IMG/VR virus record: IMGVR_UViG_2681813155_000011
Length of the DNA: 36,508 nucleotides
Origin: a virus
Taxonomy: Duplodnaviria; Heunggongvirae; Uroviricota; Caudoviricetes
Direction: 5' to 3' (one strand)
Shown: piece after piece, positions 1 through 36,508 of the stretch
How positions within the stretch are numbered: the first letter of the stretch is position 1
How the letters are laid out: the number at the start of each line of letters is the position of its first letter
Translations under genes and position numbers: made by a program
Notes under the pieces: model-generated
Seen by the model: the letters and a program-made list of their open reading frames with translations, nothing else
Databases searched by the model: none
Told to the model about the DNA's origin: nothing

Positions 1-483
1 ATGACGAAGAAAAAAGCACATAAACCTGGTTCAGCGACCATCGCGCTTAACAAGCGCGCCCGTCACGAATACTTTATCGAAGAAGAGTTCGAAGCGGGAC
101 TTGCCCTGCAAGGCTGGGAAGTTAAATCCCTGCGCGCAGGAAAAGCCAATATCAGCGACAGCTACGTCCTTCTGCGTGACGGAGAGGCATTTCTGTTTGG
201 CGCTAACATCACGCCAATGGCCGTGGCCTCCACGCATGTGGTGTGCGATCCTACCCGTACCCGCAAGTTACTTCTCAACCAGCGCGAACTGGACTCATTG
301 TACGGTCGCGTCAATCGAGAAGGCTATACCGTAGTGGCGCTCTCCCTGTACTGGAAAAATGCCTGGTGCAAAGTGAAAATCGGCGTCGCCAAAGGTAAAA
401 AACAGCACGATAAACGTTCAGATATCAAAGAACGCGAATGGCAGGTGGATAAAGCACGCATCATGAAAAACGCCCACCGTTAA
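1..483 (+). CDS. smpB: SsrA-binding protein SmpB
   Basis: 160-aa ORF whose sequence ([56 protein letters not shown]...) I recognise as enterobacterial SmpB; sits immediately upstream of ssrA as in E. coli. Confidence 0.93.
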
Positions 484-697
484 ACCTGCACTCCAATTAT
501 TGACCAGTTCCTCACCGCGCCTCCCTCTCCGGCGGCGCGAATGAACATCTTATTGGCTATCACATCCGACACAAATGTTGCCATCCCATTGCTTAATCGA
601 ATAAAAATCAGGCTACATGGGTGCTAAATCTTTAACGATAACGCCATTGAGGCTGGTCATGGCGCTCATAAATCTGGTATACTTACCTTTACACATT

Positions 698-1060
698 GGG
701 GCTGATTCTGGATTCGACGGGATTTGCGAAACCCAAGGTGCATGCCGAGGGGCGGTTGGCCTCGTAAAAAGCCGCAAAAAATAGTCGCAAACGACGAAAA
801 CTACGCTTTAGCAGCTTAATAACCTGCTTAGAGCCCTCTCTCCCTAGCCTCCGCTCTTAGGACGGGGATCAAGAGAGGTCAAACCCAAAAGAGATCGCGT
901 GGAAGCCCTGCCTGGGGTTGAAGCGTTAAAACTTAATCAGGCTAGTTTGTTAGTGGCGTGTCCGTCCGCAGCTGGCAAGCGAATGTAAAGACTGACTAAG
1001 CATGTAGTACCGAGGATGTAGGAATTTCGGACGCGGGTTCAACTCCCGCCAGCTCCACCA
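698..1060 (+). ncRNA. ssrA: tmRNA (SsrA), 363 nt
   Basis: Starts GGGGCTGATTCTGGATTCGACGGG and ends ...GGTTCAACTCCCGCCAGCTCCACCA, matching E. coli ssrA as I recall it; the 3' end is the prophage attachment site. Confidence 0.9.
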
Positions 1061-1062
1061 AA
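1016..1062. repeat. attL: 47-bp direct repeat (3' end of ssrA)
   Basis: atgtaggaatttcggacgcgggttcaactcccgccagctccaccaaa is repeated exactly at 34121..34167; read directly from the sequence. Confidence 0.85.
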
Positions 1063-1070
1063 TAAATCAA

Positions 1071-1099
1071 GGGGTTACGTGAAAGCGTAGCCCCTTTTT
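1071..1099 (+). terminator. Rho-independent terminator after ssrA, supplied by prophage DNA
   Basis: ggggttacg-tgaaag-cgtagcccc hairpin (one G-U wobble) followed by ttttt. Confidence 0.6.
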
Positions 1100-1183
1100 C
1101 TTAGGTAGTGGCGGCAAAATGGCGACAGACTTTTGCGTCCATCTTGCCTGTCGCCATCTTGAAATCATGCAAAGAGGTTTGAC

Positions 1184-1666
1184 ATGGAAGAACTTCACTT
1201 TGTTTACATCAATGCAAATGGTCGTATCGGTGTTCACTCAATACAGAGCATCAGTTATAGCGAAAATCACATACAGGGCATTTGTAAGAACACCGATCGA
1301 ATAAAAACCTTCCGAAAAGACCGCATTCTTAAACAATACGATTCACAAGAACAAGCCATTCAGGAATGCGCGTCATTCCTCCCCGAAAACTACTCACATC
1401 TCACTAAGCAGTCAGGTCCGAAAAAAAATACATTCGATGTGTGTTTCACCGGATTTAAGAAAGCAGATAAAGAAAGGTTGGTTGATAAGGCGAATGAACA
1501 AGGATTAACGGTAAGAACATCTGTAACCCAAAACCTTCAGATGCTCTGTTGCGGTTACAATGCAGGCCCATCAAAAGTATCGGCAGCCAGGATGAAAGGC
1601 ACTATCATCATAGATGAGCCTGGCTTTATACATTTTCTTGAAACGGGTGAGATCCCAGATGAATAA
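1184..1666 (+). CDS. Cargo protein with WYL-like N-terminal and BRCT-like C-terminal domain (function unknown)
   Basis: 160 aa, AGAGG 8 nt upstream of ATG. N-terminus ...HIQGICKNTDRIKTFRKDRIL resembles the WYL-domain end motif (R-x-FRLDRI). C-terminus DVCFTGFKKADKERLVDKANEQGLTVRTSVTQNLQMLCCGYNAGPSKVSAARMKGTIIIDE aligns by eye with the LigA-type BRCT fold pattern. Confidence 0.5.
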   Translation: MEELHFVYINANGRIGVHSIQSISYSENHIQGICKNTDRIKTFRKDRILKQYDSQEQAIQECASFLPENYSHLTKQSGPKKNTFDVCFTGFKKADKERLVDKANEQGLTVRTSVTQNLQMLCCGYNAGPSKVSAARMKGTIIIDEPGFIHFLETGEIPDE

Positions 1667-1692
1667 AAACCTGCCGTAGCAGGTTCTCTTTC

Positions 1693-1911
1693 TTAAAAAT
1701 TCATATGGCCCTGACCACCTGGCAATGGATGTGGAGGGGCTGTGGCAATCACTGCAGGTGTCACAATAAACCGGACCACTGTTTCATGGGTAACAAAAGT
1801 GCTCCCGCAGTTAATATTTTGGCACTGGCAGTAACGCTCTTTGGTGCTTTCTGTTACTTGAAAACTGCTCCTTGTGTGCGCCGCATGACCACACTTTGGA
1901 CAATTCATCAT
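1693..1911 (-). CDS. ogr: Ogr/Delta/B-family zinc-finger late-gene activator
   Basis: MMNCPKCGHAAHTRSS...ERYCQCQNINCGSTF...HPLP is the C2C2 Ogr pattern; lies beside gene D as in P2. Start placed at an internal Met of the 87-aa ORF. Confidence 0.75.
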   Translation of the reverse strand: MMNCPKCGHAAHTRSSFQVTESTKERYCQCQNINCGSTFVTHETVVRFIVTPAVIATAPPHPLPGGQGHMNF

Positions 1912-1979
1912 ATCCAGATCCCTACCTTTGCTATCAGAATCATTGCAATGATACACAAAATATCAATATTGAGAACCAT

Positions 1980-3080
1980 TTATTCCATTTCAAGATCACC
2001 AATTTTCACTTCAAGTTCAATACTGGTCGTAAAACCGTTATCCGGGCTGACGGTATGTGTCAGAGTCGTAATGGTCCATTCCGCATCATCTATTGGCTGT
2101 TTAAAGCCACTGACCTTCACAGGCATTTCCGTGTAGAGATCTGCCCGACCTTCCGCCAGTTGTAGCGAGAATGACGCAACACCGCGTTGCAGGCGTTCCC
2201 ACTGCATTTTCGCCGCTCGTTCGGCGTTGCTCCGGTTGGCATAAGTGCGATTAAGTACCAGCACGTTTTCATCCGTCCCCACCAGATAATCGCCCTGCTT
2301 CGCTTCCGGCTCTTTCTTCTGCTTCTTAGTTCTGCGCTTACGCTTCACCGTGGTGCTTTCTTTCTTCGCGGGTTCGCGGGTATGCAACCAGCTGGCAATG
2401 ACGCCCGTATAGGCTCCGCGATCTGCCAGGGTAAAGCGGTGACTGTCGCCGTCCTTACGCGTGATAGTGATCACCGGCAGTGGTTTACCGCTGGCGCTTT
2501 TGCCCTGTCCCTGCCGGATGAATAACAGATTGCCATTTTTCACCGACGCAATAGCACCGTACTGGCGCGCCAGTCGCATCAGAAAACTGCCGTCACTCTC
2601 ATTGGTCTGGTCTATATGTTCCACGGGTTTATCTGACAGGTCTTTACCCAATGCCATCTTCAGTTTGTGCCGTGCAGCTATTTCCTTCACCACTTCCCCA
2701 ACGGTGGTCTTGTGCCACGACTTTTCACGGCGGGTATTCAGCGTTTCACGAAAATCAGCACTTCGCGCCCGGATAGTCAGGCGGTCCGGTGCGCCAGTGT
2801 GTTCAATCTCGTCCACCGTGAATGCCCCTTTCGGGAAAAGCGGCTGCCCCTTCCAGCCCAGCGCCAGCGTAATAACCGCACCACGGCGCGGCAGCACGAT
2901 TTTTCCGTCGGCGTCGTCCAGCTCCAGATCAAGCTGGTCTGCTTCAAAGCCCCGATTGTCCGTCAGCGTCAAACTCATCAGGCGGTTATCCAGCACAGTG
3001 GTGATATCCCTGCCCTCAATACTGATGCTGCATGCGGGAGTTTTGTTGCCTTTGTTAAGCAGTTCAGAGCTGAAATTCAC
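1980..3080 (-). CDS. D: P2 gpD-like tail protein
   Basis: 366 aa, size and position (after U, before ogr) as in P2; 4-bp overlap with U. Confidence 0.75.
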   Translation of the reverse strand: MNFSSELLNKGNKTPACSISIEGRDITTVLDNRLMSLTLTDNRGFEADQLDLELDDADGKIVLPRRGAVITLALGWKGQPLFPKGAFTVDEIEHTGAPDRLTIRARSADFRETLNTRREKSWHKTTVGEVVKEIAARHKLKMALGKDLSDKPVEHIDQTNESDGSFLMRLARQYGAIASVKNGNLLFIRQGQGKSASGKPLPVITITRKDGDSHRFTLADRGAYTGVIASWLHTREPAKKESTTVKRKRRTKKQKKEPEAKQGDYLVGTDENVLVLNRTYANRSNAERAAKMQWERLQRGVASFSLQLAEGRADLYTEMPVKVSGFKQPIDDAEWTITTLTHTVSPDNGFTTSIELEVKIGDLEME

Positions 3081-3562
3081 GACAGCAGCCCTCCCACCGT
3101 TTTACTGATATCGCTTAAGGCAGACGTTGCCGTGTCCTGCAGATTATTCAGTTGCGCACTGAGATCACCGAACATATCGGACAGGGATTCATCCACCCGT
3201 TTGAGCGACAGGGTGAACTCAATCCGGCGCGGCATACCGTCGCGGAAAAACTCCGTTTTAGTCTGATTCAGTCCCTCAATCACATACATGCCGTAAATCG
3301 TGCCGCTGCCTTCAATCAGGGGCCATGCTTTCCCCTGTTCTGCCATCTGCTCCAGTACCAGCAACGACAGCCTGCCGCCTGTTATCTCCGGCATAAGAAC
3401 ACCAGAAAGCGTCAGCATGTCGTTGTCCGGTCCCAGAAACTGCGTGGACGGACGTCGGTTGACCCGGCTGTTTGCCGCATGTCGCCAGCTGCGTTGATAC
3501 TGCAGTTCCTGATACGGCACAGTGCGCAGCATAAACACGTACAATCCCAGCACCATCATCAT
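3077..3562 (-). CDS. U: P2 gpU-like tail protein
   Basis: 161 aa, between T and D, overlapping both; P2 synteny. Confidence 0.75.
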   Translation of the reverse strand: MMMVLGLYVFMLRTVPYQELQYQRSWRHAANSRVNRRPSTQFLGPDNDMLTLSGVLMPEITGGRLSLLVLEQMAEQGKAWPLIEGSGTIYGMYVIEGLNQTKTEFFRDGMPRRIEFTLSLKRVDESLSDMFGDLSAQLNNLQDTATSALSDISKTVGGLLS

Positions 3563-6500
3563 GCGTCGTATCCCCCCTGATCGCTGTAGTTACTCCTAGC
3601 TTTTGCCTTCAGCCTGCGTTCACGTTCATCAAGCTGGCGTGCCACCTCCCGCGCAATATCCTGCGCACTTTGTCCTGGCTGCGTCTGGATGATGATCTGC
3701 GTCGGTGCCTCAATCCGTTGAGCGGGCGGCACAGTGGCTGCACGACTCACCATCGCTTCGCCGCCTTTCGCGGGAAGTGCCAAAGGATGTAACGGCGGAA
3801 GCTCTGCAGGCGCGGCAGCAACGCCCATCATTCCGGCAACAACGGCAGCCAGTGCAGCTGTATTTCTCCGACTGGTCACGTTTGCCGGACCGTTGACAAT
3901 TTCAGGCCCGTTTTCACCGACAATGCCGAACTGCCCGCGCGGGATATAGCCGCCGCTGTCATACATCCCCGCAAAGCCATATCCCCATGACGGAAAACCA
4001 CCCGATGGCATCATCACTTTACCGTCTGCATTCACCGTCGCAGGTTGCTGACGCGTCACGCTTTCCGGCAGTTTCGCCTTTGCAGCCTCTTTACTGACAA
4101 TACCGAGTTTCTCCAGCAACCAGGAAACGCCGGATTTCAGGGAGTCCAACGGATGCATGACCATATTCAGCCCTTCCGCCAGTGCCTCCCCGAATCGTCG
4201 CCCCATTGCCGCTGCGCTCTGCAGTTCGGCAGAGGTCGACTTAACAGGCGTCAGCAGATCAGTAAACCAGCCCCACAACGCCTGTACTTTGTCGCCAATC
4301 CACTGGAACACGGGCTTAAGCGGTTCGAATGCAGCACTGATGGGACCTGCCGCCGCTTTGAATCCTTCCACCACGCCACCGAGAAATGCGGTGATGGGTT
4401 GCCAGTATTTCCAGACAACCAGCGCCACGCCCGCCAGTGCAGTAACCACAAGACCTATCGGACTGAGCAGAGCACCTAACAGACCAGATACGGCATACAG
4501 GGCAACGCGCAGCATCGCCAGCGGACCGGATGCCAGCACACGCAGCACCGCGCCTGCGGCAGCCAGTCCACCGCGTAGTGCTGCCAGTGGATTCATAAAC
4601 ATCACAGCAACCGCACGTAAACCGGATAATCCAGACCGCAACAGTGCAACCGGCACACCTGCTACAGTTTTCAGGACATTCCCCGTCAGTGATGCGGTGC
4701 GGCGCAAAGACGACAACGGCGCAGTAAGTAAACCCGCTGCGTTGCCCGATGAAGCAAGCCCGCGTCGCAGCAGTGCCAGTGGAGCGCCAGCTAACCAGGA
4801 CAACGCGCTGCTGGTTCGTGTTACTGCTGCCGTAACGGAAGGTAACGTTTTGATACCCAGCACAGAGAATCCCAGACGGATGACTGCCAGCGGCCCCAGC
4901 ACTGCAGCCAGCGCCACCGCTAAGGTGCCGAGGCCTACGGTAACCGCAGCCACAACAGCCGCTACTTTCATCAGTGTGCCTGTCAGTTCCGGGTTAGCTT
5001 CCACCCAGCGGCGCAACGCCCCCGTGATGCTTTTTACCGTGTACAGAATATCCATCAGCGGCTGGCGCAGCGTTTCGCCCAGGCTGCTGAAGGTGTTCTG
5101 CGCTCCGGTTTTGACCAGCAACCACTGAGCGGAAAGTGAGTCTTTGTTGATGTCGGATTCTTTCTGCATGGAACCGAGCGCATCATTGCCCGCTGTCAGT
5201 TTTAGCTGGCGCTGCAGTTCCGGAAGGTTGTTTGCCAGTTTCGCTGCATCATCACCAAACTCTTTACCAAACAACATGGTCATGGCAGACAGACGCTTGT
5301 CCTGCGGCAGTGCGTTCACCTTCTCCAGCACACGCTGGATAGTTCCCATCGCATCCTTCGTCATCTGCTTTTCAATCACTTCAGGATTGAGTTTCAGCAG
5401 ATTCATCCCTTCAAAGAAACTCTTACTTTGCATGGTGGCAATGGACAATTCACGCACCATCGCGTTTGCTGCACTGGCAGCAACCTCCGGCGCAGCGCCC
5501 AGTGTCAGGAAGGTGGAACCCAGCGCCGCCGCTTTACGATAATCCAGACGATCTGCCACACCGCCCAGGCGTTGCATGACATCAATGATGTCTGACCCTT
5601 TCGACATGGCGTTATCATCCAGATAGTTCAGCGCATCACCGAGCTGTTCAATATTGCGGGTAGGGATTTTGTAGAGCTGGGCGATTTTCCCCAGACTTTC
5701 TGACAGTTCATCCGCTGGCAGCTCAAAGGCTGTTGCCGCCTTTGCTGCCGTGCTGGCGAAGGCCAGCAGGTCACGTTTCTGGTCTTCCCAGCTGTCGTCA
5801 GGATTTGCGACGTTCATGCGCGCACCACCTTCAACAAGTGCGGCAAAGTCCACAGCACCGTTTTCCATCGGCAACTGTTCGCTGGCAGCCTTGATGGCAT
5901 CCTGCATTTCGTAAAAACGCGCAGTGCGGTTGCCATTATCATCACGCAGACCATTGACCTGCTTTGCCACACCTTTCATGGCATCTTCCATGCTGGTATA
6001 GCTTTTTACTGCTGCCATCACTGGCGCACCCATTGCCAGCCCTGCAGCCGTGGTAGTGGCTCCGGCTCCTGCGATGCGATCGCGCACTTCAAGCCGTCTT
6101 GAGTATTGTTCTCTGGCAGCGTTCATCCGTGCCTGTTGTTCACCCAGACGTTTAAGTGCTTTTTGCTGGCCCTCCAGTGCCTGCCTTGTTTCTTCAGCAT
6201 TTTTCTTAAGTTCTCGCTGGGCACTACTGAGTTGTCTGGTATCAATCCCTGATTCTTTAAGTGCCTGACGTTGTCTCTGGACCGCCCCCAACAAGCCGTT
6301 ATAGGTCTGCTGAAGTTCCTGTACTCGTGTTTTGGCCTGACTGAATAACTTTGCCTGCGCGGCGGTTGGCCTGTTAGTGGCAGCAAATTGTGTGGCGAGT
6401 TTTGCCGCCTCTTCGCGGGCTGCGTTCAGGTTGTTGGCTGTTATGGCTAGTTGCGAGCGCGTCTTGCGAAATTCATCAATTCTGCCAGCCTGCTTATTCA

Positions 6501-6636
6501 GTTCTTTGAGGCTGTTTCGGGTATTCTGAATTGCGCCAGCCAGCTCTTTCGAACTGGCCTGTGCAACACGGAATGGGCGGGTGAGTTTGTCAACCGCATT
6601 AAGAATGACCTGCAGCCGCAGGTTGTTATCACTCAT
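3559..6636 (-). CDS. T: Tail tape-measure protein (gpT-like)
   Basis: 1025 aa, coiled-coil-rich N-terminus and Ala/Gly/Leu-rich hydrophobic middle typical of tape-measure proteins; directly downstream of E/E'. Confidence 0.85.
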   Translation of the reverse strand: MSDNNLRLQVILNAVDKLTRPFRVAQASSKELAGAIQNTRNSLKELNKQAGRIDEFRKTRSQLAITANNLNAAREEAAKLATQFAATNRPTAAQAKLFSQAKTRVQELQQTYNGLLGAVQRQRQALKESGIDTRQLSSAQRELKKNAEETRQALEGQQKALKRLGEQQARMNAAREQYSRRLEVRDRIAGAGATTTAAGLAMGAPVMAAVKSYTSMEDAMKGVAKQVNGLRDDNGNRTARFYEMQDAIKAASEQLPMENGAVDFAALVEGGARMNVANPDDSWEDQKRDLLAFASTAAKAATAFELPADELSESLGKIAQLYKIPTRNIEQLGDALNYLDDNAMSKGSDIIDVMQRLGGVADRLDYRKAAALGSTFLTLGAAPEVAASAANAMVRELSIATMQSKSFFEGMNLLKLNPEVIEKQMTKDAMGTIQRVLEKVNALPQDKRLSAMTMLFGKEFGDDAAKLANNLPELQRQLKLTAGNDALGSMQKESDINKDSLSAQWLLVKTGAQNTFSSLGETLRQPLMDILYTVKSITGALRRWVEANPELTGTLMKVAAVVAAVTVGLGTLAVALAAVLGPLAVIRLGFSVLGIKTLPSVTAAVTRTSSALSWLAGAPLALLRRGLASSGNAAGLLTAPLSSLRRTASLTGNVLKTVAGVPVALLRSGLSGLRAVAVMFMNPLAALRGGLAAAGAVLRVLASGPLAMLRVALYAVSGLLGALLSPIGLVVTALAGVALVVWKYWQPITAFLGGVVEGFKAAAGPISAAFEPLKPVFQWIGDKVQALWGWFTDLLTPVKSTSAELQSAAAMGRRFGEALAEGLNMVMHPLDSLKSGVSWLLEKLGIVSKEAAKAKLPESVTRQQPATVNADGKVMMPSGGFPSWGYGFAGMYDSGGYIPRGQFGIVGENGPEIVNGPANVTSRRNTAALAAVVAGMMGVAAAPAELPPLHPLALPAKGGEAMVSRAATVPPAQRIEAPTQIIIQTQPGQSAQDIAREVARQLDERERRLKAKARSNYSDQGGYDA

Positions 6637-7065
6637 CGTTGGCCCCGCTTCTCTGAATCGCTTTATACCGCCATTCCAGCACTTCGGTCAGCGGCATAAC
6701 GTCAGTAACGGATGGCGGCCAGTGAAAGATGGTGGCGATATCAGCCACCAGATCGTCAACCGTCAGGCTGTCGGTAAACCGGCAAGCACCGACTTCTTCA
6801 ACAAAAAAGTGACAACCTCAACCGACATGGCAGTGAGATCTGCCGGGTCCATCTCTGCAATTTCCTGTGCAGTCAGTGCCGGACTGGAGATACGGGGGAT
6901 CACGGTCATCATCGCGTTCACATCCATATCCATAATGGCCTGCAGGCGTGTACCGCGCAGCGCACCGGACTGCGGTTTACGCAGCACAATTTCGGTGATT
7001 TCTGTTTTACCGCGCTTGATGGGGGTATCCAGTTGAATAGTCTTTTCAGTCTGCTTATCGCTCAT
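6629..7065 (-). CDS. gpE+E' -1 frameshift product (predicted)
   Basis: Reading by eye, a -1 shift at TTTTTTG (plus-strand 6802..6808) gives an extension that stops overlapping the T start codon (ATGAGTGA), as in P2 E+E'. Confidence 0.5.
6763..7065 (-). CDS. E: Tail assembly chaperone gpE-like
   Basis: 100-aa ORF between FII and T; ends ...TFLLKKSVLAGLPTA and contains the slippery heptamer T-TTT-TTG near its 3' end. Confidence 0.75.
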   Translation of the reverse strand: MSDKQTEKTIQLDTPIKRGKTEITEIVLRKPQSGALRGTRLQAIMDMDVNAMMTVIPRISSPALTAQEIAEMDPADLTAMSVEVVTFLLKKSVLAGLPTA

Positions 7066-7119
7066 TTTGCTGTCCTGTAAATTGGGTTCTGGCGCGGTAT
7101 CCCGCGCCGTTCAGATACA

Positions 7120-7635
7120 TCAGAGGCCGAGGGCGTTGCGGTGCGCTTCCATCAGGTCCACACCGTCCACAATTTCCACCATGTTGATAAGGTCCACTTC
7201 ATAGAGCACCTCACCATTGATGGTCAGCTTCGCGTAGCTGTTGGTACTGGTCACTTTGGTGGTGTTGCTTTCGCCCGTCTTCCACTCGCCGGAATCCACT
7301 TCTTTGTGACGTCCACGCACCACAAGCTCCACGGCCTGCACTTCCCCGGTATCGTCACGCTGGATAGAGCCGGTAAAGCGCAGCTGAATGCCATCTACCG
7401 TGGCTTTGCCCATCTGCTTAAACAGCAGCAGTTCAGTACCACCAATGGAAAATTCTGTGTCCAGCGCACTGTCATCAAGCCCCAGATCCACATCCACTGC
7501 ACCCGGCATTCCGCCGCCGCGATACTTCTCATATTTGCGGGTGAATTTCGGCAGCGTCAGCGACTCAACGATCCCCTGCCAGTTGTTCCCGTCGTTAAAC
7601 AGGTTCAGATGTTTTAATTTGCGTGGTAAAGCCAT
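7120..7635 (-). CDS. FII: Tail tube protein (FII-like)
   Basis: 171 aa, directly downstream of the sheath gene; P2 order and size. Confidence 0.8.
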   Translation of the reverse strand: MALPRKLKHLNLFNDGNNWQGIVESLTLPKFTRKYEKYRGGGMPGAVDVDLGLDDSALDTEFSIGGTELLLFKQMGKATVDGIQLRFTGSIQRDDTGEVQAVELVVRGRHKEVDSGEWKTGESNTTKVTSTNSYAKLTINGEVLYEVDLINMVEIVDGVDLMEAHRNALGL

Positions 7636-7644
7636 GTTGTCCCC

Positions 7645-8817
7645 TTACGCGCTGACCTGGCTGGCGAAATTCACCAGGTACTGATCGGTGATGCGCTGGC
7701 GCAGCATCAGATTTTCAAGTGGCGGCACTGGCGTGTAGTCATAGTCGATGGTGAGTTTTCCGGCTTTCAGCGTGTCTTTGTCGTTCACCGACTCATCCAG
7801 CCAGCAATCACCACCAATGAGATAGCCCTGACTGACCAGGCTGCGTATTTTGGCGCGGATACCTTCGATAATGTCGCGGGCCAGCGACGGGTTAAGCGGT
7901 TTATCCACCGCCCACATGTGTGCTTCTGCCATTGTGTCCGTCAGCACCTGCGCCGTGCGGGTGTAGTTTTCGAAGGCAAAAAGCGGATCATCGCTCAGAC
8001 AGCGGGAACCCCAGAAGCGGAAACCGTCTTTACGCACAAGCGTGGTGACGTCGTTCTGGTTCAGCAGACCTGCATCGGTTGCCGGGTCCTGCAGATCCCA
8101 GAACACATCTGCAGAAATTCCGGTGACACCGTTCACGCCCACGTTGGACAGGCTTTTGTGCCACCCGGTCTGCTCATCAATTTTGGCACGCAGACCAAGT
8201 GCACGGGCGGTGGCATATGCCGTTGCTTCGGCATTCAGCACCGTGTCCCAGCCAGTAAAGTTGGGCCAGATCAGCATTCCTTCGCGCTGGCTGAAGTTTT
8301 CACGGTAAGTGATCGCCTCCTGTACCGTCTTGCAGCCATACGCTGACAGGTAAGCAAACCCACGCAGGCTTTGCGCCACGCTCAGCAACTCAGTCGCAAC
8401 GGCTTTGTTATCGTGACCTGGCACGCCGAGAATGCGCGGTTTAACGCCGAGCTGTGACTGGGCAGATAACAGAGCTTTCATGCCTGTTTTTTTACCTTCA
8501 GCAGTCACTGCGCCGATGATATTGGTCGTGGTTTCTTCTTCCGTTTCACCCTGCGGCACACGCACAACAACGGTCACGGGTTTTGCCTGGTCAGCGATGG
8601 CATCCAGCGAACGGGCCAGCGTGCCGGACTCACCCGCTTTACCGCTGGCAGTCAGCACATCAGTGATCAGCACAGGTTTGTTAAGAGGAAACATTTTTGC
8701 ATCGGCATCATCGCCCGTGCAGACCATGCCCACGATGGCGGTGCTCACCGTGGTAATGGATCGGGTGCCTTCGTTGACTTCAACAACGCGCACCCCGTGG
8801 TGGTAATCCTGAGCCAT
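7645..8817 (-). CDS. FI: Contractile tail sheath protein (FI-like)
   Basis: 390 aa, first gene after a TGT-N12-ACA element; size matches P2 FI. Confidence 0.8.
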
Positions 8818-8893
8818 AGTGGCGAACCTCCTGATTGGATTAGGCTTCGCCCTATGTTGAAGTGATTGTGCCTGACAAACAGCTAAGCGCAGT

Positions 8894-8911
8894 TGTACCG
8901 TTATTCACACA
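8894..8911 (-). promoter_or_regulatory. Candidate Ogr-dependent late promoter element (TGT-N12-ACA) upstream of FI
   Basis: tgtaccgttattcacaca, about 85 bp upstream of the FI start codon. Confidence 0.5.
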
Positions 8912-8959
8912 AAATGACGGTATTTGTCTACTTGCAGGGATAATCAAAATAATGCTGAT

Positions 8960-9532
8960 TCAGGGGGATTCATTACTCTTATTTGCCGGAAATTTTCTAT
9001 AAATTGTGGAAACACCCACATCAAAAATCAGTGCAATACGCTGTCTTGATTCTCCGGCCTCGAGTAAACGCCCAATCTGTGCCCACTGTTCGGTGGTCAA
9101 CTTAGGACGGCGTCCACCTACTCTGCCTTTGGCACGAGCTGCAGCCAGCCCTGCCCTGGTACGTTCAACTATCAGTTCGCGTTCCATTTCAGCCAGGGCA
9201 CCCATGACATGAAAAAAGAAACGGCCCATTGGGGTACTGGTATCAATACTGTCAGTCAGGCTTCGGAAATTCACACCACGCTGGCGCAACTCCTCTATCA
9301 GCGTAACAAGATGCCGCATACTGCGCCCCAACCTGTCCAGCTTCCAGACAACCAGCGTGTCTCCTGCCGATAGTGTCCTGAGCAGCTTTTTCAGCCCCGG
9401 TCTGTCGGACTTAGTGCCACTGATTTTATCCTCAAAAATCCGCTCACATCCCGCGCAGTTCAGTGCATTACGTTGCAAATCGGTGTTCTGGTCATTTGTT
9501 GACACGCGTACATAGCCAATAAGCATGATCAT
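8960..9532 (-). CDS. Serine DNA invertase (Hin/Gin/Cin/Pin family)
   Basis: N-terminus LIGYVRVSTNDQNTDLQRNAL with catalytic-Ser motif and a C-terminal HTH; abuts an invertible tail-fibre segment. Real start may be the third codon. Confidence 0.88.
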   Translation of the reverse strand: MIMLIGYVRVSTNDQNTDLQRNALNCAGCERIFEDKISGTKSDRPGLKKLLRTLSAGDTLVVWKLDRLGRSMRHLVTLIEELRQRGVNFRSLTDSIDTSTPMGRFFFHVMGALAEMERELIVERTRAGLAAARAKGRVGGRRPKLTTEQWAQIGRLLEAGESRQRIALIFDVGVSTIYRKFPANKSNESP

Positions 9533-9553
9533 CCCCCTGAATAAAAACCGGAG

Positions 9554-10105
9554 ATGATGCCAGTTAGCCGTTATCTCTGCATTTTCATAAACGTTGGTTT
9601 GGGAGAAGGTTCAGCATTACCGGTTGGTGTGCCTGTTCCGTGGCCTTCAGCTACACCACCGACAGGCTGGTTGAAATGCAATGGTGCAGCTTTTTCTGCT
9701 GAAGAATACCCGGAACTGGCAAAGGCTTACCCGACAAATAAATTGCCTGATTTACGCGGTGAGTTTATTCGTGGCTGGGATGATGGACGCGGTGTGGATA
9801 CGGGGAGGGCAATATTATCATCTCAGGGCGATGCCATACGTAATATCTATGGTGAGTTCAAGACTGTAAACGCCGAAAATTATTCAATATGGGAATCAGT
9901 AGACTCTTTTAAGGGGGCAGTGGTGCCTTTGAACCCCTCAACGGACAATAGTTATTTCTCCATAATCAATAGTATGTTGACACAAAGAACAGATGGCTCT
10001 GTTTACCCAACAGTGATTGGCCTTGATGCTTCAAGAATTGTTCCAACTGCAAACGAAAACCGTCCACGAAATATTGCATTTAACTTTATCGTGAGGGCTG
10101 CATAA
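9554..10105 (+). CDS. Alternative tail-fibre C-terminal (variable) segment, silent in this orientation
   Basis: The ORF runs across the left crossover site and encodes a tail-fibre C-terminal-type domain (PVPWPSATPPTGWLKCNGAAF...LPDLRGEFIRGWDDGRGVD); it would fuse to the constant part of H after inversion. Confidence 0.6.
   Translation: MMPVSRYLCIFINVGLGEGSALPVGVPVPWPSATPPTGWLKCNGAAFSAEEYPELAKAYPTNKLPDLRGEFIRGWDDGRGVDTGRAILSSQGDAIRNIYGEFKTVNAENYSIWESVDSFKGAVVPLNPSTDNSYFSIINSMLTQRTDGSVYPTVIGLDASRIVPTANENRPRNIAFNFIVRAA
9594..9608. repeat. Left inverted repeat (crossover site) of invertible tail-fibre segment
   Basis: ttggtttgggagaag; its reverse complement occurs at 11450..11464 inside gene H. 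Both copies encode G-L-G-E in their respective frames. Confidence 0.7.
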
Positions 10106-10707
10106 TGGATAACGCTGTATTAAATAGCGAGCTTATTGCCACGAAGGCGGGGAATATTACCGTCTATAGCTATGATGGTGAAACTCGGGAATATATTTCC
10201 ACTTCAAATGAATATCTTGCCGTTGGTGTTGGTATCCCGGCATATTCCTGTCTGGATGAACCTGGTATACATAAGGCGGGTTATGCAATCTGCCGTTCGG
10301 CAGATTTAAACTCATGGGAATATGTGCCAGACCATCGCGGTGAAATCGTCTATAACACCGAAACGGGAGACACCAAAGAAATCACAACTCCGGGTGATTA
10401 CCCCGAAAATACAACCACTATCGCCCCATTAACGCCATACGATAAATGGGATGGTGAGAAATGGGTGACCGATACTGAGGCACAGCATCGCGCCGCAGTA
10501 GACGCGGCAGAAGCACAGCGTCAGTCACTGATTGATACTGCAATGGCTTCCATTAGTCTGATTCAACTGAAATTACAGGCCGGGCGGAAACTGACGCAGG
10601 CAGAAACAACCCGGCTTAACGCTGTGCTGGATTACATTGACGCGGTGACGGCAACAGATACCAGCACCGCGCCGGATGTCATCTGGCCTGAACTGCCGGA
10701 GGCGTAG
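10105..10707 (+). CDS. Alternative tail-fibre assembly protein (Tfa/U'-like)
   Basis: 200 aa; C-terminus ...[28 protein letters not shown] is the tail-fibre-assembly signature; followed by a hairpin plus T-run (10720..10775). Confidence 0.7.
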
Positions 10708-11098
10708 GCCATTCAATATCGAGTGCTGTTGAAGTATTAATACGCATCAATAGCACTCGATATTTTTTCCATGCCAGTAACAGTTTCGTTTCATCATCTG
10801 TTGCCATACCTAAATCAACCGCATCCTGAAGCGGAGCTATTACATTCGTTGCCTCTGCTATCAGTGCAGATTTCTTTTCATCATTTATTAAGGCTAATTG
10901 TTCTGGTGTTGGAGAAGGACGGTCAACAATGACAGGATGACCGTTCTCACCACAGGTAATCATTTTTGTTACACTCTGTGCATTAATCAGTGTTTTCCAC
11001 TCTGATTCCGAGATTTCCACTGCATCATCAGGAATATTGGTGCCGTGAAATTCAGTCGAATAAAATCCGTTTGTCGATGCAGAATAAAAATATGACAT
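10679..11098 (-). CDS. G: Tail-fibre assembly protein (gpG-like), currently expressed copy
   Basis: Start taken at [13 protein letters not shown]; C-terminus ...[30 protein letters not shown] is Tfa-like; directly after the H stop. Confidence 0.7.
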
Positions 11099-11102
11099 TT
11101 CG

Positions 11103-12512
11103 TTAATATCCCATTGCAATGTAATACGCATCAGCAGATGAACCATATCCTGAACCGGGCGACACTGTAATATCAAATCCAGTGTTCTGGACATTTGTCG
11201 CCGATACAGTCGGCTGCCCTGACGCGCCAGTAACGTTCAATGTAACTGTGACAGCAAGGACTCTTGAGAATGTCATCGGGAACCTCATCCCGTATGTTGA
11301 AGAAACATTCGGGGAGCCATTCAACTGACCGCACTGTAAAATTAAACCAGACGGAAATTTTTGCGCAGCAGCCGTTACGGTATTAATTGACGCGAACAGG
11401 CTCATATCAGGTATCTGATTCGCCCCTGTACCTACATTCCTTTTAGCTGCTTCTCCCAAACCAAGGTATGCGAGAAGACCAGCGACATCCTTTCCACTCA
11501 AATTAGTCAGCGTATTGTCCAGCGGTTGTTTACCTGCCAGCGCATTAAGCATTGTCGTGGCAAAGTTCGGATCATTCCCCAACGCCGACGCCAGTTCGTT
11601 CAGTGTATCCAGTGCCGCAGGTGCAGAACCTACCATTGCTGCAATCGCCGATTTCACAAAAGCCGTGGTGGCAATCTGTGTATTGTTGACCGACTGTGCA
11701 GCAGTGGGGGCTGTTGGCGTTCCGGTGAGTGCCGGACTCGACAACGGCGCTTTCAGTGCCAGCGCATTGTTAATGGTGGTACTGAAATTCGGATCATTGT
11801 TAATGGCTGCGGCTATTTCTTTCAGCGTGTCCAGCGTGGCTGGCGCACCATTAATAAGAGCCGTCAGTGCCGCCTGAACAAACGCGGTGGTCGCAACCTG
11901 CGTGGTGTTATTCCCTGCCGCTGGAGTTGGCGCTTTTGGTGTCCCGGTAAACGTCGGACTTTCTTTGGGTGCATACTGTGAATGCGGGTCCGGTGCGGCA
12001 AGATGTTTTGCCATCTGATCATCCACGTACACCTTCAGCTCCAGTACCTTGTCATCCACATACTTGCGGGTTGCCAGCACTACGGCAGGGTCGATTTTCA
12101 GGGTGATATTGTCCGTGCTGCTGGTAATCAGCACCATGCGCACGGTCTGGGTACGCCCGCTGCCTTCAGCCAGTTGCGGCTTATAGCTTTCCGGGCAGTT
12201 GCCCACGGCAATCAATGCCCCGGACTCATCAAACAGGCCCACTTCACGTATCCACCAACCGCCCTCGTTTTCAGGGATCACCTGTTCAGCAATAATCTGG
12301 CTGCTGTTCTGCGGGTCGATATAGAGCATATTCAGCGCAGCCCGGCGTTTCTCATTTACCAATGCTGTCTGCTTGGCGTCCGGCGTTGGCAATGTTCCGC
12401 CGCCATCGCCCACCGCCATATGGGTAATTTTTAGCGGCACACCGAGCGCGGCGGCGCTGGCAAGTTTCGCCGCGCCAATATCCGTCAGCAGGGTATAAAA
12501 TTTTGTGCTCAT
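11103..12512 (-). CDS. H: Tail fibre protein (gpH-like) with invertible C-terminus
   Basis: 469 aa; Thr/Ala-rich repeats (TTAFV... twice); the crossover repeat lies within the gene at 11450..11464. Confidence 0.8.
11450..11464. repeat. Right inverted repeat (crossover site) inside H
   Basis: cttctcccaaaccaa is the reverse complement of 9594..9608. Confidence 0.7.
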
Positions 12513-13114
12513 GGATTCACTCTCATTGTGTCAATAACATGGACCGCCCCGCCTTCATGCGCGGTGCCGCCGGAAATAATTGTTTCGTTGATATACGGAT
12601 AGATCGTGATTTCTTCGCCAAGATAGCTGGCGGCCCCCACCCAATGCGGACCGCTGGTCTGCAGATTGATGGACATGCCGATCATGTGACGGCTACATGG
12701 TTTGGCATCGCTTATCAGCCGCTCAAGTTCCAGATAGGTATCTTCAGTGATGCCCTGGTCCTGCACGCCGATATCCAGGCGAAACGTGCCCGGTGTTTCT
12801 CCGGTCTGCCACCACTCAATAATGCGGATCAGGAATCCGAACGGTTCCACCACCCGCCGCACGGCACTGGTAGTTCCTTTATGCTGATGAATATAAAAAG
12901 CATCCTTCACTACCTGGCGTTTGACGCTTTCTGTCCAGCCCTCGTCCCAGCGATCCACAGAGAACGCCCAGGCGAGATAAGGCAGGAAGCTGACCGGACA
13001 GGTAGCCGGATTCCACAAGTCACGCAGCGGCACCTGCAGATCAGAAATCCCGCTACAGGTTTGCGCCAGTCGGCGCTCCAGTGAAGTTGAACCCGGTGGC
13101 AGCAGACTATTCAT
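12509..13114 (-). CDS. I: Baseplate protein gpI-like
   Basis: 201 aa, between J and H with overlapping stop/start; P2 synteny. Confidence 0.7.
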   Translation of the reverse strand: MNSLLPPGSTSLERRLAQTCSGISDLQVPLRDLWNPATCPVSFLPYLAWAFSVDRWDEGWTESVKRQVVKDAFYIHQHKGTTSAVRRVVEPFGFLIRIIEWWQTGETPGTFRLDIGVQDQGITEDTYLELERLISDAKPCSRHMIGMSINLQTSGPHWVGAASYLGEEITIYPYINETIISGGTAHEGGAVHVIDTMRVNP

Positions 13115-14015
13115 CCGTTCCTCCGTTGGTTACGCTCCACTGCGTACATGATGCCGCCTGTGTTTTGTTCAGGACCACATCCGCCAGCGGAGAAGCCAGT
13201 TCCACACGTTGAACACCCTCAACATGCAGAGCAGCAAAGATGGCGCTACGGCGAATATCCCGACCAAGCCTCGTCTGGCTGGCAATGTACTTCTGCAGAC
13301 TGGCTTTTGCCGCTGCCATTACCGGCTCTGCTTCCGGTCCCGGATAGAGAAAAATGGTGGCTTCCACGCGATACGGGATGATTTCTGCGCTGCGAACCGT
13401 AAGACGGTCAGCCACCGGGCGGACGTTCTCACTGTTCAGAGCTTTTTCCACCACGTCCAGCAGGTCTTTTTCTGCAGTTCCATCGCCTTCGCGGCTAAGG
13501 ACAGTCAGCACCACCTCTGCAGGTGCTGGGCTGGTTGCACTGGCATCCGCCACCCGACCGTCGGCGCTTCGGGCATGAAATTCATAAGCTGCAGTTGGCC
13601 CCGCAACTGAAAGCCCTTCAAAGGCTGCAGGCACACGCAGGCGTAACGCTTCATCGCTTTCCATCACAGCTGCAACGGGCGGCACAGCGTCATTATCAGC
13701 AGGCGTCACCGTCAGGCGTTTCACGTTGTAGTTGGCGGCGAGCTGGTCCAGATCGCCCCCTATGGCATAAGCCACCATCACCGCCTGCGCGGCTTCGTTA
13801 ATGCGCTGGCGCAGAAGCAACTCACGGTAAGCATTCTCCTGCAACAATTTGGTGACGGGTTCAGATTCCAGTTCCAGCGTGCGGATCACTGCTTCCTGCT
13901 CATCTTTCGGATGAAGCGCCACAAATTCTGCCTTGCGTTCGGCAAGCAGCGTCTCAAAGTCCGGCACATCCACAATCTGCGGCGCAGGCAACTGCGAAAG
14001 GTCAATCACTGCCAT
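13107..14015 (-). CDS. J: Baseplate protein gpJ-like
   Basis: About 302 aa from an internal Met (the ORF extends to 14054); gp6-like baseplate position between W and I. Confidence 0.7.
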   Translation of the reverse strand: MAVIDLSQLPAPQIVDVPDFETLLAERKAEFVALHPKDEQEAVIRTLELESEPVTKLLQENAYRELLLRQRINEAAQAVMVAYAIGGDLDQLAANYNVKRLTVTPADNDAVPPVAAVMESDEALRLRVPAAFEGLSVAGPTAAYEFHARSADGRVADASATSPAPAEVVLTVLSREGDGTAEKDLLDVVEKALNSENVRPVADRLTVRSAEIIPYRVEATIFLYPGPEAEPVMAAAKASLQKYIASQTRLGRDIRRSAIFAALHVEGVQRVELASPLADVVLNKTQAASCTQWSVTNGGTDE

Positions 14016-14361
14016 TCTCTGCTCCTGTTGATACGGAAAGGGAAACAGGCACACCGTTATTACGCCGCCCGGTCAGCTCCACCACCATTGAACCGTCAAA
14101 ATTGCTGTTAATGGTGATGGAATCCAGCGTCAGCCGTGGCTCCCAGCGACTCAGCGCCACATACACTGCCGACATGACCTGCAGGCGTAATGCCGGATTT
14201 TGTGGCTGGTCTATCAGTGCCGACAGCAGGGAACCATATTCCCGACGGGCAATGCGGCTACCCTGCGGCGTCAGCAAAATGTCCCGCACCGACTGGCGCA
14301 GATGATCAATATCAGTAATGGCTTTACCGCTGGTATTGTTCATCCCGCTATAAAGCGTCAT
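14002..14361 (-). CDS. W: Baseplate protein gpW-like (gp25-like)
   Basis: 119 aa; size and position between V and J. Confidence 0.7.
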   Translation of the reverse strand: MTLYSGMNNTSGKAITDIDHLRQSVRDILLTPQGSRIARREYGSLLSALIDQPQNPALRLQVMSAVYVALSRWEPRLTLDSITINSNFDGSMVVELTGRRNNGVPVSLSVSTGAENGSD

Positions 14362-14936
14362 ACCGGGCCTCCGGTTGTGTCGCCGCCTTTCAGGACGTCA
14401 GTATGCTGATGCGCATCAACCACGATCCCGTTAGAACTCATCGCTCCGCCGCCCTGGGTAACGCCACCATTGATCACCACTTCGCTGTTAATGCGCGTGC
14501 GGTCAGCCTCCAGTACAAACTCACTGGTTTTCATGGTGATGTTGTCAGCGGCCTCAATGACCATTGATTTGATGCCCCTGACATACCAGCGCCCGGTAGT
14601 GGGTTCGTATTCAAACCAGCCGCCGTCAGGATGTTCTGTCACGCAGGCGTCTGCCGACGTCGACGGTGGTGCGAACTGATTCGAATAGACAGCGGGCAGC
14701 GCAAAGGCAGTTTCCAGATTGCCGCCCAGACTCAGCAGCACCACCTGCTCACCTTCCGATGGTCGCCACCATGTGCGGGCATTCCCGGCACGCAGCGTCA
14801 GCCAGCTGATCCAGTTGGTTTCAAGCTCGCCCGTTTTCACCCGGCAAAGCCAGTTTTCCCGGTCCACTTCGGTGACTACACCAGTGCGGATCAGGTTGGT
14901 GATAAGGCGCATGATTTCGGTTAGTTGTGCGTTCAT
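14358..14936 (-). CDS. V: Baseplate spike/assembly protein gpV-like
   Basis: Start taken at MNAQLTEIMRLITNLIRTGVV (internal Met of the 228-aa ORF), because a TGT-N12-ACA element lies in the upstream part of the longer ORF. Confidence 0.7.
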   Translation of the reverse strand: MNAQLTEIMRLITNLIRTGVVTEVDRENWLCRVKTGELETNWISWLTLRAGNARTWWRPSEGEQVVLLSLGGNLETAFALPAVYSNQFAPPSTSADACVTEHPDGGWFEYEPTTGRWYVRGIKSMVIEAADNITMKTSEFVLEADRTRINSEVVINGGVTQGGGAMSSNGIVVDAHQHTDVLKGGDTTGGPV

Positions 14937-14982
14937 AGGGTTAGGTTGCACGGACCTTGAATCTATGGCATCAATACGTCCT

Positions 14983-15000
14983 TGTGTGGTAAATGACACA
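14983..15000 (-). promoter_or_regulatory. Candidate Ogr-dependent late promoter element (TGT-N12-ACA) upstream of V
   Basis: tgtgtggtaaatgacaca, about 50 bp upstream of the proposed V start. Confidence 0.45.
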
Positions 15001-15031
15001 AATACAATTCCAATCAAAGAAAGGTAAAAGA

Positions 15032-15562
15032 ATGAGCCATCCAATTGATTATTACGCTATAGAAGAACACGCAAGAATAATTGAGCAATTATGCTGTTCA
15101 TCTGAATTTTATTTACAGCGTATATATTCCACACAGAAAGTATATGATGGTTCTATAGTAACTGAATTTGAAATGGAGGAGTTATCGTACAACGGATGGT
15201 TGGAATATACCATTAGCAACAATCTTATTAGCCTTTGTACAAAACTACGAATTCTCCAAGACACTAGTGAACATGAGTGGAACCCAGATTACTCACCTGA
15301 GAAAGAAGCATTTGAAGAACATGAAAATATACTTTTTGTTATAGATGGTCATGTTAAAGATTCTATACGCGAATGCTGCAATAAAATTATTCACGCATTA
15401 AGTTTTGAGTTAACAAAAAAGACCGGCAAAAATGGAATAAAATATTGGGACGGTTCTATTATTGCTTCTGGGGTTCAAAACAAAAAAAACTGGAAAATTA
15501 AAATAGACCTTTTCCCTTTTTGCCAAAGCATAAAAAGTTATTTAAGTTTATTAAGAGCGTAA
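15032..15562 (+). CDS. AT-rich cargo (moron) gene at the P2 'orf30' position, function unknown
   Basis: About 176 aa from MSHPIDYY (the ORF opens at 14993); opposite strand to the flanking S and V operons; visibly lower GC than its neighbours; contains ...IRECCNKIIHA (R-x3-N-x3-H spacing). Confidence 0.5.
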   Translation: MSHPIDYYAIEEHARIIEQLCCSSEFYLQRIYSTQKVYDGSIVTEFEMEELSYNGWLEYTISNNLISLCTKLRILQDTSEHEWNPDYSPEKEAFEEHENILFVIDGHVKDSIRECCNKIIHALSFELTKKTGKNGIKYWDGSIIASGVQNKKNWKIKIDLFPFCQSIKSYLSLLRA

Positions 15563-15567
15563 ACATT

Positions 15568-16020
15568 CTAATTTTTCATCAATAAATACTTTAAAAGTAA
15601 ATCTCTTACTTCATTTTCAGTATGTTCATTTAAACCCAGCAATTTTCGGGATGGATACTTAATGACTCCCCCCTTTGGACTGACGCGATCGCGCAGACCG
15701 TAGTGATGAACACGGGCAATACGCTGTACCTTACCTTCAAACTGTACGCTGGCAGAATCCGCGCTGGCGGCAGTTCTCAGGTATTTTGTGGTGCGCAGCT
15801 TTGCAAACATCTGACGTTTGATGCGCCCCTTCTTGCTGCGTGCTGTTACCCTGCGCGGCTCATAACTGCTGCCATCTGGATTGCGCTGCATCCTGATATT
15901 CTGCTGCTGTGTCCGGCGCAGTTCCTGCGCCAGCTGGCGCATCATTCGGCTTCTTGCGGCTGGTTCCAGATTCGCCAGCAAAGCACTCAGCCAGTCGTCC
16001 ACCTTCTGCAGTTCAGCCAC
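15568..16020 (-). CDS. S: Tail completion protein gpS-like
   Basis: 150 aa; position and size as P2 gpS; overlaps R. Confidence 0.7.
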   Translation of the reverse strand: MAELQKVDDWLSALLANLEPAARSRMMRQLAQELRRTQQQNIRMQRNPDGSSYEPRRVTARSKKGRIKRQMFAKLRTTKYLRTAASADSASVQFEGKVQRIARVHHYGLRDRVSPKGGVIKYPSRKLLGLNEHTENEVRDLLLKYLLMKN

Positions 16021-16465
16021 GTTTCACCGTCCACATTTCTTCAGGTTCATCGGGTTCCGCTACTGCTTCAACGCTCGACACACTTCCGTCAGTGCTGACC
16101 AGCACACGTTCCGTCAGTTGCAGGTTGAGGCTGATATCACAGACATCGTTGCGCAGAATATCCACCTCAAAGGTGAATAACTTTTCCCGTAACGCCGGAT
16201 TATTGATGGCATCGGGCTGGTTATCACGCAGCCACAGCAAAACCGGGGCCATCAGCAGATTCTGGTCGCCGCTGAAATCCTCAATCACCACGTTGAGGGT
16301 ATAACGGTACTCCCATGACATGGAGCTGGCCCCCGTGGCAACCAGCGAACCGTTATCCACAAACAGATGCAGCTTATCCGGGTTATTGCGGACATAAGGC
16401 ACTGCTTTATTGAGGGCGTGGCGCAGGGATTGTGGTTTGTTCACTGTTTCGCTCCTGACACGCAA
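16013..16465 (-). CDS. R: Tail completion protein gpR-like
   Basis: 150 aa; position and size as P2 gpR. Confidence 0.7.
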   Translation of the reverse strand: MRVRSETVNKPQSLRHALNKAVPYVRNNPDKLHLFVDNGSLVATGASSMSWEYRYTLNVVIEDFSGDQNLLMAPVLLWLRDNQPDAINNPALREKLFTFEVDILRNDVCDISLNLQLTERVLVSTDGSVSSVEAVAEPDEPEEMWTVKRG

Positions 16466-16697
16466 TAATCATGTCCACTTTGTCTGCACAGACCGCCCAG
16501 GCGGCCTCCGTTTCATCCAGCAATGCGTTCAGATCACCGTTAGTGCGCGGCGCTGCCTGCTCCAGCCGACACGGCGTCACTCGCGGACAACCACTGACGG
16601 TAAGCTGCACCTCCGGTGAGTGCCGGACGTTCCCGCAGCCGGATAATGTCAGCAGGCAAAGGAGTATCAGCCCAGCGGCGTAAATCCTCGTTCTCAC
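16407..16697 (-). CDS. Putative o-spanin / Rz1-like lipoprotein (LysC-like)
   Basis: N-terminal signal peptide with lipobox LTLSGC, Pro-rich; in the lysis cassette between the endolysin and R. Start uncertain. Confidence 0.45.
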   Translation of the reverse strand: MRTRIYAAGLILLCLLTLSGCGNVRHSPEVQLTVSGCPRVTPCRLEQAAPRTNGDLNALLDETEAAWAVCADKVDMIIACQERNSEQTTIPAPRPQ

Positions 16698-16856
16698 GTT
16701 TCAGTTCCTCGATCCGGTGTTGTCGTTGTCTCAGCAGCGCGCTGGTCTGTTCTGCTTCGGCATAGAGCCGCGCCTGCTCCCTGTTATTGTTTTCAGCCAG
16801 AATGGACAGACTGATCAGCTGGCTATTTTTCTTCGTTAGTTCGTGCGCTTTACTTT

Positions 16857-17546
16857 TCAGCGCCGCGCGCTGCGTTTCGATGGTGTGGCTGGCGCTGTTA
16901 AGCCGCCACGACTGCCAGCCCAGCNNNNNNNNNNNNNNNNNNNNNNNNNNNNNNNNNNNNNNNNNNNNNNNNNNNNNNNNNNNNNNNNNNNNNNNNNNNN
17001 NNNNNNNNNNNNNNNNNNNNNNNNNNNNNNNNNNNNNNNNNNNNNNNNNNNNNNNNNNNNNNNNNNNNNNNNNNNNCGGTTATCCAGCCCCTGATTAAAC
17101 ACACCTTTCACATAAACCCAGCGCGGCAACTGTCGGCACGCTTCTGCCCAGCGCCGCTGATTGAGCAATTTCACCAGCGTAGAACTGCAGGCATTGCCCG
17201 TTCCCACGTTGAAGGCAAACGACACCGTAGCGTCATATACCTTCTGCGGCGGCTGTTGCTTCACACACCTTTCCAGCGCCCGCTCCACACGCAGCACGTT
17301 GGAAATAAGCCCTTCTGCTGCCTGTCGTTCCGTGATTGTTTTGCCGGGAATGACGCCCGACGTATTTCCAATGCCGTCGGTCCAGACACCCGCGCTGCAC
17401 TGATACGGCTGCAGACGACAACCTTCGTAATCGGCAATCAGTTTCAGCCCCTCCACGGAGGTGTGAAGCTGCTGAAACCCCGGCAGCGTGGCAGCAATAG
17501 CCAGCACGGCCCCGACAAGGCAGCGTTTAACGATTGATGGATTCAT
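16857..17546 (-). CDS. Endolysin (lysozyme-like, probable signal-anchor-release type), interrupted by the gap
   Basis: N-terminal hydrophobic segment CLVGAVLAIAATLPG followed by a lysozyme-like body; the 3' part of the ORF runs into the N-run, so the true end is unknown. Confidence 0.6.
   Translation of the reverse strand: MNPSIVKRCLVGAVLAIAATLPGFQQLHTSVEGLKLIADYEGCRLQPYQCSAGVWTDGIGNTSGVIPGKTITERQAAEGLISNVLRVERALERCVKQQPPQKVYDATVSFAFNVGTGNACSSTLVKLLNQRRWAEACRQLPRWVYVKGVFNQGLDNXXXXXXXXXXXXXXXXXXXXXXXXXXXXXXXXXXXXXXXXXXXXXXXXXXXXWAGSRGGLTAPATPSKRSARR
16925..17076. other. Assembly gap (152 N)
   Basis: Run of n characters in the sequence; interrupts the lysis region. Confidence 1.
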
Positions 17547-17742
17547 AGTCCTCCCGCGAAATCTGCCCGTCGCGCAGAAGCTGGTAGGCTTTGTGTTTGT
17601 AGTACCAGTTGATAGCCAGCATCAGCACACCAATCATCAGGCCGCCCAGCGTTGAGGCATCCTTGATGGACAAATCGCCCAGCCAGGCCAGCACAACGGC
17701 GATGCAGTACGTGATAAAGGCGCTGATTCGCTCAAGCGTCAT
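17527..17742 (-). CDS. Putative holin (two transmembrane segments)
   Basis: 71 aa with two hydrophobic helices and a charged C-terminus; directly upstream of the endolysin. Confidence 0.55.
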   Translation of the reverse strand: MTLERISAFITYCIAVVLAWLGDLSIKDASTLGGLMIGVLMLAINWYYKHKAYQLLRDGQISREDYESINR

Positions 17743-17745
17743 AAT

Positions 17746-17949
17746 TCAGTCCCATAGCTGGACGGTCTGCACGGTGGTGGTGGTCGGAATGTCCGGCAGC
17801 TCCACCTGCAGCCCGTGAGGTAAAAAGGGGCCATATTCGGCAAGCCCCGGATTTGCCTTCAGTACCTGCTCCGTGACACCCTGCGTGCGCCCGTAATGAC
17901 GCCAGCAAAGCGCGTCCACCGTGTCATACTGATGCGCACGCACTTTCAT
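17746..17949 (-). CDS. X: Tail protein gpX-like
   Basis: 67 aa, same size and position as P2 gpX (between L and the lysis genes). Confidence 0.7.
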   Translation of the reverse strand: MKVRAHQYDTVDALCWRHYGRTQGVTEQVLKANPGLAEYGPFLPHGLQVELPDIPTTTTVQTVQLWD

Positions 17950-18476
17950 CAGATAAGCTCCACTGTGCAGTGCGGCGCATCCTGCACCCGGCTGATGGCC
18001 CAGCGGGCGTCACGCCACAAATCACCGCTGGATTCCGCCAGTTCCTCGCCTCGCTTCACACCGGATGCCGTGGCGTCATAGTCCTGGTATCGTTCGTTGA
18101 GCATGGCGCGTGCCCAGCAGTAAACCGCGTTGAAATAGTGCTGGATGCGCTCACTTTTGCCGTCCAGCTGTTCCGCCGGAACCTCAGCCAGCGACGCATA
18201 CCCCAGCATCTGCTGACGTCTGCGAAACTCATACAGCTCTGCGTTGACCTCCGAAATTGCCGACAGCGCAACCTGCTTTAAACGCGGCTGCGTCACCGTG
18301 CCGTCAGTGCGCATGACACTGCGAAACTCCGACAGGTCCACATCAGGCCAGAACGGCGTATTCCTGATGATTTCCGCCTGTTCCGGTGCCTGTTCTGGCG
18401 CAACAAACTTCATGCTGCTTTCTCCTGAAATAGAGGGCGGTGGACGGGGTTTTGATGTGGCAGTGCCTTTCGCCAC
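17949..18476 (-). CDS. L: Capsid completion protein gpL-like
   Basis: 175 aa, downstream of M; P2 synteny. Confidence 0.7.
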   Translation of the reverse strand: MAKGTATSKPRPPPSISGESSMKFVAPEQAPEQAEIIRNTPFWPDVDLSEFRSVMRTDGTVTQPRLKQVALSAISEVNAELYEFRRRQQMLGYASLAEVPAEQLDGKSERIQHYFNAVYCWARAMLNERYQDYDATASGVKRGEELAESSGDLWRDARWAISRVQDAPHCTVELI

Positions 18477-18508
18477 CCCGTGCCGCCCGTGCGCGGGGGC
18501 ACGTTCTG

Positions 18509-19159
18509 TCAGCGGCTGTCATTGCGCAGTCTGCGCTCCAGCTGCTGTTTGTCTTTTTTCACGCCACAGCGGGGATCGAGCTGTAACGCATGGTTGAGAT
18601 GATTAAGGGCGGACGCCGGATTGTTTTCACTCAGGACAGCGCCAATCGCTTTATGCAGACGCGCCCGTGACTGGTCCGGCATATCCATACCGTCTGTCAG
18701 CTCCAGCGTCTGCAGCAACAGATCGGCATCAAAGCCGGTGGCGGCAAGCATTGCGCTCTGGGCTGCATCTGCCATTTCCTCTGCCAGCACGGTCTGCACG
18801 TTGCGGTTACCCAGCGGCATCACCCAGCCATGACGCAGGGCATGACGCCCGATCTCCAGCGCCCCGGCATAATCTCCGGCATCAATGCGCCACAGCATCA
18901 CGTACATCAGCACGTCATCCTGTTGAGCGCCTCCGGCAGCCAGGACACCCTCTGCCCAGGCGGCGTACTTCGGCAGCAGCTCCACCTTGATTTCCGCTTT
19001 TTTGACCGTGGACTGAACGCCCTTGAGACGGCGGCGGTCTTCCGCCAGTTGCAGCAGCATCAGGTCATAGCCCGACGCGTGGCGAACACTGCCGCCCTCG
19101 CGGGCGGCCTGTTCAGCCTGAACGCGCAGGCGATGCTGCCGTGCGGGACTCAGGCTCAT
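18509..19159 (-). CDS. M: Terminase small (endonuclease) subunit gpM-like
   Basis: 216 aa, between N and L; P2 synteny. Confidence 0.7.
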   Translation of the reverse strand: MSLSPARQHRLRVQAEQAAREGGSVRHASGYDLMLLQLAEDRRRLKGVQSTVKKAEIKVELLPKYAAWAEGVLAAGGAQQDDVLMYVMLWRIDAGDYAGALEIGRHALRHGWVMPLGNRNVQTVLAEEMADAAQSAMLAATGFDADLLLQTLELTDGMDMPDQSRARLHKAIGAVLSENNPASALNHLNHALQLDPRCGVKKDKQQLERRLRNDSR

Positions 19160-19162
19160 GGT

Positions 19163-20221
19163 TTATGCTCCGGCTTCTGCGGCGGCGGCGCTGAAGTCGC
19201 CAATCTGGATGTTTTCCACCAGTGCTGCGCAGCGGTAGTCCTCAACCACATAGGCTTCGTTAACGGATTCAAAGTTTTCAATCCGGTCACGTTTCGGGTT
19301 GTCGATAACCGAACGGCGGCGGGTGTCCTCCTGCCAGTAAATGGACAGGTTATCCAGACGGGTGATCAGCAGCGCATTCGGCGGGAAGAACGGCGCACGC
19401 ACGGCCTGCAGGCCACCCATGCGTTTCTGACTGATGATCATATCGGCAGCCAGTTTTTCACTGTTTTCCTGCTCTTTGTTGACCAGCGGGAAATACTTGT
19501 CAGACAGCAGCTCACGACCGCAAATCACCACCAGATCGTCATCGTCCTGGTAGACCACGTCGATAAGCTCATTGACAGCATCCATCACCACGGCGTCCAG
19601 GTTGGCATATTCTCCACCTTTGCCGACTTTCACCGCGCCCGGTGTGGTTTCACCACCCGTGGTGGTGCTGCCCATGACGTGATCCGGTGCATCCTCACGG
19701 ATTTTCTGCAGCCAGCCTTTGTTCACATCCTGCAGCAGCGGGTTTTCACTACGGTTGGAGGTTTTCGCACGCTTCACGCCGTTAAAGCCGATCATGATGC
19801 GGTCCAGTGCCTGACGTTTCACGATGGCGTCACGGATACGCACCTGGAAATCCTGAAACTTCGCCCACAGGTCCAGCTTCGCGTAGGTCAGCACCGTGTC
19901 AAAGTTGGTCTGTTCACATTTGTATTCCACATCGACCATCAGCGTCGGATCGACAGGTTCACGCTCTTTCGCGGTGGTATCAGTGGTTCCGGCAATGGTG
20001 CTGCCAACACCCAGCCCCAGCAGCTGACCGGACTGCTCAGTCACTGGCGTGACGTTAATCAGCGTCAGGAAAGCGGCGGACTGCTGGATCTGGTCTTCCA
20101 GCGTCTGCTGCACAGACGGCTCCACAGTGAACTTGCTGGACAGTTCTTCAACTGCCACACCGTTCAGACGCGCCAGCTGCTGCAGGTAAGCATTAAAAGC
20201 AAAGCGGGTATTCTTCTTCAT
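19163..20221 (-). CDS. N: Major capsid protein gpN-like
   Basis: 352 aa, after the scaffold gene; size as P2 gpN. Confidence 0.8.
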   Translation of the reverse strand: MKKNTRFAFNAYLQQLARLNGVAVEELSSKFTVEPSVQQTLEDQIQQSAAFLTLINVTPVTEQSGQLLGLGVGSTIAGTTDTTAKEREPVDPTLMVDVEYKCEQTNFDTVLTYAKLDLWAKFQDFQVRIRDAIVKRQALDRIMIGFNGVKRAKTSNRSENPLLQDVNKGWLQKIREDAPDHVMGSTTTGGETTPGAVKVGKGGEYANLDAVVMDAVNELIDVVYQDDDDLVVICGRELLSDKYFPLVNKEQENSEKLAADMIISQKRMGGLQAVRAPFFPPNALLITRLDNLSIYWQEDTRRRSVIDNPKRDRIENFESVNEAYVVEDYRCAALVENIQIGDFSAAAAEAGA

Positions 20222-20237
20222 CAGGTTTTGTGCTCCA

Positions 20238-21071
20238 TCAGCAATTGGTCAGAGTGTCAGCGGTGGCGTTACCGCCTGTTGCACGCTGGCGGTAGTCCTG
20301 GCGGCTGTCTTCATGGCTCAGCTTGTCCACCAGTTCGTTAAAAGCGGTCTGCTGTGCCTGCAGGGAAGTCTCCAGCTCAGACAGGCGTTCTTCCTGTTCA
20401 GACAGGGATTTTTCGGTGCGCGCACTCAGGTTTTGCTGTTCAGTGGCGACCAGTTCCACGGCCTTATGCACATCAGAGAACCGGGCATCATCGGACTGCT
20501 CTTTTTTGGTAAACAGCGCCGTGACGCGGGCAAACAGGGACGGCTTGTCCTCCTGGATTTCTTCCAGTTCGATCACCGTTTCCTCTGCAGCGGTAAAAAG
20601 ATTGGCAGGATTCTGCTTGCGGTTTGCCAGCGGGTTATGGGCTGCACTGGCGCTGAATGTCAGCATTTCCGTACCCAGACTGGCGGGATCATCAGTGGCA
20701 GCCAGGCCGACCAGGTAGGCTTTGCCCGTATCAGCAAACTTCGGGCTGACTTCCATAGAGGTGAATAATTTCTGGCCTTTTTTCACCAGTTCCACCAGGG
20801 ACTCCGTTGGCTCAACGTCGGCATACAGTGCCATCTTGCCTGCCAGCGGACCTTCCGCGATTTCTTCAGCAAACAGCGCCGTCACCTTGCCGTAGCGGTT
20901 AAACGTGCTGTCCGGCAGATAAGACTTAATGTGCTCAAGGTTAATCAGCGCGGTATACACCGCCGGGTTGTAGCTGGCTGCCATCTGTTCCAGCCATTCA
21001 CGCTGGATTTCGCGTCCGTCGGTAGTGGCACCTTCCACCCCGATGCGAAAACGCTTTGCTTTCACTGTCAT
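20238..21071 (-). CDS. O: Capsid scaffold protein gpO-like
   Basis: 277 aa, Glu/Ala-rich coiled C-terminus; divergent from P. Confidence 0.75.
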   Translation of the reverse strand: MTVKAKRFRIGVEGATTDGREIQREWLEQMAASYNPAVYTALINLEHIKSYLPDSTFNRYGKVTALFAEEIAEGPLAGKMALYADVEPTESLVELVKKGQKLFTSMEVSPKFADTGKAYLVGLAATDDPASLGTEMLTFSASAAHNPLANRKQNPANLFTAAEETVIELEEIQEDKPSLFARVTALFTKKEQSDDARFSDVHKAVELVATEQQNLSARTEKSLSEQEERLSELETSLQAQQTAFNELVDKLSHEDSRQDYRQRATGGNATADTLTNC

Positions 21072-21149
21072 GAGCCGTGCTCCGTTAGAAAAAACTTACT
21101 GGAGCCTTATGGTTGCGATGATGGGGGCAGTGAAACAATGCGCGGTATT

Positions 21150-21167
21150 TGTACCGACAACCACACA
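21150..21167. promoter_or_regulatory. Candidate Ogr-dependent late promoter element (TGT-N12-ACA) in the O/P divergent region
   Basis: tgtaccgacaaccacaca between divergent O and P; could serve either or both directions. Confidence 0.45.
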
Positions 21168-21213
21168 AACCGCAGGCGGGGAAAGCCTTCAATCAAGGCT
21201 GTAGGTTTGTGCC

Positions 21214-22980
21214 ATGAACACCACACTGACACCCGCAGATCTCGATCCCCGTCGGCAGGCCATGCTGCTGTACTTTCAGGGATACCGCGTAGCCCGCATT
21301 GCTGAAATGCTGGGCGAGAAAGTTGCAACCGTTCACAGCTGGAAAAAACGCGACAAGTGGGGTGACTATGGGCCGCTGGATCAGATGCAGCTCACCACCG
21401 CCGCCCGCTACTGCCAGCTCATTATGAAGGAGCACAAAGAAGGGAAAGATTTCAAAGAAATTGACCTGCTGGCGCGCCAGTCGGAGCGCCACGCGCGGAT
21501 CGGCAAGTTTAACAATGGCGGCAACGAAGCCGACTTAAACCCTAACGTCGCCAACCGCAACAAAGGGCCGCGCCGTCAGCCGGAAAAGAATGTTTTCACC
21601 GATGAACAGATTGAGAAGCTGGAAGAAATCTTCCATTCCTCCATGTTCAACTACCAGCGCCACTGGTGGGAAGCCGGAAAAACCAATCGCATCCGCAACC
21701 TGCTGAAGTCTCGCCAGATCGGCGCGACCTTTTACTTTGCCCGTGAAGCCCTGATTGACGCCCTGCTGACCGGACGTAACCAGATTTTCCTTTCCGCCAG
21801 TAAGGCACAGGCCCACGTCTTTAAGCAGTACATCATCGACTTCGCCAAAGAAGTCGAGGTGGAGCTGAAAGGCGATCCGATGGTGCTTCCTAACGGGGCC
21901 ACGCTTTACTTCCTCGGCACCAATGCCCGCACGGCCCAGAGTTACCACGGCAACCTGTATCTGGATGAATATTTCTGGATACCGAAATTCCAGGAGCTGC
22001 GCAAAGTGGCTTCCGGTATGGCTATTCACAAAAAATGGCGACAAACCTATTTTTCCACGCCATCCAGCCTGACACACAGTGCTTATCCGTTCTGGTCCGG
22101 TGCGCTGTTCAACCGAGGGCGCAACAAAGCCGATAAGGTGGACATCGACCTGTCCCACAGCAATCTGGCCCCCGGCCTGCTGTGCGCAGACGGGCAGTAC
22201 CGCCAGATAGTCACCGTGGAAGATGCGGTGCGCGGCGGCTGTAACCTGTTCGACCTTGACCAGTTGCGCATGGAGTACAGCCCGGACGAATACCAGAACC
22301 TGCTGATGTGCGAGTTCGTGGACGATCTCGCGTCCGTGTTCCCGCTCAGCGAGCTGCAGGCGTGCATGGTGGACAGTTGGGAAGTCTGGACCGACTTTCA
22401 TGCACTGGCCCTGCGCCCGTTTGGCTGGCGCGAAGTGTGGATCGGATATGACCCGGCGAAAGGTACGCAGAACGGCGACAGCGCCGGATGCGTGGTGGTG
22501 GCGCCGCCAGCCGTGCCGGGCGGTAAGTTCCGCATTCTTGAGCGTCACCAGTGGCGCGGAATGGACTTCCGCGCCCAGGCTGACGCCATCAAAAAACTGA
22601 CCGAACAGTACAACGTGACCTATATCGGTATCGACTCGACCGGCGTTGGTCACGGGGTTTACGAGAACGTGAAAGCGTTTTTTCCTGCCGTCCGGGAGTT
22701 TGTCTACAACCCCAACGTTAAAAACGCCCTGGTACTCAAGGCCTACGACATTATCAGCCACCGCCGTCTGGAGTTTGACGCCGGACACACCGACATAGCG
22801 CAGTCCTTTATGGCAATCCGTCGCGCCACCACCGCCAGTGGCAACCGCCCGACCTATGAAGCCAGCCGCAGCGAAGAAGCCAGCCACGCCGATCTGGCCT
22901 GGGCAACGATGCACGCACTGTTTAACGAACCGCTGCAGGGCGAATCCGCCAATACCAGCAATATTGTGGAGATTTTTTGA
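21214..22980 (+). CDS. P: Terminase large (ATPase) subunit gpP-like
   Basis: 588 aa, size of P2 gpP; divergent from O and followed by overlapping Q. Confidence 0.8.
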   Translation: MNTTLTPADLDPRRQAMLLYFQGYRVARIAEMLGEKVATVHSWKKRDKWGDYGPLDQMQLTTAARYCQLIMKEHKEGKDFKEIDLLARQSERHARIGKFNNGGNEADLNPNVANRNKGPRRQPEKNVFTDEQIEKLEEIFHSSMFNYQRHWWEAGKTNRIRNLLKSRQIGATFYFAREALIDALLTGRNQIFLSASKAQAHVFKQYIIDFAKEVEVELKGDPMVLPNGATLYFLGTNARTAQSYHGNLYLDEYFWIPKFQELRKVASGMAIHKKWRQTYFSTPSSLTHSAYPFWSGALFNRGRNKADKVDIDLSHSNLAPGLLCADGQYRQIVTVEDAVRGGCNLFDLDQLRMEYSPDEYQNLLMCEFVDDLASVFPLSELQACMVDSWEVWTDFHALALRPFGWREVWIGYDPAKGTQNGDSAGCVVVAPPAVPGGKFRILERHQWRGMDFRAQADAIKKLTEQYNVTYIGIDSTGVGHGVYENVKAFFPAVREFVYNPNVKNALVLKAYDIISHRRLEFDAGHTDIAQSFMAIRRATTASGNRPTYEASRSEEASHADLAWATMHALFNEPLQGESANTSNIVEIF

Positions 22981-24014
22981 TGGGAAAGAGTAAGAAGAAC
23001 CGCGCTGCGGCGACGAAACAGATCCAGCTTAAAAGTCAAACTACAGCCGAAGCATTCAGCTTCGGCGATCCCGTTCCTGTTCTGGACCGCCGAGAACTGC
23101 TGGATTATGTGGAATGCGTACAGATGGACCGCTGGTATGAGCCGCCCGTCAGCTTTGACGGACTGGCGCGCACCTTCCGCGCTGCCGTGCATCATAGTTC
23201 CCCGATTGCAGTAAAGTGCAACATTCTGACCAGCACCTACATCCCTCACCCGCTGCTCAGCCAGCAGGCTTTTTCGCGTTTTGTGCAGGACTATCTGGTT
23301 TTTGGTAACGCCTACCTGGAGAAACGCACGAACCGCTTCGGTGAAGTTATCGCCCTTGAGCCTGCACTGGCAAAATACACCCGACGCGGGTTAGACCTGG
23401 ATACCTACTGGTTTGTGCAATACGGTATGACAACCCAGCCGTATCAGTTCACGAAAGGCAGCATTTTTCATCTGATGGAACCGGATATTAATCAGGAGAT
23501 CTACGGCCTGCCCGGTTATCTTTCTGCCATTCCGTCAGCCCTGCTCAACGAGTCCGCCACGCTGTTCCGTCGCAAGTATTACATTAACGGCAGTCATGCG
23601 GGCTTTATCATGTACATGACCGATGCCGCGCAAAACCAGGAGGATGTGAACAACCTCCGCAATGCGATGAAAAGCGCCAAAGGTCCAGGCAACTTCCGCA
23701 ACCTGTTTATGTACTCGCCTAACGGCAAAAAAGACGGGCTTCAGATCATCCCATTGTCAGAAGTCGCGGCGAAGGATGAGTTTTTGAATATCAAAAATGT
23801 CAGCCGCGACGACATGATGGCTGCGCACCGCGTGCCGCCGCAAATGATGGGGATTATGCCTAATAATGTTGGAGGGTTTGGGGATGTGGAGAAGGCCAGT
23901 CGCGTATTTGTACGTAATGAATTAACTCCCTTGCAAAAAAGGCTACAAGAGCTGAACGACTGGCTGGGCGAAGAAGTGATTAAATTTACGCCCTATATTC
24001 TTTCAGAAGAATAA
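22977..24014 (+). CDS. Q: Portal protein gpQ-like
   Basis: 345 aa, size of P2 gpQ; ATGA overlap with the end of P. Confidence 0.8.
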   Translation: MMGKSKKNRAAATKQIQLKSQTTAEAFSFGDPVPVLDRRELLDYVECVQMDRWYEPPVSFDGLARTFRAAVHHSSPIAVKCNILTSTYIPHPLLSQQAFSRFVQDYLVFGNAYLEKRTNRFGEVIALEPALAKYTRRGLDLDTYWFVQYGMTTQPYQFTKGSIFHLMEPDINQEIYGLPGYLSAIPSALLNESATLFRRKYYINGSHAGFIMYMTDAAQNQEDVNNLRNAMKSAKGPGNFRNLFMYSPNGKKDGLQIIPLSEVAAKDEFLNIKNVSRDDMMAAHRVPPQMMGIMPNNVGGFGDVEKASRVFVRNELTPLQKRLQELNDWLGEEVIKFTPYILSEE

Positions 24015-24022
24015 TTCCGAAC

Positions 24023-24721
24023 TTATTTGTTTCTTCTTTGTTCACGCCTTGTCTTGGCTTCGATAAGGCGTTGAGGTTCAGTGTAAAGCCGTTCTAAAAA
24101 AAGATAGGTAAAATCTTCAAGATCCTCAGCAGCAGCTTTATCCAAAATACCTTCATGCGCTCCATCATTTCCGTCATCTTTAACGCATTCAGCTAGTTCC
24201 CTTAAAGCTTCAGGCAGTAGATGATTATCAAATAACCACTCCATTCTTAACCCTAGGCTTCTCCTTATTTTTTGCGCAGGCCCTTGCTCCCCATCAGGAA
24301 GAAGTCCTTTTGTGGCATAATCAAGGCAAAGCCTAAACATGGTTGCTGCTGCATTATAACAACCTATAGCCAAACATTTCGCCCCTTCCTCATATGCACT
24401 ATTGATATGCTCAGGTAAGAACTCTGGTGGCTCCTCTACTGCTAAGTCTGCCGGTGATATAGGCCTAACAACCTCTGCAACTTCCTTTAAGCCGAATATT
24501 CCACTTTCCCAATTATAGCCATCTAAAGTTTTATTTTTCGTTAAAGGTCTGCAAAGAAACATTGTCGTTTTATGACACTCTCGGCAAACACAATAGACCT
24601 CGTACTCGTATGTTTTACCCCCGCCCAATGCATTGTAAACCCTAGTGCAATTCAGCCCATTAACATCAAACGCTATTTTTTGTGATCCACATCGTGGACA
24701 GTCATCCACTAACATAACCAT
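24023..24721 (-). CDS. Cargo protein: N-terminal zinc ribbon + C-terminal DUF4145-like domain (candidate single-gene defence/abortive-infection protein)
   Basis: 232 aa. N-terminus CPRCG...CVCRECHK (four Cys); C-terminus ...LPEALRELAECVKDDGNDGAHEGILDKAAAEDLEDFTYLFLERLY resembles the GN-x-AAH core of DUF4145 as I recall it. GGAGG 8 nt upstream; sits between the candidate cos and Q. Confidence 0.5.
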   Translation of the reverse strand: MVMLVDDCPRCGSQKIAFDVNGLNCTRVYNALGGGKTYEYEVYCVCRECHKTTMFLCRPLTKNKTLDGYNWESGIFGLKEVAEVVRPISPADLAVEEPPEFLPEHINSAYEEGAKCLAIGCYNAAATMFRLCLDYATKGLLPDGEQGPAQKIRRSLGLRMEWLFDNHLLPEALRELAECVKDDGNDGAHEGILDKAAAEDLEDFTYLFLERLYTEPQRLIEAKTRREQRRNK

Positions 24722-24831
24722 GTCAATTACTCCTCCCTATGAAAAAAATGAGTTGAAAAATTGAATATTCACGACTTAAAAAGCTAGCCTATTTAACACC
24801 ATAATTTCATTAATTCAACCATGAGCGCGCG

Positions 24832-24850
24832 CTCGTATCCCCGCCACGCC
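24832..24850 (-). other. Candidate cos (cohesive-end) site
   Basis: Minus strand reads GGCGTGGCGGGGATACGAG; the first 13 nt match the GC-rich start of the 186/P2 cohesive end as I remember it (GGCG(T/A)GGCGGGGA...). Confidence 0.4.
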
Positions 24851-24892
24851 TGCCCGCTTTATGTAGTGGTTTTCATGCACCTGCATGATCTA

Positions 24893-24919
24893 CGCAAAAG
24901 CCCGCCAGTTCTGGCGGGC
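24893..24919 (-). terminator. Rho-independent terminator downstream of the tum-like operon
   Basis: Perfect inverted repeat gcccgccag/ctggcgggc followed on the minus strand by ctttt. Confidence 0.55.
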
Positions 24920-25054
24920 CTTAGCAAAAACGATCCTCAAACGATCATGCGATCTCATGCGGCATAGACATGCACTACAGAGCTAACGCCTCGCAAGGGC
25001 TCGTTGTTCAACCTTGCTGACGCCAGAAGCAAGTTCAGACGCCAGCAACGTTTC

Positions 25055-25288
25055 TTAATGCAGCCAGCTGTCGTCTTCCCACACCTTCTGCATAATTTTC
25101 ATCACTTGTTTTCTTTCTTCGTCCAGTTGCAGTCCGGTTAGTTCCACACCGTTAGAGCTACCTTTGCGAATGCGAATTACCGTTTTGGGATACAGGGGGC
25201 GCAGATTGCGGTAAAGCTCGGATTCAAGGGCGTCCAGGGTAGACTGGCTAATCTTCTGCTCTTTATCGATCATTATTTCAATGCGCAT
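25055..25288 (-). CDS. DinI-like protein
   Basis: 77 aa from an internal Met: MRIEIMIDKEQKISQSTLDALESELYRNLRPLYP...VWEDDSWLH parallels E. coli DinI (MRIEVTIAK...LAGELSRRIQ...TWESADDWF). GAGGTG RBS overlaps the upstream stop. Confidence 0.75.
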   Translation of the reverse strand: MRIEIMIDKEQKISQSTLDALESELYRNLRPLYPKTVIRIRKGSSNGVELTGLQLDEERKQVMKIMQKVWEDDSWLH

Positions 25289-25298
25289 AAAAGTCACC

Positions 25299-25487
25299 TC
25301 AGCTGATGACATCCATTGAGCGGTTGTATTCGTGGGTTCTGATTTTTGCCATGAGTTCATCAGTCAATTCAGAAACCCACTGCAGAGCCAGCCCCTTCTC
25401 TTCATCACTACACTCACTAGCCGCTACAAGCTTAAGAAAAAAATCAATGCGCTGGAGCTTCAAAGACTCCAAAAAATAGTCCTGCAT
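25299..25487 (-). CDS. Small LexA-controlled protein, candidate Tum-like antirepressor
   Basis: 62 aa from MQDYFLESL; AGGAGG 4 nt upstream; translationally coupled to the DinI-like gene; a LexA box lies 42 bp upstream. Confidence 0.5.
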   Translation of the reverse strand: MQDYFLESLKLQRIDFFLKLVAASECSDEEKGLALQWVSELTDELMAKIRTHEYNRSMDVIS

Positions 25488-25528
25488 CTTTCCTCCTATG
25501 ACACCACACGCAACACTGTATGTATAAC

Positions 25529-25548
25529 CACTGTTTATATTTACAGTA
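25529..25548. promoter_or_regulatory. LexA (SOS) box
   Basis: cactgtttatatttacagta = CTGT-N8-ACAG with an AT-rich spacer, the E. coli LexA operator consensus. Confidence 0.75.
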
Positions 25549-25640
25549 TATAATAATCTTACTGATGTAAAACGTTTTTTTACGTTCATCAGCCTGATAT
25601 GCCTGGTATTATTAAGAGCACGAATTGTTAATCCGCGTAA

Positions 25641-28055
25641 TTAATACAGGTTCCGCCACTGATCATCTTCCTGCAAACGCTGGTTCCGATAGAAGATACG
25701 CAGGCCTGCTCCTGACGGAATACTGCCTCCGCGAAGGAGTAAATCGACCTCTTTCTCGCTGCCATCAAATCCTCTGGACTTCAGCTCATACACGAGCTGC
25801 AGTCGCTGATGGTCTGTAATTCGCTGTTTGTAGTCTTTACGCCGTTTCGGTTTCACCAGGCGTAACCTTGCTGCCAGTTCCCGGCGCTCTTTTTTGCTCA
25901 TACTGTGCAGGTAATCGTGCAACTCCTTGTCATCCATGCTGGTAATGTCCGTTCTGGGGTCCCCATTAGCTGATTTATCTTTCTCCTGTTGGTTCAAATT
26001 TTCAGCAAGGGGACAGTTATTGCCACGAGTCCAAGGGGCGCAAGCGCCCTGGTCGGCTGCCGCCTCCTGAACGTCAACGGCCTTACGAACCATTTTCCAC
26101 TTCACGGCATGAGTGCAGATCTTGCCCTCTGCAATAGGTGACCAGATGCCATAAATACGAATGCCGTGATCGCCATAGGCGGTCGGCTCTTCGTTGATTT
26201 CATAAGCAGTTCTGATGAGGTGATATTTGCGGGGAACCAGTACGCCACCCTGCTTCATGATGTAGGTGGCAAAACAACCAGCATCAGCAGCAGCCAGAAT
26301 GGCATCAAGGCGCGGGTTATCCAGTACCGGCGCACCTGCTTTTTTGTCCCCCTGTTGCCTTGCCGCCTGACCAGCCAGCAATCGCAGTTCACGGTAAGCC
26401 TGACGCCCCGGAATGCCAAAGAAGCGGAATTGCTGAACACGATGCAGAGACGCCCAGGCATTAACGTATTCAGCATTATCACGCAGGGATTTCCCCGTTT
26501 CCTTGCTGATCTCGCCAGCCAGACCACGCCCGTCAATGTTCTTACTGATGTATTTCGCGATGTAGCTTGTTGGCGTACCTTTGCGCGGGTTAATCAACTC
26601 AGACTTAAAGCGCGGCCCAGTGTTATTGCCCAGCTCCTCGCGGTCTTCACGGATGGCAAACTTACGCAGTAATGCAGTGATGGTGCGGCGGTCTTTTTTG
26701 CGCATAAAACACAACAGGTGCCAGTGAACTGTACCGTCATGATGCGGCTCAGCCACCCGCACGCCATACCACCGCAATCCGGCTTTGTGCATCGCCTTAC
26801 GAAATGCAGCAAACATGCCGACCAGATAATCACTGCTTTGTCTTACCGTCGCATTTGTCCAGGTTGGGTTGGGCCTGCCGTTATTTAGCGTGGAATGGAA
26901 ACGTGACGGACAGGTGATGGTGTAGAAAACGGCGCAGTCACCGCGCATTTCCGCGATAAGCTCCAGACCTTTAACACAGGCCATCATCTCATTGCGGCGA
27001 TGCGCTGGGTTGCTGCTGCTGGCGTTTACCACATCCTCCATGTCCAGCGTGTCGCCGTCTTCGTTCACCAGTTCATGAGAACGGAAAAACTCCAGCGACT
27101 TACGGCGCTGCTCACGTTTATGCATCACGGCTTCATAGCTGACATAAGGAGATGCTTTTTTGCTGACAAGGCAGACTGCACGCAACTGCTCTTCCCGCCA
27201 TTCGCAACGCATCTTCCATAATTTCCGATACCACCAGTCGGCGCACAACATACGCGCCAGCGAACCCGGAATGAGTTCATAGGGCACGGGTTTACGGCGG
27301 TTTCTTTTCCGACGGAGTTGCTCAAACGCAGGCGGGATGACATCCAGACGCAGGGTTTCCGCTGCCACCCTTTCCCATGTATTGCGGATTTCTTCTGGCT
27401 TAACGTCATCGGTGGCATACAAATCGCCACAAGCGGCATCAAGGCACATACTCATATGCGCAGCTACCAGGGTGGACAGGCGTTTCACCTGATCCTGACT
27501 CATTTCAGGCAGGATCAGCAGGCCGTCCAGCCCTTCATGGCTTGCCATAAAGCGAAAAGATGCAGATAGCTGACTGTCGCGTACATGCTCCAGTCGTTCC
27601 AGACATGGCTTAATCGTCTCACGTAAATAGCGGGAATAAGCCTTTGGCCTGCCAAGGCTGCTGAAGTATTCAATACGTTGCATCAGCGGCTTGCTGATAT
27701 GGGAAGGCTGGGCGTTGACGTCCGCCAGAATGACCATATCCGGATTAAAACGCTGCTGCTCATGCGCCAGCTTTGCCCGACTAATGAGCTTATCCTGTTC
27801 CATTTCGCGCTGGACAGGATCACGGGATTCATTAAAGAAATAACGCTCCCAGACCTGATCACTCAGCGCCTCACGGCGCAGCTGTTCCTGCTCGTTATCG
27901 GCAGCGTACAGAGTGATCAGGTTTGAAAGCGTAGAAACCGGCGCAACTTCCACCGGGTCCAGATAAGGGTTAATGGCCTTTTTCGGGCTGTTCCATGAGA
28001 ACGATGCGGCAGCTTCGTTAAAGCCGCAGCAGTTGTTCATATCGGCATGACTCAT
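25641..28055 (-). CDS. A: Replication initiation protein (P2/186 gene A-like)
   Basis: 804 aa; position between the early operon and the tum/cos region as in P2/186. Called on size and synteny; motifs not verified. Confidence 0.7.
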
Positions 28056-28909
28056 GCACGTACTCCGTACACGGCAGAACTATCCACGCCACGCGAATAA
28101 TCAAATCCCCCCCAGCAGCGCGGCCCGGAAACAGCAATGATTTCTGTTGCTGATTTACCCTCGCCAGCTGCCACACCGATGCTGCGTTTTGCCTTGATGT
28201 AGTGGTGAGTAAAATTGCGATACAGCGAACGGATCAGGGATGTGTCACTGTTAGAAACAATGACCGGATGTCCTTCTGATGACCGATGTTCAAGAACAGA
28301 TGCCAGGTGATACTGGTCATCTTCAGTGAAGCCGTCAGTGTGATAGCCGGAAAACGTACCGTCATACGGCGGATCGCAATACACCACATCCCCCGCCTTC
28401 AACATCGCCAGCGTTTCATCAAAGCTGGCGCAGATAAACGTTGCTCGCTGGGCCTTTTCTGCAAATGCGCGAATTTCTTTTTCAGGGAAATACGGATTTT
28501 TATAATTACCGTAGGGAATGTTGAAATGCCCGCTCTTGTTATAGCGACATAAACCACGGTAACCGTGACGATTGAGATACAGGAAATATACCGCTTTCAT
28601 GAAACCAGTAATTTCAGTTGAGTAATTAAACTCCTGCCTTATGTTGTAATAAGCCACCTCCCTGTTTGCGATCTCAAATAAAACTCTGGCGCGAGATATA
28701 AACGATTCACAATCAGCGGCAACCTTTTTATAGAGGTTGATTAAATCAGGATTAATATCCGCAACCAGATAGCTGGGATAATCCGTCTCCATCATCACAG
28801 CACAGGAACCCGCGAAAGGTTCAACCAGTCGCGGGCCAGCAGGAAGATATTTTTTCAGTTCGGACATTATGGCAGTTTTATTTCCCGCCCATTTCAGGAT
28901 GGTGCTCAT
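28052..28909 (-). CDS. DNA N6-adenine methyltransferase (Dam family)
   Basis: [11 protein letters not shown]..., EPFAGSCAV (motif I) and DPPY (motif IV); AGGAGG RBS; ATGA overlap with the upstream gene. Confidence 0.85.
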
Positions 28910-29208
28910 ACAGCACCTCCTGCAATAACATATCCTAAAGCTTCTAATGGGGTTAATGAGCGAATTGATAGCATCACCCATTGTTCTGAAACTGCCATGA
29001 CGTCATTAACCGGAAGCACATGAGAGATAACCGCGGCCCATTCCCTACCCGTAAATACGCCATGCTTCCATTCGCAAAGAGAAAGAACATCACCAACTTT
29101 ATAGCCACGATCGTCTTTACGAAGTTCAGCCGTCTTTTGACCTGCAACCACAGCGTTGAAATACTTAGGTGCAATTTTTAATTGATGGATACGCACTGCC
29201 CCTGTCAT
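28906..29208 (-). CDS. ASCH/PUA-like domain protein
   Basis: About 100 aa from an internal Met ([42 protein letters not shown]...); GGAGG RBS; stop overlaps the dam start. Confidence 0.5.
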
Positions 29209-29432
29209 ACAGCACCTCCGTTGTAATGTTTTCCTTTCAGCTCTGCGATTTCCTGGCAAGTAATGCAAAGCTGCACTCCAGGAATGGCACGGCGGCGTGC
29301 TGGCGGAATTGGCGCTTCACACTCAATGCAAAGCACGCGGGACACGCCCGGCGTTTTGGCACGGGCAGCACGGATATGACGCTGGCGTTCTTCTTCAACG
29401 CGCTGCTGTACGAGATCCATTGCATCAGCCAT
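29205..29432 (-). CDS. TraR/DksA-family C4 zinc-finger protein
   Basis: 75 aa with CIECEAPIP...CITCQ (C-x2-C ... C-x2-C); common in P2-like early operons. Confidence 0.65.
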
Positions 29433-29671
29433 CAGTGGATCTCCTGCGCTTCGTTCTGGATTGCTTCTGCTGCCACACGCAGTAGTTCAGCCGCTTCAAC
29501 GTGGTTTAGCTGGCGGGATGTGATATGGCACGCAAGGCTATCAAGGCGAGCTGCCATTACTTCAGCTCTTGCCCGGCGTTCTTCCAGACGAGCCTCTGTC
29601 AGTAAAATATTAAGCCCTGCATCATCCGGTCCGATTTTAGTCGTGATGGTTTCAATATTACGCATAATCAA
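29432..29671 (-). CDS. Hypothetical early-operon protein
   Basis: 79-aa ORF, start overlaps the stop of the upstream gene; no recognisable motif. Confidence 0.4.
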   Translation of the reverse strand: MIMRNIETITTKIGPDDAGLNILLTEARLEERRARAEVMAARLDSLACHITSRQLNHVEAAELLRVAAEAIQNEAQEIH

Positions 29672-29732
29672 TTCTCCTGAATTTAGATAAAGGGATGCCC
29701 GGCGGGTTTACGCCATTAATTTCATTAGTTGG

Positions 29733-30074
29733 TTAATTCGGCATGGTTAGCCGTCTGGGAAATAAGCTCACCACTGCACGAAAATGATTCATTGCTTTAA
29801 TCAACTCCCGCTTTTCGTCAGTGGTCAGCTCATTAATGCTGATGCTATGACGTTCAGCTGGAATTTTTGCCATAAAGAATATGGCAGCCAGTGCCCGTTT
29901 ATTTTGTTCGCTATTAATATCCCGTGGATCACGCATATCTTTAATAAACCGTTCAAGATCTGACTCAATATTCAGGCCAAAAACTTTCGCTCTTAATTCC
30001 GCAATGTGATTAAGTCCATTCAGGCGTTCACCGGGGCTTAATGGAACAGTCGCCGCAGCGCCTTCAATAGCCAT
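29733..30074 (-). CDS. Hypothetical early-operon protein
   Basis: 113-aa ORF in the early operon; no recognisable motif. Confidence 0.4.
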   Translation of the reverse strand: MAIEGAAATVPLSPGERLNGLNHIAELRAKVFGLNIESDLERFIKDMRDPRDINSEQNKRALAAIFFMAKIPAERHSISINELTTDEKRELIKAMNHFRAVVSLFPRRLTMPN

Positions 30075-30238
30075 TTGTTCCCCCGTTTTTTCGTTGATAG
30101 TTCTGCCAACAATTCATCTTGCGAACGGCACGGATGCCAGCGTTTACCATCCTCACCCATGATCCAGCCGTGACCGTAGTGCATTGCCGGACTTTGTTTT
30201 ACCAGCAGCGATGCAAATGATGGTTCTTTCGTCAGCAT
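30038..30238 (-). CDS. Hypothetical small early protein
   Basis: About 66 aa from an internal Met (MLTKEPSF...), chosen so it does not overlap cII. Confidence 0.35.
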   Translation of the reverse strand: MLTKEPSFASLLVKQSPAMHYGHGWIMGEDGKRWHPCRSQDELLAELSTKKRGNKWLLKALRRLFH

Positions 30239-30245
30239 AAGCACC

Positions 30246-30755
30246 TCACAGCAAACCGAATGAAGCACCGAGGCCAGTTACAGTATCAACTGCACTTGCC
30301 ATCGCAGGATTAACCTGTAAACGGGCCTGCAATGAAACAGCAGCTAACGCCATCAGTCGTGTAACAGAGTTAATGCTGCTGATAGCATCACGACGACCTG
30401 CACTGGTTTTTACATCGCCAGATACCGCACCTGCAGCAACACGCCCGATCTCTGCGGTTGCACTCATGACGTAATGTGGCAGTTTCTCTTTTGCCACCTC
30501 ATTAATCGGTACACATGGCAGGCAGTGAATCTGTGCCAGAAAACCGTCTACCAGCGTTGAATCTTCCGTCAGATCGGTAAGTAGCCAGATATCTGGCGCA
30601 TTGAGCTGATGCGGTTGATCTGGGTTGAGTTTGTTTCGCAGAGTCTGGACATTCATTCCTGCACGTTCTGCCAGCTTCGCCATATTGTGACGAAGTGCAA
30701 AAGCTCTACAGGCTTCATCAAAATGCGGGTGTTTGGAAATCTTATAATCAAACAT
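30246..30755 (-). CDS. cII: Phage 186 CII-like regulator
   Basis: 169 aa, the length of 186 CII, in the position after apl; N-terminal HTH-like region. Identity is from memory of the family. Confidence 0.6.
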   Translation of the reverse strand: MFDYKISKHPHFDEACRAFALRHNMAKLAERAGMNVQTLRNKLNPDQPHQLNAPDIWLLTDLTEDSTLVDGFLAQIHCLPCVPINEVAKEKLPHYVMSATAEIGRVAAGAVSGDVKTSAGRRDAISSINSVTRLMALAAVSLQARLQVNPAMASAVDTVTGLGASFGLL

Positions 30756-30787
30756 GCTACCCCCTTAGAAAGTTCTCATAATTGAAC

Positions 30788-31030
30788 TTACTTACCAACA
30801 ATGACGCGGAAGTTGGAATGACCGAGGGATTCACGGACCTGATCGGTTTTGTACATTAAATAACGCAGGCTTACGCGGCCTTTGTTTTTTTCTTTCTTGA
30901 CCATGTATTTAGCAAGCTGACCATGGTGAATTTTTTGATACACGGAGCCGCGGGAGATACCTTCCCATTCCGCGAACTCTGCAGGCGTAGCCATCTCTTT
31001 TGGTACACGAATTGAAATATCAGTACTCAT
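30788..31030 (-). CDS. apl: Apl/Cox-like excisionase-repressor
   Basis: 80-aa basic protein divergent from cI, first gene of the lytic operon. Confidence 0.6.
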   Translation of the reverse strand: MSTDISIRVPKEMATPAEFAEWEGISRGSVYQKIHHGQLAKYMVKKEKNKGRVSLRYLMYKTDQVRESLGHSNFRVIVGK

Positions 31031-31146
31031 AGTGCAGTATCTCTTAGTTTGGTTTCGTTTTATCTTGTTTTATGTGGTTTGGTTTTGCTTTTCAAACCAT
31101 AAATGGATATTAGGATCACTTTTTATATACGTCAAGGGGTTTGATT
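31031..31146. promoter_or_regulatory. Lysis-lysogeny switch region (pR/pL-like promoters and operator repeats)
   Basis: Minus-strand sigma70 promoter TTGACG-17-TAATAT (plus-strand 31130..31135 and 31107..31112); candidate plus-strand promoter TTGCTT-17-TATTAG; repeated GGTTTGGTTT motifs at 31046..31080. Confidence 0.5.
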
Positions 31147-31779
31147 ATGAGTTTGATCAAGGCGGGAAATGATAGTGGTGGGCGCGATGCAATTAACAGG
31201 CTTATTAAGGCTTACAACTTCAGCTCACGACAGCAGCTCTGCGAACATCTGGAGGTATCCAAAAGCACTATGGCTAACAGATACTTAAGGGATAGCTTTC
31301 CTGCTGAATGGGTAATTCAATGTGCCCTTGAAACAGGAGCTTCCCTTCTATGGCTGGCTACTGGTCAAGGAGATATGTATGCGTGTGAGAACGAAGAAAC
31401 AAATCTCAAAAATGAACCTCCCGTTACTGTAAGACCACTTTCTAAGATCGTTGCTCCTAGCATCAAACGTGTTGAACTGAAGAACGGCGAACTGCAGGCA
31501 AGTGATGAAATTCTTCTTGATAGCAGCCTGCTCGATGGTGACTCATCCAACGCTTTATTTGTTAAAACAGCTAATAATAGCTTTGTAGTGGATACGTCCG
31601 TTAAACAAGTCAGTAATGGCTTCTGGTTAGTCGATATGGACGGAGTTAAAAGCATCGTCAAAATTGCGCGCATACCCGGAAACAAAATAGTAGTTAACCA
31701 AGATGACACTTCATTTGAATGTTCTGTAGATGATGTGGAAGTCGTAGGACGTGCAGTCAAAGTAATCAAGAACCTCTAA
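31147..31779 (+). CDS. cI: CI-like immunity repressor (186 type)
   Basis: Start at ATG 31147 (AAGGGG RBS); N-terminal HTH (QLCEHLEVSKSTMANRYLRD); directly upstream of int. Confidence 0.7.
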   Translation: MSLIKAGNDSGGRDAINRLIKAYNFSSRQQLCEHLEVSKSTMANRYLRDSFPAEWVIQCALETGASLLWLATGQGDMYACENEETNLKNEPPVTVRPLSKIVAPSIKRVELKNGELQASDEILLDSSLLDGDSSNALFVKTANNSFVVDTSVKQVSNGFWLVDMDGVKSIVKIARIPGNKIVVNQDDTSFECSVDDVEVVGRAVKVIKNL

Positions 31780-31782
31780 CTT

Positions 31783-32805
31783 ATGACCATCAGAAAACAG
31801 CCGAACGGAAAATGGTTGTGTGAGTGCTATCCCAATGGACGCAATGGTAAGCGCGTGCGTAAGCAATTTGCTACCAAAGGCGAAGCCATTGCATTTGAAA
31901 GCTTCACCATGGACGAAGTAAACAAAAAGCCATGGCTTGGTGAGAAGGAAGATCGGCGGCGATTATCAGAAGTGATTGAGCAGTGGTATTCCCTATATGG
32001 TCAAACACTCGCAGACCCCAAACGCCTGATGGCGAAACTTAGAATTATCTGTAATGGTCTAGGCGATCCCATCGCCTCTGAGCTGACAGCAGGTGATTTC
32101 ACAAAATATCGGGAAGCCAGATTAAAGGGGGAGGTCCAAAATGAAGACGGCTCGTTCATGTCACCCGTTAAACCTCGCACAGTTAATCTTGAGCAGCGTA
32201 ACCTGTCATCGGTGTTCGGTACATTGAAAAAACTAGGGCACTGGTCCGCACCAAACCCGCTGGCAGGGCTTCCAACCTTCAAAATTGCTGAAGGTGAATT
32301 GGCTTTTCTTTCCACGGACGAAATCAAACGCCTGCTTAATGCCTGCGCCGAATCTCAAAACACCAGCCTACTAATGATTGCAAAAATATGCCTGGCTACT
32401 GGTGCGCGATGGAGTGAAGCAGAAAACTTGCAGGGCCATCAGTTATCAAAATACCGGATCACCTATACCAAGACAAAAGGTAAGAAAAATCGTACCGTGC
32501 CGATATCTCAAAATCTGTATGATGAACTCCCCAAGAATAGAGGGAAGTTATTCACGCCATGCAGAAAGGCTTTTGAACGAGCGGTCAAACGGGCTGGTAT
32601 TGAACTGCCTGAAGGTCAGTGTACCCATGTTCTGCGCCATACATTCGCCAGTCATTTTATGATGAACGGTGGAAACATACTCGTTTTGAAAGATATTCTT
32701 GGGCATTCAGATATTAAAATGACTATGATTTATGCACATTTTTCCCCTGATCATTTAGAAGATGCAGTAACTAAAAATCCACTTTATTCGCTATTAAAGG
32801 ACTAA
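31783..32805 (+). CDS. int: Tyrosine integrase (P2 Int-like)
   Basis: 340 aa; C-terminal catalytic region with HxLRHT and a Tyr near the end (...MIYAHF); immediately after cI. Confidence 0.85.
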   Translation: MTIRKQPNGKWLCECYPNGRNGKRVRKQFATKGEAIAFESFTMDEVNKKPWLGEKEDRRRLSEVIEQWYSLYGQTLADPKRLMAKLRIICNGLGDPIASELTAGDFTKYREARLKGEVQNEDGSFMSPVKPRTVNLEQRNLSSVFGTLKKLGHWSAPNPLAGLPTFKIAEGELAFLSTDEIKRLLNACAESQNTSLLMIAKICLATGARWSEAENLQGHQLSKYRITYTKTKGKKNRTVPISQNLYDELPKNRGKLFTPCRKAFERAVKRAGIELPEGQCTHVLRHTFASHFMMNGGNILVLKDILGHSDIKMTMIYAHFSPDHLEDAVTKNPLYSLLKD

Positions 32806-32808
32806 ATA

Positions 32809-34035
32809 ATGACTCTCCATCAAACTTTATCTAAAGAATTAAGAGATTTATTTGTTAGTATTTTAAGACGTTCTCTTTTTCGCCCCCCCATCAAAATAAA
32901 TGGGGATATAGTCTCTGATTTTTCAAACAGATGCGAGCAGTTCAAAGAGTGCCTAAATGAATACATTTGTGATAACAATAATGCTGCTTCTGAAAGAGTT
33001 AAACCAAGAATTAAAACTATTGAAAAAATACAACATGGATTAACTAATTCTCTTAAAGCATTTTTATCTGGCGACATTAAAGGAGCCTACGATATTTTTG
33101 ATGAAGTTTTATCATACCCTACTGTCTATAGACATCTAAGAAGAATATCCATTCCACTAAAAGAAATATGTAATAAGCACAAGCCTTTATTCAGGGTAAG
33201 AAAGTCAGATAGACCAGTCGTAACAAGAAAGGAAATCTTTCATATCCCATTCACTCATCGACATCTTGTCAATGCTCAACGCTATTCCGTTGCAGGTTTG
33301 CCATGCCTTTACTTAGGTTCATCTCTCTATATATGCTGGCAGGAAATGGATAAACCTGACTTTGATAAATTATACCTATCATCATTTATATCTTGGGATG
33401 AGGAATCCTATATTTTAAATTTAGCTGCAGATTTTCTTTACAGTAGAACCGCTAAAGGATTTTACGGTGATATTAGTAATAGAGACAACCTCATTAAAAT
33501 ATCATATTTAACTTTATGGCCTCTGATAATTGCATGTAATTATTTAAAGCAGAATGAAAACTCTTCATTTAATCAAGAATATATCATCCCAAATTTGTTA
33601 ATGCAGTGGATAAGTCGACTTGAAGATAGAGCTATTGTCGGCATAGCATATCGCTCAACAAAAATAAAAAGAACAGCAAACTCACACTTAGCAACTAATG
33701 TCGTCTTGCCTCCAAAAGTAAACTATGAAGACACAATCACAAAACCTTATTGTCAGAAACTATTGTCAATGTTTGAGTTTACTCAACCTGTATCATGGCA
33801 GGTTTTGAAAACATTAGACTATAAAATTGATAATGAAATAAATCAAGAGCAAGAAAAAGCAATTCATTTACTAAAACAGAAAGAAAGATTAAGTGGCATA
33901 AAAGATTTAAATGAAGATCTTATAAACCTTTATCCTTTAACAGACTTCTACAAGCTAGAACAGTGCATGGATCGCCTGCTGCAGTATGATGTACTTGAGA
34001 TAAAATCTGGCGGCACTTTGGCGGCAGAGCATTAA
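32809..34035 (+). CDS. Cargo protein with RES-domain-like core (candidate NAD+-targeting toxin/defence effector)
   Basis: 408 aa, strongly AT-rich, starts 3 bp after the int stop. QRYSVAGLPCLYLGSSLYICWQE and IVGIAYRSTKIKRTANSHLATNVVLPP fit the Arg / Glu / Ser motif order of the RES domain; extra N- and C-terminal regions of unknown fold. Confidence 0.5.
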   Translation: MTLHQTLSKELRDLFVSILRRSLFRPPIKINGDIVSDFSNRCEQFKECLNEYICDNNNAASERVKPRIKTIEKIQHGLTNSLKAFLSGDIKGAYDIFDEVLSYPTVYRHLRRISIPLKEICNKHKPLFRVRKSDRPVVTRKEIFHIPFTHRHLVNAQRYSVAGLPCLYLGSSLYICWQEMDKPDFDKLYLSSFISWDEESYILNLAADFLYSRTAKGFYGDISNRDNLIKISYLTLWPLIIACNYLKQNENSSFNQEYIIPNLLMQWISRLEDRAIVGIAYRSTKIKRTANSHLATNVVLPPKVNYEDTITKPYCQKLLSMFEFTQPVSWQVLKTLDYKIDNEINQEQEKAIHLLKQKERLSGIKDLNEDLINLYPLTDFYKLEQCMDRLLQYDVLEIKSGGTLAAEH

Positions 34036-34120
34036 AAATAGATAAAACAAGCAAACACACAATAACACTAACATACTAATTTTAAAGATAAATACATGTT
34101 TTTATTATAGTAAAAATGGT

Positions 34121-34167
34121 ATGTAGGAATTTCGGACGCGGGTTCAACTCCCGCCAGCTCCACCAAA
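34121..34167. repeat. attR: 47-bp direct repeat (duplicate of the ssrA 3' end)
   Basis: Identical to 1016..1062; followed by the native ssrA downstream sequence including a GC hairpin + T-run (34215..34248). Confidence 0.85.
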
Positions 34168-34369
34168 ATTCTCCATCGGTGATTACCAGAGTCATCCGAT
34201 GAAGTCCTAAGAGCCCGCACGGCGCAAGCCCTGCGGGCTTTTTTGTGCTCCGAATTTGTCCCGCGAAGTCTGATGCCAACTAATTAAATCCGATCCTTTT
34301 AGGCACCTTGTTAGGCACTTCATAAAGCTATATTGTCTTTGAGGTGCCTAAAACTATGGAAACCCGGCA

Positions 34370-35611
34370 ATGGCAAGACAAACCAAACCTCTATCCGTTA
34401 AGGAAATCGAATCTGCTAAACCCAAGGAAGCGGACTACGTTCTCTATGATGGCGATGGCCTTGAGCTACTCATTAAATCCAGCGGGAGTAAAATCTGGCA
34501 GTTTCGCTACATTCGCCCTGTCACCAAGACACGAGCAAAGAAAAGCATAGGCCCTTACCCGTCAGTTACCCTTGCCGATGCCAGAAACTACCGTGCAGAG
34601 TCCCGCTCACTCCTAGCTAAACAGATTGATCCGCAGGAACATCAGCAAGAACAATTGCGTAGTTCGCTGGAAGCCAAAACCAATACTTTCCAGCTCGTAG
34701 CTGAACGTTGGTGGAATGTGAAGAAAGCCAGTGTGACAGAGGACTATGCGGAAGATATCTGGCGCTCTCTTGAAAGAGATGTCTTTCCTGCGATTGGCGA
34801 CGTTAGCGTTACAGATATTAAAGCTCATACACTGGTTCAGGCCGTACAACCGGTTCAGGCCAGAGGAGCACTGGAAACGGTTCGTCGCCTGTGTCAACGT
34901 ATTAATGAGGTCATGATCTATGCCCAGAACACAGGGCTGATTGATGCTGTTCCCAGCGTTAATATCGGTAAAGCCTTCGAAAAGCCTCAGAAAAAGAACA
35001 TGCCCAGCATTCGACCGGATCAGCTATCTCAACTGATGCAGACAATGCGAACAGCCAGCATTAGCCTTTCCACACGCTGCCTGTTCATGTGGCAACTTCT
35101 TACTATTACCCGCCCTGCCGAAGCGGCTGAAGCTCGCTGGGAAGAAGTAGACATAGAAGCGCAAGAGTGGAAGATTCCCGCAGCACGCATGAAAATGAAC
35201 CGCGACCATACTGTTCCATTGTCAGATGAAGCAATAGCTGTGCTGGAGATGATGAAACCGCTAAGCGGCAACCGAGAATTTATCTTTCCTAGCCGTATCA
35301 AGCCCAACCAGCCTATGAACAGTCAGACTGTTAACGCCTCACTAAAACGCGCAGGTTTTGGTGGTGTGCTTGTTTCGCATGGTCTGAGATCAATTGCCAG
35401 TACGGCTCTTAATGAACAAGGCTTTCCGCCTGATGCCATTGAGGCAGCATTGGCCCATGTGGATAAGAATGAGGTTCGTCGTGCTTATAACCGCAGCGAT
35501 TACCTGGAACAGCGTCGCCCGATGATGCAATGGTGGGCAAATTTTGTGATGGCAGCGGATCGTGGAAGCATGATTGAAGGTGGGATAAAAGGAATGAAGC
35601 TAGTTGGGTGA
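34370..35611 (+). CDS. intA: P4/CP4-57-family integrase
   Basis: 413 aa, MARQTKPLSVKEIESAKPKEADYVLYDGDGLELLIKSSGSKIWQFRY... resembles E. coli IntA, which sits at ssrA in K-12. Confidence 0.8.
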   Translation: MARQTKPLSVKEIESAKPKEADYVLYDGDGLELLIKSSGSKIWQFRYIRPVTKTRAKKSIGPYPSVTLADARNYRAESRSLLAKQIDPQEHQQEQLRSSLEAKTNTFQLVAERWWNVKKASVTEDYAEDIWRSLERDVFPAIGDVSVTDIKAHTLVQAVQPVQARGALETVRRLCQRINEVMIYAQNTGLIDAVPSVNIGKAFEKPQKKNMPSIRPDQLSQLMQTMRTASISLSTRCLFMWQLLTITRPAEAAEARWEEVDIEAQEWKIPAARMKMNRDHTVPLSDEAIAVLEMMKPLSGNREFIFPSRIKPNQPMNSQTVNASLKRAGFGGVLVSHGLRSIASTALNEQGFPPDAIEAALAHVDKNEVRRAYNRSDYLEQRRPMMQWWANFVMAADRGSMIEGGIKGMKLVG

Positions 35612-35810
35612 CTAAATAGCTGCGCGGCATAGTGTCCCACTTTCAGCCAGCCCTTGCAGGTTAAGCCACCAGACAGTAAACGGCGGGTGTCGCGTTATTA
35701 GGCGCAGCTATTTAGTAGTAATATTAGGATTGGTGATTCTGCACTCCAGAAGTTCGGTAATGCTGCCAACTTACTAATTTAGTGTATGATGGTGATTTTA
35801 AGGTGCTTGC

Positions 35811-36086
35811 GTGGCTTCCATTTCCATCAGATGTCCTTCCTGCTCCGCTACTGAAGGCGTGGTGCGTAACGGCAAAAGCACTGCCGGACATCAGCGCTAT
35901 CTCTGCTCTCATTGCCGTAAAACATGGCAACTACAGTTCACTTACACCGCCTCTCAGCCCGGTACGCACCAGAAAATCATTGATATGGCCATGAATGGCG
36001 TCGGATGTCGCGCCAGTGCACGCATTATGGGCGTTGGCCTCAACACGGTTTTACGTCACTTAAAAAAATCAGGCCGCAGTCGGTAA
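35811..36086 (+). CDS. insA: IS1 InsA
   Basis: 91 aa [86 protein letters not shown]. Confidence 0.9.
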
Positions 36087-36508
36087 CCTCGCGCATACAA
36101 CCAGGCAGTGATGTGATTGTCTGCGCTGAAATGGACGAACATTGGGGCTACGTCGGTGCTAAATCACGTCAGCGCTGGCTGTTTTACGCGTATGACAGGA
36201 TACGGAGGACGGTTGTGGCGCACGTCTTCGGTGAACGCACTCTGGCCACACTGGAGCGTCTTCTGAGCCTGCTGTCGGCCTTTGAGGTCGTGGTATGGAT
36301 GACGGATGGCTGGCCGCTGTATGAATCACGCCTGAAGGGAAAGCTGCACGTTATCAGCAAGCGTTACACTCAGCGCATTGAGCGACATAATCTGAATCTG
36401 AGACAACATCTGGCAAGGCTGGTACGGAAGTCACTGTCGTTCTCAAAATCGGTGGAGTTGCATGACAAGGTCATCGGGCATTATCTGAACATAAAACACT
36501 ATCAGTAA
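36005..36508 (+). CDS. insB: IS1 InsB frame (transposase made as InsAB' by -1 frameshift)
   Basis: 167 aa ...[56 protein letters not shown]...; A-rich slippery run ttaaaaaaatc at 36060..36070. Confidence 0.85.

Follow-up and report, generated by a model that had tools for sequence, protein, structure and literature searches.

The locus between the tail-fibre module and the sheath gene of this prophage raises the question of whether a DNA invertase gene and the inverted-repeat-bounded segment beside it constitute a switch that alternates the tip of the tail fibre, and whether that switch operates. The window, henceforth the whole 36,508-nucleotide stretch of Caudoviricetes DNA that was analysed, holds a Fels-2/186-like prophage of the P2 family located at ssrA, and also encodes gpA, gpD, a 186-type CI repressor and an integrase. 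Outside the swapped cassette, the window and phage Cartapus are 99.5% identical; the left flank and the invertase gene are 100% identical, and homology ends at 9608 and resumes at 11403. The fibre module is of the P2-family (Peduoviridae) H-G type as judged by a gpH-type N-terminus, the order J-I-H-tfa upstream of the sheath gene FI, and the P2-type context. The slot between this module and FI is the P2 Z/fun hotspot, and the RefSeq homologues display the gene order protein I, fibre, tfa, invertase, sheath. The locus is very probably a Gin/Cin-type, invertase-driven, two-state tail-fibre switch in a P2-like prophage.

Invertase gene and recombination sites

The invertase is a 188-aa Din-family protein (Gin/Cin/Pin/Hin) encoded on the minus strand at 8960..9526, with Pfam matches to Resolvase (E = 2.3e-53) and HTH_7. 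A Hin/Gin-family invertase adjoining the segment had been predicted, and this assignment is supported by the domain matches, by 79% identity to P1 Cin (no other classical invertase in the phage collection is closer), and by the gap-free alignment of residues 1-184 to the Mu Gin structures 3UJ3 and 4M6F. The start was corrected from 9532 to 9526, as the open reading frame called at 8960-9532 includes an extra upstream in-frame ATG and the RefSeq homologues begin at the second ATG. The reading frame is intact and full length, all blocks are conserved relative to Gin, the catalytic Ser9 is present, and Met114 is the same as in wild-type Gin. PADLOC returned no match for the invertase, and its NCBIfam matches were all far under the curated cut-offs; the two chaperones described below had no NCBIfam match.

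The exact 15-bp inverted repeat, TTGGTTTGGGAGAAG, occurs twice in the 36.5-kb window, at 9594-9608 (plus strand) and 11450-11464 (minus strand). Allowing up to 2 mismatches, the mean number of matches in shuffled sequence was 0.13. The arms found by the repeat finder grow to 27 nt (9582-9608 and 11450-11476; 81% complementary), and within each 26-bp Din-type site the exact 15 bp cover the inner 12-bp half-site, the 2-bp core and 1 base more. The crossover dinucleotides are therefore placed at 9594-9595 and 11463-11464, giving an invertible unit of 1871 bp. The left 26-bp site (9582..9607, core TT at 9594-9595) lies 68 bp from the invertase ATG; its reverse complement, TTCTCCCAAACC-AA-CGTTTATGAAAA, can be aligned with Mu gix and P1 cixL. 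The right 26-bp site (11451..11476), TTCTCCCAAACC-AA-GGTATGCGAGAA, lies inside the fibre gene H with its AA core at 11463-11464 in codon Leu350. The two sites are inverted, each consists of 12-bp half-sites around a 2-bp core, the same AA/TT core is present in each, and both fit the consensus of the family. The original prediction described 15-bp inverted repeats bounding a segment of ~1.9 kb; its coordinates were exact, but the functional sites are 26 bp rather than 15 bp long. A scan for full sites and half-sites found no third recombination site in the window. A shufflon or multiple-inversion arrangement with more than two sites, of the p15B Min type or the P2-like type of enteropathogenic E. 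coli (EPEC), was ruled out since the window has two sites only.

The 5′ end of the invertase gene contains a putative equivalent of the recombinational enhancer (sis) at 9437..9508 (minus strand), at a position that matches the P1-annotated +19..+90 of cin; its enhancer function is inferred. This stretch is 56/72 (78%) identical to the annotated P1 enhancer, compared to 234/330 for the remaining gene. At third codon positions, 12 of 24 match in the enhancer-equivalent stretch versus 43 of 110 in the remaining gene, an excess that is not significant. Comparison of third positions with those of P1 cin and Mu gin gave no support for extra conservation of the enhancer, and the level observed can be explained by coding constraint. 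A consensus scan of 9527-9620 detected no sigma-70-like promoter for the invertase.

The missing promoter match and the lack of excess enhancer conservation are both consistent with a fossil switch, in which the architecture is kept in a copy that no longer flips, owing to a silent invertase or a defective enhancer, and the fibre shown in the window's orientation is always made. This alternative is considered improbable. The invertase is full length and retains Ser9 and all the blocks shared with Gin, the inner half-sites and core are identical in both sites, and the identity of the left flank and invertase to Cartapus is complete, each of which argues against a decayed system.

Fibre cassettes and the orphan reading frame

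The tail-fibre gene H (11103..12512, minus strand) encodes 469 aa with a Phage_tail_fib N-terminus (PF12571, E = 2e-65) and a Gp53-like_C C-terminus. Residues 1-350 (12512-11463) form the constant part and residues 351-469 (11462-11106) the variable part, Hv, followed by the stop codon at 11105-11103. Segments of Shigella phages SfI, SfII, SfIV and SfV share 92-97% identity with Hv. Its partner, a 139-aa tfa assembly protein (10679..11098, minus strand; Pfam Caudo_TAP, E = 1.6e-31), starts 4 nt past the H stop codon. On the plus strand, a silent alternative C-terminus, Hv′, extends for 169 aa from GLGE (9596..10105), carries a Pfam Collar domain, and resembles solved short-tail-fibre and T4 gp37 tip structures. 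It is followed by its partner tfa′ (10105..10707, plus strand), a 200-aa assembly protein that also matches Caudo_TAP (E = 2.4e-32); its RefSeq homologues are named tfaE, and the annotation of the homologue in E. coli ML35 agrees. The segment thus consists of two cassettes that converge on each other, and in each a Caudo_TAP gene comes after the fibre C-terminus, as anticipated by the original prediction of two alternative C-termini that each have their own chaperone.

The repeats were also predicted to lie one inside H and the other inside an alternative C-terminal reading frame, here the one at 9554-10105, and G-L-G-E is indeed encoded in frame at both. The right site falls in H codon 350 and the inner half-sites are identical, so that in each orientation the reading frame continues from the constant 350 residues into one of the two C-termini. 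Inverting the segment in silico joined H residue 350 to Hv′ in frame, and an open 519-aa H′ replaced the 469-aa H. The orientation found in the window is the Hv-on state.

A hairpin with an 18-bp stem followed by U6 is located at 10715..10770 (plus strand), just past the tfa′ stop and antisense within the 3′ end of tfa. The underlying inverted repeat (I3) is 94% complementary and the RNA folds at -30.3 kcal/mol (z = -8.5), so that it looks like a candidate intrinsic terminator of the flipped-on operon. Two further candidates were rejected as terminators: the hairpin past the tfa stop (10672-10640, minus strand) has a moderate z of -2.5 without a U-run, and a terminator-like site flagged by scan between the left site and the invertase (9565-9546, minus strand) has a fold z of -0.15.

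From these elements, by analogy with characterised family members, the serine invertase would bind both 26-bp sites, cut at the central AA/TT and invert the 1871-bp segment. Inversion probably requires Fis bound to an enhancer near the start of the invertase gene, as for Gin, Cin and Hin. The constant 350-residue shaft of H would then be joined either to the gp53-like Hv (469 aa) or to the Collar-domain Hv′ (519 aa), and in either orientation the matching chaperone would lie directly downstream of the expressed C-terminus. By homology, a lysogen population should release virions with two adsorption specificities, and we infer host-range switching by a swap of the fibre tip. For host-range prediction, this means two receptor-binding tips encoded by one prophage, and cassettes that are exchanged between otherwise identical phages.

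Hv′ is the downstream part of an orphan reading frame at 9554-10105 (plus strand) that begins at an ATGATG just outside the segment. This frame had been described as promoterless; a consensus scan, the sole basis for the statement, found no promoter-like site upstream, but the frame does have the ATGATG start. The position of this start outside the segment leaves room for another role, in which inversion acts mainly in the lysogen and not in the virion: the orphan frame would yield a free receptor-binding fragment, dependent on orientation, that blocks other phages, and other Pin-type segments might be further targets of the invertase in trans. A precedent exists in e14, where the PinQ-driven chimera StfE2 is reported to block adsorption of other phages (PMC12529663). 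The frame also stays open across 40 variant left flanks, and E. coli genomes with such loci carry a median of 2 matching places each, which makes cross-action of the invertase in trans plausible. Against this, the 14-residue leader varies non-conservatively among the left flanks (R/C/H, Y/N, L/R), the GGAG is only 0-3 nt from the ATGs, and the upstream scan gave no promoter-like site. A comparable orphan frame in Mu is a gene-finder product. In addition, the prophage looks complete and closely resembles Cartapus, DNA of which has been detected at a low level in LF82 virion preparations (PMC9928086). A main role in the lysogen is accordingly judged very unlikely, and it is just as doubtful that the switch doubles as a phase-variable lysogen defence, with a fibre tip beside the invertase translated from the 9554 ATGATG and masking receptors. 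With the virion fibre switch as the preferred reading, the 183-aa "phage tail protein" annotated beside the invertase is the silent half of H and not a separate gene.

Orientation of the segment at orthologous loci

The original prediction called for a search of other assemblies for the flipped form, and both orientations were found at orthologous loci in E. coli RefSeq genomes. In E. coli ML35 the same cassette pair lies as it does in the window (100% coverage, 96.5% identity), and in isolate F404 the pair is flipped (100% coverage, 95.1% identity) with the strand switch exactly at the repeats. The near-isogenic isolates DG341-1 and DG342-2 have chromosomes of equal length; over 6443 bp their sole difference is a stretch of 1583 bp that is perfectly inverted between copies of the 15-bp repeat found in the window. 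Among 85 complete segments with this H constant part in public contigs, the pair class of the window lay 11 times in one orientation and 8 times in the opposite one, and seven pair types were seen in both orientations. A gp53-like end is seldom paired with a Collar/TfaE end as it is here: the complete combination was present in 1 of 95 public contigs, as well as in ML35 and F404. Among complete RefSeq E. coli genomes, none reaches 99% identity over the whole 3.7-kb region, and a scan of GTDB species representatives with a 40-mer of site plus flank gave no match.

The evidence for both orientations is thus drawn from orthologous loci, and the window itself shows one orientation of its own copy. 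The single orientation would also be expected of the fossil switch considered above, but near-isogenic isolates differ in orientation at loci whose flanks are 97% identical, which favours an active two-state switch. In 15 of 78 metagenome contigs, the end lay 0-40 nt away from the repeat's inner edge. These contig breaks could also stem from co-resident prophages or from strains with other cassettes. For assembly, the consequence is that contigs break or fold back at the crossover site.

Comparison with known invertible fibre segments

The design had been likened to Mu G/gin and P1 C/cin, and each structural element predicted was found here. The mechanism, the invertase family and the occurrence in P2/Fels-2-like prophages are already published, and near-identical loci are annotated in RefSeq.

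The gene order, Sc-[Sv U / U′ Sv′]-gin, is that of Mu G/gin, as are the 26-bp sites built from 12-bp half-sites. In both systems the invertase gene has its 5′ end towards the segment, and the boundary-to-ATG distance is 67 bp in Mu and 68 bp here. The invertase aligns with Gin without gaps, and Mu has an orphan reading frame of the same kind. Unlike Mu, the phage carrying this switch belongs to the P2 family, its segment spans 1.87 kb rather than ~3 kb, and the crossover occurs at residue 350 of 469, which leaves the greater part of the fibre constant. The AA core is shared with cix and hix, whereas that of gix is GA, and the variable ends are unrelated at the DNA level to Mu Sv and Sv′.

The half-sites and AA core resemble P1 cixL, and Cin is 79% identical to the invertase. 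In P1, however, the 3′ end of cin abuts cixL and the enhancer is consequently ~500 bp from the site, whereas here the invertase gene has its 5′ end towards the site and the enhancer-equivalent stretch is ~90-160 bp away. The P1 C segment is also larger, at 4.2 kb compared to 1.87 kb.

Fels-2 fin and other P2-like fibre inversions (those of EPEC E2348/69 and of phages Cartapus, P88 and pro483) share the phage family and the genomic slot. Inversion by Fels-2 fin (STM2702) has been reported (PMC7953296), phase variation has been shown for P2-like prophages of EPEC (PMC4272514), and an invertase with inverted neighbouring genes has been noted at the P2 Z/fun hotspot (bioRxiv 10.1101/2024.10.15.618418). 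Cartapus differs in its cassette content, and the EPEC prophage with a three-site shufflon differs from the simple two-site switch described here. The e14 P segment with pinE likewise places a Din-family invertase beside a ~1.8-kb segment with fibre C-termini and tfa genes, and tfaE is the name given by NCBI to homologues of the 200-aa chaperone. However, e14 is a defective lambdoid element with a truncated fibre gene, whereas the switch described here is part of an apparently complete P2-type virion module.

Recombination sites, fibre cassettes and invertase

The window contains just two exact copies of the 15-mer TTGGTTTGGGAGAAG, at 9594-9608 (plus) and 11450-11464 (minus); with up to two mismatches allowed, dinucleotide-preserving shuffles gave a chance mean of 0.13 matches. 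A repeat finder extended the pair to 27-nt arms with 81% complementarity. Comparison with Mu gix and P1 cixL identifies each arm as a 26-bp Gin/Cin/Hin-type site, in which a 2-bp core is flanked by two imperfect 12-bp half-sites. The left site (9582-9607) reads, as its reverse complement, TTCTCCCAAACC-AA-CGTTTATGAAAA, and the right site (11451-11476) reads TTCTCCCAAACC-AA-GGTATGCGAGAA; the exact 15 bp cover the inner half-site together with the core and one more base. The crossover dinucleotides lie at 9594-9595 (left) and 11463-11464 (right), and the invertible unit is therefore 1871 bp. No full sites or half-sites beyond these two were found when the window was scanned; the segment is a two-state switch and not a shufflon. 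G-L-G-E is in frame at both sites, with the right core within codon Leu350 of the tail-fibre gene; the inverted repeats and shared motif of the original prediction are both confirmed.

The P2-type tail-fibre gene H (11103-12512, minus) encodes 469 aa, of which the N-terminus is of the P2 gpH type (PF12571, E = 2e-65) and the C-terminus gp53-like, and is followed after 4 nt by tfa (10679-11098, minus), which encodes a 139-aa Caudo_TAP protein. On the plus strand, an orphan ORF with a Collar domain (9554-10105) is followed directly by tfa' (10105-10707), encoding a 200-aa Caudo_TAP protein; tfa and tfa' share 29 nt (10679-10707). In-silico inversion of 9594-11464 yielded a 519-aa fibre, H', with an uninterrupted frame in which 350 constant residues run on as GLGEGSALPVG... 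into the Collar-domain end. Two alternative fibre C-termini, each with its own chaperone, are present as predicted: the current one, Hv, with tfa, and the silent one, Hv', with tfa', the latter fused to H in frame by the flip. Directly 3' of the tfa' stop, a very stable hairpin (10715-10764) and U6 tract (10715-10770 in all, plus; 18-bp stem, -30.3 kcal/mol, z = -8.5) lie inside the 3' part of the convergent tfa coding region, antisense to it, and look like an intrinsic terminator for the flipped-on operon. For another terminator-like site, which the scan flagged in the gap separating the left site from the invertase, folding gave no support (z = -0.15).

The orphan ORF is the silent C-terminal half of H extended by 14 intergenic residues, and RefSeq treats its homologues as a distinct gene product, a 183-aa 'phage tail protein'. 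That it would make a free receptor-binding fragment in lysogens, interfering with other phages, has a precedent in the e14 PinQ/StfE2 report (PMC12529663). Its ATGATG start is located outside the segment and, together with the open frame, is kept across 40 variant flanks, but the leader varies non-conservatively, the Shine-Dalgarno sequence is badly spaced, a scan for a promoter of the ORF found none and the same gene-finder artefact exists in Mu. On this analysis a free fragment is very improbable.

The invertase ORF (8960-9532, minus; Resolvase E = 2e-53, HTH_7) has RefSeq homologues that begin at the second ATG (9526 here), giving 188 aa. The assignment to the Hin/Gin family is borne out by these domain matches, by 79% identity to P1 Cin and by gap-free alignment of residues 1-184 to the Mu Gin structures 3UJ3 and 4M6F. 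The protein has the nucleophilic Ser9 and, like the wild-type enzyme, Met at position 114. The stretch equivalent to the Cin enhancer, annotated in P1 at +19..+90 of cin, is 9508-9437 here and is 78% identical to it, compared to 71% for the remaining gene. The excess at third codon positions is not significant (12/24 in the stretch versus 43/110 in the rest of the gene), and 9508-9437 is therefore a candidate recombinational enhancer.

Orientation of the segment in related genomes

Window 8900-12600, native or flipped in silico, was used as query against E. coli RefSeq. Place coverage of at least 80% was obtained in 10 records for the window orientation and in 13 for the flipped query. The same cassette pair is carried in window orientation by E. 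coli ML35 and flipped by isolate F404, with collinear flanks and a strand switch exactly at the repeats; the original prediction proposed to seek the flipped form in assemblies of the same strain, and F404 carries it at an orthologous locus. The chromosomes of DG341-1 and DG342-2 are equal in length (5,067,659 bp) and carry a related locus with flanks 95-97% identical. Over 6443 bp, their sole difference is a 1583-bp inversion with zero mismatches, ending at the same 15-bp repeat.

A 40-mer probe combining the right site and the constant H flank matched 78 metagenome stretches and at least 120 viral-contig stretches. Among the matches listed, 85 loci had a complete two-site segment; in these, the window's pair class (AAKRNV... 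with GSALPV...) had one end on H 11 times and the other end 8 times, and 7 of 20 pair types were found both ways. Of the metagenome contigs, 15/78 terminate within 0-40 nt of the right repeat's inner edge, nine of them at 0-1 nt. An assembly graph branches at this edge when both orientations coexist, and such ends point to samples that are mixed in orientation or in cassettes; they are supportive only, since co-resident elements with other cassettes yield the same branch. Two viral contigs carry the constant H flank inverted on both sides of the segment (L095, 223-262 minus and 2126-2165 plus; L129, 31-70 minus and 1946-1985 plus), and are probably fold-back misassemblies at the invertible segment.

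The finding of an invertible tail-fibre segment is real and was correctly interpreted in the original prediction. A fossil switch in this copy is unlikely, because the enzyme and sites are intact and close relatives flip.

Possible cassette exchange and prophage setting

Phage Cartapus is 99.4-100% identical to the window on both sides but carries different invertible cassettes. Identity is 100% as far as 9608, where the left repeat has its inner edge, and homology is taken up again at 11403, which lies 47 nt inward of the right repeat; the cassette pair between these breaks is a different and shorter one. The position of the breaks suggests that cassettes were exchanged at the recombination sites or close to them. 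Among the matches listed, the window's exact pair is uncommon (complete in 1/95 public contigs with enough sequence) while its single halves are common, and Hv (11106-11462, minus) has 92-97% protein identity to segments of Shigella phages SfI, SfII, SfIV and SfV; on such sequence comparison, the cassettes are mobile modules. These four are S. flexneri serotype-converting phages, and in several records the Hv-like region carries no annotation beyond hypothetical or short tail fibre.

A P2-family prophage that looks complete lies in the window, with genes for gpD, tape-measure protein, tube, sheath, baseplate J and I, terminase, capsid, gpA, a Dam methylase, a 186-type CI repressor and an integrase. 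It is inserted at the 3' end of the ssrA tmRNA gene (698-1060; tag ANDENYALAA), which forms the left boundary, and Cartapus homology starts at 1016. Since a second integrase, of the P4/CP4-57 type (34370-35611, 413 aa), lies just past the right end, the prophage seems to stand in tandem with another ssrA-targeting island. A 408-aa ORF (32809-34035, plus) directly downstream of the phage integrase had no match in Pfam, NCBIfam or PADLOC and may be cargo at the prophage end. At the left end, a 160-aa ORF (1184-1666, plus) with a weak BRCT-like C-terminus is partially similar to PADLOC candidate PDC-S48 (E = 2e-7). The P2 old/tin defence hotspot, which is flanked by the portal gene and gpA, encodes a 232-aa DUF4145 protein (24023-24721, minus) that weakly resembles PD-T7-4, a candidate defence protein in PADLOC (E = 1e-6). 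The invertase and segment sit in the P2 Z/fun hotspot, which separates the fibre module from sheath gene FI; an invertase whose neighbouring genes are inverted was noted at this hotspot earlier (bioRxiv 10.1101/2024.10.15.618418).

Comparison with known inversion systems

In Mu and P1, tail-fibre inversion proceeds through Din-family invertases. The minus-strand gene order here, H-constant-[Hv tfa / tfa' Hv']-invertase, equals Mu's Sc-[Sv U / U' Sv']-gin, and 68 bp separate the invertase gene's 5' end from the segment boundary, compared to 67 bp in Mu. Among P2-type prophages, Fels-2 shows an inversion between Salmonella LT2 and LT7 adjoining fin (STM2702) (PMC7953296), and sequencing of clonal cultures of EPEC E2348/69 showed two P2-like prophages to be phase-variable, one being a shufflon with three sites (PMC4272514). 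The tail-fibre switch of this prophage is of an already described kind.

Follow-up and report, generated by a model that had tools for sequence, protein, structure and literature searches.

What is encoded by the single AT-rich gene that sits among the late genes of a P2-related prophage, between S and V, and is it a defence gene? Phages of the P2 type have a slot between S and V (orf30) that has been recognised as a cargo site for two decades. We examined one occupant of this slot in a window of 36,508 nucleotides, which is the whole stretch of DNA analysed here (IMG/VR virus record IMGVR_UViG_2681813155_000011). Positions 14700-15900 of the window match Escherichia phage Cartapus (OV696611 / NC_070909; Peduoviridae, Elveevirus) with 100% identity; Cartapus is a P2-related prophage in adherent-invasive E. 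coli LF82. The cargo gene lies on the plus strand at 15032-15562 and encodes 176 aa followed by a stop codon (LF82_787 / CARTA_14 / YP_010663986 / WP_000019234). In the Cartapus record it is PQA61_gp14, a 'hypothetical protein' with the gpV homologue (baseplate spike) on one side and the gpS homologue (tail completion protein) on the other, and a literature search for WP_000019234 returned no paper naming the protein.

Both neighbours are encoded on the minus strand. The gpV baseplate spike gene on the left (14358-14937) heads the V late operon, and the gpS tail completion gene on the right (15568-16020, with its conserved part at 15672-16020) ends the O-to-S late operon. The initial annotation had described a single plus-strand gene of ~176 aa, opposite both late operons and at the P2 orf30 cargo location, and this is the arrangement that we found. 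In the P2 reference record, Orf30 (9439-10224) is opposite in strand to S (8915-9367) and V (10308-10943), and the pV activator site (10239-10266) lies between Orf30 and V. Judged against this layout, the Cartapus gene, placed between gpS and the pV promoter and opposite in strand to both late operons, is an exact match to the P2 orf30 slot in order and orientation. The annotation had also placed the gene between the end of S and the V promoter element; the slot was correct, but the activator dyad of V (14983-15000) lies inside the interval proposed for the gene (14937-15567) and not beyond it. The orf30 region, tin/old and Z/fun are three regions of P2-like phages with horizontally acquired genes (PMC3091744), and a different ORF of 741 bp occupies the orf30 position in the P2-like phage R18C (PMC6823313).

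The only substantial ORF of the interval is on the plus strand and spans 14993-15562 (189 aa) when counted from its first ATG. The sequence evidence places the true start at the second position, ATG 15032, which gives 176 aa: RefSeq chose this codon, the homologues all begin M-[SPT]-H there, and a Shine-Dalgarno-like GAAAGG (15019-15024, plus strand) is located 7 nt ahead of it. The upstream ATG at 14993, which is the start in the ENA record and in PHROG 18838, sits within a TGT-N12-ACA dyad. The PHROG 18838 profile accordingly begins at the upstream codon (189 aa), a start that the family alignment does not support.

The gene is foreign in composition and accessory. The GC content is 0.333 across 14937-15567 and 0.324 in the ORF, with a GC3 of 0.266, whereas it is 0.572 in gpV and 0.57 in the non-replaced part of gpS. 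In 531-nt windows, the mean GC across the window is 0.51 with a standard deviation of 0.066, which gives the ORF a z of -2.8, and in a 200-nt sliding window the GC changes from 0.55-0.62 to 0.27-0.39 at about 14900-15700. The low-GC island that had been pointed out at this position is thus borne out (GC ~33% vs about 57% in the flanks), and base composition distinguishes the gene from its neighbours. The window as a whole contains about seven low-GC patches, of which the S-V island is one.

The borders of the foreign DNA were located by blastn against KP12, which has an empty slot and flanks that are 95.7% identical. Homology ends at 14949 and restarts at 15672, and these breakpoints define the foreign segment as 14950-15671 rather than 14937-15567. 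This exchanged mosaic module (GC 0.324) takes in the pV region and the cargo gene as well as the AT-rich 3' end of gpS, and it is 722 bp long in Cartapus vs 152 bp in KP12. The last ~35 codons of gpS (15568-15671, minus strand), with a GC of 0.298 vs 0.57 for the rest of S, accompany the cargo gene. The gene occupies the S-V slot in 16 of 16 IMG/VR contigs with close homologues; across these contigs gpS identity is 86-100%, and gpV identity goes down to 60%. Because gpS is conserved while gpV diverges, the cargo gene travels with the S end, and recombination takes place near pV. Neither direct nor inverted repeats were found bordering the module, and an Rfam search of the island returned no RNA family.

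A search of 5,426 complete E. coli genomes recovered the cargo gene from 22, every copy being at least 99.2% identical, and a similar gpV allele is found by megablast in 1,023 of the 5,426. It is intact in 21 of the 22 carriers; in E. coli E47 an A8 homopolymer inside the gene (15482-15489, plus strand) is reduced to A7, resulting in a truncated product of 157 aa. The gene is absent from KP12, Kp48xx, 500465-1, PCP06171, and 210221272, and the empty slot of PCP06171 and 210221272 consists of an S-V gap of 68 bp. Deviant GC (0.32 vs 0.57) is therefore combined with presence/absence polymorphism in close relatives, and the slot is empty in most related prophages with no apparent harm.

Other occupants of the slot have been recovered as well. 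An unrelated 250-aa ORF is present in NC101, and a GmrSD type IV restriction gene (Pfam GmrSD_N, E 1.4e-17) is present in E. coli H7; in each filled slot among the sampled relatives the cargo strand is opposite to the late operons. P2 Orf30, R18C ORF16, the NC101 ORF, and the H7 GmrSD gene share the insertion point, the orientation, and the low GC with the Cartapus gene, and all of these genes are non-essential accessory cargo. However, they are unrelated in sequence. P2 Orf30 has 261 aa vs the 176 aa of the Cartapus protein, and homology between the two was rejected (BLASTP E 0.22). The systematic hotspot studies consulted have focused on the gpA-portal and Z/fun sites or touched on late-gene hotspots only briefly, and a 2026 preprint reports defence systems among the P2 late genes as well as a hotspot downstream of gpL.

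The same dyad that contains the upstream ATG (TGTGTGGTAAATGACACA, 14983-15000) is a putative Ogr-type late activator site for the V operon promoter. Its centre lies 54.5 nt upstream of the V start codon; in P2, 55.5 nt separate the centre of the annotated activator site from the start of V transcription. KP12 has a dyad of the same kind with equal spacing to V, and this spacing is also kept in the Salmonella and Enterobacter relatives and at the P2 site. Adjoining it, TACAAT (15003-15008, plus strand) is a candidate -10 hexamer of the cargo promoter, read from the sequence; the corresponding position in the Enterobacter relative reads TGGTACAAT, and a consensus scan of the plus strand gave no full sigma-70 match. 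Only 95 nt precede the cargo gene and 5 nt follow it. As gpS and the cargo gene are convergent, with their stops separated by those 5 nt, and no terminator-like hairpin was found between the stops, transcription of the O-to-S operon should read antisense through the cargo gene.

Published RNA-seq of LF82 (Misson et al., PMC9928086, S1 table) indicates that the gene is expressed in the lysogen. The log2(5+fpkm) values of LF82_787/CARTA_14 are 3.51 / 2.71 in LB overnight, 5.06 / 5.16 in B1, 5.89 / 5.97 in B6, 5.11 / 5.28 in MB1, and 4.57 / 4.38 in MB6 (macrophages, 6 h), and those of the flanking V and S are 2.3-3.6 log2 units, except for V in MB6 (4.3/4.1). Since LF82_787 is expressed while V and S are mostly low, its transcription in the lysogen is autonomous and does not depend on the late genes of the phage. 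LF82_787 was not named a moron by Misson et al., and its expression in LB overnight is near background (PMC9928086); its omission is explained by the threshold having been applied to the LB overnight data. The Cartapus morons that they list, LF82_783 and LF82_789, are other genes.

The gene is under purifying selection. Orthologues occupy the same slot in a Salmonella prophage (74% aa identity) and in an Enterobacter prophage (60%), and both are AT-rich too, with a GC of 0.37-0.38 vs 0.53-0.59. Between the Cartapus and Salmonella copies, dN/dS is 0.094 at a dS of 1.6.

The protein had been judged from its sequence to have no obvious family, and the searches agree. Scans of the Cartapus protein against Pfam, NCBIfam, and PADLOC gave no match, and its only profile match is PHROG 18838, of which it is a full-length member (E 6.6e-127) and which has no assigned function. 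A word-seeded search recovered 16 close relatives, and a profile search of 1.84 billion representatives recovered at least 464 clusters (50% identity) at E <=0.001; among the listed hits of these clusters there are no domain fusions, all being stand-alone (with fragments of up to 246 aa). The 220 proteins returned by a second search are all named 'hypothetical' and lack Pfam domains; they originate from Vibrio, Aliivibrio, Photobacterium, Aeromonas, Methylocystis, Chitinibacter, Taibaiella, and a Candidatus Argoarchaeum MAG. Scanning 52 diverse relatives against Pfam and PADLOC gave nothing consistent, and a profile search of genome contigs with a narrow alignment identified six loci. The family is thus unannotated, without a Pfam model or a solved relative, and widely mobile, and in these respects it is a new part, whereas a moron in the orf30 slot is of a known kind.

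The mobility is apparent from the genomic contexts of the relatives. In Aliivibrio L041, the gene (6001-6537) is flanked by ~130-nt attC-like repeats (5853-5987 and 6547-6681) that belong to an array of at least 10 repeat copies, and in Pseudoalteromonas L043 it is bounded by 38-nt repeats at 5909 and 6552. Some relatives, though not the Cartapus gene itself, are thus single-ORF integron cassettes with attC-type repeats in a co-oriented array. The Aeromonas relative lies in a filamentous prophage with an integrase and Zot/RstB/Rep, the Methylocystis relative within a prophage, another in an AlpA island, and others on IMG/VR phage contigs. The relative in the archaeal MAG adjoins PIN-nSTAND and PLD-helicase genes, and the family is also found as a plain chromosomal gene in bacteria and in the archaeal MAG. 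The neighbours across loci include portal, capsid, CI repressor, resolvase, ParE/Phd, AbiU, Lit, and GNAT cassettes. In high-GC hosts, the family gene is again AT-rich relative to its surroundings. Chromosomal integron cassettes are known to be rich in single-gene defence systems, PD-T7-4 included; solo DUF4145/PD-T7-4 genes are common integron cassettes, and the V. cholerae cassette Esos, which is HEPN-like only, is antiviral.

The initial annotation had drawn attention to an R-x3-N-x3-H motif, IRECCNKIIH, and this motif is present at residues 112-121 (nt 15365-15394) and conserved family-wide. The codons of S111-A122 (15362-15397, plus strand) encode SIRECCNKIIHA, in which the R113-x3-N117-x3-H121 signature is accompanied by E114, C116, and K118, and which is invariant in alignment A1. 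Among 233 near-full-length relatives, R73, N117, and H121 are each conserved in 100%, K118 in 98%, R113 in 96%, and C116 in 90%; E114 is present in 79%, with D in a further 6%. The codons of R73 to D77 (15248-15262, plus strand) lie in the second long helix, and D77 is conserved in 93% of the same 233 relatives. The structural residues G147, W154, and W139 are conserved in them too. The invariant residues persist even where identity has dropped to ~20%, in both bacterial and archaeal relatives.

Structure prediction, one of the checks that had been suggested, gave confident models. AlphaFold2 with the 16-sequence alignment predicted the Cartapus protein with a pLDDT of 90.7 and a pTM of 0.86. 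The model has helices at residues 7-34, 45-78, 89-95 (short), 112-120 (bearing the motif), and 160-175, and strands at 101-105, 124-131, 137-149, and 152-159. A 28%-identical member, predicted from a different alignment, shows the same order of elements (pLDDT 86.5), with the motif helix at 111-120 and its histidine at H120. The fold, with the same topology in two independent models, is therefore a property of the family. Foldseek searches of the PDB and BFVD found nothing better than E 0.08, and a profile search against PDB sequences gave no match.

The motif had been taken as a fit to a HEPN/DUF4145-like nuclease core. HEPN domains are described as up-down bundles of four helices in which inserts separate helices 2 and 3 and helix 3 ends in an Rx4-6H motif, with a polar residue after the arginine; often an acidic residue in helix 2 lies near the motif, typically as E-x3-[KR] (Anantharaman 2013, PMC3710099). 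In the Cartapus model, the motif is located at the C-terminal end of the candidate helix 3 (112-120), H121 comes next, E114 provides the polar residue, helix 2 bears a charged pair, and an insert separates helices 2 and 3. However, the gap between R113 and H121 is x7 rather than x4-6. The helix-2 pair R73/D77 is one turn apart as R-x3-D, in reversed order compared with the usual E-x3-[KR], the motif helix has only nine residues, and the 35-residue beta meander between helices 3 and 4 is not a described HEPN feature. The model would agree with the HEPN description were 112-120 a shortened form of helix 3 and the meander an additional insert. Known minimal and integron-cassette HEPN proteins for comparison include PDB 3jrt (Vpc_cass2), 5yep (SO_3166), 7ae2, 1ylm, 1jog, and 1wwp.

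The closest likeness is to the DUF4145 branch. Its signature R-x3-N-x3-H is found in the cargo protein as RECCNKIIH, compared with RIVGNQAVH in PDB chain 9y9c (DICRIVGNQAVHPGE) and RITGNNAVH in 32 RAZR relatives (LRITGNNAVHPG). The x7 spacing of R and H in the cargo family is exactly that of the DUF4145 branch (RAZR R146/H154), and in RAZR (PD-T7-4) the replacement of R146 or H154 by alanine abolishes defence (PMC13017515). RAZR combines a zinc ribbon with a DUF4145 HEPN RNase (PDB 9y9c; PMC13017515) and, like the cargo family, it is a single gene found in prophages and integron cassettes; both have R-x3-N-x3-H at a helix end with R and H eight residues apart, and RAZR and the Cartapus protein are both small and soluble. 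However, the RAZR-type N-terminal Cys4 zinc ribbon is absent from the Cartapus protein, whose N terminus is a long helix. The cargo family further differs from RAZR in that it has a beta-sheet insert and its motif helix is very short, and no sequence or profile similarity between them is detectable outside the nine-residue motif.

The similarity between the profiles is not significant. The Cartapus protein did not match Pfam DUF4145 or PADLOC PD-T7-4 even at E 10, whereas the DUF4145/PD-T7-4 positive controls scored 61.5, 63.5, and 30.3 bits, and none of the 52 diverse members matched a HEPN-type, DUF4145, or PD-T7-4 HMM (Pfam up to E 1, PADLOC up to 10). The remote-homology comparison proposed at the outset spoke against a demonstrable relationship: hhalign of the family against the RAZR/DUF4145 profile gave a Prob of 0.26% and an E of 0.23 over 21-26 columns, although its top local register places motif on motif with nothing else aligned. 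This comparison was run both with and without the window's own DUF4145 protein. A genuine DUF4145 gene is located elsewhere in the Cartapus prophage window, at 24023-24721, and BLASTP of the cargo protein against its product was negative. The suggestion of a HEPN/DUF4145-like core thus stands as far as the R-x3-N-x3-H signature is concerned and fails at the level of profile similarity. HEPN membership of the cargo family is not established; by analogy, a mechanism like that of DUF4145-type HEPN proteins is the best-supported guess.

We therefore put forward, as a tentative reading whose chances fall a little short of even, that the gene is an autonomous lone-gene cargo of the S-V slot encoding a soluble ~20-kDa protein of an uncharacterised mobile family, and that this protein is a latent HEPN-like defence RNase. 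In the model, a four-helix HEPN-like core would be formed by H1 (7-34), H2 (45-78), an insert, H3 (112-120), a three-strand beta insert, and H4 (160-175). One face of H3 would be lined by R113, N117, and H121, the last at its end, and H2 would supply R73 and D77; the helical periodicity suggests that R73, D77, R113, N117, and H121 cluster in space. By analogy with DUF4145/RAZR and other HEPN enzymes, the R/N/H residues may constitute an RNase site that needs no metal and is probably completed when the protein dimerises. The RNase would be made at a low level and remain latent in the lysogen until an infecting phage activates it, as for RAZR, which is latent until phage proteins trigger it and is the proposed model for the cargo protein, and for the lactococcal Abi HEPN proteins. 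Activation would lead to growth arrest or abortive infection before the cycle of the invader ends, so that the lysogen population is protected, and the beta-sheet insert is a candidate sensor or regulatory surface. During the lytic cycle of Cartapus itself, the late activator on the dyad may switch on pV leftward and occlude the cargo promoter, while unterminated O-to-S late transcription would continue antisense through the cargo gene and onward into the V operon. A role in conflict is also supported by location, considering GmrSD in the same slot, the defence systems among the P2 late genes, and the defence-rich integron cassettes.

The main alternative is that the cargo protein is functional and belongs to a new family other than the HEPN RNases, its likeness to R-x3-N-x3-H being coincidental. 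It could then be another enzyme or a factor that binds a ligand or a protein; examples would be a protein acting against defence systems, one that regulates the physiology of the host in the gut or in macrophages, or a sponge for signalling nucleotides. This reading, which we regard as unlikely but worth serious weight, ranks first among the alternatives because all statistical tests of homology to HEPN families failed and the alpha/beta half is atypical. However, the invariant R, D, R, N, K, and H residues on two adjacent helices resemble a phosphodiester-cleaving or phosphate-binding site, and the habitats of the family, integron cassettes and prophage slots alongside AbiU, Lit, and GmrSD, are typical of defence or toxin genes. 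Among its variants, an anti-defence role is at odds with the expression in the lysogen, as such genes are usually expressed early in infection, and the family also occurs as a plain chromosomal gene.

A second alternative is that the protein is a toxin that stabilises its carrier, whether prophage or integron array, as an addiction module, neutralised by an antitoxin that has gone unrecognised, for example antisense RNA or a factor of the host. Among the recognised systems of chromosomal integrons, toxin-antitoxin cassettes are the most frequent and stabilise the integrons, and HEPN proteins are classic TA toxins (PMC3710099); ParE/Phd cassettes near some family members and the convergent gpS transcript, antisense to the cargo gene, point in the same direction. 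Nevertheless, the family gene is always a lone gene whose contexts differ across lineages, with no conserved partner gene or antitoxin; the 71-aa upstream ORFs at two loci, considered as a shared partner for their similar size, are unrelated in sequence. The Cartapus gene has little flanking room for a partner (95 nt before and 5 nt after), most related prophages manage with an empty slot, and the frameshifted copy persists in E47. We consider an addiction toxin improbable on these grounds.

Finally, a decaying or spurious ORF in AT-rich DNA, as the lack of an annotation or family, the near-background signal in LB, and the one frameshifted copy might suggest, is an exceedingly improbable explanation that we exclude on account of the low dN/dS over its long synonymous distance, the residues invariant across the 233 relatives, and the two confident models of the same topology, in addition to the clear transcription in the B1, B6, and MB1 samples.

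Returning to the latent defence RNase, a further and more doubtful claim is that the Cartapus protein is the first noticed member of a family of mobile stand-alone immune effectors, in which a divergent HEPN-like or convergent R/N/H RNase would be joined to a beta-sheet infection sensor. If true, it would be a one-protein sensor-effector distinct from RAZR, from AbiD/F/J/V, and from the MNT-HEPN toxins. The protein is a well-defined and cheaply tested defence candidate rather than a surprise, as HEPN-like solo effectors are a known kind of defence. Since the carrier prophage resides in the Crohn's-associated strain LF82, where expression in B1, B6, and MB1 exceeds that in LB, it can be tested easily in an established system. 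Should the protein prove not to be a nuclease, it is nonetheless conserved and mobile, with an unknown fold class. Should it be a latent RNase, it would represent a compact one-gene defence module and a new sequence branch with the R-x3-N-x3-H site validated in RAZR. In either case, the S-V slot of P2-type phages is shown to carry, besides other cargo, an orphan family whose members circulate as integron cassettes and in other types of phage as well.

Besides the AT-rich cargo gene of the S-V slot, the same prophage contains a true RAZR-like gene at 24023-24721 on the minus strand, because its 232-aa product combines an N-terminal cysteine-rich zinc ribbon with a bona fide DUF4145 domain and matches PD-T7-4. 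The protein scored 30.3 bits against Pfam PF13643 (cutoff, 23.1 bits; E = 4.5e-7), and PADLOC returned a PD-T7-4/RAZR match with E = 1.2e-6. Its motif reads VKDDGNDGAHEG, that is, K-x3-N-x3-H. The gene sits in the gpA-portal (old/tin) hotspot and corresponds to LF82_788/CARTA_1, whose RNA level in published RNA-seq data rises from a log2 value of 4.7 in LB to 9.5 in macrophages (PMC9928086).

The left end of the window carries a full-length tmRNA gene (ssrA) at 698-1060 on the plus strand (Rfam RF00023, 295.8 bits). On the same strand, a 160-aa ORF at 1184-1666 shows a weak BRCT match under the Pfam cutoff as well as a PADLOC match to PDC-S48 (E = 1.7e-7) that spans its C-terminal 70 residues. 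This ORF is equal in length to LF82_783 (483 nt), and the equivalence of the two is putative, as the offsets between LF82 and the window vary along the window. LF82_783, a "putative exonuclease," is listed by Misson et al. among the Cartapus morons, at 15-fold over background (PMC9928086). In the lysis-gene region, 152 N at 16925-17076 break up the ORF at 16857-17546 on the minus strand.

The lowest GC content of the window is found at 32271-34400, with a minimum of 0.30. A plus-strand ORF of 408 aa (32809-34035) lies within this stretch and has neither a Pfam nor a PADLOC match; it is flanked by an integrase-like gene at 31783-32805 and a second tyrosine integrase at 34370-35611. The stretch 32271-34400 is a candidate for a further cargo region.

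Within the S-V cargo gene itself, an A8 homopolymer is located at 15482-15489. The same run is A7 in Escherichia coli E47 (NZ_CP121151), which results in a frameshift and an annotated product of 157 aa; the shorter run may be an error of sequencing, or it could have arisen by decay or slip-strand switching.

Chromosomal integron arrays hold distant homologues of the cargo gene, each as a cassette with a single gene (L041, 1100-9600; L043, 5909-6589). In L041, from Aliivibrio sp. S4MY1 (NZ_JARACP010000031), attC-like repeats of ~130 nt are present in at least 10 copies, two of which (5853-5987 and 6547-6681) bracket the homologue. Nearby cassettes in the Vibrionaceae and Pseudoalteromonas loci encode GNAT acetyltransferases, DinB, glyoxalase, and ParE/Phd. 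Moreover, solo R-x3-N-x3-H proteins of both kinds appear to be encoded by inoviruses, since filamentous Vibrio phage 10N.261.54.B5_PE001 (PQ189324) encodes a RAZR/PD-T7-4 homologue at 736-1401 (DUF4145, 61.5 bits), adjoining a DUF2726 gene, and the Aeromonas relative of the cargo gene (L011) also resides on a filamentous prophage.

The S-V slot has other occupants, likewise oriented opposite to the late operons. A GmrSD restriction endonuclease gene is found there in E. coli H7 (NZ_CP010171; L050, 2415-3949), and an unrelated 250-aa ORF without a Pfam match is found in E. coli NC101 (L049, 2229-2981). Judged by these two occupants, the S-V slot behaves as a small polymorphic site for cargo or defence genes.

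Follow-up and report, generated by a model that had tools for sequence, protein, structure and literature searches.

A zinc-ribbon and DUF4145 protein encoded beside the portal gene of a P2-like prophage: a candidate single-gene defence system related to RAZR

The interval that runs from replication gene A (gpA) across the cos site to portal gene Q (gpQ) of P2-like phages is a published hotspot of defence genes (PMC9122126; PMC9519451). The window analysed here, i.e. the whole stretch of 36,508 nucleotides of a Caudoviricetes virus record (IMG/VR, IMGVR_UViG_2681813155_000011), harbours in this interval a gene for a protein of 232 amino acids. The question raised by this locus is whether the gene represents defence cargo of the lysogen or serves some other purpose, in particular one of the phage itself. 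The first-pass annotation, made from the sequence alone, had considered it a candidate single-gene anti-phage system located in the classic P2 cargo site, and this location agrees with the published gpA-gpQ hotspot.

The locus between cos and the portal gene

The features referred to in the following are located in the window as listed here.

698-1060: ssrA tmRNA gene, beside which the prophage is inserted
22977-24014: portal gene Q (Pfam Phage_portal), convergent with the 232-aa gene
23877..24014, plus strand: last 45 codons and stop codon of portal gene Q, a low-GC segment
24023..24721, minus strand: coding sequence of the zinc-ribbon and DUF4145/HEPN protein, 232 aa, stop codon included (ORF list, ATG start)
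24026..24061, minus strand: Arg-rich C-terminal tail, residues 221-232, EAKTRREQRRNK
24062..24409, minus strand: DUF4145 or divergent HEPN RNase-like domain, residues ~105-220
24155..24181, minus strand: putative catalytic motif K181-D-D-G-N185-D-G-A-H189
24410..24454, minus strand: linker, residues 90-104, PADLAVEEPPEFLPE
24455..24721, minus strand: N-terminal zinc-ribbon sensor-like domain, residues 1 to ~89
24698-24700, 24689-24691, 24584-24586 and 24575-24577, minus strand: codons of C8, C11, C46 and C49, respectively
24730-24737, minus strand: Shine-Dalgarno sequence GGGAGGAG, 8 nt from AGGAG to ATG, read from the sequence
24790-24818, minus strand: promoter-like TTGAAT-17-TAAATA, its -10 element preceded by TG at a distance of one base
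24824-24882 (about): cos site, from homology to the cos annotated in phage Cartapus
A side of cos: ORF of 62 aa
25058-25288: DinI-family gene, A side of cos (Pfam DinI, E=6.6e-23)
25641-28055: replication gene A

The predicted ORF is present on the minus strand with the translation originally described, is preceded by the proposed ribosome-binding site (GGAGG/AGGAG) and lies between portal gene Q and cos as claimed. Two further proposals held only in part. The promoter-like motif occurs a single time in the whole window, and the TG before its -10 element lends it the look of an extended -10; its agreement with the consensus is, however, weak (7 of 12 positions), and it was not called by the promoter scanner applied to the window. 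The gene had also been described as the only one between A and Q, which is correct for the cos-Q part, but the DinI-family gene and the 62-aa ORF are located on the A side of cos. The stop codons of portal gene Q and of the 232-aa gene are 8 nt apart, and no intrinsic terminator was detected by scan for the gene or between it and portal gene Q.

With 41.8%, the GC content of the gene is clearly below that of the neighbouring phage genes (about 53-57%), which marks it as imported cargo. All attributes of hotspot cargo, i.e. position between gpA and gpQ beside cos, variable presence and atypical composition, were found for the gene. Hotspot, low GC content and variable occupancy are shared with other cargo of P2-like phages such as old, tin, retrons and TIR systems (Rousset 2022). 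In contrast to old and tin of P2, which are located on the A side of cos, the gene studied here is always found between cos and Q, immediately adjoining the portal gene.

In tblastn, the encoded protein showed 100% identity to CARTA_1 from the P2-like prophage that E. coli LF82 carries, Escherichia phage Cartapus; its annotation in LF82 is WP_000245245. Window positions 23900-24882 correspond to positions 983-1 of the Cartapus record (left genome end) with 99.8% identity, and positions 1-59 of this record are annotated as 'putative cos site, homologous to the cos of P2'. The window nevertheless represents a related P2-like prophage and not that of LF82 itself, since its segment from cos to gpA is ~950 nt shorter and devoid of CARTA_46/47. 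WP_000245245 is catalogued as 'DUF4145' in Table S5A of Rousset et al.; it is absent from the text of their other supplementary files, which give no sign of its having been tested there, and no experiment on the protein or its family was found in the literature.

Domain layout and comparison with RAZR

The suspected likeness to DUF4145 was borne out by an HMM search, in which Pfam DUF4145 (PF13643) matched residues 114-203 above threshold (E=4.5e-7; 30.3 bits versus a gathering cutoff of 23.1). The match takes in the GN..AH core, the segment reading CVKDDGNDGAH. DUF4145 is a HEPN-superfamily domain known from restriction and abortive-infection contexts, e.g., BxaP (PMC10799925). BxaP and the restriction-enzyme fusions differ from the window protein in architecture and possess no zinc ribbon, such that only the DUF4145 domain is shared. 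A search of NCBIfam with the 232-aa protein yielded no match, and the restriction-alleviation protein Lar (PF14354) was rejected as an assignment (8.6 bits versus a cutoff of 28.6; E=3.1).

The N-terminal four-cysteine ribbon was likewise found as claimed: C8-x2-C11 and C46-x2-C49 are invariant or nearly so among 32 close and 93 distant relatives, with each cysteine present in 92-93 of the latter 93 sequences. The same 93 relatives all possess R130, while N185 is conserved in 88 (Asp in the other 5) and H189 in 91. Position 181 is occupied by Arg in 57, by Lys in 29, as in the window protein, and by other residues in 7. In the C-terminal tail, R225, R226 and R229 are kept in 81-88 of the 93 sequences. 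The canonical HEPN motif R-x4-6-H was not found; the corresponding arrangement is K-x7-H in the window protein and R-x7-H in most relatives as well as in RAZR. The single-sequence structure model of the protein reached a pLDDT of 39, and statements on its fold and interfaces are based on sequence alignments.

Among characterised proteins, RAZR is the nearest relative. It was obtained by functional selection as PD-T7-4 and described as 'Zn finger-HEPN' (PMC9519451, Vassallo 2022), and was renamed RAZR (ring-activated zinc-finger RNase) in 2026 (PMC13017515, Zhang 2026). RAZR originates from E. coli UMB1727 (structures PDB 9Y9C/9Y6U) and is a single protein composed of an N-terminal Cys4 zinc-ribbon domain and a C-terminal DUF4145/HEPN RNase, the latter termed 'divergent' by the authors (PMC13017515). 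On its own, RAZR forms linear oligomers and is non-toxic; upon infection, a 24-mer wraps around ~170-Angstrom rings of phage proteins, namely the portal (T7, T3, SECphi18) or an Erf-like recombinase (SECphi27), and activated RAZR then cleaves RNA non-specifically, leading to abortive infection (PMC13017515). Residues R146 and H154 are both essential, as the exchanges R146A and H154A abolish defence; the linker is functionally required, and specificity is set by the variable zinc domain (ZFD) (PMC13017515). Oligomerisation of RAZR involves D179, D180 and R184 of a HEPN helix and V21 of the ZFD.

A search of defence-system profiles, as suggested with the first-pass annotation, revealed PD-T7-4 as the sole defence model of PADLOC to match the 232-aa protein (E=1.2e-6, 26.1 bits, model positions 39-165). 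The same model matches 75 of 93 family members. True RAZR-family proteins score 313-338 bits over the full length of this model, versus 26 for the 232-aa protein, which does not match the PD-T7-4 family profile at full length. When the profile of 93 relatives was searched against the PDB, RAZR chain 9y9c_OA was retrieved (E=8.4e-6) with co-linearity over both domains; PDB searches with the single sequence or a narrow 32-sequence profile found nothing. Linker and HEPN part align clearly (profile positions 93-220 with residues 71-191 of 9y9c_OA), and the zinc-ribbon part is weakly co-linear with CPHC...CSHC of RAZR, the CxxC pairs contributing only 4.5 bits. RAZR-family proteins were fetched with the HEPN fragment of the 9y9c_OA alignment and then aligned. 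BLASTP of the 232-aa protein versus RAZR-family protein P0288 resulted in 27% identity over 126 aa (E=2e-5), and hhalign of both family alignments in E=0.0036 over 120 columns (linker and HEPN) at a probability of only 9%. The homologue sets of the two proteins do not overlap.

The E-values joining both families are modest, but they are backed by agreement among several independent methods and by motifs that align in register, R146-IVG-N150-QAV-H154 of RAZR facing K181-DDG-N185-DGA-H189. The linker PADLAVEEPPEFLPE of the window protein is aligned with the RAZR linker PAAGNVELPNPDMPE by both BLASTP and hhalign. Further residue equivalences, obtained by counting along the chain, are R105 of RAZR (LLRLCL) with R130 of the window protein (MFRLCLD) and E88 with E112. 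The equivalents of D179/D180/R184 are E210/R211/E215, i.e. conserved and charged, with opposite sign at two positions.

RAZR and the window protein have in common that a single protein of ~210-230 aa comprises Cys4 ribbon, conserved Pro/Glu-rich linker and DUF4145/divergent HEPN domain in this order. They also share the pattern basic residue-x3-N-x3-H in register, a conserved 'RLC' helix, a sensor domain far more variable than the RNase domain, the lack of a partner gene and the location on mobile elements. They differ in that the identity of ~27% is confined to linker and HEPN domain, and in that the zinc domain of the window protein cannot be aligned beyond the Cys pairs and is ~25 residues longer, the extra residues following the second CxxC and preceding the linker. 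Moreover, the window clade possesses Lys181 where RAZR has its essential catalytic R146, the tail is Arg-rich in contrast to ...GIExRDK of RAZR, and the charges of the D180/R184 salt bridge are reversed (R211, E215). These alignments place the 232-aa protein outside the strict RAZR family, as a distant sister sharing its predicted architecture.

Distribution, selection and expression

An exhaustive search recovered 927 representatives of the family (50% clustering, E<=1e-3), 137 of which have E<=1e-30. At the species level, carriers were found among Enterobacterales, Burkholderiales, Pseudomonas, Vibrio, Nitrospirota, Verrucomicrobiota, Planctomycetota, Omnitrophota, Campylobacterota and Alphaproteobacteria. 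Phage-borne relatives occur in P2-like, Mu-like (GemA/Mor), filamentous (Zot), Stx lambdoid, Burkholderia and Gordonia phages, and P2-type contexts account for only ~6 of 80 species-level loci. No recurrent neighbouring ORF family was found in these 80 loci besides P2 portal and terminase, indicating that the gene has no obligate partner. The neighbourhoods are heterogeneous, and resolvases, integrases, transposases, TIR, methylases, DpdF and RmrA are scattered between housekeeping genes; outside phages, defence genes are only sparsely enriched nearby. Same-strand ORFs ending just before the gene were encountered at many loci, but are mutually non-homologous and were therefore rejected as a conserved upstream partner.

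The gene is under strong purifying selection, as shown by dN/dS values of 0.04-0.12 between P2-borne alleles, for which synonymous change is near saturation. In most allele pairs, pN of the zinc-ribbon half is 2-5x that of the HEPN half. Correspondingly, the majority fraction amounts to 0.36-0.46 in the zinc ribbon, the most variable part, versus 0.57-0.76 in the HEPN domain. This faster change of the zinc ribbon mirrors the pattern of RAZR, where the ZFD decides on specificity (PMC13017515).

Transcript levels of the identical gene (CARTA_1/LF82_788) are available from RNA-seq of LF82 (PMC9928086, Table S1). Log2 values were ~4.7 in overnight LB culture, slightly under the 5-fold cutoff applied by the authors to define morons, 7.0-7.6 in culture medium (samples B1/B6) and 9.2-9.6 inside macrophages (samples MB1/MB6); the macrophage level is ~30-fold over that of overnight LB. 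The adjacent portal gene remained at 2.5-3.1 in every condition. Upregulation of CARTA_1 next to a silent portal gene indicates transcription from its own promoter in the LF82 lysogen, in which the late genes of the phage are silent. The promoter-like motif of the window lies within the stretch of 99.8% identity to Cartapus. Transcription in LF82 together with the low dN/dS of the homologues identifies the ORF as more than a chance reading frame. LF82_788 is otherwise merely listed in a HeLa localisation table (PMC5952863), which is uninformative.

Candidate function and competing explanations

The 232-aa gene probably represents a stand-alone abortive-infection defence of the RAZR type, carried in the cos-portal slot as cargo expressed by the lysogen. 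Its RAZR-type architecture and the absence of a partner in 80 genomes support the view of a candidate single-gene anti-phage system taken in the first-pass annotation. Since RAZR is a proven single-protein abortive-infection system (PMC13017515), this view gains strength and at the same time loses novelty. The kind of system (RAZR/PD-T7-4), the domain annotation and the listing of the gene as hotspot cargo are already known; membership in a large, distinct sister family of RAZR and the fixed slot at the portal 3' end in P2-like phages appear to be new.

By analogy with RAZR, the protein would reside in the uninfected lysogen in inactive form as dimers or linear oligomers. The variable zinc ribbon could then bind a multimeric protein of an infecting phage, which may be a ring of portal or recombinase subunits, and the resulting assembly would pair HEPN domains so that active RNase sites arise. 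Translation would be expected to stop as RNA is cleaved non-specifically, and the ensuing abortion of the infection would shield both the prophage and the population of lysogens. The ring as trigger is considerably less certain than the defence function as such. Trigger and excluded phages are probably unlike those of RAZR, because the sensor domains of the two proteins are unrelated in sequence.

Known occurrences of RAZR are so far confined to a single narrow enterobacterial family, as compared to 927 clusters from many phyla and several phage types for the sister family. Provided that the latter is active, the combination of sensing via a zinc ribbon and firing via a HEPN RNase would be far more widespread, with many trigger specificities to be mapped. 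The gene also probably contributes to the phage resistance of E. coli lysogens, LF82 among them.

The foremost alternative is that the protein serves the phage itself, either as a portal- or packaging-associated factor or as an RNase or regulator whose timing depends on the phage assembling its own portal ring. Its appeal stems from the close association with the portal gene: a P2-type portal is present nearby in ~50 of 80 viral contigs, and in ~48 of the 80 the gene is located convergently and directly against the portal 3' end, with 14-48 nt between the alignment ends. This contact persists at deep divergence, i.e. down to ~50% identity of the gene and ~62-68% of the portal. Furthermore, the last 45 codons of the portal gene have a GC content of 42.0%, versus 52.8% for the preceding portion of the portal gene, and resemble in this respect the 232-aa gene. 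Without phylogenetic correction, the identity of the gene correlates with that of the last 45 portal residues (Spearman 0.85) more strongly than with that of the remaining portal sequence (0.66; 33 distinct gene-portal pairs); when only portals of >85% identity are compared, the likewise uncorrected coefficient is 0.81 with the last 45 portal residues and 0.30 with the portal as a whole. Taken together, shared GC content and co-variation indicate that the exchangeable module starts inside the portal 3' end, and the known binding of RAZR to portal rings (PMC13017515) would accord with a role at the portal.

A function for the phage is nonetheless rather unlikely. Physical linkage alone could explain the co-variation of the gene with the portal tail, i.e. 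the nearest 135 nt of the portal gene. In the lysogen, the gene is transcribed up to ~100-fold above the silent portal gene. Among 5,426 complete E. coli genomes, 43 have the gene, each as one chromosomal copy, despite P2-like prophages being common there (PMC9122126), and this rarity implies that P2-like phages do not require it. Finally, most species-level relatives are found away from P2 genes, and others reside in Mu-like and filamentous phages.

The same linkage allows for a variant of the defence function which we consider doubtful, namely that the gene and the last ~45 portal codons form a co-inherited 'sensor plus self-portal' module, the sensor of which detects foreign portals or other rings. 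The sensor would then be welded to a portal allele that does not fire it, or that fires it only at a set time. If this were true, diversification of the zinc ribbon at a fixed slot would record an arms race among P2-like phages, satellites and other phages, and the module would constitute a genetically linked pair of self and non-self in a phage immune system. The location beside the portal gene of its own prophage, in any case, offers a natural test for avoidance or exploitation of the self-portal.

Closely related is the view of the protein as an inter-element weapon, in place of general anti-phage immunity, directed against other P2-like phages or against P4-type satellites employing a P2-type portal, with the zinc ribbon sorting foreign from self portal alleles. 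Systems of the P2 hotspot can act against P2 relatives (PMC9122126), and RAZR homologues tell portal variants differing in a single residue apart through the ZFD (PMC13017515). In agreement with this, ZFD alleles of 26-100% identity are found at one slot beside portals of 84-100% identity. This role is quite unlikely: the family occurs widely, in bacteria as well as in phages that have no P2-type portal. It would, moreover, amount to a special case of the defence function operating by the same mechanism.

An improbable explanation is that of a sequence-specific nucleic-acid-binding regulator, which would use zinc ribbon and Arg-rich tail on a dead HEPN-like scaffold. It could account for the match to phrog_1305 'DNA binding protein' (E=9.5e-53; PHROGs), for the invariant zinc ribbon and conserved RR..RR tail across the family and for the presence of Lys in place of the canonical HEPN Arg. 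The label of phrog_1305 is, however, an unverified annotation, and the nearest characterised relative is an RNase. Near-invariance of N185 and H189, Arg or Lys nearly always at position 181 and the strongest constraint in the HEPN half are, moreover, as expected of an enzyme.

Highly improbable is a toxin of a toxin-antitoxin or addiction module (HEPN-MNT-like) stabilising the prophage: HEPN domains are common among such toxins (PMC13017515), and prophage cargo often holds toxin-antitoxin pairs, as in LF82, but a partner ORF is absent (cos on one side, the convergent portal gene 8 nt off on the other), RAZR alone is non-toxic (PMC13017515), and membership in HEPN-MNT was rejected for want of an adjacent MNT (nucleotidyltransferase) antitoxin gene or any conserved neighbour in the 80 loci.

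Zinc finger and HEPN nuclease in a single protein are also combined in DS-38 (DefensePredictor), a validated defence protein of E. coli. Identity of DS-38 with the 232-aa protein was considered and rejected, DS-38 being WP_001313577.1 of ~366 aa (gene 8089-9189). According to its authors, the zinc finger of DS-38 is unlike that of PD-T7-4.

Junction with the portal gene

The gene for the zinc-ribbon and DUF4145/HEPN-like protein (ZF-HEPN gene, 24023-24721) converges on the portal gene Q, and the following features define their junction:

23877-24014, portal gene Q, last 45 codons (3' end), of low GC content and co-varying with the cargo allele
24015-24022, gap of only 8 nt from the portal stop codon to that of the convergent ZF-HEPN gene

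In their low GC content, the final 45 portal codons match the cargo gene (42.0 %, against 52.8 % in the remaining portal). Across 33 phages, the cargo allele correlated more strongly with these codons (Spearman 0.85) than with the remaining portal (0.66). The boundary at which the module recombines seems to be located inside the portal gene. Since the gap is this short and no intrinsic terminator was detected between the two genes, a lysogenic transcript would, barring other termination, enter the portal 3' end in antisense orientation. In a few P2-like elements, from Enterobacter wuhouensis (L014) and two viral contigs (L125, L134), a further 1.1-2.3 kb separate the two genes, such that their abutment is common rather than universal.

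Relatives are also found in other phage types, at 39-49 % identity: in Mu-like phages (loci L156, L158, L162 and L163), where they adjoin GemA/Mor, and in filamentous phages, as represented by four Zot-containing loci among L140-L166. On several other contigs, the relative is positioned less than 2 kb from the contig end.

Cysteines of the HEPN-like domain

The HEPN-like domain contains four cysteines (C116, C121, C132 and C179) that are invariant among close family members and retained in 63-82 of 93 distant relatives; they could constitute a second metal site or structural cysteines. The characterized anti-phage RNase RAZR shares C132 (RLC) and C179 (C-x-R), but lacks counterparts of C116 and C121.

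Expression in LF82 and the cos-proximal region

In Escherichia coli LF82, the identical gene CARTA_1 of the P2-like prophage Cartapus is expressed ~30-fold higher in macrophages than in overnight LB culture and rises while the late genes are silent (RNA-seq; PMC9928086 S1). Its promoter appears to be responsive to growth conditions or stress. On the other side of cos, two genes were identified in the window:

24883-25640, cos-to-gpA side
25058-25288, DinI-family gene
25302-25487, ORF for a 62-aa protein

The corresponding region of Cartapus is ~950 nt longer and contains CARTA_46 and CARTA_47, both absent from this segment of the window. In LF82, CARTA_47 is a moron expressed in the lysogen (7-fold over background).

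Further non-core genes and neighbouring elements

Two non-core ORFs are located at the prophage ends and two genes beyond the prophage:

1184-1666, 160-aa protein with weak BRCT and PADLOC PDC-S48 matches, homologue of CARTA_32
32809-34035, 408-aa protein, directly past the integrase
34370-35611, second tyrosine integrase (Arm-DNA-bind_3 and Phage_integrase)
36005-36508, IS1 transposase

The 408-aa protein had no match in Pfam or PADLOC; the Cartapus annotation gives it as a putative RES/NAD+-binding protein. These two ORFs possibly represent cargo of the second P2 hotspot. The second integrase and the IS1 transposase suggest that elements are arrayed in tandem at ssrA. CARTA_32 is expressed 15-fold over background in LF82.

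Follow-up and report, generated by a model that had tools for sequence, protein, structure and literature searches.

In phage 186, Tum is a LexA-controlled inhibitor (antirepressor) of the CI repressor (PMC7708051; PMC3121763). Two relatives, Fels-2 and PSP3, carry tum split by a stop codon (Lemire et al. 2011, PMC3121763), and the upstream gene of PSP3 has been reported to be an antirepressor (PMC3121763); the PSP3 record itself describes tumA as 'similar to 5′ end 186 tum; UV induction of prophage' and tumB as 'similar to dinI and 3′ end of 186 tum'. A comparable combination is found in the dinI-gfoA/gftA operons of the Gifsy prophages, which are LexA-repressed and encode a DinI homologue together with a small trans-acting antirepressor (PMC3121763). 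Finally, the Phollow study constructed an in-frame Δtum deletion in the E. coli HS prophage DuoHS (preprint PMC11195241; Nat Microbiol 2025, PMC12055606), and in E. coli HS the Δtum and lexA(Ind-) alleles each abolish mitomycin C lysis as well as viral foci (PMC12055606).

The window analysed here, the whole stretch of 36,508 nucleotides of phage DNA, contains a two-gene operon next to gene A that a preliminary description, made from the sequence alone, had likened to 186 tum. Very probably, the operon serves the SOS induction of a Fels-2/Cartapus-like P2-family prophage at ssrA and represents 186 tum in its split, tumA/tumB-type form. The initial finding is real and was correctly read, and it concerns already known biology; what the present analysis adds is the homology link between the 62-aa ORF and Tum, the tie to DuoHS, the colicin-type double operator and the contrast between TumA and CI. 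The minus strand carries every feature of the operon, which is the conventional P2/186 map orientation. These features, together with the neighbouring replication gene and the CI gene, are as follows:

25641..28055, minus strand: gene A (replication), a full-length ORF
25566..25571, minus strand: putative -35 element TTTACA of the tum promoter, assigned by homology, 17 bp upstream of TACTGT
25543..25548, minus strand: putative -10 element TACTGT, read off the sequence, which doubles as the left arm of SOS box 1 and equals the -10 annotated for 186 p95
25548..25529, minus strand: SOS (LexA) box 1, TACTGTAAATATAAACAGTG, 17/20 to the LexA consensus
25533..25514, minus strand: putative SOS box 2, CAGTGGTTATACATACAGTG, 14/20 to the consensus
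25497..25492, minus strand: strong Shine-Dalgarno AGGAGG of the 62-aa ORF
25299..25487 (stop codon included), minus strand: tumA-type antirepressor gene, 62 aa, assigned from a phrog_698 match and profile homology to Tum
25055..25288 (stop codon included), minus strand: tumB-type DinI-like gene, 77 aa, assigned from Pfam DinI
about 25048..25014, minus strand: conserved stem-loop without a U tract, directly after the tumB stop, from RNA folding
24922..24896, minus strand: intrinsic terminator with stem GGCCCGCCAG/CUGGCGGGCU followed by UUUU, ΔG -27.9 kcal/mol, z -5.6
31141..31779, plus strand: 186-type CI immunity repressor gene, the presumed antirepressor target, assigned from Pfam

The tum operon begins at 25571 on the minus strand, directly 3′ of gene A, and is a transcription unit of its own at the right end of the early region; about 70 nt separate the end of gene A (25641) from the promoter-like arrangement. 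This placement is common to 186, PSP3, Fels-2, DuoHS and the loci of eight distant members of the TumA family, all eight of which lie directly after a P2-type gene A. The two ORFs of the operon do not overlap: the TGA of the 62-aa ORF is 10 nt from the DinI-like ORF and is overlain by GAGGTG, the ribosome site of the DinI-like gene. Because the ribosome site of the second gene spans the TGA of the first, the translational coupling that had been proposed for the pair is plausible, although the genes are adjacent rather than overlapping. The fused 146-aa polypeptide of 186, which comes with nested shorter products, has no counterpart here; instead there are two ORFs split by the TGA and 10 nt, the PSP3/Fels-2 form of the layout. 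PSP3 has the same split, with an upstream gene of about 60 aa, a 77-aa DinI-like gene and a LexA box upstream, but its intergenic gap is 3 nt. Extended frames of 96 aa and 101 aa for tumA and tumB were considered and rejected: the extensions cross the promoter/operator or enter the upstream gene, and the extended starts are also contradicted by the family alignment, which begins at MQDY.

Two RNA structures follow tumB. The segment of 82 nt that holds the stem-loop directly after the stop codon folds at -30.2 kcal/mol (z -2.0), and the stem-loop is kept in PSP3, where it likewise follows tumB, in the related locus L012 and in E. coli HS, with double (compensatory) changes in 9 of 18 pairs. The strong intrinsic terminator comes 130 nt further on, and none of 200 shuffled sequences folds equally well. 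A terminator does follow the operon, as had been claimed, but the real one lies outside the 25055-25548 interval in which the operon had been placed. The order of elements resembles that of 186, where a partial terminator/hairpin and then a further gene come after tum. A 'terminator-like' call between tumA and tumB (25310..25293) corresponds to a weak hairpin (z -1.1) and is not regarded as a terminator, and an Rfam search of 23900..25800 returned no credible match.

The tum promoter was identified by comparison with 186, whose record annotates p95 as -35 TTCACA, 18 bp and -10 TACTGT. Most of the related loci carry TT[TC]ACA 17-19 bp before the TACTGT box, the -35 being degenerate in some. Given that a generic sigma-70 promoter scan did not call the tum promoter, we treat the -10 and -35 elements as putative. 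As in 186, the -10 hexamer TACTGT forms the left arm of the LexA box, so that, as far as sequence alone can tell, the LexA box overlaps the promoter. The preliminary description had recognised this box as a consensus LexA operator located 42 bp upstream of the 62-aa ORF. As a sequence feature the operator is confirmed: CTGT-N8-ACAG is present at 25531..25546, reaches 17/20 over the 20-mer and is conserved across 22 loci. The ORF is also as described, with the gap amended to 43 nt between the 16-bp LexA core and the tumA ATG.

The CTGT-N8-ACAG motif occurs once in the 36.5-kb window, which counts for little by itself because shuffled sequence contains a mean of 0.5 matches. For a broader comparison we used 22 related loci (168.5 kb), including 186, PSP3, Fels-2, SopEPhi, Cartapus, Kp4871-2 and contigs of the eight distant family members, whose small protein is 33-48% identical to the 62-aa protein here, and counted the CTG-N10-CAG sites that agree with the LexA consensus at 16 or more of 20 positions. 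Each locus has one such site, directly 5′ of the Tum-family ORF, and no such site was found elsewhere in the 168.5 kb. In the distant loci the box scores 16-19/20 and lies 35-41 nt ahead of the start codon. This comparative evidence settles the question of whether the predicted LexA box goes beyond chance.

The single LexA box of the preliminary description does not hold, in that a second box (25533..25514) overlaps the first by 5 bp at a fixed offset of +15. Box 2 is kept in Fels-2, SopEPhi, Cartapus, Kp4871-2 and DuoHS. With two 20-bp boxes at a 15-bp offset and a CAGTG left arm in box 2, the operator is of the colicin type. Its 35-nt unit, TACTGTAAATATAAACAGTGGTTATACATACAGTG, is identical at 30 of 35 positions to TACTGTATATAAAACCAGTGGTTATATGTACAGTG, the operator that a 9.3-kb plasmid of Klebsiella carries 43 nt ahead of a gene for a tRNase bacteriocin; the unit is also similar to the ColE1 cea operator, and box 2 of Fels-2 is identical to box 2 of the cea operator. 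The element at +15 scores 14-16/20 in the Fels-2 clade and in the colicin operators, compared with 4-7/20 in 186, PSP3 and the related loci L011 and L012, and the remaining sampled relatives have one high-scoring box only. The colicin and klebicin operators thus share with the tum operator the 5-bp overlap of the boxes and the GTG left arm of box 2. The promoters differ: those of the colicin genes have a separate -10 with the boxes just downstream of it, whereas box 1 of the tum operator appears to contain the -10. Since the likeness ends at the operator edges, common descent and convergence are both possible. We found no mention of a double SOS box at a phage tum operator in the searchable literature.

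Colicin operators with two overlapping SOS boxes have been reported to be bound by two LexA dimers and to keep basal expression undetectable (PMC2994835, where the two-dimer occupancy is cited from Lu and Chak 1996). By analogy, the double operator here probably binds two LexA dimers, so that basal expression would be very low and the threshold of damage high. It is also possible, though we think it doubtful, that only box 1 is functional and that box 2 is a non-binding relic, which may for example have arisen by a 15-bp duplication of the right arm, with regulation then proceeding as at the single-box p95 of 186. The left arm of box 2 indeed reads GTG where CTG is critical, its agreement with the consensus is only 14/20, and a single box suffices in 186, PSP3 and the eight distant relatives. 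On the other hand, the +15 offset of box 2 is constant in all five elements that keep it, while the flanking 5′ UTR varies; the exact agreement between box 2 of Fels-2 and that of ColE1 and the sharing of the GTG left arm with colicin operators that are reported to bind two LexA dimers (PMC2994835) likewise argue for a functional second box.

The 62-aa protein matches phrog_698, a family of unknown function (3.6e-38). No Pfam or NCBIfam model matches it, PADLOC has no model for it, and a whole-library HMMER search yielded only 66 representatives of the family at 50% clustering. Pairwise BLASTP of the 62-aa protein against 186 Tum and PSP3 TumA gave no match, and a profile was therefore needed to link the protein to Tum. 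Aligned by hhalign, a 27-sequence family profile matches 186 Tum (94.9%, E 4.7e-8) with residues 3-45 corresponding to Tum 3-45, and PSP3 TumA, which is barely related, weakly (E 0.005, probability 7%). The likeness of the 62-aa protein to the Tum N-terminal region is thus a profile-level one, with a core common to the family and Tum of C-x7-AL-x-[LW]-[IV]-[AS]-E-[IL]. The AlphaFold2 model of the protein is a two-helix hairpin (residues 2-23 and 28-61, pLDDT 85.8); none of the solved structures is sequence-related to it, and a Foldseek search of the model against the PDB returned generic helical hairpins only, all with E >1.

The identification of the second gene as DinI-like is borne out by Pfam, where the 77-aa protein matches DinI (PF06183) over the entire profile (1-63/63) with 81.3 bits (cut-off 24.2, E 6.6e-23). 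The NCBIfam DinI equivalog model NF007893 gives 42.7 bits, below its cut-off of 111, and we therefore regard the protein as a DinI-like paralogue rather than as host DinI; its match to E. coli DinI (PDB 1GHH) has an E value of 2.7e-6. The 77-aa protein also aligns over its whole length with residues 71 to about 146 of 186 Tum, with 41% identity over 75 residues (E 3e-24). In the 186 record, Tum residues 71-146 correspond to a nested, GTG-started product annotated as modulating SOS induction. DinI acts on RecA filaments. From this action and the 186 annotation, the DinI-like protein most likely adjusts how strong the RecA/SOS signal is or how long it lasts, instead of targeting CI. Among the eight distant TumA-family loci, seven have no adjacent DinI gene, and these still lie directly after gene A and have a LexA box, indicating that the small protein is the conserved core and that the DinI-like protein is accessory and dispensable for the core function. 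The 62-aa protein, and not the DinI homologue, is very probably the inducer.

Taking the profile and DinI alignments together, the tumA and tumB pair corresponds to 186 Tum cut into two halves, the first homologous to the antirepressor region at the N terminus of the 186 protein and the second to the DinI-like region at its C terminus. The proposed relationship to 186 Tum is therefore upheld, by the location after gene A, the LexA box, the DinI homology and the profile match to Tum 3-45. The suggestion to compare the small protein and the separate DinI homologue with 186 Tum is answered by the same alignments, and such a split has been documented for PSP3 and Fels-2 (PMC3121763). Both 186 and PSP3 differ from the present locus in having a single SOS box. 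The Gifsy operons share with it the combination of a LexA-repressed DinI homologue and a small antirepressor, but in them dinI comes first (the reversed order), the antirepressors and repressors belong to unrelated families, and the prophages are lambdoid, not P2-like.

The DuoHS prophage provides the most direct functional comparison. The published junction primers for its Δtum deletion match the window exactly at 25485..25507 and 25279..25301, the start and the stop of the 62-aa ORF. In these primers, GTGGTGTCATAGGAGGAAAGATG is joined to TGA and ATAGGAGGAAAGATG is joined to TGAGGTGACTTTTATGCGCATTG. The deletion thus joined the start and stop codons of tumA and left the DinI-like gene in place. 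DuoHS TumA (ECHS_RS04495, annotated as 'hypothetical protein') is identical to the 62-aa protein at 61 of 62 residues, the DNA of the locus is about 99% identical, the promoter and both SOS boxes differ by one base, and the same 10-nt junction precedes the DinI-like ECHS_RS04500. The mitomycin C and deletion experiments proposed for the present locus have therefore essentially been done on a sister element. SOS inducibility, which had been predicted for the prophage here and which its sequence would imply, has been demonstrated in the near-identical DuoHS (PMC12055606). The two elements differ in their cargo genes downstream of the operon, which are unlike one another, and in CI: the DuoHS protein has 189 aa and the one here 212 aa, with only 40% identity between them, which means that the Δtum result is no strict proof that TumA inactivates CI in the present prophage.

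Fels-2 of Salmonella LT2 is similarly close. Its genes (STM2728 and STM2726.1, the latter being STM2727 in LT2 numbering) encode a TumA that is 98% identical and a DinI-like protein, STM2726.1, that is 100% identical to those here; CI is 92% and Apl 100% identical, and the operator has the double SOS box. Like the prophage here, Fels-2 integrates at ssrA. The gene downstream of the operon is a different one, encoding 243 aa in Fels-2 and 232 aa here, and the late region of the present prophage is Cartapus-like, not Fels-2-like. A study of a Fels-2 lysogen flagged the operon STM2726-STM2727-STM2728 for differential expression; in it, STM2727 went up 5.5- to 14.8-fold with the mutagen MX and is listed among the LexA-regulon genes (PMC2225428). 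A lexA null mutation is reportedly lethal owing to Fels-2 (Bunny et al. 2002, as cited in PMC3121763).

The presumed target of TumA is the 212-aa CI, which is 30% identical to 186 CI. Pfam reports two families only for this protein, Phage_CI_repr (8e-33) and Phage_CI_C (5e-40), and the search detected no peptidase-type self-cleavage domain. At the level of domain searches, the repressor is therefore of the 186 type and not self-cleaving, and SOS induction would be expected to go through an antirepressor. These features bear on the idea that the operon is a lysogenic-conversion cassette which modulates the host SOS response through its DinI-like protein and has no role as an induction switch. 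DinI-like genes are common as prophage cargo, RefSeq labels the pair 'DinI-like family protein' and 'hypothetical protein', and a variable region with a defence-like gene adjoins the operon. Even so, we regard a conversion cassette as extremely unlikely: the operon shares its position, promoter and LexA box with 186 tum, Δtum abolishes the induction of DuoHS, and a CI without a detected self-cleavage domain needs an antirepressor to respond to SOS. For annotation, the 62-aa ORF, which RefSeq still labels 'hypothetical protein', can now carry the name of a Tum-family (TumA-type) antirepressor.

The repressors of the closest relatives vary considerably more than their antirepressors. Fels-2, Cartapus, Kp4871-2 and DuoHS have TumA proteins that are 98-100% identical, whereas their CI proteins share 92%, 58%, 35% and 40% identity, respectively, with CI here. 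The variation is uneven along CI, with the N-terminal domain 60-98% and the C-terminal domain 28-88% identical in the same phages. We did not find a near-invariant antirepressor paired with divergent CI reported in the searchable literature. Either TumA contacts a conserved surface on the N-terminal domain of CI, which would permit cross-induction of heteroimmune prophages, or its specificity is broader than one-to-one pairing. An inhibitor that works by specific protein-protein contact would not usually stay so constant next to CI proteins with only 35-58% identity, and the constancy could mean that the 62-aa protein does not act on CI at all but triggers induction through another target (such as Apl/CII, LexA or RecA) or is just an upstream frame needed for translation of the DinI-like protein, which would then be the effector. 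We consider this very unlikely in view of the profile homology to the N-terminal region of Tum, which in 186 is a CI antirepressor (PMC7708051), the antirepressor activity reported for the upstream gene of PSP3 (PMC3121763), the seven distant loci that lack a DinI gene yet still follow gene A and have the LexA box, and the DuoHS deletion, which fused the start and stop codons while the DinI-like gene stayed.

Retaining TumA as an antirepressor of CI, we tentatively propose, as an idea somewhat more likely to be wrong than right, that the Fels-2/Cartapus/DuoHS clade has acquired a colicin-type operator, with a higher and more all-or-none threshold compared to 186, together with a TumA that serves as a 'master key' for divergent CI proteins. 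Such a TumA may inactivate CI proteins that are 35-92% identical through the conserved N-terminal SKST..RY.RD.FPA.W.IQC.LETG. If this is true, one damaged cell could fire several heteroimmune P2-like prophages in trans, like the Gifsy antirepressors. The double SOS box and the contrast between TumA and CI offer small, testable leads on induction thresholds and on cross-talk between prophages.

From the sequence we infer LexA binding, TumA-CI binding and inducibility for the prophage here, and the switch would operate as follows. In the lysogen, LexA would occupy the operator over the -10/start region of the p95-type promoter and keep the operon silent, and the paired SOS boxes, by holding two LexA dimers, would keep basal expression low and set a high level of damage before lysis. 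Upon DNA damage, RecA-stimulated cleavage of LexA would free the promoter and the 62-residue, two-helix TumA-type protein would be made. This protein would bind the 186-type CI and take it off its operators; the early lytic promoter would then fire (Apl, replication gene A), and the prophage would excise and grow. The DinI-like protein, made from the same message, would tune the RecA/SOS signal.

The prophage looks complete, as judged from its immunity genes, its Cartapus-like late region and its ssrA junction. Its immunity region is of the 186 type, with genes for CI, CII, Int and an Apl-like protein, all of them, like gene A, full-length ORFs. Positions 1016..24882 of the window are 99.5% identical to the isolated phage Cartapus (88% of the query), and the element adjoins ssrA, with the tmRNA at 698..1060. 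That the module is present in a defective prophage and is of no consequence for phage production in the strain is unlikely. Intactness is here judged by similarity alone, and an IS1 and a second integrase lie beyond the end of the prophage; the near-identity to Cartapus, the full-length gene A, CI, CII, Apl-like gene and Int and the location of IS1 outside the prophage nevertheless favour an intact element.

Of 5426 complete E. coli genomes, 1144 contain the module, which is thus widespread among prophages and acts as the damage-inducible switch of the phage. Genotoxic antibiotics, among them mitomycin C, ciprofloxacin and trimethoprim, would therefore be expected to mobilise the phage together with any cargo genes on it. 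The gene downstream of the tum operon encodes a 232-aa DUF4145 protein, which we tested as a homologue of 186 orf97 and found to be unrelated. A defence-like gene is located in the variable region adjoining the tum operon.

Comparison of the window's CI region (31141..31779, (+) strand), which encodes the 186-type immunity repressor, with the related loci L019 (Kp4871-2), L020, L021 and L024 (E. coli HS) revealed that identity is 86-100% for gene A, TumA and CII and falls to 35-58% for CI, and that the Apl-like gene is replaced in some of these loci. The CI, Apl-like and Int genes, which make up the immunity module, are thus mosaic when set against the replication/tum module.

The TumA family itself varies at its C terminus. 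Many distant members, namely P0147, P0149, P0152, P0155, P0172, P0177 and P0181, share a conserved C-terminal tail, K-N/S-P-Q-x-GG-x3-G-x2-LQ, which is missing from the window's TumA. Among the loci examined for these proteins (L004, L006/L007 and L016/L017), those of P0147, P0149 and P0172 contain no DinI-like gene, and in all three the end of the tailed ORF overlaps the convergent ogr/delta gene. Both in E. coli genomes and among protein database matches, gene callers often report the 62-aa TumA ORF as an 84-101-aa protein, starting at ATGs that lie upstream of the promoter and operator, and RefSeq names it only 'hypothetical protein'.

Two RNA structures are associated with the DinI-like gene:
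25293..25310, (-): weak hairpin (GUCAUC/GGUGAC) covering both the stop codon of TumA and the DinI-like gene's ribosome site
25014..25048, (-): stem-loop lacking a U tract, directly 3′ of the DinI-like stop codon

The latter has equivalents in L003 (PSP3, 5560-5600), L012 (~2945-2980) and L024 (~25055-25090), and is conserved with compensatory changes in four diverged phages, with double changes in 9 of 18 pairs. This element might stabilise the mRNA or direct its processing, or might be the equivalent of the 186 partial terminator t95a. The junction hairpin is no better than shuffled sequence (z -1.1); it could couple translation of the DinI-like gene to ribosomes completing TumA.

In Klebsiella phage Kp4871-2 we observed a second LexA-like box, TACTGTGTGTATAACCAGTG (1157-1176, 15/20), close to the phage's left end and distant from its tum operon. 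The window has no counterpart of comparable quality.

Outside these modules, the following features were noted:
698..1060, (+): ssrA (tmRNA gene), at the left prophage end
24023..24721, (-): 232-aa DUF4145 protein, with the terminator of the tum operon on one side and the portal gene on the other
32809..34035, (+): 408-aa ORF, just after the prophage integrase
34370..35611: P4-type integrase, beyond the integrase end of the prophage (region 34082..36508)
from 35811: IS1 insA/insB, also beyond that end

The DUF4145 gene is located where P2-like phages carry variable cargo. Its product matches Pfam DUF4145 (4.5e-7), phrog_1305 and, weakly, PADLOC PD-T7-4 (1.2e-6); the gene is a candidate for anti-phage defence. 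We rejected it as the counterpart of 186 orf97, to which it has no homology despite sharing its place.

The ssrA gene is likely the attachment site and, since a P4-type integrase and IS1 lie beyond the right end, the prophage appears to be inserted between ssrA and another island. The 408-aa ORF had no match in Pfam or PADLOC; phage Cartapus has, at the equivalent position, a gene whose annotation reads putative RES-domain protein, and the ORF is possibly a further cargo or defence gene.
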